DNA of 64,000 nucleotides. It comes from a virus. Numbering within the stretch: position 1 is the first letter of the stretch; every line of letters begins with the position of its first letter. Made by a program: the position numbers and the translations under genes. Below are positions 1 to 64,000 of this stretch, piece after piece. The DNA lies in the IMG/VR virus record IMGVR_UViG_3300042876_000902, positions 1 to 64,000 of that record; one strand, written 5' to 3'. Below the pieces are notes generated by a model. It did not search any database and was not told the origin of the DNA. It was given only the letters and a program-made list of their open reading frames with translations.

Positions 1-118
1 CATCACTTTGCGCAACCCCAGTTAGTTCATGACGAGATTCCCTAGCCTTTTAGAGGTGCTTCGATGTAGGATGCAGGCCACACGGGTCACCTGGTGATCC
101 ATGAGTGGAGGTAGTGAT

Positions 119-643
119 ATGCCGAAGGCCGGTGAGATCGGACGCTCCCGTCGGCGCAAGCCGAGCACCCTCAAGGAGCGGGAAGGCACGCTTCACGGAG
201 AGCGTGAGAACAAGGCTGCGCCCAAGATGCACCCGGGGATCCCCTCTCCGCCGCCGTACTTGGCGAAGGACGAGGCCGCCAACTGGGAGCGGTTCGCCGA
301 CGTGCTCCACAACAGCTACAAGATCCTCAGCAAGGAGCACTTCGCGCTCTTCGAGAGCCTCGTGACCGTCTACACCCACGTGCAGCGGCTCGACCAGGAG
401 ATCAGGGACAACGAGCTGACGGTCGAGACCACCCGCTTCGACAAGGGTGGGAACGCCATCACCACGCTCTCGATGCATCCCGCCTGGGCGGCCCGCCGCG
501 TGGCCGGGCAGGAGCTGCGCCAGCTCTGCGGTTCCTTCGGCCTCTCGCCCGCGGACATCGGTCGCGTGTCGAAGCTCACGCCCGACGACGGCGACGGCAA
601 GAAGGACCCTGACGACGAGTTCGGGCATCGCGGTGTTGCATGA
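119..643 (+). CDS. terS: Terminase small subunit (P27-family-like)
   Basis: KPSTLK..EG N-terminus, PPPYL..A..W, and HPAW...FGLSPA..RV C-terminus typical of P27 TerS; GGAGG RBS before ATG 119; ATGA overlap with the large subunit. Confidence 0.85.
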   Translation: MPKAGEIGRSRRRKPSTLKEREGTLHGERENKAAPKMHPGIPSPPPYLAKDEAANWERFADVLHNSYKILSKEHFALFESLVTVYTHVQRLDQEIRDNELTVETTRFDKGGNAITTLSMHPAWAARRVAGQELRQLCGSFGLSPADIGRVSKLTPDDGDGKKDPDDEFGHRGVA

Positions 644-2700
644 AGGCCAAGAAGCTCAGCGGCAAGAGCAAGAAGGTCGCCGCATCGAAGGACGCACGCA
701 AGAAGCTCGCACCGATGAAGTTCGGTGGGGCGAAGCCGCGCAAGCAGCGCCACGTTCCGCAGCGCACGTTCCCTCGCTTGAGCGAGGGCGACGATGCCTC
801 TGGGCCTCCGGACGTTCGCACCGAGCCCCGGACCGAGGGCGCTCCCGCGCCAACCCCACCCCCTCCGTCGCCCGCCAAGAGCTTCATCAAGGACCGAGCA
901 CCGCGCGACCACGTCGCGATGGCGCTCGAGTACGCACGAGCGGTGGTCGACGGCACCATTGACGCGTGTGTCTACGTCCGCCAAGCATGTGCGAGGCAGA
1001 TCAACGACCTCGACCGCCTGGTCAGTGACCCCTCGTTCGCAGCTCTCTACACGTGGGACCCGGAGCGCGCGGGGCGCGTCTGCAGGTTCGTCGAGCGGCT
1101 GCCGCACGTCAAGGGCCCGAAGGCATCGGCCCACGAGCTGATCGTGCTCGAGGGTTGGCAGTGCTTCATCCTGACTACCGTCTTCGGGTGGCGGCGGCTC
1201 GACACGGGTGGTCGCCGGTTCCGCCGCGTCTACACCGAGGTGCCGCGGGGCAACGCCAAGTCGACCCTCTCGTCGGGCGTCGGCCTCTACTGCACCGCGG
1301 AGGACGGCGAGGAGGGCGCCGAGGTCTACTCCGCAGCGACCACGCGCGACCAGGCCAAGATCGTGTGGGGCGACGCCGCCGCGATGCTCAAGAAGCGCCC
1401 CGACTTCGCGCAGAAGATCGGGATGACCGTCCCGCGGTCGACGCTCGGCCTTGCGACGATGCAGCACCCGATGACCAACTCCAAGTTCGAGCCGCTGTCG
1501 CGCGAGTCGACGACGATGGACGGCAAGAACCTGCACGTCGCCATCGTCGACGAGCTGCACGCTCACAAGGACCGCGGCATCTATGACGTGCTCGAGACCG
1601 CGATGGCCAAGCGGTTCTCGTCCATGATGTGGATCATCACCACTGCGGGTTCCGACACCGCGGGCATCTGCTACGAGGTCCGGAGCTACGTCGTCAAGGT
1701 GCTCACCGGCGTCGTCGAGGACGAGAGTCAGTTCGGCATCGTCTACACGATCGACGAGGATGACGACTGGACCGACCCGAAGGTGTGGAAGAAGGCCAAC
1801 CCGAACTGGGGTGTGTCGGTGATGCCCGACGCCTTCGAGCAGCTCGCTCAGAAGGCGATGCAGGTTCTCTCCGCCCAGAACAACTTCAAGACGAAGCACC
1901 TCAACATCTGGGTGAACGCCGACGTCGCCCTCTTCGACATGGCGGCGTGGGACCGTTGCGGGAACCCCGAGCTGCGCGAGGAGGACTTCAAGGGGCAGGA
2001 GTGTGTGGCGGCCATCGACCTGGCCTCGAAGACCGACATGGCAGCGAAGGCCAAGATCTTCAAGCGAATGGAGCCGCGCGCCGACGAGTGCGAGTCGTGC
2101 GGGCAGGCCGTCGGCGGCGCCGCCGGGCCGTCATGCGAGACGAAGGAGCATCACGGCGAGACCGAAGCTCACTTCTACGGGTTTCTCCGCTGCTACCTTC
2201 CCGAGGCCGCACTCCACGACGGGCGCAACGCGAGCTACGAGGGGTGGGCGCTCGACGAGCGTAGGTTCCTTGTGACCACGCCCGGCGATGTCATCGACTT
2301 CGAGGTCATCAAGGCCGACGTGCTCGAGGACCGGGACAACCACATCATCCTCGAGCTGGGCTTCGACCCATGGCAGGCGCAGATGCTCGCCAATCAGCTC
2401 GCGGCCGAGGCCATCGTCTGCACCGAGATCCGCGCGACGGTCGCGAACTTCTCCGCACCGACGAAGGAGTTGGGCGCGCTGATGCTCCAAGGCAGGTTCC
2501 ACCACGACGTCAACCCGGTGGCTCGCTGGATGGTGTCGAACTGCGTCGGCCACTACGACGCGAAGGAGAACGTGTACCCGCGGAAGGAGCGGCCGGAGAA
2601 CAAGATCGACGGTGTCATTGCCTTCATCATGGCGCTGTCGCGGCTCATCCTGCAGCCGGAGTCGCCATACTCGCCGACGCGCGGTTTCCTATCACTCTAG
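640..2700 (+). CDS. terL: Terminase large subunit
   Basis: Walker A VPRGNAKST, Walker B AIVDELH, coupling motif ITTAG, nuclease motifs IDLAS and KIDGVIA. Confidence 0.97.
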   Translation: MKAKKLSGKSKKVAASKDARKKLAPMKFGGAKPRKQRHVPQRTFPRLSEGDDASGPPDVRTEPRTEGAPAPTPPPPSPAKSFIKDRAPRDHVAMALEYARAVVDGTIDACVYVRQACARQINDLDRLVSDPSFAALYTWDPERAGRVCRFVERLPHVKGPKASAHELIVLEGWQCFILTTVFGWRRLDTGGRRFRRVYTEVPRGNAKSTLSSGVGLYCTAEDGEEGAEVYSAATTRDQAKIVWGDAAAMLKKRPDFAQKIGMTVPRSTLGLATMQHPMTNSKFEPLSRESTTMDGKNLHVAIVDELHAHKDRGIYDVLETAMAKRFSSMMWIITTAGSDTAGICYEVRSYVVKVLTGVVEDESQFGIVYTIDEDDDWTDPKVWKKANPNWGVSVMPDAFEQLAQKAMQVLSAQNNFKTKHLNIWVNADVALFDMAAWDRCGNPELREEDFKGQECVAAIDLASKTDMAAKAKIFKRMEPRADECESCGQAVGGAAGPSCETKEHHGETEAHFYGFLRCYLPEAALHDGRNASYEGWALDERRFLVTTPGDVIDFEVIKADVLEDRDNHIILELGFDPWQAQMLANQLAAEAIVCTEIRATVANFSAPTKELGALMLQGRFHHDVNPVARWMVSNCVGHYDAKENVYPRKERPENKIDGVIAFIMALSRLILQPESPYSPTRGFLSL

Positions 2701-2827
2701 GTGCTGTTACCCCGTTGGGTAGTTGTGATATGTAAGTGCTGATGCATACTGGACATCTCCGGTCCAGCGTGGGACGCTCTGCGCGTAGGCTCGGCGGACG
2801 CGCCGAAGCCGTTGAAGGGGCCCTGAC

Positions 2828-3130
2828 ATGACTCGCAAGCGCTACTTCGGGGAGGACATCTCCTCAGAAGACATCAACAAGCCAGGCGGCATCGCCGGGC
2901 TCGACAGCACCGGTCGCGTGCCGGTGGAGAAGCTGCCGTTCACCACCGCCGCGTCCCAAGAGGACAGCGTCGCGAGCGACGTCGCTGGCGTGCGCGACGA
3001 CCTCAACGCGCTCATCGCGAAGCTGCGAGCGGCGGGCCTGATGGACCCGACCACCACCACCACGACGTCGACCACGACCACGTCGACGACGACCACCACG
3101 TCGACGACCACGACCACGTCGGGCGGGTGA
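2828..3130 (+). CDS. Head fibre/decoration-like protein with C-terminal poly-Thr/Ser tail
   Basis: SQEDSVASDVAGVRDDLNALIAKLRAAGLM resembles small phage head-fibre trimerisation segments; ends PTTTTTTSTTTTSTTTTTSTTTTTSGG. Confidence 0.6.
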   Translation: MTRKRYFGEDISSEDINKPGGIAGLDSTGRVPVEKLPFTTAASQEDSVASDVAGVRDDLNALIAKLRAAGLMDPTTTTTTSTTTTSTTTTTSTTTTTSGG

Positions 3131-3135
3131 CCGTC

Positions 3136-3303
3136 ATGAAGAGGAGGGTGTTTCAAGTCGTTGCCGCCGACCTCATCGCGGTCGGCGGCATCGGTGCGTT
3201 CGGGTACGGGCTCTACCGCGTTGCCGGTCTGGGCGTGTGCCTCATGGTGGTCGGTGTCATCGCAGCGGCGGTCGGCATCATGCTCGACCGCAACGCGAGG
3301 TGA
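3136..3303 (+). CDS. Small two-TM membrane protein preceding portal (55 aa, not in ORF track)
   Basis: Manual translation MKRRVFQVVAADLIAVGGIGAFGYGLYRVAGLGVCLMVVGVIAAAVGIMLDRNAR; fills the gap exactly; a position commonly occupied in HK97-like head modules. Confidence 0.7.
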   Translation: MKRRVFQVVAADLIAVGGIGAFGYGLYRVAGLGVCLMVVGVIAAAVGIMLDRNAR

Positions 3304-3304
3304 T

Positions 3305-5017
3305 ATGTTCGCCAGGGCACTCGCCAAACTGTTCTCGCCTCGGTCGTGGGGCGACGTCCGACCGGACGACCCGGCTCGCTACCTGCGGTACCTTCCGGTG
3401 CCGCAGCTCCCCTCGAACCTGCAGTTCACAATGGACACGGCGCTGCAGCTCAGCGTCGTGTGGGCGTGCGTCGACGTCATCGCGAAGGCCATCGCGGCGA
3501 GCTACTGGGACGTGCGCCGACGCGACGGGAAGAACTGGGTGGAGGCGCCCGACGACCCACTCGACTGGGTGCTGAACGTCCGGCCGAACCCGGAGATGAC
3601 CGGCATCGGCTGGCGCGAGTGCATGCTGTACGCAGGCATCACCTGGGGCAACGCGTACAGCGAGATCGTCTTCGACCGGGCCAATCGGGTTAAGGAGCTG
3701 TGGCCGCTGCTCCCGGAGCGGATGACACCACGCCGCCGCCCTGACAAGGTCGGGTCGTTGTACTACGACTACTACACGCTCGACGGTCAGCACATCGAGC
3801 TGGAGCCACGCCAGGTCTTCCACCTCAAGGGCCCGAGCATCACCGGACTGATGGGCGAGAACGTGGTCGCCCGCGCCGCCAAGTCCATCTCGCTCGCCAT
3901 CGCCGCTGAGCGGTTCGCCCTGAGCTTCTACGGCAACAACGGCATCGTCGGCTCCCGCCTCGTCTACCCCGGGAAGCTCGACCCCGCCACCCACCAGCGG
4001 CTCCGCGACGAGTGGGACGAGAAGCGGCAGGGCGCCGACAAGGCGCACAAGCCGATGATCCTCGAAGGTGGGATGAAGCTCGAGCAGGACACCCCCGACG
4101 CAGGCTCGACCGCGATGGTCGAGTCTCGCACGTTCCAGGTGGAGGAGATCTGCCGGTGGTTCGGCGTCCCGCCGCACAAGGTCCAGCACCTGATGCGCGC
4201 GACGTTCAATAACATCGAGCACCTCGGCCTCGAGTTCACGCGCGACGCACTCGTCCCGTGGGCGAAGCGGCTGGAGCAGGAGGCTGACTTCAAGCTCTTC
4301 AGTGACCGCGGTCCGCGCCGGTCCACGAAGCTCGACACGACCTGGCTGTCGCAGGGTGACAACGAGAGCCGCGCGAAGGCGGCCGTGTCGTGGCGCTCCG
4401 CGGGCGTCAAGACGGCCAACGAGATCCGCCACGAGGAGGGGCTCAACCCGCTCACCGGTCCCGAGGGCGACGTCGTGCTGGTCGGCTCTGGGATGAAGAC
4501 CATCAAGACCGTCCTCAAGGAGGAGGAGCAGGTCGGGAAGCAGCCCGCGCTGAAGGCACTCCCGCCCGGTGCACAGCCCGAGGACCCGGAGAAGGACGGC
4601 GAGGAGGATGCCTCCAAGACCAAGCAGGAGGGCGACAAGGCCAAGAAGGCGCCGAAGCCCGCCACCGACCGCGTGCAGCAGGTTGTGCGAGACGCGGCTG
4701 TTGCCCTCTTCGCCTCCGCCATCGATCGGTACAATCGCCGCCTCTCCAACCGGCAGGCCGACCTCGAGCGACACGGACACACCAAGGACAAGGTGCTCGA
4801 GAACCTCTCGCAGGAGAAGGACCGCCTCCGCCCGTGGCTCATCAAGGAGTGTGAGCGCGCTGTGGCCATCGTGAAGCAGGCATCGGGTGGTTCGACGATG
4901 GACGAGACCGATATCCTCGTGGCCGCGGACGCGGTCGACAACGGAGAGACACCGCACGTCGCCGCCGAGCGGCTGGTCTCCACGTACTTCGCGGCGACGG
5001 AGGTGGCACGTGGGTGA
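3305..5017 (+). CDS. Portal protein, HK97 family, with C-terminal extension
   Basis: ALQLSVVWACVDVIA, LNVRPNPEMT, GNAY, EEICRWFGVPPHKV, ATFNNIEH, TANEIR..EGLNP; start taken at ATG 3305 (MFARAL) after GAGG. Confidence 0.96.
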   Translation: MFARALAKLFSPRSWGDVRPDDPARYLRYLPVPQLPSNLQFTMDTALQLSVVWACVDVIAKAIAASYWDVRRRDGKNWVEAPDDPLDWVLNVRPNPEMTGIGWRECMLYAGITWGNAYSEIVFDRANRVKELWPLLPERMTPRRRPDKVGSLYYDYYTLDGQHIELEPRQVFHLKGPSITGLMGENVVARAAKSISLAIAAERFALSFYGNNGIVGSRLVYPGKLDPATHQRLRDEWDEKRQGADKAHKPMILEGGMKLEQDTPDAGSTAMVESRTFQVEEICRWFGVPPHKVQHLMRATFNNIEHLGLEFTRDALVPWAKRLEQEADFKLFSDRGPRRSTKLDTTWLSQGDNESRAKAAVSWRSAGVKTANEIRHEEGLNPLTGPEGDVVLVGSGMKTIKTVLKEEEQVGKQPALKALPPGAQPEDPEKDGEEDASKTKQEGDKAKKAPKPATDRVQQVVRDAAVALFASAIDRYNRRLSNRQADLERHGHTKDKVLENLSQEKDRLRPWLIKECERAVAIVKQASGGSTMDETDILVAADAVDNGETPHVAAERLVSTYFAATEVARG

Positions 5018-5348
5018 CTTCAGGATCACGGTCGAGGGCGTGGGCAACCACGGCTGCGGCCGGCAGGCGAAGAGCGGCGAAGTGGTCGAGCGGTGCGGCG
5101 TGCCCAATTGCGTCGACTGTCTCGCGCTCGAGTTCGTGAAGAAGCTGATGGAGACCGGCGCCGCAATGGTGAAGTGCGACGACGGGATGGTGGCCCGGCT
5201 CGAGCACTGGCCGATCCGCGACGTGAACGGCAGGCGTAAGCGCGACAACAGCGCCGTCGGACCGGTCGACGACCTGATCGACGGCACCCGCCGCGGGTCG
5301 TTCGAGGTGTCCGGCCCCAGTGGTTGCCTCACCGAGAAGGAGGAGTGA
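5010..5348 (+). CDS. Hypothetical protein with Cys/His cluster
   Basis: GTG start after GGAGG; NHGC...CGVPNCVDC; fills the gap between portal and protease. Confidence 0.6.
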   Translation: MGDFRITVEGVGNHGCGRQAKSGEVVERCGVPNCVDCLALEFVKKLMETGAAMVKCDDGMVARLEHWPIRDVNGRRKRDNSAVGPVDDLIDGTRRGSFEVSGPSGCLTEKEE

Positions 5349-5350
5349 CC

Positions 5351-6355
5351 ATGGCCTACAACCCGCGGCAGCACCTCGTCAAGGGACACCGGTTCTTCGC
5401 CCGCACCGCAGCGCCGAAGGCGGGCGCGAAGGAGGGGCACCTCTACGTTTACGACGTCATCGGCGACGGGTGGTTCGGTGGCGTGTCCGCCAAGCAGGTG
5501 GCCGACGCCCTCGACGACATGGGCGAGGTGAAGACGCTCCACATCTACATCAACTCCCCCGGTGGCAGCGTCTTCGAGGCCAACGCCATCTTCGAGAACA
5601 TCCGCAGGCATTCCGCCCGCAAGGTCGTCCACGTGGACGGGCTCGCCGCGTCGGCCGCCTCCGTCCTCGCGATGGTCGGCGACGAGGTCATCACCTCGTC
5701 CGGCGCGATGTGGATGATCCATGACCCGTGGAGCATCGCGATCGGGAACAAGGCGGACATGCTCGCCGCCGCCGAGATGCTCGACAAGGTCCGTGGCACG
5801 CTCGTCGACCGCTACGCCGCGCGGACGAAGCAGCCGAAGGACACCATCTCGAAGTGGATGGAGGACGAGACCTGGATGTCCGCGGCGGAGGCCAAGGAGC
5901 GCGGCTTCACCGACTCCATCACCGAGGAGGAGGGCGTCGAGGAGGAGGACGACGACGCCAACGGCACGCTCGCGTTCCTCGACAACTACAAGAAGACGCC
6001 CGACGCGCTCCGCGCGAAGGCGCGCGACACGCGTACGCTCCTCGCCCGGATGGAGATGAGCCTCGCGAAGCGCGGCATCCGGGCGGAGGACCCCGACGAG
6101 GACGAGGAGGATGACGAGGACGTCGAGGACAAGGGAGACTGCCCGGACTGCAAGGACGCAGCCGTGAAGGGATGCGGGTGCTGCGCGTCGTGCCACGGGT
6201 CCGCCGCGAAGGCGAAGAAGTGCGACTGCTCGTCGAAGGACAAGAAGCCCTGCGGCTCGTGCTGCGCGGGGTGCAAGACGGAGCACAAGGCGAAGAGCAA
6301 GACCAGCCGGGCCAGCCCGGCGGGGAAGGACCCCGGCCAGCCGGGCAAGAAGTGA
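5351..6355 (+). CDS. Prohead maturation protease, ClpP-like, with acidic and Cys-rich C-terminal tail
   Basis: INSPGGSVF, DGLAASAAS (catalytic Ser), MIHDP (His), ETWMSAAEA..GF.D; located between portal and capsid. Confidence 0.95.
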   Translation: MAYNPRQHLVKGHRFFARTAAPKAGAKEGHLYVYDVIGDGWFGGVSAKQVADALDDMGEVKTLHIYINSPGGSVFEANAIFENIRRHSARKVVHVDGLAASAASVLAMVGDEVITSSGAMWMIHDPWSIAIGNKADMLAAAEMLDKVRGTLVDRYAARTKQPKDTISKWMEDETWMSAAEAKERGFTDSITEEEGVEEEDDDANGTLAFLDNYKKTPDALRAKARDTRTLLARMEMSLAKRGIRAEDPDEDEEDDEDVEDKGDCPDCKDAAVKGCGCCASCHGSAAKAKKCDCSSKDKKPCGSCCAGCKTEHKAKSKTSRASPAGKDPGQPGKK

Positions 6356-6387
6356 ACCGCAGCGAACCACACGGAAGGGAGAACCAG

Positions 6388-7785
6388 ATGCGAATCATCG
6401 AGAAGCTGCTGGCCATGGTCTTCGCGACCAGTCAGCAGGTGGCGATCGAGGAGCTGAACAACAAGCTCCTCACGCTGAACGAGGAGGCGAAGTCCATCCG
6501 GGCGGCGGCCGACGCCGACAAGCGCCAGCTCACCGACCAGGAGGAGCAGCAGCTCCAGCAGATCTTCGTGGCCTTCCAGGCCACCGAGGGTGAGATCGCG
6601 CAGCGCGAGACCCTCGAGAAGATGGAGAACAAGCTCGCGCAGCCCGCGGGCCGCCGCGTCCCTCCGCAGGACCCCAACGCCCCCGCAGCCGTCCACGAGG
6701 ACGAGCCGCGCCGCCCGGCGCGCACCTTCACCGACACGACCACCGCGAAGGGCAGCTGGGGCTGGCGGTCCTTCGGTGAGTTCGCCCTCGCCGTCCGCAA
6801 CGCGCCGCGCGGCAAGGTGGACCCCCGCCTCGTCGGCAACGCGCCCTCCCCGCTCACCTCCGAGGGTGCCGGCGCCGACGGCGGCTTCACCGTCCCGCCC
6901 GACTTCCGCACGGAGATCGTGACGAAGATCATGGCGGAGGACTCCATCCTCGGCCGCACCGACGGCCAGACCACCACGTCCAACCAGCTCACCGTCCCGG
7001 TCGACGAGACCACGCCGTGGCAGTCCACCGGCGGCATCCAGGCGTACTGGGAGGGGGAGGCCGCGCAGATCAGCGCGTCGAAGGTCGCCCTCAACTCCGT
7101 CACCGTCCGCGCGTACAAGCTCGCCGCCCTCGTGCCCGTCACCGACGAGCTGCTCGAGGACGCTTCCTCGCTCGCGAACTACCTGCGCAAGAAGACCCCG
7201 CAGAAGTTCGACTTCAAGATCAACGACGCGATCATCAACGGCGACGGCGTCGGCAAGCCGAAGGGCGTGATGGCCTCGGCGTTCAAGGTCTCGGTGGCGA
7301 AGGAGCTGAACCAGACGGCGGCCACCGTCAACATCACCAACATCCAGAAGATGTGGTCGGCGATGTACGCCAAGTGGCGCGGCAACGCGGTGTGGCTCAT
7401 CAACCAGGACGTGGAGCCCCAGCTCCAGAGCCTGAAGATCGAGGGCGCGGCCTCGGGCGTGTTCCCGGCCTACCTGCCGCCCGGCGGGTACTCGTCCTCG
7501 CCGTACGCCACCCTGCTCGGCCGCCCGATCATCGTGACCGAGGCCTGCCAGGCGCTCGGCACCGAGGGCGACATCATCTTCGCCGACCTCTCGCAGTACC
7601 TCTCCGTCACGAAGACCGGCGGCATGCGGCAGGACGTGTCGATCCACCTCTGGTTCGACTACGACGTGACCGCGTTCCGCTTCATCATGCGCATCGGCGG
7701 GCAGCCGTGGTACAACACGCCGATCTCGCGGAAGAACAGCGCGAACACGCTGTCGGCCTTCGTCACCCTCGCCACCCGGTCGTAA
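6388..7785 (+). CDS. Major capsid protein, HK97 fold with N-terminal coiled-coil delta domain
   Basis: DGGFTVPPDF, WEGEA, KLAALVPVTDELLED, IINGDGVGKPKG, LLGRPI; ATG 6388 after GGGAG. Confidence 0.96.
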   Translation: MRIIEKLLAMVFATSQQVAIEELNNKLLTLNEEAKSIRAAADADKRQLTDQEEQQLQQIFVAFQATEGEIAQRETLEKMENKLAQPAGRRVPPQDPNAPAAVHEDEPRRPARTFTDTTTAKGSWGWRSFGEFALAVRNAPRGKVDPRLVGNAPSPLTSEGAGADGGFTVPPDFRTEIVTKIMAEDSILGRTDGQTTTSNQLTVPVDETTPWQSTGGIQAYWEGEAAQISASKVALNSVTVRAYKLAALVPVTDELLEDASSLANYLRKKTPQKFDFKINDAIINGDGVGKPKGVMASAFKVSVAKELNQTAATVNITNIQKMWSAMYAKWRGNAVWLINQDVEPQLQSLKIEGAASGVFPAYLPPGGYSSSPYATLLGRPIIVTEACQALGTEGDIIFADLSQYLSVTKTGGMRQDVSIHLWFDYDVTAFRFIMRIGGQPWYNTPISRKNSANTLSAFVTLATRS

Positions 7786-7809
7786 CAAGACCACGCAAGG
7801 AGAACTGAC

Positions 7810-8262
7810 ATGAGCGCCAACAGCAACGTGAAGCCCAAGGCCATCTTCCCCGTCCTCGGCGCTGACACCGCGGGGGCCAACGGAGCCCCGGTGTCCGTCG
7901 CCGCGGCCGGTACCCTCAAGACCGGCTGGGTCGCGGTCGCCGGGTACCACTGGCTGTACCTCCTCGTCATGATCGGCGTCGTCGACGGCACCGGTGCGGT
8001 GACCTGGCAGCAGGCCACCGCGGCGGCCGGGACGAACGCGAAGGCACTCGAGGCCGACGAGTTCAACACCACCGACGGCGAGATGCACATCACGACCGGT
8101 GCGACGGACGACGGCAAGGTCAAGATGGCGTGCGGTCGCACCGACCGCCTCGACATCAACGGCGGGTTCACCCACGTCCAGGCGACCCTCACCGTGACCG
8201 GCGGAACCGGCTCGCTCTTCGCGATGGCGGTGCTCGGCGGCCCCGCCCCGTACCAGAGCTGA
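7810..8262 (+). CDS. Putative capsid decoration/cement protein
   Basis: Beta-rich 150 aa ORF immediately after the capsid gene, strong AAGGAG RBS, followed by a hairpin. Confidence 0.55.
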   Translation: MSANSNVKPKAIFPVLGADTAGANGAPVSVAAAGTLKTGWVAVAGYHWLYLLVMIGVVDGTGAVTWQQATAAAGTNAKALEADEFNTTDGEMHITTGATDDGKVKMACGRTDRLDINGGFTHVQATLTVTGGTGSLFAMAVLGGPAPYQS

Positions 8263-8271
8263 TGCCGGCCA

Positions 8272-8326
8272 GGGACACCCCCGCTCGTCCGGATGCTCTC
8301 CCCGGCCGGGCGGGGGTTCCCGTTTC
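8272..8326 (+). terminator. Probable intrinsic terminator/attenuator after capsid genes
   Basis: GC stem gggacacccccgctcgtccgg / ccggccgggcgggggttccc followed by gtttc. Confidence 0.55.
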
Positions 8327-8345
8327 AGTAGTGTGAGGAGGAACG

Positions 8346-9467
8346 ATGTCGACGGTCACGCGCACGGGCAAGACGATCTCGGGCATCACCAACTCCTCCG
8401 ACCCCGTCGCGACGTGCGTCGCGCATGGTCTCACGGCCGGGCAGACCGTCATCTTGATGGGCGCGCTGTTCGGCGCGAGCGGTGCGCTGCAGGTCGCCCC
8501 GCTCGACGGGCAGGTCTTCACGGTCGCCGTGCCAGACGTCGACCACTTCCAGCTCCTCGGAGCCGACACGAGTGCGCTCGCTGCGTGGGCGTCGGGCGGA
8601 GAGGTGCTGCTCACGCCAGCGACGACGGTCGCGCTGAGCCTCACGACCATCGAGAAGGTCAAGGGCGAGCTGAACCTGACGGGCAGGGCGGTCACCGCCA
8701 TCTCCGCGGCGAACCCCGGCGTCGTCACCTGCGTCGCGCACGAGTTCCAGCAGAACGACGAGGTCGTCATCTCGAAGGTGAGAGGGATGACCGAGCTGAA
8801 CGGTGTCACGGTCGTGGTCACCCCGATCGACGCCGACCATTTCTCCATCGGAATCGACACCTCCGCCTACACCGCCTACGCGGGCGGCGGGTTCGCAGCG
8901 GTCGAGGACGTGTACCTCGCCGAGCAGATCGTCGATCAGTCCGCATTCTTCATCAAGCAGATGGGCCGGGCGAGCCTCGCGCTCCCGCAGGAGCAGGTCG
9001 AGGTCCGCAGTGGCGACGGCGGCCGGAGCGTCACACCGTACATCCTGCCAATCCAGTCGGTCGTGAGCGTCACCATCGACAATCAGGTCGTGCCGCGCCG
9101 CCCGTTCCCCGGCGAGCCCGGGTGGATGTGGGACAACAACCGGGTGATGCTCGACGACTACGCCACGGGCAACCCCTTCCCGGGCGACTACGCACCCTAC
9201 TACGTGGACGGGTCTCGCTGGCGCTTCACGCGCGGCGTGGGCAACGTCGTCATCCGCTACCTCGCGGGCGTTGCGGTCCCCGACGACGTGAGCCGCGCGG
9301 TCACGGAGCTGGTGGCCTACCGCTATCGCAACCGCGACCGCATCGGCCTCCGCTCCCGCTCGCTCCCGGGCGGGCAGGGCGGAGAGCTGGTCACGTACAT
9401 GGTCGACGCCATCCCGCCGTCTGTGCAGGCTGTCCTCGAGCGCTACTACGTCCCGAGCATCTCGTGA
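8346..9467 (+). CDS. Head-tail connector (gp6-like) carrying two FCCH-like beta domains
   Basis: Two I(S/T)xI(T/S)xxxP.V.TCVAH...V...D.DHF...G.DTSA..A...GG repeats; connector elements LTTIEKVKGEL and RGVGNVVIRYLAG...PDDVSRAVTELVAYRYRNRDRIG. Confidence 0.75.
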   Translation: MSTVTRTGKTISGITNSSDPVATCVAHGLTAGQTVILMGALFGASGALQVAPLDGQVFTVAVPDVDHFQLLGADTSALAAWASGGEVLLTPATTVALSLTTIEKVKGELNLTGRAVTAISAANPGVVTCVAHEFQQNDEVVISKVRGMTELNGVTVVVTPIDADHFSIGIDTSAYTAYAGGGFAAVEDVYLAEQIVDQSAFFIKQMGRASLALPQEQVEVRSGDGGRSVTPYILPIQSVVSVTIDNQVVPRRPFPGEPGWMWDNNRVMLDDYATGNPFPGDYAPYYVDGSRWRFTRGVGNVVIRYLAGVAVPDDVSRAVTELVAYRYRNRDRIGLRSRSLPGGQGGELVTYMVDAIPPSVQAVLERYYVPSIS

Positions 9468-10012
9468 CCAACCGTATCATCAGCGCGCAGGTCATCGGCA
9501 CCGACGCCGTCGTTCAGCGGTTCAAGCGCCGCGAGGAGAAGCTGCGCACGCGGATGCGCGAGACGATGGCCGACCTCGGCGAGCAGCTTCGCGCGGCGTC
9601 GGCGGCGAAGGCCCCGCGCGGCGACGAGCGCCAGGTCAGGCACCGGACCACGAAGGGTGGGAAGCTCGCGGCGAGCGCGCGCCTCAAGGTGTTCGACAAG
9701 GTGCTCTCCGTCGGCGCCCGCGTGTACTACAAGAAGTATTACGGCTTGTGGGTTGAGAGCGGGTACGGTCCCGTCGAGGAGCGTGTTCGCGGCTACACCC
9801 GGCGCGACCCGCGGCTGAACACGTATCAGATGACGAAGCGGGGGCTCCCCGGGAAGCGCAAGGCGTCGGTCGGCATCGTCTTCGTCCGGCCGTTCAACCG
9901 GACCGGCCGCGCCGCGCCGCATCCGTTCCTCGTGCCAACAGCGCGGTCGATGAAGGACTCGATCCGTTACCGGCTTGAGGCCGTCATCAACGGAACAATC
10001 GCGGAGGACTGA
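9464..10012 (+). CDS. HK97 gp10-like neck/tail-completion protein
   Basis: GTG start overlapping the previous stop (GTGA); basic protein with KAP...G.L..S, YGLWVESG and PHPFLVP. Confidence 0.75.
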   Translation: MTNRIISAQVIGTDAVVQRFKRREEKLRTRMRETMADLGEQLRAASAAKAPRGDERQVRHRTTKGGKLAASARLKVFDKVLSVGARVYYKKYYGLWVESGYGPVEERVRGYTRRDPRLNTYQMTKRGLPGKRKASVGIVFVRPFNRTGRAAPHPFLVPTARSMKDSIRYRLEAVINGTIAED

Positions 10013-10015
10013 CGA

Positions 10016-10495
10016 ATGGGCGTTCCCGGCGGTCGCGAGCGGTACTACAAGGCGCTGTATGAACGCCTCACGCAGTACGTGACGGGCGCCAAGAATCACT
10101 ACAGATGCACCCCGGTCAGTGCGGTCCCGACCGACAAGCAGCCCGCGTTCATCATGCATGTCGCGGATCAGTTGATCGACCAGCAGCCGCGGATGCCTGG
10201 CATTCACTTGCTTGGTGCCATCGTTGAGCTGGTGGCACGGTCGTCGACGAACCCGGCGCGGGCTGGCGATGCGGTGCTCAACGACCTCCTCGACCAAGTG
10301 GAGGCGGCGCTGGAGCGGCAACCCGACGAGGCTCCAGCACCGAACGGCGAGACGTTTCACACGACGCTCGGCGGGCTGGTGCAGCGGTGCTGGATCAGTG
10401 ACACGATGGTGATCGTTTCGACCGGTGAGGCCTCCGATCAGGCCGTAGCCCTCGTGCCGGTCGTGATGGAAGTGGTCGGGGGCAGGCGCAGCTGA
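10016..10495 (+). CDS. Putative tail terminator protein
   Basis: Position before the tail tube; LNDLLDQVEAAL...TTLGGLVQRCWI. Confidence 0.65.
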   Translation: MGVPGGRERYYKALYERLTQYVTGAKNHYRCTPVSAVPTDKQPAFIMHVADQLIDQQPRMPGIHLLGAIVELVARSSTNPARAGDAVLNDLLDQVEAALERQPDEAPAPNGETFHTTLGGLVQRCWISDTMVIVSTGEASDQAVALVPVVMEVVGGRRS

Positions 10496-10526
10496 AGCAC
10501 AACCGAAGAAAGGACGAGGTGGCATC

Positions 10527-11300
10527 ATGTACATGTTCGGCGCAGGCAACGTCTTCCTCACGGAGTCGGGGGTGTCGAACCCCAAGACCCACAAGGTCGG
10601 CACGCTCCAGGAGGTGTCGTTCGACATCTCCTTCGAGTCGAAGGAGCTGTATGGCAACAAGCAGTTCCCGGTGATGGTCGCCCGCGGCAAGGGCAAGATC
10701 TCCGGCAAGGCGAAGTCGGGCGAGTTCCGCGGTGCGATGATCACGTCGCTCCTCTCCGGTGCGACGCGGACGTCCGGCCGGAAGCTCCACGCGACCGGCG
10801 AGCAGCACTCCGCGCCGACCACGACCACGACGACGTCGTCTGGCTCGCCGGGCACCGTCACCGTGACGGTCACCAACGCTGCGACCTTCGCGCAGGATCT
10901 CGGCGTGTCGTACGGCGCGACCCACGAGCCACTCACCCGCGTGGCGGCCGGCAGCGAGGCGGTCGGGAAGTACAGCGTCGACGAGGCGACCGGCGTCTAC
11001 ACGTTCTCGACGGCCGACGCCGCGGCGGCGCTGCTCTTCGACTACGTCTACACCGCCGTCGACGGGTCCACGATCCTCTACAGCAACCAGCTGATGGGGG
11101 CACAGTCCATCTACTCGCTCGGCCTGTACAACACGGAGCCCGACGGGTCGAAGTTCGGCATCAAGTTCATGAACGTCGTCATCCCGAAGCTTGGGATGGG
11201 CTTCAAGAACGACGACTTCACGATGCCCGACCTCGACCTCTCCGCGTTCGCGGCGACGAACGAGGCCATCCTCGAGGCCTACACGCCCGAGGCGGCGTAA
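10527..11300 (+). CDS. Major tail (tube) protein with internal poly-Thr insert
   Basis: GTLQEVSFDISFESKELYGNKQFPVMVARGKGKISGKAK; DDFTMPDLDLSAFA; located before the chaperone and tape measure. Confidence 0.85.
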   Translation: MYMFGAGNVFLTESGVSNPKTHKVGTLQEVSFDISFESKELYGNKQFPVMVARGKGKISGKAKSGEFRGAMITSLLSGATRTSGRKLHATGEQHSAPTTTTTTSSGSPGTVTVTVTNAATFAQDLGVSYGATHEPLTRVAAGSEAVGKYSVDEATGVYTFSTADAAAALLFDYVYTAVDGSTILYSNQLMGAQSIYSLGLYNTEPDGSKFGIKFMNVVIPKLGMGFKNDDFTMPDLDLSAFAATNEAILEAYTPEAA

Positions 11301-11326
11301 GCAGCGCCGTGGGACAGGAGAGCACC

Positions 11327-11686
11327 ATGGCACTTCTCGACGGCATCAAGGTGAACGTCGGCGGGCGGGAGTTGATCATCCCGCCCCTCAACCTCCGTGC
11401 GCTTCGCAAGCTCAAGGAGAAGATCAAGCTGCTGGAGAAGATGAACACCGTCCCGGGAGAGGAGGAGATCGATGCCCTGCTCGACATCGTCACCTCCGCC
11501 GTGCAGCGCAACTACCCCGAGATCACGCGCGACAACCTCGAAGACCTCGTCGACCTCGCCAACTTGCAGGAGGTCGTCCCCGCGGTCCTCGCGGCGTCCG
11601 GGCTCGTGCGGAGGAAGGAGGCGGCGCCGGGGGAAGCTGTGAGCCCGGTGGCGACCCCTGGGACGACACTGCCTGGGAAGAGCTGA
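11327..11686 (+). CDS. Tail assembly chaperone (gpG-like)
   Basis: Between tail tube and tape measure; AGGAG RBS; slippery site near the 3' end. Confidence 0.8.
   Translation: MALLDGIKVNVGGRELIIPPLNLRALRKLKEKIKLLEKMNTVPGEEEIDALLDIVTSAVQRNYPEITRDNLEDLVDLANLQEVVPAVLAASGLVRRKEAAPGEAVSPVATPGTTLPGKS
11629..11635 (+). promoter_or_regulatory. Programmed -1 frameshift site GGGGGAA
   Basis: CCG GGG GAA in the chaperone frame; the -1 frame (GGG GGA AGC...) stays open to 11916, just before the tape measure. Confidence 0.8.
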
Positions 11687-11916
11687 TCGGGCTCATGTGC
11701 ACGGGGCTCAAGCAGTTCCCCGATGACGTTCTCGACCGGATGACGCTCGGGCAGGCGTTGATGTTGGCCCGGCTCTGGAAGAACATCCCGAGCCTCATCC
11801 ACAGCGGTCTGGTCGGCGGGGCAGCCGGGCAGGCCGCTTCGTTGCAAGAGAAGCCGAAGTACACGAGCAGGGAAGAAGTGAATCAGATGATTCGGGAGTT
11901 CGGCCCAAGAGGCTGA
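11629..11916 (+). CDS. gpT-like frameshift extension of tail chaperone
   Basis: -1 frame reads GSCEPGGDPWDDTAWEELIGLMCTGLKQFPDDVLDRMTLGQ...; matches the G/GT arrangement of long-tailed phages. Confidence 0.75.
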   Translation, partial: GGSCEPGGDPWDDTAWEELIGLMCTGLKQFPDDVLDRMTLGQALMLARLWKNIPSLIHSGLVGGAAGQAASLQEKPKYTSREEVNQMIREFGPRG

Positions 11917-11929
11917 TGCGAGGGCGGCG

Positions 11930-14900
11930 ATGGCGAGCGACCTGCAGGTAACGATTTCGGCAAGCGTCAAGGGGCTCATCGACGGGCTCCACGAGGCGTC
12001 GAGCGCGGTTCGCGAGAACACCTCTGCGATGGAGGAGCGCTTCCACGGGCTCGCCGAGGTGGTCGAGAAGATCAAGGCTCCGTTCGCGGCAGCCATCGCC
12101 GCCCTCGCCGGGGGCGCGGCCTTCAAGGAGGCCATCCACGAGTCGGTCGAGTACGAGGAGCGCATCGCCAAGCTCGGGCGAGTGATGGGCGTGGGCGCCG
12201 AAGAGGCGTCCGTGATGCACAATGCCCTCAAGCGCATCAGCGTCGAGTCACAGGCGTACGAGCTGGCTATCTACCGCGTCCAGATCGCCCTCCGCACTCA
12301 GGAGGCGGCGCTCAACGCGAACGGCGTCAAGACGCGCGACGCCGCGGGTGAGCATCTCGGCATCAACGAGATCATGGAGCAAGGCATCCGGCGCGTGCAG
12401 GAACTCAGCGCCGGGTATGATCGCAACGCACTCGCCCAGCTCATGTTCGGCCGCAGCGCGAAGGAGCTGGAAGAGCTGCAGCGGCTCAACGCGCAGCGCA
12501 CGCAGGAGGCCCGCGAGCAGGTCGAGGAGCTTGGCATCGCCGTCACGGAGAGCGGCGCCGAGGCGATGTACGAGTACAAGGCGGCGATGGCCGGGGCCGA
12601 CACCGTCGTTTCCGCGCTCGGCTACCGCATCGGGTTCGCGCTCATCCCGGCGCTCACCCAGCTCGCGCAGGACTTTCAGAAGATCGGCCCGGTCATCGTC
12701 AACGCCATCGTCCCGGCGTTTGAGGCGATCGGCACCATCCTCGAATCGACCACGTTCAAGCTGGTCCTGCTCGCCGGGGCGTTCAAGCTCGTCCTCGCTC
12801 CCGCCGTCCTCTACGCGGGCAAGAGTGTGCTTGCCTTCATTCAAACGCTCCAGGTGCAGTACGCCCTCGGGGTCGCGGAGGCCGCGGCGCGGAGCGTGCA
12901 GTTCACCCAAGCGCTCAACACGACGTCCGCCGCCGCGTCGCAGCTCGGCATCGTCGCGGGTGCGTCGCTCGCCGACAAGCTGAGGGCGCTCGGGTCGATC
13001 ATCGCCGGGATGATCAATTGGTGGGTCGTCCTGGCCGCCGTCATCATCGGCGGCGTCTACGCGATCGAGCGGTACATCAGCGCGGAGAGCCGTGCGGCGA
13101 AGTCGCGGCTCGAGCAGGCTGACACGGTGAAGGTGCAGACCGAGCGGTTCCGCGAGCTGACCGAGGAGGCGGAAAAGCTCACCCACGTCATCGAGAACGC
13201 CAAGAGCAGCGATGCCGAGGTCAAGCTCGCCAAGGAGAAGCTCGCCGTCGTCATCAAGCAGCTCAACAGCATCTACCCGGAGTTCAACAAGTATCTCGTC
13301 GACGAGAACGGGAACCAGCGGGACATCGCGGAGGCCATCAAGCTCGTTAACGCGGAGCGGGCCAAGGATCTGCGGTTCAAGTTGGAGGCTGCTCAGGCTG
13401 AGCTTGCGACGCTCGAATCGCTCAAGGCCGCCGAGGACAAGCGTGCGGCCGACGCCAAGAGGCGGTTCGAGGCCGAGCACGATGCCCGCCGTCAGCAGGT
13501 CGGCGACACGCAGGGGTATGGCGCCGCCGCCGTGGCAGTCTTCGACTGGGTCCAGGGGAAGATGGCGACGTCGAAGGGCAACGACGTCGCCGACGCAATC
13601 AACAAGCAGCTCGAGGCCATCAAGCGGTTGCAGGAAGCACTCGAGACGGTCGAGGGGCCGAAGCCGAAGCCCGACACCTTCGTCGACGCGAACAACACCG
13701 GGCGGCTCTCGCTGTGGCAGAAGGAGCTGGAAGAGCTGAAGGCGATGGAGGAGAACTGGTTCACGTGGAGCACTGCGCGTGAGCAGAAGTTCTGGGCCAG
13801 CAAGCTCGCCATCTCCCTCCGCAACTCGGGCGAGTACGCTGGTGCCCTCCGCTTCTGGAACGTCCAGCGCCGCAAGACGCAGGAGGACGACCATGAGGCC
13901 GAGCTGGCGCGAATCAAGACGGAGCTGGATGACAAGAACCGGGCCGACAACGAGCGGCTCGCCCTCGCGGACCGCCTCATTGAGGAGGAGCTGCGCGTTC
14001 ACCGGAAGGGGGCGAAGGAAGTCGCCGACGCGGAGCGCAAGAAGGCCGAGGTGATCCGGCAGGTCGGCGAGCGCCACCATGAGTCGACCCTCCAGCAGCT
14101 CAAGGAGGGCGAGAGCCTCAACCGGGCCGACGGCGCGCGCCGTATCGAGTTCGCACGCAAGGCCGTGGAGGAAGAGGTCCGGTTTCACAAGGAGGGCTCC
14201 GAGCAGGTCGCGGCGGCCCGGCGCAAGCTTGCGCAGGTCGAGCGTGAGGTGGACCTGGACCGGCTCGCCGCGGCGCGTTCTTACGCGGAGGGCATCAGGC
14301 AGGTCGCGCTCGTCGGTGTCGAGAACGAGCAGGCCAACCTCGCGTTCCTCCGCGAGATCGGTGAGTTGAACAAGGGTCAGGAACTGGATGCACTGCGGCA
14401 GCTCGCGGCGCAGAAGTACGCCATCGAGCGCGAGAGCAACCTCGCCCGGCTCAACGACACGCAGCTCACGCAGGAGCAGCGGCAGGAGATCTATAACAAG
14501 GACAAGGTGCTCTACGCCAAGTACATGGCGGAGCTGAACCAGCTTTCGCGACAGCAGTATCAGGAGTCGATGAAGTATGTCAACGTCTTCATCGACTCCT
14601 TTGCCAGCTCCTTCGAGCAGGGCTTCCTCAAGGTGCTCCGCGGTCAGATGTCGATCTCGGACGCCATCAAGGGGCTCTGGAGCATCACGTTCCAGGCGCT
14701 CACCCAGGCGGTGGCCAAGATGGTCGCCGACTGGATCGCGCAGGGCTTGAAGATGCTCGCGAACTGGATCACGATGAGGGCAACCGAGACGGCCGTCGAC
14801 ACCGCCGCCGGGACGGCGCAGAAGGCCAACGCGGTCTCCACTGCCACGACCGTCGTCGGTGCCAACGCCGCGAAGGCCGGGTCGGGTGCCGCGGCGACTG

Positions 14901-15268
14901 CCGCCGAGGTGCCCGGGGTCGGGTGGGCGATGGCCATTCCCGTGATGCTCGGGGTCGTCGCCGCCGTCCTCGCCCTGCGCACGCTCTTCGGCTCGGCCGA
15001 GGGCGGGTGGGACCTCCCGTCGGGTGGCCCGTTCCCGGCGGTCCTCCACTCCAAGGAGATGGTGCTGCCTAGCAACATCGCTCAGCCGCTCCGCCAAGCT
15101 ATCGGCAACGGGCAGCTCGGCGGCGAGGGTGGCGGCGGAAGCCAGCCGGTCGTCATTAACATCCATGCGGTCGACGCCGTCGGGCTTGACCGCGTCCTCC
15201 AGAACCGCCGCAGCACGATCATCCGGATCGCTCAGGAAGCGGTCCGTAACCGCAGCACGTTCCGGTGA
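11930..15268 (+). CDS. Tape measure protein
   Basis: 1112 aa, Ala/Glu-rich helical, hydrophobic segments, C-terminal SAEGGWD.P....AVLHSKEMVLP motif. Confidence 0.93.
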   Translation: MASDLQVTISASVKGLIDGLHEASSAVRENTSAMEERFHGLAEVVEKIKAPFAAAIAALAGGAAFKEAIHESVEYEERIAKLGRVMGVGAEEASVMHNALKRISVESQAYELAIYRVQIALRTQEAALNANGVKTRDAAGEHLGINEIMEQGIRRVQELSAGYDRNALAQLMFGRSAKELEELQRLNAQRTQEAREQVEELGIAVTESGAEAMYEYKAAMAGADTVVSALGYRIGFALIPALTQLAQDFQKIGPVIVNAIVPAFEAIGTILESTTFKLVLLAGAFKLVLAPAVLYAGKSVLAFIQTLQVQYALGVAEAAARSVQFTQALNTTSAAASQLGIVAGASLADKLRALGSIIAGMINWWVVLAAVIIGGVYAIERYISAESRAAKSRLEQADTVKVQTERFRELTEEAEKLTHVIENAKSSDAEVKLAKEKLAVVIKQLNSIYPEFNKYLVDENGNQRDIAEAIKLVNAERAKDLRFKLEAAQAELATLESLKAAEDKRAADAKRRFEAEHDARRQQVGDTQGYGAAAVAVFDWVQGKMATSKGNDVADAINKQLEAIKRLQEALETVEGPKPKPDTFVDANNTGRLSLWQKELEELKAMEENWFTWSTAREQKFWASKLAISLRNSGEYAGALRFWNVQRRKTQEDDHEAELARIKTELDDKNRADNERLALADRLIEEELRVHRKGAKEVADAERKKAEVIRQVGERHHESTLQQLKEGESLNRADGARRIEFARKAVEEEVRFHKEGSEQVAAARRKLAQVEREVDLDRLAAARSYAEGIRQVALVGVENEQANLAFLREIGELNKGQELDALRQLAAQKYAIERESNLARLNDTQLTQEQRQEIYNKDKVLYAKYMAELNQLSRQQYQESMKYVNVFIDSFASSFEQGFLKVLRGQMSISDAIKGLWSITFQALTQAVAKMVADWIAQGLKMLANWITMRATETAVDTAAGTAQKANAVSTATTVVGANAAKAGSGAAATAAEVPGVGWAMAIPVMLGVVAAVLALRTLFGSAEGGWDLPSGGPFPAVLHSKEMVLPSNIAQPLRQAIGNGQLGGEGGGGSQPVVINIHAVDAVGLDRVLQNRRSTIIRIAQEAVRNRSTFR

Positions 15269-15283
15269 CGGGAGAGCAAGATC

Positions 15284-17455
15284 ATGGCACAGGCATACAA
15301 GCCGCCGATCAACAGCCGGGACTCGGTCCGCACCGTGGCCCCGGAGGCGTTCGACGTCGATGCCTCCGGCTACGCCGTCCTCGCTGAGGCCCCGGCCGAT
15401 CCGTCGAACCCGAACACACCGATGATCGTCGTCGTCAACGGAACATCGCGCATCAGGGTCACCGGAACGCCCGGGGCCGGTCAGTACAGAGTGCTGAGTC
15501 AGGTGGTCAACACCGGGAACGGCAGCACGGCGACGGAGTATTTGCCGGTGCTTCAGTTTTCGTCGAACGACCGGAACTTGGCTGGCACGGCCGACTACTA
15601 CGCGAGTGGGACTGTGCTCACGCAGCAGTTCTTCGCGATGCTCGTCAACTTCTTGACGCCACTCGTCGTTGCGTCGCGGAGCGCTCTCCCCACGCCGACC
15701 ACGAACCCGTACTTGCGTGGCAGGCCTGGTGACCAAGCGTTCGATCAGAACGGGAATGCGTGGTGGTCGGATGGCACGCAGTGGCGGAACGTCGTCAACG
15801 TTCCTGAGGTCGCGAGCGCGGCAGCGGCGACGGCGGCCTTCGCCGCTGGAGCGATGTTCGTGAAGCGCACCGACATCATCGACGGATCTCCGATCGGTTC
15901 GACGACCACGACGACGGCCGGGCCGACCACTACGACGACGGCCGGGCCGACTACCACGTCCACGACAGGCGGCCCGACCACCACGTCCACGACGTCCGGG
16001 CCGACCACCACGACGACGGCCGGGCCGACCACCACGTCCACGACGGGCGGCCCGACCACTTCCACCACGACCACGACTACGACCACGACCACGACCACGA
16101 CGTCCAGTCCGGCGGTCACTTATTACAACGATTTCGCGTCGACCAATCTGTCAGCATTCACAGCGGATGCCAGCTTCAACGTCTCCGCTGGAAAACTTGT
16201 CAACACAGATGCGACCGCGGCGTGGAAAACTATCACATACGACGGGATCACAACGGCCGACGGTGTCATCGAAGCTGTCGTTCGAGCCAGTGAGACTGTC
16301 TCAAGCCGGTTTTTCGTGTTGGCGCTTCGAGTCAATGGCACTAGCCGGATCCAGCTCATCTGGAATTCGCATGATGAGGGGTCGAACCTCACCGAAGTTG
16401 CGAACGACGCCGGAGTCCAGACGACGCCCAGCTACAATCATCTGGCTGGCCCAGGAACGGATGTTACGCTGAGGCTTCAGATTCAAGGCACCACGGCGTA
16501 CGGGTACATCGACGGAGTTCTTCGGCATACGTTGCTGAACATCAACACCGTCACTGCCGCTGGCAAAGCGCGGATCATGCATTCAAGCAACGGAGTCGGA
16601 ACCAGCTCGTACGACAACCTTCTTGTGTCTACGAACCCAACTGCTGTTTATGTTGCGCCGACCACGACGACGGCGGCCCCGACGACCACCACGACGTCGA
16701 CGACGACGGCAGCCCCGACGACGTCCACCACGTCGACGACGGCGGCCCCGACGACGTCCACCACGTCGACGACGGCGGCCCCGACGACGTCCACCACGTC
16801 GACGACGGCGGCCCCGACGACGTCCACCACGTCGACGACTACCACGTCGACGACGACCACGTCGACGACGACGACCACGACGGTGGCACCACTCTTCTTC
16901 GACAACTACTCGACCGACCAGCTCGCTTCTGCTTACACGCTGGTCGGTACAGGGTGGTCCGTTTCGGGTGGGGTGCTCCGGAACCGCGCGTCGGTCGGCG
17001 ACAACTACGCTCTCTGGAATACCAACGTTCAGAACGGGAGCGTCGAAGCAAAGGTCTACATGGGGGCGACCGGTGGAAGGTTCATCGGTATCGTTCATCA
17101 GTTCATCGATGCGAACAATACCATCTTGATGCAGCTCGACTTGGACGCTGGAACGTCCATCAGGGCGCTCTCTGTCTACCGATTGTCCAGCGGGACTCCG
17201 GTCGAGGTTGGGACCGGGATCGTGGCTGAGTTCGGGCATCCTCAATACGATGCTGACATTGCCGCTCTCTCCGGCCGGAGTCAGTGGATCACGTTGAAGA
17301 TCGTCACCTCCGGGACAAGCATGACGGCATACCTGAACGGTGTTCTGAAGATCTCCGGGACTATGGCTGGTTCGGCATCTGGGAAGCCCGGTGTCCGCGC
17401 GTATTCTGGCGGTGAGTCGCTCCTCTATGACTACGATGACCTGATGATTCGGTAA
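15284..17455 (+). CDS. Mucin-like virion protein: two Thr/Ser/Pro tracts and two beta-sandwich (ConA/LamG-like) domains
   Basis: Roughly 70 aa Thr-rich tracts at about 15898-16108 and 16657-16883, each followed by a domain starting (Y/F)xD(F/N)...(F/W)xVSxGxL.N and ending GK.......YD(N/D)L. Confidence 0.65.
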   Translation: MAQAYKPPINSRDSVRTVAPEAFDVDASGYAVLAEAPADPSNPNTPMIVVVNGTSRIRVTGTPGAGQYRVLSQVVNTGNGSTATEYLPVLQFSSNDRNLAGTADYYASGTVLTQQFFAMLVNFLTPLVVASRSALPTPTTNPYLRGRPGDQAFDQNGNAWWSDGTQWRNVVNVPEVASAAAATAAFAAGAMFVKRTDIIDGSPIGSTTTTTAGPTTTTTAGPTTTSTTGGPTTTSTTSGPTTTTTAGPTTTSTTGGPTTSTTTTTTTTTTTTTSSPAVTYYNDFASTNLSAFTADASFNVSAGKLVNTDATAAWKTITYDGITTADGVIEAVVRASETVSSRFFVLALRVNGTSRIQLIWNSHDEGSNLTEVANDAGVQTTPSYNHLAGPGTDVTLRLQIQGTTAYGYIDGVLRHTLLNINTVTAAGKARIMHSSNGVGTSSYDNLLVSTNPTAVYVAPTTTTAAPTTTTTSTTTAAPTTSTTSTTAAPTTSTTSTTAAPTTSTTSTTAAPTTSTTSTTTTSTTTTSTTTTTTVAPLFFDNYSTDQLASAYTLVGTGWSVSGGVLRNRASVGDNYALWNTNVQNGSVEAKVYMGATGGRFIGIVHQFIDANNTILMQLDLDAGTSIRALSVYRLSSGTPVEVGTGIVAEFGHPQYDADIAALSGRSQWITLKIVTSGTSMTAYLNGVLKISGTMAGSASGKPGVRAYSGGESLLYDYDDLMIR
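16702..16833 (+). repeat. 33-bp tandem repeat x4 (TTAAPTTSTTS)
   Basis: gacgacggc(g/a)gccccgacgacgtccaccacgtc at 16702, 16735, 16768, 16801. Confidence 0.95.
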
Positions 17456-17469
17456 GGAAGGGGCTGCAA

Positions 17470-18780
17470 ATGGGCAACTTCGTAACTTCCAACTCTTCTC
17501 TGTACTCTGACCGGACGGATGGGTCGACCCCGACTGGTGCGTCCTCAGAATGGTCGTCGTCACACGCCAACGGCGTTCGTGATGCCACTTACGATCTTCG
17601 TACTCACATCGGGAATGGCAGGGTTCGAAGTGTGCTCGAGCACAACGCTGACCCGACCGGCGTCGGCGACAGTGCGTCGGCCTTCCAGGCCGCCGTCAAC
17701 GCTTCGCGCCACGTCATCGTCCCGCCCGGGACGTACAAGATCGGTTCAGTGGTCACTCTACCTGATGGCACCTTTGTGGAAGGAAGCGGGTTGGGTGGGG
17801 TCAGCCTGATCAGCCCGTCGTTGTCTGCACGCAGTTTCTTCACGACAGGCGATTGGTGCCGCATCGCCGGGTTTCGGTTCGGGGCCAGCGGAAGCCTCCC
17901 CGGGCTCGGGTCGGGTGGTGCGGAATCGTCCGGTGGAGCGGCGGTCACGATCGCGGGCAACCGCGGGTGGTTGGAGCACCTCGAGTTCCGCAACGTCTAC
18001 AACTGCGTGGTGATTGCCCCCGGTGCTGTGGACGGGGCCGTCTACGTTCTGAACGATTTGGTGGGAAACGACTACGCCGGATCGGCGCTTCAGTGCAACT
18101 CGACGGGGAACCTCATCGGTGACGTCTTCGTCACGAACTTCTCGTTTTACACAGGGCCGCTCAACACGACCGGGACCAACGTCCTGCTGAGTGGATACGT
18201 CGAGGCGTTCTCGATGATGCAGGCGGACGTCATCGGCGGGCAGTACGCGCTGAGGACGACCGGTGGTGGGCAGGGTCACGGAGTTGGCCCGTGCTTCAAC
18301 AAGTTCTCAACCGTCTACTTCGATTCTGCAACGGCGGGAGTCCTTCTCGACAACGCCGTCGGTGCGTGGCTCACGAACTGCTGGTTCTCGTGCCGGCCCG
18401 GCTCCGGGTGCACGGTTCAGAACAGCAATGATGTGTCATTCAACCAGTGCAACTTCGTCAACAACGGCACTCACGGACTTCTGGTGGCGTCGACCGCTGC
18501 CCGCGTTCGAGTCACTGGTGGTTCAAGCATGGCAAACAACTACAGCGCCACCGGCGACGGTTATCACTTCGCGGCGGGGGCCTCAGACTTCATCGTTCAG
18601 GGATGCACCGCATCCAACACTGGGATGAACATCGGAGGCAATCAGCGTTACGGGATCTGCGTTGAGTCCGGAGCGTCCGATCGCTATATCATCCAGGGGA
18701 ACCTCGTCAGCGGGAATGCGACCGGAGGGGTTTCAGACGGCGGTGCTGGATCGAACAAGCTGGTCGCAAACAACTATTGA
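17470..18780 (+). CDS. Right-handed beta-helix (pectate-lyase-like) tailspike/depolymerase
   Basis: RSVLEHNADPTGVGDSASAFQAAVNA....VPPGTYKI entry motif followed by Asn/Gly/Ser-rich beta-helix rungs. Confidence 0.8.
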   Translation: MGNFVTSNSSLYSDRTDGSTPTGASSEWSSSHANGVRDATYDLRTHIGNGRVRSVLEHNADPTGVGDSASAFQAAVNASRHVIVPPGTYKIGSVVTLPDGTFVEGSGLGGVSLISPSLSARSFFTTGDWCRIAGFRFGASGSLPGLGSGGAESSGGAAVTIAGNRGWLEHLEFRNVYNCVVIAPGAVDGAVYVLNDLVGNDYAGSALQCNSTGNLIGDVFVTNFSFYTGPLNTTGTNVLLSGYVEAFSMMQADVIGGQYALRTTGGGQGHGVGPCFNKFSTVYFDSATAGVLLDNAVGAWLTNCWFSCRPGSGCTVQNSNDVSFNQCNFVNNGTHGLLVASTAARVRVTGGSSMANNYSATGDGYHFAAGASDFIVQGCTASNTGMNIGGNQRYGICVESGASDRYIIQGNLVSGNATGGVSDGGAGSNKLVANNY

Positions 18781-18798
18781 ACCAAAGGGCAGGACCCA

Positions 18799-19131
18799 AT
18801 GGGACTCCCGCTATCGCTTCCAGGCACGCTAGATGGGGCGTACAACGGAACGACCACGTCCGCTCCGACAACGACGTCGTCCGCTCCGGCAACCACGACG
18901 TCGGCCGCTCCGGCAACCACGACGTCGGCCGCTCCGGCAACCACGACCACGACGACGTCGGCCGCCCCACGAGGCGAGTATGTGCTATCGTACAGAGGGT
19001 TCAACGTCCCGGTCCGGCCGGGGTCGGGAGCATTCCAACCAGAGGCGGGGCACGGGTCGGACCTCGTAGGGCCGGATGACACCAAACCAATCATCGTCGC
19101 GACCACGAGAGGTAAGAAGGCGATCACATGA
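18799..19131 (+). CDS. Small Thr/Ser/Ala/Pro-repeat protein
   Basis: GTTTSAPTTTSSAPATTTSAAPATTTSAAPATTTTTTSAAP; stop overlaps the glycosyltransferase start (ATGA). Confidence 0.6.
   Translation: MGLPLSLPGTLDGAYNGTTTSAPTTTSSAPATTTSAAPATTTSAAPATTTTTTSAAPRGEYVLSYRGFNVPVRPGSGAFQPEAGHGSDLVGPDDTKPIIVATTRGKKAIT
18881..18946 (+). repeat. 24-bp tandem repeat, about 2.8 copies (APATTTSA)
   Basis: ccgctccggcaaccacgacgtcgg at 18881 and 18905, partial at 18929. Confidence 0.9.
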
Positions 19132-28686: not shown

Positions 28687-29072
28687 AGAAGCCCGCGAAG
28701 AAGACGAAGGTGACTGAGCCGGTGGCCGTGCCGTTCGCGTCTGTGAAGGACTTGTTGGAGGCGTACGCTTCGCGGACGGAGCGGGTCTTCGTGCAGCGGC
28801 TCACGGAACACGAAGAGCGTGAGGACAAGAACCTTCGTGACCTCATCGAGAAGCTGGTGATCACCGGTCGGAGCTTCGACGCCGTCGAGGCCAGGCGCGC
28901 GCAGGAGCGGATCGACATCGAGGCGAAGATCGTGTCAGTGCAGCAGCGGCTCGATGTTCTCGAGAAGTCGCACACAGCCGGGTCTGAAGACATCCAGCGG
29001 CTGCGGAACATCATCGAACCGCTCAAGGACATCATCGAGGTGTTCAAGCGGCAGCACGGCATCGGAGGTTAG
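28683..29072 (+). CDS. Hypothetical coiled-coil protein
   Basis: GTGA coupling to the previous ORF; charged heptad-like sequence. Confidence 0.6.
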   Translation: MKKPAKKTKVTEPVAVPFASVKDLLEAYASRTERVFVQRLTEHEEREDKNLRDLIEKLVITGRSFDAVEARRAQERIDIEAKIVSVQQRLDVLEKSHTAGSEDIQRLRNIIEPLKDIIEVFKRQHGIGG

Positions 29073-29075
29073 GTC

Positions 29076-29567
29076 ATGGCGGAAGCTCTGAAGGCACCCA
29101 ACGGTCGGGCAGCCATCGAGGAGGTCTTCGGTGAGCTGCCGTGGCATTCGATCCCAGGTAGCACGTTCGTCCGCGTCGACCCGCTGTGGGAGGAGGAGCA
29201 CCTCGTCGGGGTCTTCGTCGACAGCTTCTACATCCGAATGCACAAGAAGCTCGCGAGCCTGTTCGTCGAGGCGCTCATGGCGGCCCGCGCGGCGGCATCC
29301 GTCTACACGCTGCGACAGCTCGGCGGCTACTGCCCGCGTCGGATGAAGACGCTCGACCCGGCGAAGCAGGCAGCCGCGCCGCTCTCGACACACTCGTGGG
29401 GGATCGCCTTCGACATCAACTGGAACAGCAACCCGTTCAGCACGAAGCTCATCACGGACATCCCGGCCGCCTTCGTCGAGGAGTTCAAGAAGCGTGGTTG
29501 GAACTGGGGAGGTGACTGGCGCTCGAAGAAGGACCCGATGCACTTCCAGTTCTGCACTGGATACTGA
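29076..29567 (+). CDS. Endolysin, M15-family zinc peptidase
   Basis: GGYCPR, LSTHSWGIAFDIN, WGGDW...DPMHFQ. Confidence 0.92.
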   Translation: MAEALKAPNGRAAIEEVFGELPWHSIPGSTFVRVDPLWEEEHLVGVFVDSFYIRMHKKLASLFVEALMAARAAASVYTLRQLGGYCPRRMKTLDPAKQAAAPLSTHSWGIAFDINWNSNPFSTKLITDIPAAFVEEFKKRGWNWGGDWRSKKDPMHFQFCTGY

Positions 29568-29580
29568 GAGGGAGCGGACG

Positions 29581-29790
29581 ATGGAACCCAGCAAGATGAA
29601 CAGGATCCTGCAGGGGTGGCGCAAGACGGGGTACTGGCTGCTCTCCGTGGCTGCGCTGACCGGCGGGGCATACTACATGAAGTCGGCGACGTTCGCCGAG
29701 TACCGTGATGGCCTCGTGGTGCTGGCGGGCCTCGTTCTCGCGGGCCACGTGTACCAGCAGGCGAAGGTCACCGCGGGAGACCCCAAGTGA
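29581..29790 (+). CDS. Putative holin
   Basis: 69 aa, two hydrophobic helices, directly after the endolysin. Confidence 0.65.
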   Translation: MEPSKMNRILQGWRKTGYWLLSVAALTGGAYYMKSATFAEYRDGLVVLAGLVLAGHVYQQAKVTAGDPK

Positions 29791-30539
29791 TCTGGGCCTT
29801 GAAGCACTGGAGGTTGGTCGGGGTCGCTGCGCTCGCCGTCGCGGTCGTCGTCCTCGCGTTCCTGCTCGCGGCGCAGGTCAAGGCTGCTCGCGGCGCAGAC
29901 CAGAAGCGCGAGGCCGCGGAGCTGCGGCTGGCTGGGGAGGTCGTCGCCCGCGAGGCCACCGAGCGAGAGTTGCGAAAGCTCGTGGCCAAGGACGCCGACT
30001 TGGAGCGCCAGGTGCGAGAGCTGGAGGCGCGCTCGCCCGGCGTCGTCGTGAGGACAGTCGAGCGGGTGGTGACCGTCGAGGTCCCGGCCGTCGGCGTCCC
30101 GCTCCCGCCCGGCCCGCCGTGCCTCCTCCCGGAAGGTGGGCGCGGTGTCGTCAGATGCACGGTGGTCCAGCTGCAGACCGGGCTCGGCAACGTGGTGGTG
30201 AGGGGCCGCGCCGAGGCCGTCCGCACGCACCCGCTCCCGGAGACGGTCATCCTCAGCGGGCCGTTCGACTCGAAGGTGTCCGTGGTCGACGCGGTCCCGC
30301 CCGTCCTCGTGAAGCTGCGCGACCCGCTCTGGGAGCTGGAGGTCGGCGCCGAGTGGCAGGTGCTGAGCCTCAACGGCGGGGCGTCCGCGCGGCTGCAGCG
30401 CGACCCGTCGCTCTACCGGGCCGCCCTCGCGCGCCGCGTGCTGCCGTGGGTCTACGTCGGCGCGGTAGTCTCGACGCCCGACGGGCGCGCGTGGCAGGCC
30501 TCCCTCGGCGCCTCCGGACGCTTCGGCTGGGGCCGCTAG
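29787..30539 (+). CDS. Spanin-like membrane protein
   Basis: N-terminal TM helix and coiled coil, then beta-rich C-terminus; last gene of the lysis cassette. Confidence 0.5.
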   Translation: MIWALKHWRLVGVAALAVAVVVLAFLLAAQVKAARGADQKREAAELRLAGEVVAREATERELRKLVAKDADLERQVRELEARSPGVVVRTVERVVTVEVPAVGVPLPPGPPCLLPEGGRGVVRCTVVQLQTGLGNVVVRGRAEAVRTHPLPETVILSGPFDSKVSVVDAVPPVLVKLRDPLWELEVGAEWQVLSLNGGASARLQRDPSLYRAALARRVLPWVYVGAVVSTPDGRAWQASLGASGRFGWGR

Positions 30540-30562
30540 GCCGCTGGCAAGCCCCGAAGCAA

Positions 30563-30600
30563 CGACGCCCGACCCGGAGAGCCTCCCGGGTCGGGCGTCG
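30563..30600. terminator. Hairpin between convergent operons (likely bidirectional terminator)
   Basis: Perfect 15-bp stem cgacgcccgacccgg / ccgggtcgggcgtcg. Confidence 0.75.
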
Positions 30601-30656
30601 CGTTACCAGCGGGTCCCCGTTCGTTTAACGGGGCCTCCCGCGAGGCCTCGGAAGGC

Positions 30657-31187
30657 CTAGTAGTCGACCTTCGCGTGGGGGTGATACTCCCACTCCCGCC
30701 CGGCCTTCTCAGCCCAGAGGCGGTTGAAGATCTCCATGTGCTCCGGGACGTACTCCTCCATGAACACGATGCGGCGGCAGCTGGTGTTCATCAGGAGCTT
30801 CGTGCATGTCGAGCACGGGGCGAGCGTCACGTAGCAGGTGCTGATCGCCTGGGCGTCCCGGCACTGGAGGAGGGCGTTCTGCTCGGCGTGGATCGCCTCG
30901 CACCCGACCCCGCCCGACTGCGGCTGCCCGAGGGGCGCGAGGGCCCCGGAGCATGCGTTACCGTGGTACACGGTAGTCTGCACTGCCCGGTGGGCCCCTT
31001 CGGCGTTGTCGACACTGGTGACCTCGTTGCAGTGAGGCAACCCGCTCGCGACCCCGTTGTACCCGGTCGCGAGGACGTGCCCGTGCCGGTCGACGAGGAC
31101 GCACCCGACGTGGCGCCGGAGGCAGGTCGAGCGGGTCGCCACGAGCTTCGCCATCGCGACGAAGTACGTGTCCTTGTCGGGCCTCAC
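30657..31187 (-). CDS. dCMP deaminase family protein
   Basis: RSTCLRRHVGCVLV, ATGYNG, HAEQNAL, PCSTCTK zinc motifs; GTG start overlapping the upstream stop. Confidence 0.93.
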   Translation of the reverse strand: MRPDKDTYFVAMAKLVATRSTCLRRHVGCVLVDRHGHVLATGYNGVASGLPHCNEVTSVDNAEGAHRAVQTTVYHGNACSGALAPLGQPQSGGVGCEAIHAEQNALLQCRDAQAISTCYVTLAPCSTCTKLLMNTSCRRIVFMEEYVPEHMEIFNRLWAEKAGREWEYHPHAKVDY

Positions 31188-32035
31188 GGGAGCGGCCTCC
31201 ACTGACAGGTCTCGTCGGCCGTCCCCTCGCGGAGCGCCATGAGGTCCCGGCGCAGGGTCTCCCAGTCGCCCTTCCGCACGAGGGCGTCGGGCGTTGGCTC
31301 CGGGACCGGCCCGGGGTCCGACTCGAGCACCTCCTTCACCTTGTCGATGTCCTTCAGGTAGAGGTGGCTCGACGTCGCGTTGATGGTCATGGTCCCGAGG
31401 CCGACCGTCAGCTCGCGAGGGAGACCCCAGTTGTGCATGCACGCGACGAAGAGGGCGACCGTCGCGAAGCTGAACATGTCGTAGGGAAGCCCCATCCATC
31501 CGTCGCTCGACCGCATGAAGACGTGTAGGTGGAGCAGGTCCCGCCGGATCGAGAAGCTCATCGCGACCGTGCAGGGGATGTCCTTGCTCGGCAGCGGGTT
31601 CCGCTCCCAGATGGTGAGCACCGCCTGGCGGGTGTCCCGGTCCTTGCTGAGCTGCTGGACAACGTACGGGGTCTGCGCCCGGACCTTCGGGCCGTAGGCG
31701 CCGTTGAGGGTCACCCCGTCGTCGCTGAACCGCCCGTAGCTCGGCGCGAAGCGGGCGAGGGAGGCGAGGTCATTCTGGCCGTTCACGATCCACAGCGCCT
31801 CGGCGGCCATGAACTGCGCCGAGAGCTTCCGGGCCGGGGAGGTCACCACCGCCCGGCTCAGGTCGACGGACACGAGCTGGCCGTGGAGCATCTCGACGGT
31901 GTCGATCCCGCGCGGGGAAACCTTCTGCCCCTCCCGGCAGATGGCCATCATGGCCTCCCGCCAGGCGGCATCGCCGCACGGGGCCGGGGTCCCGGGCTGC
32001 GGAGTGTATGACTGGGCGAGCATAACGTCGGTCAT
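31184..32035 (-). CDS. Thymidylate synthase homolog, probable dCMP (hydroxy)methyltransferase
   Basis: FSDDG...GAYGP, DTRQAV, DIPCT (catalytic Cys), MRSSD..GLPYD (Asp where ThyA has Asn), SSHLY. Confidence 0.85.
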   Translation of the reverse strand: MTDVMLAQSYTPQPGTPAPCGDAAWREAMMAICREGQKVSPRGIDTVEMLHGQLVSVDLSRAVVTSPARKLSAQFMAAEALWIVNGQNDLASLARFAPSYGRFSDDGVTLNGAYGPKVRAQTPYVVQQLSKDRDTRQAVLTIWERNPLPSKDIPCTVAMSFSIRRDLLHLHVFMRSSDGWMGLPYDMFSFATVALFVACMHNWGLPRELTVGLGTMTINATSSHLYLKDIDKVKEVLESDPGPVPEPTPDALVRKGDWETLRRDLMALREGTADETCQWRPLP

Positions 32036-32559
32036 GAGTCGAACCTCCCTTCGGCGATGTGGATGGCGAAGGCGGGCGCCCCGCCCTCCCACTGGGTGCG
32101 GTCGTACTTGAGGACGGGGAGCGAGGTCTTCATTGCGGCGTACCCGTCCCACACGCGGCGGAGCTGGTCCGTCCGCTTGAGGTACTCCTCCTGCGGCCTG
32201 CCCTCGAACGACTTGGCGCAGACCTCGAACGGCGGGAGGCAGAGGACCACCACGCCGTCGCACGCTGCTGCGATGCCCTCGAGCCACCCCGCCGTGTTCG
32301 GGCTCAGCCGGTTCAGCCCGGCCCGCATCACGGCGCCGTAGATGGGCTCGGAGAGCCACGACCGGTCGAGCACCGTGTCGACGTACCCGTGGGTTGCGGG
32401 CATCATGCTCACCTCGTACACGTCGGCGAGGTCTTGAGGGGAGACCTTGAGGTAGGAGCCATGGTGGATGAGCATCCCTTGGACGGCGCGGGTGAGCGCC
32501 TGGGCCAGCGTGGTCTTGCCCGAGCCGTCCGGGCCTTCGAGGATGAAGAGGCGGCTCAT
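32032..32559 (-). CDS. dNMP kinase-like P-loop protein
   Basis: FILEGPDGSGKTT, VLDRSWLSEPIYG; ATGA-coupled to the TS homolog. Confidence 0.85.
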   Translation of the reverse strand: MSRLFILEGPDGSGKTTLAQALTRAVQGMLIHHGSYLKVSPQDLADVYEVSMMPATHGYVDTVLDRSWLSEPIYGAVMRAGLNRLSPNTAGWLEGIAAACDGVVVLCLPPFEVCAKSFEGRPQEEYLKRTDQLRRVWDGYAAMKTSLPVLKYDRTQWEGGAPAFAIHIAEGRFDS

Positions 32560-33044
32560 GGCGTCGCCTCCTTCGGCGCTCCGGCGTCGTCGCGCCGGTT
32601 GACGTACGTGCTCCGGTCGAGCCCCTCGGCATGGAGGTGAACCAGGTGGCTCGGCGGCGACCACCCCGGCGGCTTGATGAGGTCGACCGCGTGCCCGCGG
32701 TGCCCGACGCCGCGGATCTTGGACATGTTCGCCCGGTCGACCTCGGCCCACGAGCGGCGCCAGACCCGGCGGAGGCCGAGCATCACGGCCGTGCCTTTGA
32801 GGAAGACGCCGATGTCGATGAGCGCGTCCGTCATCCCCGCGATGTCGTCGCTCTCGACCGCGTCCTCCAGCTCGTCCACCTCCTCGCGGAGGCACTGCAG
32901 CCGCTCGCGCATCTTCCGCTTCGTGAGGAAGCCCGGCTCCTCGAACGAGAGGATGCCGAACTTGAGGTGCATCGCGCGGACGTCTTCCAGCTCCGGGTCG
33001 AGCCCGCGCAGGACGCGGATCGCATTCCACAGTCTCTTGAACAT
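32556..33044 (-). CDS. MazG-like/all-alpha NTP pyrophosphohydrolase
   Basis: LREEVDELEDA...DALID...W.EV.RANMSK...DLIKPPGW. Confidence 0.88.
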   Translation of the reverse strand: MFKRLWNAIRVLRGLDPELEDVRAMHLKFGILSFEEPGFLTKRKMRERLQCLREEVDELEDAVESDDIAGMTDALIDIGVFLKGTAVMLGLRRVWRRSWAEVDRANMSKIRGVGHRGHAVDLIKPPGWSPPSHLVHLHAEGLDRSTYVNRRDDAGAPKEATP

Positions 33045-33124
33045 CGCTGCTCCTTTCGTGCTCTGGAAACAACAAGGGCCCGCCGCGTGCATCCGCGGCA
33101 GGCCCGGTCGATGTTGCCGGCTGC

Positions 33125-34075
33125 TTAGGCCGCCTTCTTCTCGGGCGGCTTCAGCCCCTTCTTCTTGAGGTCGTTGCGGTACCACGCGACGTACGTGCGC
33201 TTGAAGCTCGGGAACTCCTTGCTGACCTTGTCGAAGATGACGTCGTCCGAGAACCGCCCGGACATGATCAGCTCCTTCGCGACGCTCGCGGCCGACCGGC
33301 GCTCGCCCTTCTCCTTCGGCGCCTTGGCGGTGGCGCCCGCGCCCTTCTTCACGGACTTCATCGAGGCGGCGGCGTTGCCCTTGCCCGTCTTCTTCGCGGT
33401 GGTGATGCTCGGCTTCTTGGCCATGGCTCTCTCCTTTGCGCTGCTGTTGACGTTGATGAGCTTCTCCAGCTCTTCCACTGCGCGCTCGGTGGCTCCCCGG
33501 TACTGCATGTACTCGGTGAACAGCGTGGCGCACCTCGCCACCGGGTAACCCTCGATCTCCTTGTACTTCTTGTCGAACTCCCGCGCCGGGAGGGTCTTGA
33601 CCGTGAACGGCCCCTCCCCCTCGGCGTCGAGCGTCAGGAACTCTACCACCTTCATGTCGTGCTCGCCACCACCACTTTCAGGGAGGCGCCTCCCCAGCTC
33701 GATGCAGACCCGGTTGCTGAAGTCCTTGCAGACGACCGCCTGCTCCTGCGCCTTGAGCTGGCTCTTCGTGAACCGCTCGACCTCCCGGAACGTGGCGTTC
33801 ACGGTTGGGCACGTGGAGAGGTGGTGCGTGATGGGCTGCTTGCACTCGCCGCACTTGGGCGCCTGGCCGTTGCCGAAGGCGGGCCCCTGCTTCTTGGCCT
33901 CGGGCGCCTTCGTGCTCTTGGTGGGCGGTGCCTTCGCGGGCGCGGCGGGCTTCTTCGTGCTCTTCACCTTCGCGGGCGGAGCCTTCTTCACCTTCGTGCT
34001 CTTGACCTCCTTCTTCGCGGCCTTCGCGGGCTTCTTGCTGCTCTTCGTGTCCTTCCTCGTCCCCTTCTTCGCCAT
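33125..34075 (-). CDS. Lys/Ala-rich (histone-H1-like) protein with Zn-finger and C-terminal WYR domain
   Basis: MAKKGTRKDTKSSKKPAKAAKK..., CGEC....HH...C, C-terminal YVAWYRNDLKKKG; GAGGAGG RBS; possible internal start at 33424. Confidence 0.7.
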   Translation of the reverse strand: MAKKGTRKDTKSSKKPAKAAKKEVKSTKVKKAPPAKVKSTKKPAAPAKAPPTKSTKAPEAKKQGPAFGNGQAPKCGECKQPITHHLSTCPTVNATFREVERFTKSQLKAQEQAVVCKDFSNRVCIELGRRLPESGGGEHDMKVVEFLTLDAEGEGPFTVKTLPAREFDKKYKEIEGYPVARCATLFTEYMQYRGATERAVEELEKLINVNSSAKERAMAKKPSITTAKKTGKGNAAASMKSVKKGAGATAKAPKEKGERRSAASVAKELIMSGRFSDDVIFDKVSKEFPSFKRTYVAWYRNDLKKKGLKPPEKKAA

Positions 34076-34119
34076 GTGCATCCTCCTCAGCCAGAGGGTT
34101 GGACCAATCAACTTCGGCG

Positions 34120-34148
34120 ACCCTAGCAAGACCGGTTTGGGGAGTAAA
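34120..34148 (-). promoter_or_regulatory. Candidate sigma70-type promoter
   Basis: TTTACT-17bp-TAGGGT with extended -10 TG, 45 bp upstream of ATG 34075. Confidence 0.5.
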
Positions 34149-34216
34149 GGGAGTTGATTGACGCAGCCCCCTTGGTACTGGCCCCAGCCCCGGACTGATG
34201 AAGTCGTCTTTGTGAA

Positions 34217-35797
34217 CTACTCGCCACTCCGCCGCGCCGCCCGGTACTCCTTCAGCGCGGCGAACATCGCATTCTGACCCTTCTCCTTCCGGTGGAGAGC
34301 GCGGATGACCGTCTCGTCCACCGTCCGCCGGGCCGCGATGGTATGCTCGAAGACCCGGCTCTCCTTCTGGCCGGACCGAAGCTCCCGTCGGATGAACTGG
34401 TCCTTCATCTCGTAGTCCCATGAGGCCGTGTACCAAGCCGCGTGGTGCCCTCCGCCCTGAAGGTTGAGCCCGTGGCCCATGGACGCGGGGTGACCGCAGA
34501 GGACCGGGATCTCCTTCCGGTTCCAGCGGGCGACGATGTCAGCGGTCTCCTTGGGGGAGGTCCCGGAGCCCAGCACCTCGGCCTCGGGCACCGCCTCTCG
34601 GATGCGCTCGAGGTCGTGGTGGAACTCGTAGCCGACGAGGAGCGACTTTCCTTGCAGCTCGTCGATGAGGTCCACGAGGGCCTCGGTCTTCTCGTCGTGC
34701 AGGTGCTTCGTCACCCGCTCCAGCTTCCCCCGCCGGACCTTCTCGATGTAGATCCCTCCCGACGCCACCTGCCGGCACTTGTTCGAGGCGACCGCGGAGT
34801 TGGCAGCCGTCACCTCTTCCCGGTCGATGATGGTGAACAGCTCCTCCTCCAGCTCGTCGTACACTTTGCGGACCTGGGGCGGGAGGTCGACCCACAGGGT
34901 GTTCGGGACCAGCTTGGGGAGCCCGGGGAGGTGGTCCTCAGCCTTCATGGCGAGAGCGAGGTTGCGCATCCGCTCGTAGATGGCGGCCTCCGTCTCCTTG
35001 CTCTTCGGGACCCACGTGTACCCGCCGAAGCCCTTGGGTGTGAAGAACGTGAAGCGGTAGTGGGTGATGTACTGGCCGAGCGTCTTGCCGAGGTCGATGG
35101 TGTACGCCTGGCCGAAGAGCCCCTCCAGCCCGTTCGCGGCCGGGGACCCGGTCAGCCCGTACCTCCTGCGGAACTGGGAGAGGAACGGCTTGAGCGCTTT
35201 GAACCGCTTGGTCTTCGCATGCTTCATCTTCGACAGCTCGTCGACCACGAGCGTGTCGACGCCCTTCTTGTGGATGAGGAAGTCGAGCGGGGCCCCGCGC
35301 TTCGTCCGACACTTGCACCGGGCCTTGCCGTTCCCGGCGCAGGCAGACAGGTGGGACTGATGCCCGCAGTCGGAGCAGGCGGTGATCCACTGGAGCCCGT
35401 CGAAGTTCACGACATAGAGGTTCCCGTCGTCCTGAAGGCGGCTCATCTTGTGGTCGCCGTGGAGCAGCACCTCTTGGAAGTCGTCGCGGAACTCCTCCCA
35501 CTTCGCCAGCTCACCGTCGCCGTCGTGCGTCCACACGCCGTACGCGACCCGGAGCGGCGCGACGACGAGGGCGTTCTTCACCGCCTTCGCCTTCCGCATC
35601 GCCTTCAGTCCGGCCAGCATGATGGACGTCTTCCGCAGCCCCGGCTCGAGGAGCAGCATGGCCTCGGGCCTGGTGACCACGAACCGCGCGGCCTCCCGCT
35701 GGTACGGCGCGGGGACCCACGGCTGCGCGACGATTGAAGAGGAACCCTGCGACGTAGCCGACTGCTTCTTCTGCGGTGTCGAACGTCTTGATGACAT
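34217..35797 (-). CDS. SNF2-like superfamily 2 helicase
   Basis: PYQ, LEPGLRKT, LVVAPLRV, VVDELS, LTGSP, HPASMGHGLNLQ. Confidence 0.92.
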   Translation of the reverse strand: MSSRRSTPQKKQSATSQGSSSIVAQPWVPAPYQREAARFVVTRPEAMLLLEPGLRKTSIMLAGLKAMRKAKAVKNALVVAPLRVAYGVWTHDGDGELAKWEEFRDDFQEVLLHGDHKMSRLQDDGNLYVVNFDGLQWITACSDCGHQSHLSACAGNGKARCKCRTKRGAPLDFLIHKKGVDTLVVDELSKMKHAKTKRFKALKPFLSQFRRRYGLTGSPAANGLEGLFGQAYTIDLGKTLGQYITHYRFTFFTPKGFGGYTWVPKSKETEAAIYERMRNLALAMKAEDHLPGLPKLVPNTLWVDLPPQVRKVYDELEEELFTIIDREEVTAANSAVASNKCRQVASGGIYIEKVRRGKLERVTKHLHDEKTEALVDLIDELQGKSLLVGYEFHHDLERIREAVPEAEVLGSGTSPKETADIVARWNRKEIPVLCGHPASMGHGLNLQGGGHHAAWYTASWDYEMKDQFIRRELRSGQKESRVFEHTIAARRTVDETVIRALHRKEKGQNAMFAALKEYRAARRSGE

Positions 35798-36029
35798 AGC
35801 CCAGCCCCTCCAAGAGTCGGTGTATGTACTGCTGAAGCGCCCGCGGCTCCTCGCCGGGGCGCTTGAGTTCGATGAAGAGCGGGGCCCCGCCGGGGATCAG
35901 CAGCATCCGGTCGGGGTACCCACGCCTGCCGCGGAGGTTCAGCTTGACGATCTGCTCAGGCTTGAGGCCGAGGCCTCGGAGTCCGCGGACGAACGTGCGC
36001 TCGACCGCGGACTCCAAGTCCCGGATCAC
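35511..36029 (-). CDS. VRR-NUC nuclease (3' end overlaps helicase start)
   Basis: E..VE, GYPDRM, FIELKRPG.....LQ......L..LGY. Confidence 0.85.
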   Translation of the reverse strand: MIRDLESAVERTFVRGLRGLGLKPEQIVKLNLRGRRGYPDRMLLIPGGAPLFIELKRPGEEPRALQQYIHRLLEGLGYVIKTFDTAEEAVGYVAGFLFNRRAAVGPRAVPAGGRAVRGHQARGHAAPRAGAAEDVHHAGRTEGDAEGEGGEERPRRRAAPGRVRRVDARRRR

Positions 36030-36544
36030 GGATACAGCTCCACGGAGAGGCGACGGCTGTTCCCAGCGCAGGTGACCGGCCGGGCGTCAGCGCAGTCGAT
36101 GTGAAGTGTCGAGCCGAAGCCGATCTTCACGGTCACGAACCGCGCACCGAGGATGAACGTGACCGCGTCGGCGCCGGGGAGCGGGGTCTCCACCCCGTTC
36201 CTGTCGACCGCCCGGATCGGGATGAGGTCCGGGACTGGGTTGGCCGGGTAGTCCCGAGGCCCGAACGCACCTTCCTTCCCACCGTGTCGTTCGCAGAGAC
36301 CCGTCCTCGTGTCGAACGCCCCGCGGCAGCCCTTCATGTCAGGGCAGAACTTGTCCGCCGGAGCGGCGTACGTGGCCTTCCGCTTCGTCCGGATCGGATG
36401 GGTCACGTCGGTGACGGTGAAGGACGTCCCGATCCGGATCGGTTTCTTCACCCGCGTGTCGCAGAGAAGATCGCCGACCTCCGCCACTTCGTCCACCTTC
36501 AGCCAGCGCCATCCCTTCGGCAGCTTCTCGGTCTTCTTGGCCAT
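36026..36544 (-). CDS. Hypothetical protein
   Basis: AGGAGG RBS, ATG 36544, coupled to VRR-NUC. Confidence 0.6.
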   Translation of the reverse strand: MAKKTEKLPKGWRWLKVDEVAEVGDLLCDTRVKKPIRIGTSFTVTDVTHPIRTKRKATYAAPADKFCPDMKGCRGAFDTRTGLCERHGGKEGAFGPRDYPANPVPDLIPIRAVDRNGVETPLPGADAVTFILGARFVTVKIGFGSTLHIDCADARPVTCAGNSRRLSVELYP

Positions 36545-36552
36545 CACCCCTC

Positions 36553-37005
36553 CTACTCGATGTCGACGAGCTTCAGCGCGTTGACGATCTCGGGCGGACC
36601 GATGAGCTTCGTCGTCCCGTCGAGTCGCTTGATCAGCACGGCCCTGGTCGCCGCCACCTGCTCGATCATCAGAATCGCCCACGGGTTGTCGAGGGCCCCG
36701 GGCCGGACCTCCGTGGCGACCGCGAGAGGCGCCCCGGGGACCTCCTTCCCGCGGTAGAACGTCCGTGCCCCGTGCATGATGACTCCGCAGCGGTCGGGGC
36801 GCTGCTCGGGCAGCAGACCCTGCCCGTCCTCCGTCACGTAGAGGCAGAGGAAGTCACGGCAGCGCCCCGGCCTCCGCTCGTAGATGGCGCAGCACCCGGA
36901 GACGAGGTGGTGGCAGGCGTCCTCCTTGAGCTTCTGCAGCTCGGAGATGGCGAACCCGCCCGCTCCGCAGCAGGCATGGCACTCGATGCAGGTGTTCTTG
37001 TTCAT
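36553..37005 (-). CDS. YkgJ-like Cys-cluster (CxxCxxCC) protein
   Basis: CIECHACC...C.HL....CAIYERRPGRCRDFLC. Confidence 0.85.
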   Translation of the reverse strand: MNKNTCIECHACCGAGGFAISELQKLKEDACHHLVSGCCAIYERRPGRCRDFLCLYVTEDGQGLLPEQRPDRCGVIMHGARTFYRGKEVPGAPLAVATEVRPGALDNPWAILMIEQVAATRAVLIKRLDGTTKLIGPPEIVNALKLVDIE

Positions 37006-37015
37006 GCTCGCCTCC

Positions 37016-37804
37016 CTAGAACTTGCAGAGCCCGGGGCCGTTGCTCGACGCCTTCTTCTTCTGGCCGAACCAGCAGAAGGTGCACATGTTCGACGGGGTC
37101 GGCCGGAACTGGACGTCAGTGAGCATCTTCTTCGTCTTCTTGTCCCACTCCTCGCGGAGGCGATCGGCGTCGTCGGCCCGCTTGTACACCAGCGGCTCGA
37201 GGTGCCCCTGGTCCAAGTACCACAGCTCCGCCTCCACCGCGTCGATGGTGGAGTCGAGGACGAACCCCGCGGCGCCGTAGAGGCTCAGCTGCTCCTTGTT
37301 CTCCTCGCGGACCTGCCCCGTCTTGTAGTCGATGATCTTCATCGTCCGGCCGTGGTCGCCGTCGTAGACGTACCGGCAGTCCATCGTCACGCGGATGACC
37401 GGGAGCGGGAGCCCCTTCTCACGGGCGTCGGAGTCGAACCACTCCGTCAGCTCCCACTTCGCGTCGAAGCCCACCTGCTGCTCCGTCGCGAGGGACCGCT
37501 TGATCTTCCGGAGGTGGGCGAACTCCGCCTTGAAGCACTCGAGGCTCTTGGGGATCTTGGTCTTCGAGACTTTCACGATGCGCTCGGCCCCGGCCACCTT
37601 GACGGTCGCGGAGGTCTTCCCCGTCGACCACAGCTCGGCCTCCTTGTGGATGATGGTGCCGCGCGCCTGGTGCTCGTTGTCCGGCTCCTTGATCTTGTCG
37701 ATGTGCTTGTACCGCGCCATGAGCGGGCACTTCCGGTAGTCGCTGAACCGGGAGTAGGACCACGCGGTGAGCTTCTTCGCAGCTGCCTTCGGCTTGGTCG
37801 GCAT
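37016..37804 (-). CDS. PD-(D/E)XK exonuclease, Cas4/RecB-like with 1+3 Cys
   Basis: WSYSR....KCP, RGTIIH, IIDYKTG, QL.LY, CTFC...C. Confidence 0.88.
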   Translation of the reverse strand: MPTKPKAAAKKLTAWSYSRFSDYRKCPLMARYKHIDKIKEPDNEHQARGTIIHKEAELWSTGKTSATVKVAGAERIVKVSKTKIPKSLECFKAEFAHLRKIKRSLATEQQVGFDAKWELTEWFDSDAREKGLPLPVIRVTMDCRYVYDGDHGRTMKIIDYKTGQVREENKEQLSLYGAAGFVLDSTIDAVEAELWYLDQGHLEPLVYKRADDADRLREEWDKKTKKMLTDVQFRPTPSNMCTFCWFGQKKKASSNGPGLCKF

Positions 37805-37815
37805 GTGATTCCCTT

Positions 37816-39819
37816 TCAGGCCGCGAGCTTCGTCGCGACCAGCTGGCCCTTCTTGTCGTATGGCTGCAGCGCCCCGAAGCTCTCGTCGGACCACGTCCCC
37901 TCCGAGAGCATCGCGACGTCGAACTCGATGGACTCCATGCAGCTCCGCAGCAGCTCCATCCCTTCCCGCGCCTTGGCCCTCGGGACCGAGGCGACCATCT
38001 CGTCGTGGATCGACAGCAGCAGCTTCATCCACTTCGGCTTTGCGTTGTGAATCCGGATCATCGCCTCCTTCGTGCAGTCCGCCGCCGACCCTTGGATGAG
38101 GGTATTCACCATCTTGTAGTCGAAGTGGACGATCTTCCCGTCGATGACCTTCGGCTCCTCGCAGAAGATCTCCCGCCCTCCCCACGTGACGATGGGCTCC
38201 TTGGCCTTCGCCCGCCTCTCCATCTCCCGGTACATCTCCTTCAGACCGGGGTAGATGCCGTAGATGGCGTTCCGCACCTGCCTGGCCTCGTTCACCTCCA
38301 GCCCCGACCGCTCGGCCATCAGGCCGACGCCCATCCCGTACATGATGCCGAGGTTGAAGCCCTTGACGACCTTGCGCTTGTAGTGTCGACCCGCCGCCTC
38401 CAACTTCGCCTTCGCGTCGTCATGGAAGTCGATCCACGGGTTGGCGAGGTACGCCTCCAGCAGCCTCCCGCCGCCCTCCACTGCCTGCTCGAAGTGGGCG
38501 AGGATCCGCGGCTCCTGCTGCGAGTAGTCGCGGTCGATCAGCACGTCGTCCTCACCCCACGGGAGCACGTAGGCCCGGACGTTGGGCGCGGGCGGGAGGA
38601 GGAATGGTGCGTCGGGTAGGCTCGCCTTGAGCTTCGCCGCCTCGTCATCCGTCACTTCGTGCTCTCGAGCCCACTCGGCCGTAACCTCGTGCCTGAAGAG
38701 CGGCTCGAACTCCTTGGCCATGTTCTGGAAGTTGGGCGACGACTGCGCGCGGCCGGTCTTCGCGCCGCCGGTGCCCTTGCCCTTGTCCCGCCTGGTCGTG
38801 TACCAATCGGTGTAGATGAACCCGCCCGATGCGGACGCCGTCTCCAGCCACGGGCGGATGAACGTCTTCAGGACCGTCGAGAGCTGGGCCCGCCGCTTGA
38901 GGACGTGGAGGATCTGCCGGTCCTTGATGCCCGCCGCGAGGGCGTCCTTGTTCACCTCCCACTTGCCCTTCGATGTCTTGTTCAGCTCCGCGACCCCGGC
39001 CCGGACGAGCGCGGCCCCGAGCTGGTCCGGGCTGTTCCAGTTGATCTCGCCGCGGACCCGGAGGCGCTTCGCCAGCCACTGGTCGATCTTCGAGAGCACC
39101 ATGGAGACGCCGTGCTCGTCGCGGGCCAGTGCCTCGACGTCGACCCGCACTCCCTGGTTCTCCATCTCCCAGATGACCGGGAGCAGGCGCCGCTCGCGAT
39201 CGTAGGCGCCGGTCATCCCGCGCCGCTCCAGCTCGGGCAGCACTTTGGCCCCGAGCCCGTGGGTGCGGTCGGTGTCGCCCTCCGCGTACTCCGCCACCAG
39301 CTCGGCCGGGGCGAAGGCGATGTACGCACCCACGTAGAAGTCGCTGTCCTTCGAGGTCGACAGCTTGATGCCGCGCGAGGCGAGGGGCTGGTTCTTCATC
39401 AGCCAGTCCTCGACGGCGTCGCGCTCCTCCTGCTTCCACCCGAGGAGGCGGTCGGCCGACGGCTTGAGGGCGTAGGTGGATGCGTACGGGTCCTTGAGGA
39501 AGAGCGCGGGCATCGTGTCATGGTACCGGTCCCACGGGAGGAACGGGAGGTCGAGGTGCACCGCGGCGACCTCAGCGTCGAACTTGACGTGATGCATGAG
39601 GATGGGGCGCCCGGAGTCGTACGCCTCCCCGACCGCACGCCGCGCCTCCTCCCACGTGGAGTTGTTCTTGCCGACCTCGTGGCCCCAGCTGTAGTACCGG
39701 CTCTTGCCCGTCCCGAGCTTCACGGACACGCCGACCGGAGAGGGCGGGTGGTGCGGACGGCCGATGATCGGCAGCGACTCGAAGTCGATGGTCGCCGCTT
39801 CCCGCGGGTTGAAGATCAT
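37816..39819 (-). CDS. polA: DNA polymerase family A
   Basis: Exo IDFE and HDTM; KTGRAQSSPNFQN; motif A DYSQQEPR; motif B RKVVKGFNLGIMYG; NTLIQGSAAD; motif C IHDE. Confidence 0.96.
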   Translation of the reverse strand: MIFNPREAATIDFESLPIIGRPHHPPSPVGVSVKLGTGKSRYYSWGHEVGKNNSTWEEARRAVGEAYDSGRPILMHHVKFDAEVAAVHLDLPFLPWDRYHDTMPALFLKDPYASTYALKPSADRLLGWKQEERDAVEDWLMKNQPLASRGIKLSTSKDSDFYVGAYIAFAPAELVAEYAEGDTDRTHGLGAKVLPELERRGMTGAYDRERRLLPVIWEMENQGVRVDVEALARDEHGVSMVLSKIDQWLAKRLRVRGEINWNSPDQLGAALVRAGVAELNKTSKGKWEVNKDALAAGIKDRQILHVLKRRAQLSTVLKTFIRPWLETASASGGFIYTDWYTTRRDKGKGTGGAKTGRAQSSPNFQNMAKEFEPLFRHEVTAEWAREHEVTDDEAAKLKASLPDAPFLLPPAPNVRAYVLPWGEDDVLIDRDYSQQEPRILAHFEQAVEGGGRLLEAYLANPWIDFHDDAKAKLEAAGRHYKRKVVKGFNLGIMYGMGVGLMAERSGLEVNEARQVRNAIYGIYPGLKEMYREMERRAKAKEPIVTWGGREIFCEEPKVIDGKIVHFDYKMVNTLIQGSAADCTKEAMIRIHNAKPKWMKLLLSIHDEMVASVPRAKAREGMELLRSCMESIEFDVAMLSEGTWSDESFGALQPYDKKGQLVATKLAA

Positions 39820-39835
39820 GTGCTGACCTCGGGTG

Positions 39836-39872
39836 AAAGAAAGGCGGGCCCGCCCCGAAGGGCGAGCCCGCC
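39836..39872 (-). terminator. Intrinsic terminator
   Basis: Minus strand ggcgggctcgccc-ttcg-gggcgggcccgcc followed by tttcttt. Confidence 0.8.
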
Positions 39873-39884
39873 GCGTGGCGACTG

Positions 39885-40661
39885 CTAGAACTTCTTGCCC
39901 TTCGCCTTGCCGGGCTTGCCCTTGCCGGCCTTGACCTTCGAGTCGTCCGGCTTGGGGAACGGGAACTCGATGAGCTTCCGGACCTCCGCGTTCCGCTTCA
40001 TCAGCACCGGGATGATGGCGGCCGGGGCCTTGGCGATCGGCTCGAAGTAGATGACCTTCTCCTTGAGCTGCATCTTCGTGAAGACCGCGTGCGGCGGGAC
40101 GTTGAGGGACCCGCTGACCTGCTTCACGTAGTTGCCGAAGCCCTTGAGCGAGGTGGGCGGGACGGTGAAGTAGCCCGCCTGCTTCTCGAACTCCTCCGGG
40201 TCCTTGAACGGCGTGAACTTCGTCTCGCTCTCGTACGTGCCGGCCGGGATGAGCGCCAGGCGGATGCCGTTCTTGCACGCCTTCGCGTTGCCCTCGCCGG
40301 AGCCGAAGACGTTGTACTCGCAGGAGGCGCAGTCGGCGCACTTCTTGTCGGGCGAGTCGGCGTGCGGGAAGATGTCCTTCTCGTTCGACTTGCGGCCGAA
40401 CGCGTAGCACACCGGCTGCTGCGACTTCCCCTTCGTGAACTTCTCGGGGTAGAAGGCGTTGCTGTACACGAAGTCGACGACGATGGCGCCGACCTGGTTG
40501 TACGGGAGGGCGACGCCGCCGAACGTCAGCTTGTCGTCCTTGATGCTGAAGAACTCGCCCCCGCCGATCCCGGCGACGGCGTCGGCCGCCTCCTTCGCCT
40601 GCTTGGCCAGCTCCTCGTCGTACCGCATGATGCTCTGGTTGTCGCCGCTCTTCTTGGCCAT
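39885..40661 (-). CDS. Conserved replication-module protein (possible ssDNA-binding/annealing)
   Basis: Upstream of polA; PVCYAFG, CASCEYNVFGS....KACKN, VPPTSLK; function inferred from position only. Confidence 0.55.
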   Translation of the reverse strand: MAKKSGDNQSIMRYDEELAKQAKEAADAVAGIGGGEFFSIKDDKLTFGGVALPYNQVGAIVVDFVYSNAFYPEKFTKGKSQQPVCYAFGRKSNEKDIFPHADSPDKKCADCASCEYNVFGSGEGNAKACKNGIRLALIPAGTYESETKFTPFKDPEEFEKQAGYFTVPPTSLKGFGNYVKQVSGSLNVPPHAVFTKMQLKEKVIYFEPIAKAPAAIIPVLMKRNAEVRKLIEFPFPKPDDSKVKAGKGKPGKAKGKKF

Positions 40662-40756
40662 TTGTTCTTTCTCCTGTGCTTCGCGTCGCTTCTTCATCTC
40701 GTCGATGGTGACGAGACGTCCGTTGACGATGATACCCTCTCTGCAGAACTGCACGA

Positions 40757-41164
40757 CTACGCCTTCACGATGCTGATCTTCTTCTTGATGAACTTCGTGA
40801 TGCCCGGGACCTTCTTCCCGGCTGCCCACATCTCCGCGATGGCCGTGGACGACAGCCGCTTCTGGATGAGGTGGAACGCGCCGGTCTTCCTCACGTACTT
40901 GTAGAAGGCCTCGTCGCCGCCGTCCTTCGCGAACACCGGGATGTCCTTCTTCACCAGCTTGGCCTTCCCCTTCTTCCCGGCGACGATCTCCGCCTCCATC
41001 CCCTCGAGCACTGAGATGAGGTGAAGCTCGAGTGCGTTCTCCTCCGCCTCGTACTTCGCCACCTCCTTCTGCAGCTTGGCCTTCTTCTCGCCCAGCTCCT
41101 TGAACCGGTCGACGCAGGCGCCGGGCGTCTTCGGGAACGTGAACTGCTTGACCTCGTCGCTCAC
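40757..41164 (-). CDS. Hypothetical replication-module protein
   Basis: GTG start coupled to thyX stop; coiled coil then LIQKRLS......GKKVPG. Confidence 0.6.
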   Translation of the reverse strand: MSDEVKQFTFPKTPGACVDRFKELGEKKAKLQKEVAKYEAEENALELHLISVLEGMEAEIVAGKKGKAKLVKKDIPVFAKDGGDEAFYKYVRKTGAFHLIQKRLSSTAIAEMWAAGKKVPGITKFIKKKISIVKA

Positions 41165-41817
41165 GCGTTCACCTCGCGGTCGAAGACCTCCGGGCAGAGG
41201 TCGATCAGCTCCCGCCGCACCATCCCGGCGACCTCCCGCATCTGCGGGTGGGCTGCGGGCGCCGTCCGGAGCTTCAGGAAGTGGAGCCACTCCCGGAAGT
41301 TCATCTTGACGCAGATCTCCGTCTTGAGGCACGTCGGGAGAACCGACCGCGCGATCTGCGGCGCCGCCCCGTGGTCGACGAGGTTCAGGTACGCCGCCTC
41401 AGCGCGGAGCATCGCGTCCTCCCATTCCCGGCGCTGCCATTCGTCGAGCCCCGGAGGCATGATCACCGCGATCTCCCCGCCGCGCTTCTCACTCGCGTAG
41501 TTGCAGTAGCGAGTGCTCTCCTGGGCGTAGGAGGCGATCCGGTGGCGGACGATCTCGTGGGAGACGCCGCGGTCGCAGACGATGCGGAACGTCGCGTCAC
41601 CGAACTCGAGCATCGCGTCGTGGTGCATGCCCGCGAGCTTCGTGATGAGCTTCGCCGCGGAGCCGGGGGAGATGAGCCCCTCCGACTTGTAGCAGGTCCG
41701 CGCCGCCGCCTCGATGGCGAGGGCGCCCTCGGAGGCCGACCGCATCAGCTCCTCGGGCGGTGTCTGGGCGAGGACCGACGCCGCGATGAGCGTCGCGCTC
41801 TGGCTGACGATCTTCAC
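41161..41817 (-). CDS. thyX: Flavin-dependent thymidylate synthase
   Basis: AARTCYKS, H...LEF, RGVSHEIVRHRIASYAQESTRY, ARSVLP, NFREWLHFLKLR...AHPQMR. Confidence 0.96.
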   Translation of the reverse strand: MKIVSQSATLIAASVLAQTPPEELMRSASEGALAIEAAARTCYKSEGLISPGSAAKLITKLAGMHHDAMLEFGDATFRIVCDRGVSHEIVRHRIASYAQESTRYCNYASEKRGGEIAVIMPPGLDEWQRREWEDAMLRAEAAYLNLVDHGAAPQIARSVLPTCLKTEICVKMNFREWLHFLKLRTAPAAHPQMREVAGMVRRELIDLCPEVFDREVNA

Positions 41818-42131
41818 TTGGGCCTCACCAGCTTCTGGAGCGCGTGGGCGAGGACGAAGCTCATCAGCTCCTGCGCGCCGTCGAGGTCCAGCTTGCGGTA
41901 GATGTGCTTCCGCCGGGTGCGGACGGTGTCGGGCCTGGCGTTCTCAGCGTTCGCCACGTCCTTCGCCCGCATGCCCTTCACGATGTTCAGCACCTCGTGG
42001 CGCTGGATGCCGCTCAGCGAGTCGGCGCCGGGCTGGGTCAGCAGCCACTCCTTCACGAGGGCTTCGCGCTCGACGTCCACGGGGTCGCGCTCCGGCGGCG
42101 GCGGGATGTTCGGCAGGTTCTGCTGGGTCAT
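41814..42131 (-). CDS. LuxR-type helix-turn-helix regulator
   Basis: LS....EVL...KGM..KDVA......TVRTRRKHIYRKL. Confidence 0.85.
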   Translation of the reverse strand: MTQQNLPNIPPPPERDPVDVEREALVKEWLLTQPGADSLSGIQRHEVLNIVKGMRAKDVANAENARPDTVRTRRKHIYRKLDLDGAQELMSFVLAHALQKLVRPK

Positions 42132-42135
42132 GACG

Positions 42136-42807
42136 TCACTCCCCTCTCGTCTGCTTGTGATGGTTGTACCTCTCCATGATCGCTTCGTGCACCGCCTCGA
42201 CCGGGCGGGTTCCGTCCACGACGATCCACGACTCGTCGCTCATCGCCTCGTCATGCCACAGCTGGTCGTACCCGTCGACCACTTGCTCGATGAAGCCGGG
42301 CTTCCCCTCGTAGCGGTCGGGGTTCCCGCGGGCCGCGAGGCGCTCGACGCACACGCTCGCCGGGACGTGGACGAGCACGTTGAGGTCGGCCTGCGGGAGC
42401 AGCTCATGCATCTGCTTCAGGTGCTCGAGGTTGAGCCCGTCGGCGCTGCCGTACACGAGGCCCGACTGGTAGTACCGGTCGCAGACCATCCCCGCGACGC
42501 GACCGAGCCCGAGGTGGGCCCGGCGGAGCTTCCGCCCGACCTCCATCCGGTTCGCGAGCATCATCGCTTGGAACATCAGGGCGTCGTCGAGCACATCCGC
42601 TTCGATGAACTCGACCGAAGCGGCGTGGTCGCCGACGTCGGCGTAGGCCCCCAGCTTCAGCTGGCCCTTCAGGTGCCGGTCGATGAGCTTCCCGATCGGA
42701 GTGCTCCGGTCCGGGAACCGCTGGAGGTCGAAGCCCAGCCGGTCCGCGAGCATCTTCGCCTGGGTGGACTTGCCCGAGCCGTCCGGGCCTTCGATGGTGA
42801 TGATCAT
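42136..42807 (-). CDS. tmk: Thymidylate (dTMP) kinase
   Basis: ITIEGPDGSGKSTQ, RFPDRSTPIG, ANR, VCDRYYQSGLVY, DRYE. Confidence 0.92.
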   Translation of the reverse strand: MIITIEGPDGSGKSTQAKMLADRLGFDLQRFPDRSTPIGKLIDRHLKGQLKLGAYADVGDHAASVEFIEADVLDDALMFQAMMLANRMEVGRKLRRAHLGLGRVAGMVCDRYYQSGLVYGSADGLNLEHLKQMHELLPQADLNVLVHVPASVCVERLAARGNPDRYEGKPGFIEQVVDGYDQLWHDEAMSDESWIVVDGTRPVEAVHEAIMERYNHHKQTRGE

Positions 42808-43232
42808 GAGACCTCCGGGACGTACTTCTTCACGGCGAAGGCGTTGTCGAGCCACGTGACGTAGCGGACCGCGCCCGCGTTCGTCTCGAAGTGCTTCACC
42901 CGCGGGTCGAAGTAGAAGATCGGCCACTGCCTCGCGGGCAGCCCGCCGATCACGATCGGCAACTTCCCGAGCACGAGCCCGGCGGTCAGCTCCCCGAACC
43001 CGGCGCGGCAGTTGTCGTCGTGGATGAGCATGACGCACTCGGAGTCCTCGACGCCCCGGAGGTCGAACTCCGCCGCACCCTGCAGGTAGTTCTGCAGCGC
43101 GAGCCCACCCTTCCCGGCGGCGGAGTGTCTGGTCCAGTCCGCCGTGATCGTATGACCCGCTTCGCGGAGCATCTGCTGGAGGACCCGGACCTCCTCGGCG
43201 CGCTCGAACTTCCCTGCTGCGTACACGTTCAC
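42804..43232 (-). CDS. Nucleoside 2-deoxyribosyltransferase / nucleotide N-glycosidase-like protein
   Basis: VYAAG, DL..V...E.V.L, G...ELTAG..LGK.PIV. Confidence 0.7.
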   Translation of the reverse strand: MNVYAAGKFERAEEVRVLQQMLREAGHTITADWTRHSAAGKGGLALQNYLQGAAEFDLRGVEDSECVMLIHDDNCRAGFGELTAGLVLGKLPIVIGGLPARQWPIFYFDPRVKHFETNAGAVRYVTWLDNAFAVKKYVPEVS

Positions 43233-43612
43233 GGCTTCCTCTCCTTCTCGGCACTCCGGCCGAGGTTGATCAAGTCCTTCATCCGGCGGCCACCTTTCTC
43301 GCCGAGCGTCCGGTAATGCCCGCTCCCGCGGTTCCTCATCACCTTGTCGCCGCCCAGCTTCCCGATCTTCTCGTAGAACCCATCGCCCTGCGTGTCCCGC
43401 GTCGTCGTCCCTCCCGCTCGACCGATCTCCCTGAAGAACTCGGCACCCCGCTCGGTCTTCACGGTGGTGCCGCCCTTCGACCCGATCTTCTTGAAGTAGT
43501 CGGGGTCGACAGCCAGGCGCGCATCGCGGTTGGCCCGACCTCCCTTGCTCCCCGACATGTGGACGCAGACCGCCGGGCTCTCATCCGGGATCTGGCACCG
43601 TTCGCACTTCAT
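43229..43612 (-). CDS. KGG-repeat general-stress-like protein
   Basis: Repeated (F/Y)(F/Y)xxIGxKGG units with about 19-aa period. Confidence 0.8.
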   Translation of the reverse strand: MKCERCQIPDESPAVCVHMSGSKGGRANRDARLAVDPDYFKKIGSKGGTTVKTERGAEFFREIGRAGGTTTRDTQGDGFYEKIGKLGGDKVMRNRGSGHYRTLGEKGGRRMKDLINLGRSAEKERKP

Positions 43613-43681
43613 GCTCTCCTCCTTCTTCCACGCCCCAGCGGCAGCCTCGACCGCTGCTGAGATGGGGTACTTCGGCATGAT

Positions 43682-44287
43682 TCAGCCCGCCTTCCGCATC
43701 AGCTTCTCCGTCACCTCCGACGTCGTGAGCGCCTTCGCCACCACCCCGCGGAGGACGCTCCCCCTCCCGAGCGCGGCGCGGAGGTCGCGCACGTTGCGCT
43801 TGCCGTACGCGGCGACCATGCTCGGGCCCCACGCGCCACCCGACGGCTCGCCGGTGGGCAGGCAGAACTCGAAGCGCCCCCGCTGGAACAGCACCTCGTC
43901 CGCGGTTTCCATCAGCAGCTGGGCCCAGGCGGTGTCCATCGACTTCGCGGGGACTAGCATGAACCCGTCGCCGTGCTCGGCCAGGAGCTGCACCCACGGG
44001 AGGACCCGCGAGTAGGGCGGGTTCACCCACTTCCGCCCGCGCTTCCACAGGCTCGGGTCGAGCCCGTCGCCCAGCGTCACGCCGCCCGCCACCTTGAGCT
44101 TGCGCGGCTCGCCGTCGACGACCGTCACGCCGTTCGAGATCATCCGCTTCGCGGTACGCCACGGCATGCGCGGGTAGCAGCACGGGTCGAGGTCGAACGG
44201 CCCGAGGTCGTCGACCACGGGCTTGGGTGTGAGCCAGTCGTCGGTGGCCGACTTCGAGTCGGGCCGGTTCCGGTTGTCCTTGTTCAC
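43682..44287 (-). CDS. Phage DNA N6-adenine methyltransferase (Dam-like)
   Basis: DDWLTP, GPFDLDPC, DGL...W, WVNPPYS. Confidence 0.9.
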   Translation of the reverse strand: MNKDNRNRPDSKSATDDWLTPKPVVDDLGPFDLDPCCYPRMPWRTAKRMISNGVTVVDGEPRKLKVAGGVTLGDGLDPSLWKRGRKWVNPPYSRVLPWVQLLAEHGDGFMLVPAKSMDTAWAQLLMETADEVLFQRGRFEFCLPTGEPSGGAWGPSMVAAYGKRNVRDLRAALGRGSVLRGVVAKALTTSEVTEKLMRKAG

Positions 44288-44463
44288 TTGGCCTCCTTGG
44301 CCATGCGCTCTGCGAACCGCGCTCGCGCGGTCGCTGCCTGCACACGTTCGGGGGAATCCTGCCACTTCTGCTCGCAGCCGTGGCAGAACTGGATCGCGCG
44401 GGCCTTCTCGACGACCATCATCGGCTTCCCGCACGCAGAGCAGTCCTGAGCCTTCGCGCTCAT
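44284..44463 (-). CDS. Small zinc-ribbon protein
   Basis: CSACG...FCHGC. Confidence 0.55.
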   Translation of the reverse strand: MSAKAQDCSACGKPMMVVEKARAIQFCHGCEQKWQDSPERVQAATARARFAERMAKEAK

Positions 44464-44657
44464 CGCCGCCCCGCCTTCATCATCGTCTCGGCGATGCGTT
44501 GCCGGACGAGGTTCCGCTCCATCGGGTCGAGCGGCGCCAGCTCCGCCCACCACGTCGTCGGGACCTCGAGTGCGATGCCCGCCTCGAAGGCCCGCTTCAT
44601 CATCTCCGCTCGCTTCTGCACCGCCGCCTTCCGCTTCTCATCGAGTTCTTTGGTCAT
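44460..44657 (-). CDS. Hypothetical protein
   Basis: GGAG RBS; ATGA coupling to the next ORF. Confidence 0.55.
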   Translation of the reverse strand: MTKELDEKRKAAVQKRAEMMKRAFEAGIALEVPTTWWAELAPLDPMERNLVRQRIAETMMKAGRR

Positions 44658-45072
44658 CAGCTTCTCCGGTCGGCAATCAGGGACCCGACCTTTCTAGCAA
44701 ACGAGGGCTCGCTTGGGAATCACGAACAACCGACCGCCGTCATCAATGCGGAACCTGGCTGATCGCACAACCATGGACACAAAAAGAGCCCCGCGGGCCG
44801 GGGCCCCGGGGCTCGCCTGATCGGGTTCCCTCCTTCGGGGGAGGTCTGGGAGGACCCGGGGGGAACGGGCGGATCCGGGGGACGAGCCCCGCCCGGCGGA
44901 CCCGCGGGAAGGGCCCTAGGCGCCCCGCCCGCGGGCGATCGGCCGGAGGGGCGGGGTACCCTACCGCCCCGCCCCTCCGGCGCTCCGGAGCGGCTCCGGT
45001 AGCGTCCCGATCAGGCTCCCCCGAAGGAGGGGGAGGCGCCCGGGAGCCCGGAATCGCACAACGGCGGACGTG

Positions 45073-45103
45073 AAAAAGGCCCCGGGGCCGGAGCCCCGGG
45101 GCC
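45073..45103 (-). terminator. Intrinsic terminator ending the early-gene cluster
   Basis: 11-bp stem ggccccggggc / gccccggggcc, 4-nt loop, TTTTT on the minus strand. Confidence 0.8.
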
Positions 45104-45788
45104 GGTGTTCACTTCTCCGCCGCGACGAACTCGTTCACCGACTGCCAGGTCCGCATCGTCAGCCGGGTCTCCGTCGTCGTCCGCAGCACGAACGGGTCGC
45201 CGAGCCCGCACGGAGGCGGGTAGCTCACGACGGTCTCGACGGTCGTCCCGGCCACCCGCTCGTACGTGATGTCCCGGAGCGTCGTGCCGCGCTTCACGAC
45301 CGCGAACCCGCGGACCCGGAGTGCCAGCCCCGCGTCGGTCTTCGCGAGGGCGTCGGTGAGGGACTTCGCCGCGACATCCTTAAAAGTATCCATCTCGCTC
45401 TCTTTCACCCGACCCACTTGACCTTGATGTTCGGCCCGTAGATCATCTTGAGGTACCGGCACGTGTAGCAGCTTCCCCAGGTCAGCCCGGTCCGCCACGA
45501 CCGCCGGACCGTCCGGCCGCAGCAGCTGCACTTCTTCCGCTCCGCAGGCGACGGCCTCGTCCTCGCGAGGTAGTGCCGGTGGTTCCGCTCGCCCTCCCAC
45601 CGCCTCGGGTACTCCCTCTCTTCCGCAGCTTCAGCCATGACGTTCGCTCCGTCACTCCAAGTTGATGGTGACCTTCCCGTACATCCTCCGCCGCCTCGCC
45701 GCGACCGCCCGCCGGGTCCTGACCCAACCGCGCAACAGCCAGAGCAGGATCGCGGCGACGACCCCCGCCGACACCCAGCACGCGGGGC

Positions 45789-46493
45789 TCACCTGAGCCT
45801 CACGAACTTGACGAGGTACTCGCCGTGCGAGCTGGTCTCGCGGGTCTCGAGCATCACCCGCTCGTCCAAGCCGAACCGGGTGGCGGCGTAGTGCGCCGCC
45901 TGGTCCAGCGATGGCGCATGGACCCGCTCGGTGAGCGGTCGAACGGAGTCGACAACCCACTGCTGGATGGCTCGCTCGCCCCGGCCGTCGACCTCTGGGA
46001 ACATCGCGGCGATCTCCCGGGCCACGAGCCACCGCTCCCCGAGCGGCTTCAAGTTGAGCCGCTCGCGCCGGGCGACGGTCGCGATGAGCAGCAGCCGCTC
46101 CTCCGGAGTCACGCCGTGCCACGGCTTGTCAGGCCGGTCGAGGTTCAGCGGGAAGCGCGCGAGGCAGACCTCGCACCACTCCTCCTTCGAGTCGGGCATC
46201 GCCTTGATGCACGTCGAGCTGAACCGCCGCACACTCAGGCAGAGCACGTGGTCGTTCGGGGGGTACCCCTCGTCAGCCTTCCGGCCGGAGTCCCACACCT
46301 CCTCCGTGAGGTCGCGGGGCCGGTCCGGGTTCCACAGAGCCGCGCGGGTCGCACCGGCGTAGGCACACCCGAGCATCTCGACGGCCACCTTGGTCTCCGG
46401 CGCGAACCGGGTCCGCCCCTCGGGCCGGAGCTTCTCGCCCTCCGGGCCCGTCACGAACACCCCCGCCCCGTCCTCCTTCACGACGCGCTTCAT
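45789..46493 (-). CDS. Hypothetical protein
   Basis: ATG 46493 (MKRVVKEDG) coupled to neighbouring ORFs. Confidence 0.55.
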   Translation of the reverse strand: MKRVVKEDGAGVFVTGPEGEKLRPEGRTRFAPETKVAVEMLGCAYAGATRAALWNPDRPRDLTEEVWDSGRKADEGYPPNDHVLCLSVRRFSSTCIKAMPDSKEEWCEVCLARFPLNLDRPDKPWHGVTPEERLLLIATVARRERLNLKPLGERWLVAREIAAMFPEVDGRGERAIQQWVVDSVRPLTERVHAPSLDQAAHYAATRFGLDERVMLETRETSSHGEYLVKFVRLR

Positions 46494-47026
46494 CACGCCC
46501 TCGCCTTCGGGTTCGCCATCTCGCGGGCGAGCGCGGCGTCCACCTGCTCCGCTCTGGCAGCACGGCGGACGAGGTTGCCGACGAGGATCGCGACCTTCAT
46601 CTGCTTCCGCTCGTGGTAGCGGACGTGCTCCCGGATGAGCGCCTCCTCGAACGCACGCTCGCGCTTCGTCATGTCCGACCACCGGGCGAACCCCGCCCGT
46701 TCCAGCTCGGCCGCGAGCCGGGCCCACGTCGGGACCTCCGTCCACCCGCAGCGGACCGACTGCAGGTCTGCGAGGTTCTTCGCGAGGGCGAGGGCGTCGT
46801 CGGACGAGAGCCTCATCTGGACCATGGCCGTCACCGCCAGGTCGTGCATTTCCTGCCGGTGGCGATCTGTCATCCCCGGCCGCTTCCCCACCGTCCGCGC
46901 TCTCTCCGCCGCCTGCCGCCGGGCGAACTCCGCCAGCACCCGCCGCAGTGCCCTGAGCTTCGCCAAGGTCGAGAGCCCGTTGAGCGGCCCGACCGTCCTC
47001 GTCTCGATGTTGCACCAGTCCGTCAT
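46493..47026 (-). CDS. Hypothetical helical protein
   Basis: GGAGG RBS, ATG 47026. Confidence 0.6.
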   Translation of the reverse strand: MTDWCNIETRTVGPLNGLSTLAKLRALRRVLAEFARRQAAERARTVGKRPGMTDRHRQEMHDLAVTAMVQMRLSSDDALALAKNLADLQSVRCGWTEVPTWARLAAELERAGFARWSDMTKRERAFEEALIREHVRYHERKQMKVAILVGNLVRRAARAEQVDAALAREMANPKARA

Positions 47027-47041
47027 GACGTGTCCCTCCTG

Positions 47042-47494
47042 TCACGTGGTATGTTTCTTGAGCAGCGTCTTCCACTTCGTCTTCCACGCCAACACCTCGG
47101 CCCGGCCCGCCTCGACGTTCCGCGGGTCGTTCCACCACGTCGAGACGCCCGACGGGTGGGGGACGACGATCGCCGGTCGGCCGCGGACCTCGCACCGCTG
47201 GAAGTGCCGCGGATGCTCGACCCCGAAGGCCTCGGCGACCCGGAGGCCGACGAGGACCACGGGCGCCGTGGCGAGGTCGATGACCCTCGCTGCCCGCCGG
47301 GCCCGGTGGAGCGGGAAGAGGTCGCCCTTCCCGGCGGCCGGGCCCGGGTACTTGCTCAGCAGGTTGACGACGTGGCATTCGTCGAGCGACACGCTCAGCA
47401 GGTGCTCGAGCCGCTCACGGCTGTTCCTGGCCTCCAGCGGTCGGTCCGGGTCCGACGTCCGGCCCGGCGCCTGACCCACGATGTTGAGCATCAC
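47042..47494 (-). CDS. Uracil-DNA glycosylase superfamily-like protein
   Basis: IVGQAPG (motif A), NLL, VVLVG..VA.AF, VPHPSG..TWW (motif B). Confidence 0.7.
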   Translation of the reverse strand: MMLNIVGQAPGRTSDPDRPLEARNSRERLEHLLSVSLDECHVVNLLSKYPGPAAGKGDLFPLHRARRAARVIDLATAPVVLVGLRVAEAFGVEHPRHFQRCEVRGRPAIVVPHPSGVSTWWNDPRNVEAGRAEVLAWKTKWKTLLKKHTT

Positions 47495-48949
47495 TCACCT
47501 CCCGAGGAGAGTGCCGAAGATGACCAGGTCGACGGCCACGATGACCCCGACGACTACTCCGGCCCAGAAGCTACCCCAGTTCCACACAGTCCTAACCTCC
47601 CTTCCGTCGTTCATCGTTCAGCTTGTCGATGAGCCTCCGGACCCGGATGCCCTCCCGCTGCTGGTCCGGGTTGTCCGAGATGACGTCCTCGCCCGGCCGC
47701 CTCGGGTCGAAGACCTCCCCGCTGTTCCTGTACTTCGGGTCGCTGAGCTGCCAGTAGAGGTGGGAGTCGAGCGCCGCGAGGATGATCGACGCTTCGCTGA
47801 TCGTCAGGTCGACCTTCATGTTCACTCCTCCTCCCATCCGTCGAACCACGGGCCCCACTGATCGGTGCGATGGCGGTTCTCGCTGAGCTTGCAGGTACGC
47901 GAGCTGGTCTCGGGGTCTCGGCAGTGTTCTTGGGCCTCCGCCCGAGACAGCCCGCGCTTCACCACCTTGCGATGACTCGGGGCCTCCGGGTTCTGGAAGA
48001 ACCGGACGACGCGGTAGGTGGTCACCGGAGCCTCCTCCTGTTCAGGCAGAACTGGCACAGGCGCTTCCCGTCGCTCGCGGCCTCGACGGTCCACACCCCG
48101 CGCTGCTTGCACCCGTCCTCCTCGCAGTCGCCTGCCCGCTGCGACCCCGACTTGACATCGGCCGCCTTCTTGAACTCCGCATTGAAGTCGTCTTCCCAGT
48201 TCATGGCAACCTCAGCTTGGCTCCGGCGGGGAGCCCGCCGTTGAAGACCAGCAGCCCGTCCGCTGGCATGACGTGAACGAAGCAGTCGCCGGTGGGGAAC
48301 CCTCCGCCGACCCAGACACCGTCCCACTCCCACCGCTGCAGCGCGATGCGCGCTGCGGCGGCGTGGTTCTCGTCGGCCCCGAGGGCGTCGTCCCAACTGA
48401 CGATGACCCTCCGTGGTGGGTGGCCGTCGTGAGCATAGCCAGGATCGGTGACCGAGACTCTGGCACCGCTGCGGTTCGTCGGCGGCAGGTACTTCGTGAA
48501 GATGGCGCGCATCACGACCTCGCCTTCCGGACGCCGACCGCCGCGTTGGCGATCTCGAACGCCCGCTGTGCGATGTCCCTCGCGGTCTGAGCAGGGAACG
48601 CCGCCGACATGTGGGCGCAGCACCGGATCATGATGCTGTCCCTGATGCCCTCCTCTTCGCGCACCGCCTCGCGGCACTCGTAGCAGAACCTGTACTTCGT
48701 CGAGACCTCGCGTTTCTTGCACCGCTCGCAGGGATGAGTCTCCCCGCCTGCCTTCCTCTCGGACATGGCTTCACTCCTCTTGCGTTCGCGAGCCCACGCC
48801 CAAGGGTCGGGCTCACCGTAGTAGAAATCACCCATGACGCGCCGCCTCCGGCCGTCGTCGCTCGGGCTTCGGCGGCCCCTCGTTGCACATCCCAACGAGC
48901 AGCAGGACGGTCACGCAGAGCAGCACGTAGATCCCCACGGTCGGCTCTC

Positions 48950-49642
48950 TCATTCAAGCGGTCTCCTCACCTGGACATCCTTGCCGTCCTTGAGCCCGTC
49001 GCCCATCGCGGTCCAGTCGCGGGGCTTCGCCTTCCGCTCGGGCGCCTTCCGGCCCGCCGTCACCTCGAGCACATACTCCTCCACCCGCTTCTTCACCGTC
49101 GGCCGGACGAGCGGCTCCACCTTCCGTGTCACCTCGGAGGCCCACCCGACGCAGTAGGAGTCGCCCTTGACGGCGAGCCCCTTCCGGCTGATCAGCGGGT
49201 ACTCCTCCTTCACCTTGTCGAGGTACTGCTCGCGGGCCTTGCGCATCGCCCGCGAGAGGTTCGTCGCCGCGTACGTCGCCACCTTCACGTCGACCTCCGG
49301 GCCGACGATGATGTAGTGGGCGTAGTAGCGAGCCGCACCTACCTGGCTCAGCTTGTACTTGCCGCCGAGCCCGGCTTGGAACAGCAACTCGCACCCGAAG
49401 GCCTGCGCAATGCCGCCGAAGAGGATGGTCTCGTAGTCCTTCGACTTCGACGCCGAGGCCCACGAGCGGAGCGGATGCTCCTTGATCGGTCCGACCTCCG
49501 CGTCGGAGGTCGAGACTCCGTGCTCCTTCATCAGCGCTTGGGCACGCTCCATCGCCAGCGCCGCCTCGTGCGGGTTCGGGTTGTTCCCGGCGAGGGCGAG
49601 CAGCTTGGCGATGCGTTCGATGATCTTCGGGTCAGCGCTCAT
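48950..49642 (-). CDS. DUF2786-domain protein
   Basis: KIIERIAKLLALA...NPHEAALAMERAQALMKEHG. Confidence 0.85.
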   Translation of the reverse strand: MSADPKIIERIAKLLALAGNNPNPHEAALAMERAQALMKEHGVSTSDAEVGPIKEHPLRSWASASKSKDYETILFGGIAQAFGCELLFQAGLGGKYKLSQVGAARYYAHYIIVGPEVDVKVATYAATNLSRAMRKAREQYLDKVKEEYPLISRKGLAVKGDSYCVGWASEVTRKVEPLVRPTVKKRVEEYVLEVTAGRKAPERKAKPRDWTAMGDGLKDGKDVQVRRPLE

Positions 49643-50157
49643 CGGCAGCCTCCAGCAATGGCGCGTGCCACGTGATCGTGTGCTCCCCGTCCCACCCGAA
49701 GAGGGCACCGGGGCCGTTCCCCTCCTCGTCGCGCGAGGCGTAGATGATGGCGCCGGACGACAGCTCGACGGCCATCGACGGCTCATTCCATCCCTCGCGC
49801 TCCAGCTCCTCCTTCGTCATCTTGCGGATCCGGACGACGGCCGTCCCGATGATCAGGTCGCCGCCCGGCCCCGCCGCGTGGAGCTTCAGGCACTGCGGGC
49901 AGTTCACCTCCGGCGTCTGCGTGTCGCGGTCCCGCGGCTCGAGTGCCCACGAGTGGCCAGGTGGCCAGTCGCGCGGCATCTTCGAGTCGAACCGGCACAG
50001 CGGCAACCCTGCGTCCAGGTAGTGTATCACCCTCTTGGCTCTGTTGGACGTCATGCTCCGTCCTCCTGTGTGAGTTGATTCGTTCCCGGAACCGAAGGCC
50101 CGGGGCCGACCCGTTTGCTCCGTGCGGTGTCGGGCCAGCCCCGAGCCTCCCCCATCC

Positions 50158-50418
50158 CTACTCCGCTGCGTGAGCGTGCTGCTCGGCGAACCGCTTGCCG
50201 ATGACCCCGCGAAGGACCATCTGCCTGCGGTACCACTGCGGCCAGTGCCGCTTCGACTCGTCCAGCAACCCGCGCTTCTTCATCGCGAGGAAGATCTCCT
50301 CGTTCGTCTTGCCCTTCCCGATGAGTGTGCGGATCATGAACGCTGCGCTCTCGGCACGAGACGACGTGGACGACGACTTCGACTGCCGCTTCGCCTGCTT
50401 CTTGACGGTTGTTGCCAT
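50158..50418 (-). CDS. Small basic WYR-motif protein
   Basis: IRTLIGKGKTNEEIF...WPQWYRRQM; AGGAG RBS. Confidence 0.65.
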   Translation of the reverse strand: MATTVKKQAKRQSKSSSTSSRAESAAFMIRTLIGKGKTNEEIFLAMKKRGLLDESKRHWPQWYRRQMVLRGVIGKRFAEQHAHAAE

Positions 50419-50556
50419 GACTGCTCTCCTGTTGCGGATGGGTGCTGCTCTGTGAGACGCTCGAGCACCGCTGCTCGACTGCCGCGGGACCGTTCCCGCT
50501 GACCTTCGGCGTCTCATCGAGGGGAGGACCCCGGAGGGTCCTCCCGGCCCGGTCCG

Positions 50557-50967
50557 CTACGGTGCCTTCACCTTGGCCTCGGGGAACCCCTTGCGCAGCA
50601 TGTCGGCGCGGTACCACTGCGGCCAGCTGTCCAGGATCCCGGCCTTCGGGAACTGCTTGCGTGCCGCCTTGAGGATGTCCTCGTTGGACTTCCTGGCGAT
50701 GATGAGCGAGCGCATCAGGTGGGAGATCGACCCCTCCCGCCCGAGGCTCGGGCCCTTCGCCTTCTCGGGCTTCGCGGCGGGCTTCGCCTTGGCCAGCTTC
50801 TCCGCCTTGGTACCGCCCGCCGACTTCCCGGGCGGAAGCGTCGGCATCTGCTTCCGCATCGACTCCTTCGCCACCTCGACGTTCTTGGGCAGCTTCTTGA
50901 ACCCCTTCGCAGCCTTCGTGGCCTTCACGGTCTTCGTGGTCTCGGGCTTCTCGACGTTGCTCTCCAT
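50557..50967 (-). CDS. Lys/Ala-rich WYR-motif protein
   Basis: MRSLIIARKSNEDIL...WPQWYRADM; start uncertain (may be GTG 51105). Confidence 0.65.
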   Translation of the reverse strand: MESNVEKPETTKTVKATKAAKGFKKLPKNVEVAKESMRKQMPTLPPGKSAGGTKAEKLAKAKPAAKPEKAKGPSLGREGSISHLMRSLIIARKSNEDILKAARKQFPKAGILDSWPQWYRADMLRKGFPEAKVKAP

Positions 50968-51499
50968 CGCTCCTCTGCCTTCCCGGCCGCGCTCGGCGGC
51001 CTGTCTGATGATGCGGTCCAACTTCCTCTTCAGCTGCCTCAGCACCTTCTCGCGTCTCCCCCACGCCGGGCCGCTGACTTTCCCGACGCCGAGGTCCGGA
51101 CTCACGTCTCGTCCTCCTCCGTGACCTTCAGCTCGTCGAACTTCATCAGCAGCCGGTTCGCCTCCCGCTCCCGCTCGACGGCCGCGAGGACGGCCGAGTG
51201 AGCGTCCTCCATCACCTGCTTCAGGTGATGGATCGCCTGCTGCTTCATGTCCTTCAGGAACAGCTCCTTCAGCTCCTTCCGATTCTTGCACGAGATCCCG
51301 CCGACGCACTCAAACCCCTCGAACGGCCCGCAGGTTGCGGTGACCTTCGCCCAGCACCAAGCGAAGGGGTCACCGCGGTTCACCCGCTCGATGATCTCCT
51401 GCTCCATGTCGGCGTCGGCCGCGTCGTCGCCCGACGCGAAGGCCCCCTTCACCGGCATGTCCTCCTGCCCGACCCGGTACTTCACCACGATGGCTTCGC

Positions 51500-51766
51500 T
51501 CACGGTCCCCTCCCCACCACCGAGATGACGTCGGGCGGGACGACGGCCTGAAGCGTCCGGCCGCTGTCCCACTTGATGCCAACCTGGGTGTAGTGCTGCC
51601 GGCCGAGGTGAACCGACGACGCGTCGATGACGGTCCCGAGCGACCCGGCCGGGATGGGGTCGGGATCGTCCTTCATCGACACCAGCTTGACCCGGTCCCC
51701 GGGCCGGTAGGGCGGGCAGTCCTCAGAATACCCGTGCCAGTTGTTGCACTTCGCACACTTCGCCAT
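51500..51766 (-). CDS. DUF4314-like protein
   Basis: GDRVKLVSMKDDPDPIPAGSLGTV...IKWDSGRTL. Confidence 0.75.
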   Translation of the reverse strand: MAKCAKCNNWHGYSEDCPPYRPGDRVKLVSMKDDPDPIPAGSLGTVIDASSVHLGRQHYTQVGIKWDSGRTLQAVVPPDVISVVGRGP

Positions 51767-51780
51767 GGCCCATCCTCCCT

Positions 51781-52300
51781 TCACAGCGTGTCCCTCAGGT
51801 GGTCATGCACTCGGTCGGGCGGGCTCCCGCGACGGGCGGCGAAGATCGACTCTCCCCGCTCCCGGCACAGCTCGACCCGCTCCCGCTTCGACATCTGAGC
51901 CCAGCACCTCTCGACCTCCTCGCACTCGCGCCGCGAGAAGTCGTCCTCGTCGAGCACGGGGTAGGCGTCCAGCTCCGCCCCGATGTCACACCAGGTGCGG
52001 AACGCCCTAGTCACCTTCCCGTCCGGTCGGTAGACGAGGATCGCGAACCCGGCGACCCACCCGACGGCCCAGTGGGTGTGGTCCTGCTCTGTCGCCCACC
52101 CCCCGCCGGACGTACGGTGCCATCCGCTTCGCGATGGCCGCCGCGTTCGACTGCTCCAGCACGTCGGAGTCCCGGTTGTGGGTGTAGACGATCGTCCACT
52201 GGTCGGAGTCGGGTGGCCGTGCGAACCAGGCGAAGCACTCGAAGCGCCGATGGTTCCCCGCCGCCTTCGCGGCGAGGGCGGCGCAGTCTGATGCCCTCAC
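51781..52300 (-). pseudogene. Hypothetical gene split by a 1-nt frameshift in a G6 run
   Basis: Removing one G at 52099-52104 joins ...NRDSDVLEQSN...YVRRG to WATEQDHTHWAVGWV...YPVLDEDDFSRRE without a stop. Confidence 0.65.
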
Positions 52301-53358
52301 GTCTCGTCCCTCCTCCAGATGCAGTCCTTCGGCGACTTGTCCGGCCGCGGGCGGTTCCACCTCGGGTGGCGGAACCGGCCCGTGGGCTCCCGGCCGTTGT
52401 GCTCGACCTCGATGACGGTGCCGATGAACCGCTCCGGGTGCAGCGACATCTCCTTGCGGAGGGCGTCGGAGAACCCCGAGACGCCCCGCTTCGGGTTCGA
52501 GACTGGCACGAGCTTGCCGTTCCGGTACTGCCCGATGGCGAGCCCGCCGATCCACCCCAGCTTGGCGTACTTGGTCATCGTCTCCTGGTCATCACCCTTC
52601 TTCACGCTCATCTCGCGGGCCGGGACCGTCCCGGTGACAACGACGTCGGCCGTCCACACCTCCTTGAGCTTCACCCAGCGGGAGGCCTTCCCGTCGTACG
52701 GGGAGTCGAGCGGCTTCAGCACGATGCCCTCCTCGCCCTCGGCCACGACCCGCTCATGGAACACCCGCTTCTTGGCCACCTCGCCCTTCGACATCGAGAC
52801 GAACGGGTTGCCCCAAGCGTTGAGGACTTCGCCAGCCGCCCCGCGCCGGTGGATGAGCGTCGCGTCCCGGATGTCCCTCCCCTTGTGCCAGAGGCAGTCG
52901 AACACCACGAGCCGGAGCGGGCCGCGCTCCAGCTGCTTCATCACCGCGAGCTTCGGATCGGACGTGATGATGGACCCGACTGCCTTCGAGACGGCCCCGC
53001 CCTCCGCCCGGATCGCCGCGATGGCCTTCCGACTCGGGATGACCTCGCAGTCGATGACGGTGCCATCGAGGGAGCGAGCCCGCTTGACCCGGGCCGGGAC
53101 GGGCTCCATCTGCCGCGAGCCCTCCCACCACTCGGCCCCCATCGAGAGGTGTGGGACCTGGTTGGTGCGCTCCTGGAACAGCCCGGTGACCTCGGAGATG
53201 CGGCGCGTCGTGAACCGGACCAGGTCACCGCAGAACTGCCCGATGAGCCGGAACCCATCGTACTTCACCTCGGCGATGTAGTTCGGGTCGTCGAGCAGCT
53301 CGTCGCGGAACTTGCCGTGGGCCGACATCGGCTCCACCTGGATGAACTTCCAGCTCAT
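52297..53358 (-). CDS. ATP-dependent DNA ligase
   Basis: EVKYDGFR (adenylation Lys), IDCE, VFDCL, EGIVLK, WVKLK, FRHPRW..RPDK. Confidence 0.93.
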   Translation of the reverse strand: MSWKFIQVEPMSAHGKFRDELLDDPNYIAEVKYDGFRLIGQFCGDLVRFTTRRISEVTGLFQERTNQVPHLSMGAEWWEGSRQMEPVPARVKRARSLDGTVIDCEVIPSRKAIAAIRAEGGAVSKAVGSIITSDPKLAVMKQLERGPLRLVVFDCLWHKGRDIRDATLIHRRGAAGEVLNAWGNPFVSMSKGEVAKKRVFHERVVAEGEEGIVLKPLDSPYDGKASRWVKLKEVWTADVVVTGTVPAREMSVKKGDDQETMTKYAKLGWIGGLAIGQYRNGKLVPVSNPKRGVSGFSDALRKEMSLHPERFIGTVIEVEHNGREPTGRFRHPRWNRPRPDKSPKDCIWRRDET

Positions 53359-54987
53359 CGCAGCACCCCTTCCTTGATGGCCTCGAGGACCACCATGATC
53401 TCGAAGATGATGAGGACGAACGCGAAGTACATTCCGGCGGCCTTCATTCCTCCCTCCCTTCCATCGCGCTCAGGATGATGTTCGCCTCGTCGACGAGCGC
53501 GGCCTCGTCGTCGACGAAGTGGCTGCCCTTCGCCTCCGCAGCGTAGGAGACGCTGTAGCAGTCGGCGCCATCCTTGGTCATCGGCTTCGAGACCAGCTCC
53601 TTCCACCCGAGGGTCGTCAGCATCTCGACCCGGAGGTGGGACTGCGCGTCGTACGCGTCGCGCAGGATGTCGACCCGGACCACCCACGGCCCGACCTTCC
53701 ACACCGACTGGTAGTGCCAGGCTTGGCTGCTCTTCCACAACCTGACGTCCACGAGCCTCTTCGTCTTCATCGTCGTCCTCCCTTCAGTGCAAGACTTCGC
53801 ATTCACCGTTGTCGACGTACTCCCTCGGGTCGGGGACCGCCTTCCCACCCGCGAGGGCGGAGAGGGCGTCGAGAGACCAGAGGCACAGCGCGTCGTACCT
53901 TCCGATGAGGCAAGGCGGGCAGACCGTCGTCCCGTCGTTCCACTCCTTCAGGTCATCCAACGAGAGTGGCGGGTGAGCGATCCTGCTCATCTCATGCCTC
54001 CTTCCCGACCTCGGTCGAGGTCGGCGTTGGCAGCCGGAGCCGCTTCGCGCCGAGCGCCTTGAGCATGAACCGAACGTTCCGGTACGTGTGCTCGAACAGC
54101 CCGTTCTCCCACAGCGGCTCGCCGTCGTCCGCGAGTGGGACGATGACGACCATGAACGGGTCGGTGAGCTTCTCCGATGCGGAGAGGTTCCCGTCCGTCG
54201 ACCACGCCTCGACCCGCCGCCCGTCGAGCATGCCGCGGAGCACCCAGGCCGTGCAGCCGCCGCCGGTGTGGTAGAACTCGAACCCGAGCGGCTTCACGAG
54301 GTCCGCCACCTCCTTGGCGCTCTTCTCCTGCTCCTCCATCCACCGCTGGAACCTGCCCGGCGGCTCCTCGACACCCATCTCGCGGACGGCGGGCGCCGCG
54401 TCGACGCCCGCCTCGAAGTGGGCGTGCTCGGCGTGCTCGAGCCCGAGCGTCGCCTGCTCATCCTTCGTGAACTGCCGGCCGGGGAAGAACCCGCCCGGGT
54501 TCCCCTCGCCGCGGAGCCGCCCGTCCGGGCCGACGCTCGTGTCGGCGAGCACCTTACCGCACCCGACGCACTCGTACCGGTATCCGATGAACATGGCTAG
54601 ACCTCCACCTCGACCTGGTCGCAGTCGTTCGGACACCGGAACTGCAGCTTGTCGTCCTCGAGCCCAGTGAACTCCATCAGCACGTAGGCCCCGAACTTCC
54701 CGCAGTTGGGGCACGGCACCCGCAGCTTCCTGTCGTGGGCCTCGGGGCGGCCGTCGCCCGCGCCCTCCGGCTCGCCGAGCGACCGGGCGACGTTGTCCCG
54801 CCACTCGATGAGCATGTGGAGCTGGTCGCTGAACTCAACGAACCCGTCCGGAGACTGCTCGTCGAGCACGCTGAACGCCCCGAGCACCTCGAACATGTCG
54901 TTCACCTCGACTGCGGCGTTGACGAAGGCCCGCAGCTTCGCGAGCGCCTTCAGCTCTTCCTTGGTGGCAGCCATGACATCCCCCTTC

Positions 54988-55413
54988 CTACGTGTGAACT
55001 GACCAATCCCCTGCGGTCTGGTGGTAGATGATCCCACCGTTCATCAAGAACTGCCCGCGGCGGTCCCTCGCCGCGACCCGCCGCGGGTAGACCTCGAAGT
55101 ACAGCGAGTGCTGGGCGAAGTCCCTCGAGAGCACCGTGACCGCTGGCTCGCCGAAGAACGTGGGGAAGCACGCCCGGTCGAGCGTCGTCACAAGCTGCTC
55201 CAGCTTCCCCTCCCGCTGCGCGAACTCGAAGATGATCGCGATGAGCATCTTCGTCTCCGGCGGCGCCTCCACGTCGTCCTTGTGGCTCTCGAACCACTCG
55301 TCCGCGGTCGTCGGCATCGCGACCTTCCCCTCACCGTCGCAGGCCGGACACCTGGGCAGCTCGGTCGTGTACCCGTCACCGCCGCAGTTCCGGCAATCCC
55401 TCTTCGTCGTCAT
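54988..55413 (-). CDS. Protein with DnaJ-type CxxCxGxG zinc finger and DUF4120-like C-terminus
   Basis: CRNCGGDG...CPACDGEG; DFAQHSLYF...NGGIIYH...WSVHT. Confidence 0.6.
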   Translation of the reverse strand: MTTKRDCRNCGGDGYTTELPRCPACDGEGKVAMPTTADEWFESHKDDVEAPPETKMLIAIIFEFAQREGKLEQLVTTLDRACFPTFFGEPAVTVLSRDFAQHSLYFEVYPRRVAARDRRGQFLMNGGIIYHQTAGDWSVHT

Positions 55414-55439
55414 CGTCGTCTCCCCTCTCGGTTGTGCTG

Positions 55440-55712
55440 CTACTCCGCCTCATCGACCACGGCGGCGCCCTTGCGGATCTTCCGGTCGAGCTTGCGGCGG
55501 CGGCGCTCCACGAGCCCGAGCTGGTACGCAGCCTCCACCTGCTCCGGGGTGAGGGTCTTCTTCCCGAAGGCCGCCGCGAGCGCCGCGCCCTTCTCCGCCG
55601 ACAGCACCTTGAGCTGCTCCGGGGTCTCCCCGAGCCCGCTCACGAAGCCCGCGGTCTCCACCTTGCCGTTCGCCTTGCCGTTCACCTTCGTCGTCTTCGT
55701 CGTCTTGGCCAT
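55440..55712 (-). CDS. Small basic hypothetical protein
   Basis: AAGGAG RBS, MAKTTKTTK start, downstream of a structured leader. Confidence 0.65.
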   Translation of the reverse strand: MAKTTKTTKVNGKANGKVETAGFVSGLGETPEQLKVLSAEKGAALAAAFGKKTLTPEQVEAAYQLGLVERRRRKLDRKIRKGAAVVDEAE

Positions 55713-56307
55713 CTCGTTCTCCTTGCTGGTTGAGTGCTGCCTGGGGCGATGCGCCCCGTCGACCGGTGGTGCAAGCCGCGCCCGAGCTTTCGCTCGGGCC
55801 CCACGCATGTTGGCACCCTCCTCTCAGCGGGCACCACCGGTCGACGGAGCGGGCGAGCCCGTCGAGGCTCGCCGCGCCGTCCCTAGTCCTCCATCCTGAG
55901 CACTCGGACCCTGGCACCTTTGTCGACCGTCACCTGCCACGCCTCCGTGGGCTTCGACCCGAACACCACCATCTTGTTCGGAGGGAAGTGGCTGATGAGC
56001 GTGACTTCACCGCCGCCCACGGCCAGGTCGTTCACCTCCAGCCACCCGACCGACGTCAGCACGTGGTCTCCGATGCGGACGAGGTTCACCGAGGCGTGTT
56101 GGATGAACGACAGCCCGGCGACGCTGTAGTTCTCGCACTCGGCGAGCAGCTCGTCCTCCGTGAGGTTCTCGACGCCGCGGTACGTCCGGCCGCTCCGGAT
56201 GATCTCTTCGAGCACACCCTCCTCGTTCGCCTCGTCCTTCATCGCGTCGATGAGCAAGTCCTCGAGCACCTTCCTCACCTTCTTGTTGATCGCCATCGTC
56301 GTCGTCC

Positions 56308-56538
56308 TCAGCTTGCCTTGAACAGCGTCCACTCACCGTCGGTGCACCGCCAGTACCACGTCTCCAAGCTGTAGCCTCCGCGACCGCCGATGCGAACGAG
56401 GTCACCCTCATTCGTGGTCGTGCACTCGACCGTCGGCATCGACCCGACCGGCTCCGGCTTCGGCGCCGACGTCGACGCGGCGGGCGTCGACCCGCCGCAC
56501 GCGCTCAGTAGCACCGCGAACATCGTCATCCTGACCAT
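56308..56538 (-). CDS. Small lipoprotein
   Basis: MVRMTMFAVLLSA-C lipobox, then GGSTPAASTSAP linker. Confidence 0.7.
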   Translation of the reverse strand: MVRMTMFAVLLSACGGSTPAASTSAPKPEPVGSMPTVECTTTNEGDLVRIGGRGGYSLETWYWRCTDGEWTLFKAS

Positions 56539-57448
56539 GCTACCTCCCCTCCTTGCGAGACCGCTTCGCGGCCGTGAGCTTCACCCCGGCGCCGTCCTCG
56601 CACCGGAAGATCTTGCGCCGGTCGTCCTTCTCGTTGAGGTCCCAGAGCGTGTACTTGTAGAAGTACCGGCGCTTCGCCCGCGGGTCGTTCGGTGCCGCAT
56701 CCCAGACCTTCAGCTGGAAATCGACGACCTCGCAGAGGTGCCCGTCATGGCGGCGGAGCCGCTTCGTCATCAGGTCGCCGGTCACCTTCACCCGGACGAC
56801 CGTCCCCATCGAGTGGGTCTCCTTCTGCGGCCCGCGCCTCCGCGCCTCCTTCACCGCCCTCGGCTGCTTCATCCGACACCTCCAGTCAACCTCTTGCCGC
56901 CGCCGATAGGCGGCGAGCGAGACCACCGGGCACGGCGTCTCGTAGTGGATGAACTTCGTGAACGTCGGCTCCGCCTTCGGCATCTCGATGATCTGGGCCG
57001 TCATGCTCAGACCCTCCTCTGTCGGGTTCACCTGCAGCTCTCCTTCGTCCGCTCCGAGTGGATGGCTGCGCCGCCAGGTCCACACCGACACCCGGGGAGC
57101 GGCTTCCACTCGGCCACCCGAGCGTCGCGGGCGGCGGCCTCGATGTCCTCGGGCAGCGCGTTGTGCGGAAGGGCCTCGCTCTTCGACCCGAGGAACATCT
57201 CGGGGTCCCCGAGCGTCGCGCGCATCCTCGTCACCGGGTCGGCGACCTTGCACTTACCGCGGTGCCCGTCCTCGAGCACGCAGAGGATCGAGCACCGGTC
57301 CCCCTTCGCGAGCCGGGCCGAGGCGCGGTCGGCGTTCGTCAGCTTGGCCACCTTCCGGGCCTTCGCCTCCCGGGTCGGCTTCACGGACGCGAGCCCGCAG
57401 TCACACCGGCCACCGATCTTCGACAGGCACCAAGCGTGGTGCCGGAGC

Positions 57449-57871
57449 TTAGCAGCCATAGCGCCGCTCCGACTCGCAGCGGGAGGCGAACTCCGCATCG
57501 GCACGCGCCGCGCGGTCGATCCGCTTGAGCAGCCTGGCCCGGCTCTTCCCGGCGACGCTCCGCCCGAGGCGGCGCCGCGGGCGGTCCTTCATCTCCTCCC
57601 GGTCGAGCACGGCGACGACCCGGTCGCCCTCGCACTCCGGGCACCGGACGTCGTACATCCCGCCGCGCTTGAAGTAGTGCTCGCGCTCCTCCGAGCCCGG
57701 CTCGAAGGCCTCGTCGAACTCCTCAGCGCTGTAGGCGTGCTCGCCGATGCTCGGGTTGAGGATCGTCCCCTCTCCCTCGCAGCGGTGGCAGACCTCGCGC
57801 TTCGCGGGGAGCTTCAGCGTCCGGAGGACTCCGGCATCGTTCTCGATGTTGACGGCGACTTGGATGGTCAT
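57449..57871 (-). CDS. Zinc-finger (CxxCxGxG) protein
   Basis: VCHRCEGEG...YDVRCPECEG; AAGGAGG RBS. Confidence 0.65.
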   Translation of the reverse strand: MTIQVAVNIENDAGVLRTLKLPAKREVCHRCEGEGTILNPSIGEHAYSAEEFDEAFEPGSEEREHYFKRGGMYDVRCPECEGDRVVAVLDREEMKDRPRRRLGRSVAGKSRARLLKRIDRAARADAEFASRCESERRYGC

Positions 57872-58409
57872 GTCACTCCTCCTTGATATACCGTACCTTC
57901 GCCAGGTTCCACGCTTCGTTCCACAGCTCCGCGTCCGCCTCCTCCACCGGGCGGGCGTGCCTGCGGAGGACGATGGTGAACGCCTCGTCCATCGCCATGT
58001 TGGCGTCGCAGAAGTCGTGCGAGTGGCAGACGTTGGGGTCGGGCTCCGCTGCGTTCCGCCTCGCGACCGCCTTCCACTCGGCGTCGGTCAGCCACTCCTT
58101 GAGCACTCCGGCGAACGCAGCAGCGAGCCGCTCGACGGTGGTCATGCCCCTAACCACCATTCCGCATCGAGCCTTCGGCGAAGTCGATGAGCAGCCTGGC
58201 GAGGCTGAGCGCGCCCTTCGGGTCGAGCGGGACCGTCCCGAGGTGACGCTCGTCGAACCGCTTGTCGGTCCCGAGGTCGTGGATACGCCCGGCCGGGTCC
58301 TCGATCCGCTGCGCGAGGACCAGCTCGACCACGTTGCGCTTGCCGGACGGGTAGTGGAGCTGCCAGATCGTGTTCGTCTTCGTCGTCTTCATCGTCGTTC
58401 TCCTTGTGA

Positions 58410-58820
58410 CTACGTCGTCCAATACCACGACCGCTCGCCCCGCGCCCTGCGCAGCTGCCCCTCCGCCCGCCGCGACGAGATGCGGTCACGGACCGTCCCC
58501 GCGTCCGCCTTCCCCGACTGCCGGAGGTCGATGAACTTCTGGAGCATCTTCGCCCGGCGCTTCGTCACGTACACCCGGACCGTCCGGAGGACGTGGGGCC
58601 CGGCGCCGACGCGGCAGAGGTGCCCGTCGAGCGTGACCGCGTACGTCCTCGCGGCGTACCCGTGCCTGCGGCTCGCCGCGATGAGGAGCGTCGGGATCAC
58701 CCACCCGAGCCGGTCGCAGTACCACAGGTCGAACTGCGCGGTGCACGGGTACTTCATCTTGAGGTCGCTCTCGAGCACGCCATCCGGCAGCGCGGGCTTC
58801 GTCGTCGTCTTCGTTGTCAT
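58410..58820 (-). CDS. Hypothetical basic protein
   Basis: GAGGAG RBS, MTTKTTTK start. Confidence 0.6.
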   Translation of the reverse strand: MTTKTTTKPALPDGVLESDLKMKYPCTAQFDLWYCDRLGWVIPTLLIAASRRHGYAARTYAVTLDGHLCRVGAGPHVLRTVRVYVTKRRAKMLQKFIDLRQSGKADAGTVRDRISSRRAEGQLRRARGERSWYWTT

Positions 58821-59239
58821 CTTCGTCTCCTCAGCGCGGCCTACGACGCCGCGCGCTCCGCCTTCGGGTTGTCGATGTACTGGAACGTCACGTCGGTCGG
58901 CTTGAGGCAGCAGTTCACCCCGACGAAGATCACCTTCGAGTAGTTCCACATCCTGGCGTGCCGCTCGAAGACCGCCACCGTCTTGAAGTAGCCCCACTTC
59001 CCGCAGCGTTCGCATTTGCTCGGCATGACATCCTCCTACGGGTTCGGGTCCCAGCCTGCGGCGCGCTCCGAGGCTCGCACGTCCTCGTCGAGCCTCGGCG
59101 CCGGGTCGACGGCGCAGGCGCCGACGATGCCCGGGATCTCGTGATGATTGTGCCCGCAGCCGCAGTGGTCCAGCTCGCAGTCGTTCGGCCGACGGCAGCG
59201 GAGCTTCCTCGCGTCGTGTTTGTTCATCATGACATCCTC

Positions 59240-59989
59240 CTAGTGAGTCTTCCGGAGCATCTGGCGGACCGGCTCCGCGACGACCTCGTAGTTGCGGCCG
59301 GGCCTGAGCTCACCGACCACCGACCCGTCGACGATGCCCGCCGTGACCATCCCGGCCAGGAGCTTCATCCCGTCGATGCCCTTCTCCTCCACCGCGAGGT
59401 AGATGGAAGACGCGACGCAGGGGATCCCGTGCGCGATGCACTCGTCCATCGTGGCGACGACTGCGAGGACGACCGTGCGGAAGTGGTCGCTCTCGGGCCC
59501 GCGCTCGACGACAGGCGGGGTCGTCTCACGATAGGTGTCGACCGCGTCCCAGAACAGCCTGCCGTGACTGCGGATCAGCTGGGCACCGACCTCGTTGTAC
59601 GGGACCGTCTGCGGGAACTTCCCGCCGACGATGGTCTGGTGGGCGTACCGGATCTCGGCGAGCGACACCTGCTCGGAGCGGTGCTTCCACTCGTGGTCGG
59701 CCCGGCGCTCCTCGGCCGTGCGGCCGTCGCCGTCCTTGAAGGTGATGTCGCAGCCCTTCCGGCAGTGGACGACGTTCTCGACCACGTGCCACAGCTCGTC
59801 GCGCCACTCGATGAGCCCGGCACGCTCCATCTCGCGGAGGCTCGCCCGCGTCCCGGCCTTCGCCTCCTCGGCGGTCTTCGGCCCGTCGATGAGGCGGCCG
59901 TAGACCTTGAACTCTCCGGCCGTCGGCTTCCGGCCCAGCTTCTCGGTGAGCAGCTTCATCATCGCATCCGTCTTCGTCGTCTTGGCCAT
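59240..59989 (-). CDS. Hypothetical protein
   Basis: GGGAG RBS, MAKTTKT start. Confidence 0.6.
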   Translation of the reverse strand: MAKTTKTDAMMKLLTEKLGRKPTAGEFKVYGRLIDGPKTAEEAKAGTRASLREMERAGLIEWRDELWHVVENVVHCRKGCDITFKDGDGRTAEERRADHEWKHRSEQVSLAEIRYAHQTIVGGKFPQTVPYNEVGAQLIRSHGRLFWDAVDTYRETTPPVVERGPESDHFRTVVLAVVATMDECIAHGIPCVASSIYLAVEEKGIDGMKLLAGMVTAGIVDGSVVGELRPGRNYEVVAEPVRQMLRKTH

Positions 59990-60004
59990 CGTCGTCTCCC
60001 TCAC

Positions 60005-60340
60005 CTACTTCGTGGTCTCCGCTCCGATCCGCAGCCGGTCGCACGTCGACCGGGTCTCGCGGGCCTTCGACTCCTCCGCCGTGCGCGCCGGACCCTCCGG
60101 GCAGACGCAGTAGGCGTCGGCCCCGCAGTACAAGCACCCGCCGTCGCGCGGGTCCTCGGGCATCGTGAAGTTCTTGAAGAGCAGCGTCTTGCTGTTGTGA
60201 ACCAGCTCCGCCGCAGCCTTGAGGCAGGTGGCGCAGACGTTCACGACCTTCGTCGACTCCGTCGCGAACTTCACGTCGTGTCTCTTGCAGAGTGCCATGC
60301 CGTTGGCCTGGAGGTGCCTCTTCGTCGTCCTCGTCGTCAT
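60005..60340 (-). CDS. First ORF of early cluster, Cys-rich
   Basis: MTTRTTKR start; CATC, CLYC, CVC. Confidence 0.6.
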   Translation of the reverse strand: MTTRTTKRHLQANGMALCKRHDVKFATESTKVVNVCATCLKAAAELVHNSKTLLFKNFTMPEDPRDGGCLYCGADAYCVCPEGPARTAEESKARETRSTCDRLRIGAETTK

Positions 60341-61201
60341 ATGCAGTCTCTCCGCACGCCGCGCTCGCGCCCGCGACGTATTAGAAGGATCGCGCGATCT
60401 ATGGATCGCGCGCGCGCGAGACGTCGTCGGACACCCCGAGCCACAACCGCCCGTGGTCGCATCCAGGCACCGTCATCGGTGTGGGTCGGGGTGTCCGACG
60501 GCGGGGCGAGTCGTTGTCACTCGCCCTTCACCGTCACCGCTTCCAAGGTCACCTTTCGGTTTCCACGCTCGGCCTCACGTTGACGAGGACTGGGGTCGCA
60601 CCCGGTGAAGTTCCCGGATCCCAGTGTCGTTAGGGAGGAGTCTCACTCTCCTCCACCGCAACGCTCAGCTACCGCGCTCCTTGGCCATCGACTTCAGGGA
60701 CGTCCTCTCACGTTCCGCCGGGACCGACCCGGCCGCCCTCGCGCGTTCCTTTCTTCTCCCGCCCGCCCGACCGTGTACGTAAGGGCATCGCCGCTGTGGG
60801 CTTGACGCTCGGTCGCTCGTGAGTGGGGTGAAGAGGGGCGTGCCTGGTGGGCACGCCGCGCTCGTCGAAGGACACGTTCTCGCTCGTGCCCGCGCCCCGT
60901 GTCGTGGGGAGACGCCGCAGTCCGCGGTATGGCGCCGTACGCTCCGGCGTTCGCCACCCGGCCCCACAAGCTGGGGTCCACCGGTGGCTATCTCGGGGTT
61001 AGTGGCTCGGCGGACGGGAGGGCACTCCATTTCGCGCTCTCTCCCGGGTCCGCAGCGGATGTCTTTCGCCTCGCACTCGGACCGTACTAGCCACACAGGC
61101 TTAAGGTCCCTTCGCATTCCGCACTAGGTGCGGTGAGGTTACTCGGCCGCTTCGCGGTCGCCCCGACCGGCCCCCCGACCTATCCCGGGACCGGCGATCC
61201 G

Positions 61202-61232
61202 ACTCTAGCGGGATCGTGAGTACACCGGTCAA
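61202..61232 (-). promoter_or_regulatory. Candidate promoter facing the early cluster
   Basis: TTGACC-19bp-TAGAGT with upstream A5 tract; spacer is longer than optimal. Confidence 0.35.
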
Positions 61233-61324
61233 GTCTTTTTCAGGTTCCCTCGAAGGTACTGCCTCCTTCGGGGGAGGCGGGCGAGCGCTCCCCCGAAGGA
61301 GTCATGCGCATCACGCGCGGGCGC

Positions 61325-62128
61325 CTACGCGCGGCGGAGCACCCACGCGCAGTTGCTCGATGCCTGCGGGTACTTCGGCGCGAGGAAGTTGGCGAGCACC
61401 TCCCACGGATACCAGGTCAGCAGCTCCTCCACGAGCTTGCGCTCGTCGGGCGTCATCACCTTCTTCATCGCGTTCGCGGTCATGAAGGTGCCGTGGACGC
61501 GCTCGACCCGGAGCCCGACCGACTCGATGTAGTATCGCAGCTCGTCGAAGCGGTACTCGTGGATGTGGTTCGCCGCCATGTGCTTCTCGTTGTAGACGGG
61601 CGTCGAGAGGAGCGCCGTGCCGTCCGGCTTCAGCACGCCGCGGATCCCCTGAAGCAGCTTGATGCCGTCGGTGACCCCCATGTGCTCGATCGCCTCGAAG
61701 CAGGTGACGAGGTCGAACGGTCCCGGCGCCCGCGCTGCGCGCTCGGTCCCGTCAGAGAGGAGCGGTTTCATCAGCTCCTTCCACCGGCTCGTGAAGTCGA
61801 ACTCGTCAAACACTCGAGTCCACGCGATGCCCGGCTTCTTCGGGATGCGGTCGACGTCGACCCCGACGTACAGCTCGGGGACCGTCGTCAGCGTGTGGAG
61901 CAGCACCTTCGGCATCATGACGTCCGGGCCACAGCCGACGTCGAGGACCCGCATCCCCTGCCGGACGAAGCGGACCGCGTAACTCCACCGGAACCAGTGG
62001 GCGGCGTAGTCCCGGTGGACGTACTTCCCGTGCACCCCGCCCTCGCGGAGCGAGGTGGAGTCGAAGCGCCGCGCCTCACGCTTCGTCGACGGGTGAGGCT
62101 TCGGCGCTGGCCAGCTCTTCTTGCTCAT
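61325..62128 (-). CDS. Class I SAM-dependent methyltransferase (non-DNA-type motifs)
   Basis: H..R, RVLDVGCG, YVGVD, FDLVTCFEAIEH, LKPDG..LLSTP, NHIHEY. Confidence 0.88.
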   Translation of the reverse strand: MSKKSWPAPKPHPSTKREARRFDSTSLREGGVHGKYVHRDYAAHWFRWSYAVRFVRQGMRVLDVGCGPDVMMPKVLLHTLTTVPELYVGVDVDRIPKKPGIAWTRVFDEFDFTSRWKELMKPLLSDGTERAARAPGPFDLVTCFEAIEHMGVTDGIKLLQGIRGVLKPDGTALLSTPVYNEKHMAANHIHEYRFDELRYYIESVGLRVERVHGTFMTANAMKKVMTPDERKLVEELLTWYPWEVLANFLAPKYPQASSNCAWVLRRA

Positions 62129-62718
62129 CGGATCTCTCCCCACTGCTTGGCCATCGCCTTGGCGATGCCAGGGTACGTGCGGCTCCTCTGCTTCCACCGG
62201 TCCGGCGAGGGCGACGCCCACGACCCCGGGCAGGTGGACACCCCTGCGTAGTACGGCCTCTGGAAGCTCACCTCGACCACCCGGCTCGGCTTCAGGTGCG
62301 GGAGGTTCACGAGCCAGAGGCACGTCTTCTTCGTCTCGCCGTGCCCGTGCTGCCACGGCTGGATGACCTGGTCGGGTGGCCTCACCGCCTTGGAGAGGAT
62401 GCCGACCGGGTTCTCGAGTGCGATGCGCGGCACCGGGGCGGCGAGCAGCTCCTCCACGAAGGCGATGGCCTCCTGCTGCTCGCCGCTCCGGCGCTTCGCC
62501 GCCCACCACCGCGCCCCGGACGCGGCGAGGTGGGTGCACGGAGGGAACGCGACCATCAGGTCCCACCGCCCGCGCTTCAGCTGCCGCCGGACGTCCCCGA
62601 TGATGTGAGGCCCCGGCGCCTCGCTCGGGAGGAGGTCGCAGGAGACGGCCTCGTGCCCGCGGGCGATGAACGCGTCGCGGACGCGACCGGAGAATTCGCA
62701 GGCCACGAGGACGCGCAT
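62125..62718 (-). CDS. Short DNA cytosine-C5 methyltransferase-like protein
   Basis: RVLVACEFSG, WDLMVAFPPCT (motif IV), ALENPV (motif VI), AKAMAKQW. Confidence 0.8.
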   Translation of the reverse strand: MRVLVACEFSGRVRDAFIARGHEAVSCDLLPSEAPGPHIIGDVRRQLKRGRWDLMVAFPPCTHLAASGARWWAAKRRSGEQQEAIAFVEELLAAPVPRIALENPVGILSKAVRPPDQVIQPWQHGHGETKKTCLWLVNLPHLKPSRVVEVSFQRPYYAGVSTCPGSWASPSPDRWKQRSRTYPGIAKAMAKQWGEIR

Positions 62719-63918
62719 CTAGGCCGCCGCGCCCACGTCGACGAGCATCGAGCGCGACGTCGGGCAGAGGTTGAGGACGTCCCCGTGGCTCACCTTGTGG
62801 GTGGCCTTGCGGACCTGGCCGGTGACGTTGCTCGAGAGCGTCTCGCAGACCCAGCGGGCGACCGCGGGGACCACGCCCTTCGAGAGGTACATCCGGAACT
62901 GCCCGTGGGTCGAGCCCGGCCACGCGTAGTCGTCGGGGAAGCCCATGATGCGGTTGTACTCCTCGCGGACGAGCGGCCGGTCCGTCCCGCCGATGCTCCA
63001 CCAGGCCCCGGCGAGGACCGTCGGTGCCATCCCCTCGGGGTCCATGATGCGCAGGACGTTGGTCACGTACGGCGCCCGCTCGCAGAGGGCGCGGACGACG
63101 GCCGCGGGCGTGCCCTTCTCGAGCTTGATGCCGGTCTTCGACACCCCGCCGCCGATGCTGTCGAGCTTGCCGGTCCGCTTCAGCTCCTTGTTGATGATGG
63201 CGAGCATCGTCCCGTAGCCCTGCTCCCCGAGCATCGCGGCGTCGGCGAACTTCTTGCCGAACTGCGCCTTGAGCTTCGCCCGCTGACGCTCGAACGCCTC
63301 GACGTCGCGCTCGATCGGCGTGCCGCCCTTCTTCATCAGGATGCTGCCGACCGTCGCGAGCTGCGGACGGTGGACGACGTGCAGCTCGCGGTTCGGGAGG
63401 ACGCCCTTGCGGACGAACAGCGCCCAGAAGCGCTGGCGCCACTGCGGGTTGCCGAAGGTGACCGCGTTCTGCTGGATGCGGAAGAGGTCGTACCCGCGCG
63501 CCGCGAACTTGTCGTGGACCGAGCGTGCGCCCTCCAACGCCCCGGGGACCGACTCGACCGCGATGGCGAGTGCCTTGTTCCCCATCGCGTAGTTGAGCAC
63601 GTTGATGGTGCAGGCGAAGGCGTCGGAGTCGAGGCCGACCTTGGTCTTGCCGTCGGCCGACTTCTGCCACCGCGGCGTCATCAGCGAGAACGCTGAGCAC
63701 GGCGGATGCGCCATGACGATGCTGTCGCTGAGGTCCAGCTTCTTCGGCCACTGGTCCCTGGTGTCGTGGTACGTGAGCTTCGGGAAGTTGGCCTTCTGGA
63801 TGTTGATCCCGAAGGCACTGTCTTCCATCGAGGCGACGATCTCGTGCTTCGCCTGGGTGACGCCCTGCACGATGCTGCCCGCGTAACTGTTGATGATGAG
63901 AACGCTCGGCTTGCCCAT
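62719..63918 (-). CDS. Divergent DNA cytosine-C5 methyltransferase-like protein
   Basis: NSYAG (motif I-like), HPPCSAFS, VESV, Q.RQRF, R...RIMGFPDDY, KGVVP. Confidence 0.75.
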   Translation of the reverse strand: MGKPSVLIINSYAGSIVQGVTQAKHEIVASMEDSAFGINIQKANFPKLTYHDTRDQWPKKLDLSDSIVMAHPPCSAFSLMTPRWQKSADGKTKVGLDSDAFACTINVLNYAMGNKALAIAVESVPGALEGARSVHDKFAARGYDLFRIQQNAVTFGNPQWRQRFWALFVRKGVLPNRELHVVHRPQLATVGSILMKKGGTPIERDVEAFERQRAKLKAQFGKKFADAAMLGEQGYGTMLAIINKELKRTGKLDSIGGGVSKTGIKLEKGTPAAVVRALCERAPYVTNVLRIMDPEGMAPTVLAGAWWSIGGTDRPLVREEYNRIMGFPDDYAWPGSTHGQFRMYLSKGVVPAVARWVCETLSSNVTGQVRKATHKVSHGDVLNLCPTSRSMLVDVGAAA

Positions 63919-64000
63919 GTGTCAGACTCCCTCTTGGTCGGGGACCGGCTGGCCGTAGACCTCGCCGGTCCGTTCGTCACGGAACACCGCGCAGACCATC

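Follow-up and report, generated by a model that had tools for sequence, protein, structure and literature searches.

Our analysis suggests that four overlapping genes of an uncultured rhizosphere phage encode a T4-style pre-replicative pathway that replaces dC by 5-hydroxymethyl-dC (5hm-dC) in the phage DNA, a reading to which we assign a probability of about 0.65. The genes lie on the minus strand at positions 30657-33044 of the 64,000-nucleotide stretch of DNA analysed here (the window). Modules of this type are already documented; the operon adds a member to an established concept. An initial annotation had proposed cytosine modification at the nucleotide level, and this is supported by an aspartate at position 177 (Escherichia coli ThyA numbering) of the thymidylate synthase (TS) homolog, present in the query and in all of the 80 nearest viral loci, together with a published hallmark gene combination. 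The choice between 5-methyl and 5-hydroxymethyl had been left open; residues 143, 147 and 169, the absence of a DHFR gene and the restriction phenotype of the related phage AXL3 favour 5-hydroxymethyl and disfavour 5-methyl.

Operon layout and gene products

The operon reads, from 5' to 3', MazG/PRA-PH-like pyrophosphatase, Tmk/dNK-fold kinase, TS homolog and dCMP deaminase, and each junction overlaps by 4 nt.

33076..33105, minus strand: GC-rich hairpin (12 bp stem), then TTGTTGTTTC; terminator-like, between an upstream Lys-rich gene and the MazG start
33044..32556, minus strand: MazG-like protein, 162 aa; ribosome-binding site AAGGAG
32559..32032, minus strand: kinase, 175 aa; ATGA overlap with the upstream gene
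32035..31184, minus strand: TS homolog, 283 aa; ATGA overlap
31187..30657, minus strand: dCMP deaminase, 176 aa; GTG start; GTGA overlap

Gene boundaries, overlaps and family matches agree with the translationally coupled four-gene operon described in the initial annotation. The arrangement is not due to chance: the same order recurs in most of 80 related viral loci. Only about 30 nt separate the hairpin from the MazG start; it may therefore act as a leaky terminator or as an element at an RNA end. A search of 30300-34300 gave no sigma-70-like promoter. The phage encodes a sigma factor gene of its own.

Elsewhere in the window, profile matches recovered the separate ThyX, Tmk and PolA that had been reported.

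41161..41817, minus strand: ThyX, flavin-dependent thymidylate synthase, a separate dTMP route (PF02511, 5.7e-49)
42136..42807, minus strand: canonical dTMP kinase Tmk (PF02223, 1.5e-22)
37816..39819, minus strand: family-A DNA polymerase PolA (PF00476, 3.9e-45)
61325..62128, minus strand: class-I SAM methyltransferase, virus-specific (PF13489, 5.7e-14)

The closest cultured or deposited relatives are Stenotrophomonas phage AXL3 (gp27-gp31), Pseudoxanthomonas phage PW916 and the Manatee Spring contig ctUtU524; among cultured phages, AXL3 is the nearest. They have the same gene order and also carry ThyX. Identities to their proteins were 42-46% for the TS homolog (42.5% to AXL3), 51-53% for the deaminase (51% to AXL3 gp27), 44% for the kinase and 40% for the MazG-like protein (AXL3 gp30). 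Their three polymerases share 49% identity with PolA across 97% of its length; PolA is of the lineage that travels with the module. The relatives differ from the query in two respects: their kinase has an extra C-terminal domain of ~160 aa, whereas the query kinase stands alone, and their SAM methyltransferase gene lies inside the operon, whereas that of the query is 28 kb away.

The MazG-like protein matched PF01503 PRA-PH (1.3e-7) and phrog_671 (6e-20), and had weak PDB matches to the MazG-like DR2231 and to 3nl9. It has the PRA-PH/MazG domain and the acidic metal-binding motifs of all-alpha NTP pyrophosphohydrolases, and is 32% identical to the product of the gene upstream of the TS gene in phage Xp12.

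The kinase matched phrog_761 'thymidylate kinase' (3.6e-14), with a Pfam Tmk score below threshold; its homologs carry PF02223/PF01712. It contains the P-loop EGPDGSGKT and the motif DRSWLSEPIYG, in which D65, R66, Y74 and G75 were invariant in the kinase alignment. The AlphaFold model (pLDDT 96) found SPbeta YorR, dNK/dCK and thymidylate kinases as best folds in Foldseek, at probability 1.0. P-loop, DR(x)xxS motif and fold are therefore those of the Tmk/dNK group. Similarity to the 5-HMUDK of phage M6 (gp54) was weak (E=0.25 over 141 aa; phrog_800, 5.5e-4), and the Tmk-type motifs and fold point to a kinase of mononucleotides or nucleosides. There was no BLAST match to the dNMP kinase gp1 of T4, of which the protein is, judged by sequence, an analogue and not a homologue.

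The deaminase matched PF00383 dCMP_cyt_deam_1 (5.4e-19, 68.4 bits) and phrog_174 (3e-38) and, in the PDB (2hvv and 1vq2), the Streptococcus mutans dCMP deaminase (1.5e-16) and T4 Cd (5.5e-11). [quoted passage not shown] It aligns with T4 Cd over the full length, insertion included. The GTG start is supported by the AXL3 and Manatee homologs, which align from their own residue 1. In a 2024 preprint, >60% of the active deaminases encoded beside such TS genes preferred 5m-dCTP or 5hm-dCTP (bioRxiv 10.1101/2024.12.05.627091), so the phage enzyme may not be a plain dCMP deaminase.

Active site of the TS homolog

The TS homolog matched PF00303 Thymidylat_synt (4.2e-21) in the profile search, and its predicted structure (pLDDT 93) gave TS-fold matches at probability 1.0. 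The best solved relative is the CMP hydroxymethylase MilA (sequence match 8e-21; TM 0.75; 28-30% identity). The TS superfamily residues Cys146, E58, Y94, R166, H207 and Y209 (ThyA numbering) were invariant in both of our TS alignments. The DIPCT motif lies at 31582-31568 and MRSSD..GLPYD ends with an Asp codon at 31480-31478, exactly as had been described. The comparison drawn there with reference enzymes was also correct: E. coli ThyA reads APCH and LPFN in the alignment, and the T4 dCMP hydroxymethylase gp42 reads MCT and RND.

In ThyA numbering, the query carries R126 (Arg136), D143 (Asp152, codon 31580-31582), C146 (Cys155, codon 31573-31571), T147, S167 (Ser176), D169 (Asp178, codon 31502-31504) and D177 (Asp186). 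According to published work, N177D selects dCMP, L143D/E goes with hydroxymethyl formation and D169N marks 5-hydroxy-dCMP synthases (PMC13326640; PMC8670742). The query has the cytosine-selecting Asp186, whereas the dUMP hydroxymethylases SPO1 gp29, SP10 and M6 gp58 have N177 and form a separate clade. Asp178 is kept, in contrast to the N169 of the flavin-dependent 5-hydroxy-dCMP synthases of the RB69 gp48 type (PMC13326640). An acidic residue at 143 together with Asp169, as expected of a hydroxymethylase, is given by Asp152 and Asp178.

Asp143 was present in all five characterised hydroxymethylases aligned (T4 gp42, MilA, SPO1 gp29, SP10 and M6), whereas the two methyl-forming enzymes have Leu (ThyA) and Asn (Xp12). 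The full pattern D143/C146/T147/D169/D177 is common to the query, T4 gp42, which makes 5hm-dCMP, and MilA, which makes 5hm-CMP. MilA is the Streptomyces rimofaciens CMP 5-hydroxymethylase (PDB 5b6d, 5jnh, 5jp9), an enzyme of antibiotic biosynthesis, whereas the query gene lies in a phage replication module. Deoxyribose preference goes with Ser167 and Arg126, and the Ala176 and Lys133' of MilA favour ribo-CMP instead (PMC5175136). The query has neither the Ala167 nor the Lys126' of the MilA/BcmA ribonucleotide enzymes, and its Ser and Arg, like those of deoxy-specific enzymes, indicate from sequence a deoxyribose substrate. From this active-site signature, the TS homolog is predicted to be a dCMP 5-hydroxymethylase of the T4 gp42 type.

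The position-143 rule is a correlation across about seven characterised enzymes. The query is ~21% identical to T4 gp42, 30% to the Xp12 dCMP methylase and 28-30% to MilA; being overall as similar to the Xp12 methylase as to MilA, its product assignment depends on a few residues. Phylogeny with T4 gp42, the Xp12 dCMP methylase and dUMP hydroxymethylases had been suggested as a check. In our tree, Xp12 fell with ThyA and outside the query clade, and the dUMP hydroxymethylases formed a clade of their own, but the placement of T4 gp42 failed. Its branch was very long (near 10), and we therefore do not claim that the query and gp42 share an origin.

Related loci and the restriction phenotype of AXL3

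Conservation was counted in the 80 nearest IMG/VR loci and, for the active-site signature, also in about 150 of the best cluster representatives. The signature was invariant in all of them, and the motif occurs in at least 588 IMG/VR stretches. The deaminase gene directly followed the TS gene in 72/80 loci, a MazG homolog lay upstream of the TS gene in 71, the kinase stood between the two in 56, and PolA lay no more than 8 kb from the TS gene in 47. The stretch itself was present as contigs in four rhizosphere metagenome runs, and no RNA run was listed among those that contain it.

An Asp-type TS encoded together with PRA-PH and dCMP deaminase is statistically enriched in, and a hallmark of, phage contigs with modified cytosine (PMC8670742; bioRxiv 10.1101/2024.12.05.627091). 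The present operon shares this MetaGPA signature (Yang et al. 2021 and the 2024 preprint), that is, Thymidylat_synt, PRA-PH and dCMP_cyt_deam_1 with an Asp177-type TS. The chemistry described in those studies was that of carbamoyl-5hmC and of 5mC-selective deaminases.

AXL3 DNA resisted 35 of 37 restriction enzymes, all with G/C in their sites, and was cut only by enzymes that recognise AATT or TTAA; those resisted included Eam1105I, which is an isoschizomer of AhdI, and KpnI (PMC7504290). AhdI and KpnI cut Xp12 5mC DNA completely but did not cut T4gt 5hmC DNA (PMC7653180). By this comparison, the AXL3 pattern resembles that of 5hmC DNA and differs from that of 5mC DNA. SP8 DNA, which contains 5hmdU, was resistant to only about 8% of enzymes (PMC7653180), so 5hmU cannot explain the AXL3 phenotype.

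The predicted replacement of all or nearly all C by 5hmC would assign a concrete chemistry to a widespread soil and water siphovirus-like clade. The literature searched reports no chemistry for this AXL3-like clade (soil/rhizosphere, high GC) and does not name the modification of the restriction-resistant DNA of AXL3, itself a phage therapy candidate. The published annotations in AXL3, PW916 and Manatee ('thymidylate synthase', 'deoxyuridylate hydroxymethyltransferase') do not take the Asp177 signature into account, and database entries that read these genes as thymidylate synthesis are corrected here. The predicted compact, non-T4 dCTPase and 5hm-dCMP kinase could serve modified-DNA production. 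The gain is incremental.

Proposed pathway and alternative readings

By pathway logic, the MazG-like pyrophosphatase would hydrolyse dCTP to dCMP and PPi, removing the canonical precursor and feeding the TS homolog. Cys155 would then attack C6 of dCMP, a methylene group would be transferred from 5,10-methylene-THF, and, as the active-site signature suggests, water rather than hydride would resolve the exocyclic methylene to give 5hm-dCMP. The kinase would convert 5hm-dCMP to 5hm-dCDP, host NDP kinase would supply the triphosphate, and the phage PolA would incorporate it. As T4 Cd does, the deaminase probably turns some of the dCMP into dUMP, which ThyX and Tmk would use; alternatively, it may act on the modified nucleotide. 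THF is the folate product of a non-reductive hydroxymethylase and likewise of ThyX. No DHFR_1 match was found in the 82-kb genome, which favours 5-hydroxymethyl-dCMP over 5-methyl-dCMP as the product.

The four activities predicted here are provided in T4 by gp56 (dCTPase/dUTPase), gp42, gp1 and Cd. The T4 genes are scattered, whereas those of the query form one overlapping operon, and sequence searches detected no similarity of the query kinase to gp1 or of the MazG/PRA-PH protein to gp56, and no other homologs of these two T4 proteins. T4 obtains dTMP from Td, the query phage from ThyX. T4-type beta-glucosyltransferase was not detected in the 82-kb genome, nor were Tet/JBP domains, in searches run without a positive control; a carbamoyltransferase was likewise not found there.

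It is possible, though improbable in our view, that 5hm-dC is only an intermediate, which the SAM methyltransferase and/or C5-methyltransferase-like proteins tailor into an undescribed hypermodification; its hydroxymethyl group may be methylated, for example. The SAM methyltransferase (38% identity to AXL3 gp31, E 9e-48) has nearly all viral neighbours in the Atlas and weak PDB matches to the O-methyltransferases UbiG and HEN1. In relatives, its gene belongs to the same operon, directly upstream of MazG, and adjoins MazG in 40/80 loci, that is, half; in other relatives, C5-methyltransferase-like proteins fill this slot. It is a possible accessory of the pathway. C5-DNA-methyltransferase-like genes are found in the query at 62125-63918; full substitution by 5hmC would leave them without a target, which counts against the 5hmC reading. 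Tailoring would fit the observation that AXL3 DNA is at least as restriction-resistant as 5hmC DNA. A CmoA/CmoX-type carboxymethylcytosine system (PMC12783734) was considered for the methyltransferase cluster and rejected, as the SAM methyltransferase had no CmoA match in NCBIfam or the PDB.

We consider it unlikely that the TS homolog is instead a dCMP methyltransferase as in Xanthomonas phage Xp12, with 5mC replacing C and the deaminase turning part of the 5m-dCTP into dTTP. The two phages share Asp177, homologous MazG-like and TS proteins and the core order MazG-like, TS, deaminase, and both modules are siphovirus replication modules beside a helicase. In the 2024 preprint, seven TS homologs linked to deaminases were tested, and five of them made 5m-dCMP (bioRxiv 10.1101/2024.12.05.627091). 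However, Xp12 has N143 and P147, whereas the query and its 80 relatives all have the D143 and T147 of hydroxymethylases, and the tree separates the two enzymes. Xp12 and AXL1 encode DHFR beside the TS gene, and the Xp12 module has no kinase. Moreover, ThyX and Tmk already supply dTMP, and both KpnI and AhdI sites are cut in Xp12 DNA (PMC7653180), in contrast to the AXL3 lineage.

Even less probable is a pathway whose first product, 5hm-dCMP or 5hm-dCTP, is converted by the linked deaminase to the 5hm-dU nucleotide, so that the DNA contains 5hmU or one of its derivatives, either alone or alongside 5hmC. The position of the deaminase gene immediately after the TS gene would fit, and many deaminases in cis are selective for 5m-dCTP or 5hm-dCTP as substrate, with 5hm-dU formed in vivo (bioRxiv 10.1101/2024.12.05.627091). 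This agrees with the earlier suggestion that the modified nucleotide is deaminated, a route that matches a published hypothesis but is less needed because ThyX and Tmk are present and indicate normal dTMP synthesis. An NDT/DNPH1-like fold gene that adjoins Tmk could, speculatively, handle 5hm-dUMP. Against this, we recognised neither a 5-HMUDK-like DNA kinase nor any other gene of thymidine hypermodification, and AXL3 DNA is open to cleavage at AATT and TTAA, the block being confined to sites that contain G/C. Ordinary thymidylate supply for canonical DNA (dCMP deaminase to dUMP, ThyA-type TS to dTMP, then thymidylate kinase) fits the family-level annotations, as given for AXL3, but is very improbable given the replacement of the uracil-selecting Asn177 by Asp and of His147 and Leu143, a ThyA-type C-terminal tail without counterpart in the query alignment, the ThyX and bona fide Tmk already encoded, and the global resistance of AXL3 DNA at G/C sites.

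The PDB sequence search gave no match for the NDT-like protein or for the additional C-terminal domain found in AXL3-type kinases. A glycosyltransferase island at 15284-22519 and an RmlB-like gene were considered as sources of 5hmC glycosylation enzymes. They lie in the tail module beside Thr-rich proteins, a position that favours glycosylation of virion proteins and makes that of DNA the less probable role.

Genome setting and layout of the operon

The source virus record (81,968 bp, GC ~66 %) is rated complete by CheckV; the window is its first 64 kb, and the stretch is present in four rhizosphere metagenome runs. Structural genes occupy the plus strand to ~30.5 kb; from 30.6 kb on, the minus strand carries those for replication and nucleotide metabolism. 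The initial annotation had described four coupled genes for a MazG-like pyrophosphatase, a kinase, a thymidylate synthase (TS) homolog and a dCMP deaminase. This was confirmed by 4-nt overlaps (ATGA, ATGA and GTGA) and by family matches, and each gene is preceded by a Shine-Dalgarno-like sequence. The separate ThyX, Tmk and PolA that it had named were all found.

Operon genes and separate nucleotide and replication genes in the window
33044..32556, minus: MazG/PRA-PH-like pyrophosphatase, 162 aa (PF01503, 1.3e-7; phrog_671)
32559..32032, minus: P-loop kinase, 175 aa (phrog_761 'thymidylate kinase', 3.6e-14)
32035..31184, minus: TS homolog, 283 aa (PF00303, 4.2e-21)
31187..30657, minus: dCMP deaminase, 176 aa (PF00383, 5.4e-19)
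41161-41817: ThyX
42136-42807: Tmk
37816-39819: PolA

Between the operon and an upstream gene (33125-34081, minus) for a Lys/Ala-rich protein of 318 aa lies a GC-rich hairpin with a weak T tract after it (33105-33076). This protein had no family match and is related to gp32 and gp34 of Stenotrophomonas phage AXL3; in 29 of 80 related loci it is conserved at this place, with the SNF2 helicase on one side and the nucleotide module on the other. Near the operon no promoter with a sigma-70 consensus was detected; a factor of the sigma-70 family (244 aa) that the phage itself encodes may be the reason. Its gene follows that of a DUF3854/DUF5906 primase-helicase-like protein (733 aa) at 70097-73029 of the whole genome (L005:6097-9029 in the part beyond the window, minus).

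Active site of the TS homolog and conservation of the module

Asp186 (codon 31478-31480) lies where the initial annotation had placed it, and Cys155 is within DIPCT. The best solved relative by sequence is MilA, the CMP 5-hydroxymethylase of mildiomycin biosynthesis (8e-21; best true TS, 3e-12). MilA is also nearest by fold to the AlphaFold model (pLDDT 93; Foldseek TM 0.75, 28-30 % identity). We aligned the TS homolog with annotated records of E. coli ThyA, T4 gp42 (dCMP hydroxymethylase), the Xp12 TS homolog, SPO1 gp29, SP10 dUMP hydroxymethylase and M6 gp58; MilA residues were taken from its sequence-search alignment with the TS homolog. As had been claimed, T147/D177 of T4 gp42 recur in the TS homolog in place of H147/N177 of ThyA.

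Diagnostic residues (E. coli ThyA numbering) and products
TS homolog of the window: predicted 5hm-dCMP; D143 C146 T147 D169 D177
T4 gp42: 5hm-dCMP; D143 C146 T147 D169 D177
MilA: 5hm-CMP; D143 C146 T147 D169 D177
Xp12 TS homolog: 5m-dCMP; N143 C146 P147 D169 D177
SPO1 gp29, SP10, M6 gp58: 5hm-dUMP; D143 C146 N147 D169 N177
E. coli ThyA: dTMP; L143 C146 H147 D169 N177

In TS homologs, N177D confers selection of dCMP, hydroxymethyl products are associated with an acidic residue at 143, and D169N marks flavin-dependent 5-hydroxy-dCMP synthases (PMC13326640; PMC8670742). The ribo-CMP preference of MilA is due to Ala176 and Lys133' (PMC5175136), positions at which our TS homolog has Ser and Arg, as in deoxy-specific enzymes. 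From these published rules, the residue pattern predicts a deoxy- and cytosine-specific hydroxymethylase of the folate type. Identity to T4 gp42 is ~21 %, and the gp42 branch is very long in the tree; a profile of the query clade matched gp42 with 98 % probability, and the diagnostic columns kept register. Overall identity to the Xp12 methylase is 30 %, similar to the likeness to MilA. The assignment of a 5-hydroxymethyl product thus depends on a few active-site residues together with circumstantial evidence.

Among 1.84 billion cluster representatives the TS homolog has 7,617 relatives (600 with E <= 1e-30), and D-C-T-D-D was present in ~150 of 160 aligned rows (150 hits and 10 references). 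At least 588 IMG/VR stretches bear the motifs. Throughout the 80 nearest IMG/VR loci, R126/D143/C146/T147/S167/D169/D177 are unchanged; 72 of these loci have the deaminase after the TS gene, 71 have MazG before it, and in 56 the kinase lies between MazG and TS. Genes are typically arranged as PolA, SNF2 helicase, Lys-rich protein, SAM methyltransferase, MazG, kinase, TS and deaminase, an order which the window keeps save for the SAM methyltransferase, 28 kb off.

Restriction phenotype of AXL3 and the predicted pathway

AXL3 is the closest cultured phage (identity: TS 42.5 %, deaminase 51 %, kinase 44 %, PolA 49 %). It has the same module order and also encodes ThyX; its authors assigned the module genes to the thymidylate pathway (PMC7504290). 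AXL3 DNA was uncut by 35 of 37 restriction enzymes, all 35 with G/C in their site and including KpnI and Eam1105I (an AhdI isoschizomer), and was cut only by the AATT and TTAA cutters (PMC7504290). In contrast, AhdI and KpnI completely digest the 5mC DNA of Xp12, whereas neither enzyme cuts T4gt 5hmC DNA in this way (PMC7653180), which is resistant. XbaI, to which AXL3 DNA is resistant, partly cuts T4gt DNA. We conclude from these patterns that the modification in the AXL3 lineage is linked to C, differs from 5mC in behaviour and hinders cutting no less than 5hmC does. No link between AXL3 and hydroxymethylcytosine was found in the literature searched.

Taken together, residue pattern, module conservation and the AXL3 phenotype support the nucleotide-level cytosine modification proposed initially, and modification at C5 is very probable. 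That the product is 5hm-dCMP, incorporated by the phage PolA, we consider likely (probability roughly 0.65). The overall pathway would be functionally that of T4. Co-localisation of a TS homolog of the Asp177 type, PRA-PH and dCMP deaminase has been described as a mark of phage contigs with modified cytosine (PMC8670742; bioRxiv 10.1101/2024.12.05.627091). Concept and module type are therefore both documented already, and the operon is a further example.

The kinase has a Tmk-type P-loop and DRSWLSEPIYG. Its model (pLDDT 96) matched SPbeta YorR, deoxynucleoside kinases and thymidylate kinases, and its homologs bear PF02223 and PF01712 (JGI name, thymidylate kinase). Sequence comparison gave no similarity to T4 gp1; with M6 gp54, the DNA 5-hmdU kinase, the match reached only E=0.25. 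The most fitting reading is a kinase acting on mononucleotides, as an analogue of gp1. In 25 of the 80 loci and in AXL3 (gp29, L001:5502-5987), Pseudoxanthomonas phage PW916 and the Manatee Spring contig ctUtU524, the kinase has an extra C-terminal domain of ~160 aa, for which Pfam and PDB sequence searches gave no match. Neither the PW916 nor the Manatee record annotates the gene. The extra domain is absent from the window's kinase and from the rest of the genome.

The pyrophosphatase resembles MazG-like DR2231, and we infer a dCTPase role. It is homologous (32 % identity, 2e-11) to Xp12 QNN97215 (L006:46207-46980), annotated 'hydrolase (HAD superfamily)' and encoded immediately upstream of the TS homolog in that phage; the Xp12 module order is therefore MazG-like, TS, deaminase, DHFR. 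DHFR adjoins the gene of the reductive enzyme in Xp12 and AXL1; none is encoded in our genome. Hydroxymethylase and ThyX each regenerate THF.

Both motifs of the deaminase, HAE and PCxxC, are intact, and the protein can be aligned with T4 Cd over its full length. Since ThyX and Tmk are present, a Cd-like role, dCMP to dUMP, would be simplest. Alternatively, as the initial annotation suggested, it may act on the modified nucleotide; we retain this because most active deaminases adjoining such TS homologs favoured 5m-dCTP or 5hm-dCTP in a 2024 preprint (bioRxiv 10.1101/2024.12.05.627091).

Methyltransferases and other possible accessory genes

The displaced SAM methyltransferase is virus-specific and weakly resembles two O-methyltransferases, UbiG and HEN1. 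In AXL3, PW916, Manatee ctUtU524 and 40 of the 80 loci, a homolog immediately precedes MazG. Two C5-DNA-methyltransferase-like genes are coupled to it, and in 14 of the 80 loci a gene of this type takes its slot before MazG. These genes are hard to reconcile with complete replacement of C.

Methyltransferase genes
61325-62128, minus: class-I SAM methyltransferase (Methyltransf_23); AXL3 counterpart L001:3638-4462
62125-62718, minus: C5-DNA-methyltransferase-like, 197 aa (phrog_757; PPC and ENP motifs)
62719-63918, minus: C5-DNA-methyltransferase-like, 399 aa (PF00145; PPCSAFS and ESV motifs)

A 142-aa protein (42804-43232, minus) overlaps the Tmk start by 4 nt. Pfam and PDB sequence searches gave no match; the protein atlas assigns it to the NDT/DNPH1-like nucleoside 2-deoxyribosyltransferase fold (feature score 0.96, TM ~0.8). 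A modified pyrimidine nucleotide might be sanitised or recycled by this protein.

The tail module (15284-22519, plus) encodes Thr-rich repeat proteins, a beta-helix spike and two glycosyltransferase fusions (GT2 + Methyltransf_24; GT17 + Methyltransf_24 + GT2). A dTDP-glucose 4,6-dehydratase-like gene (TIGR01181, 1e-76) lies at 74041-75042 of the genome (L005:10041-11042, minus). The fusions and the dehydratase-like gene likely serve virion-protein glycosylation; glycosylation of 5hmC in DNA is a less probable role.
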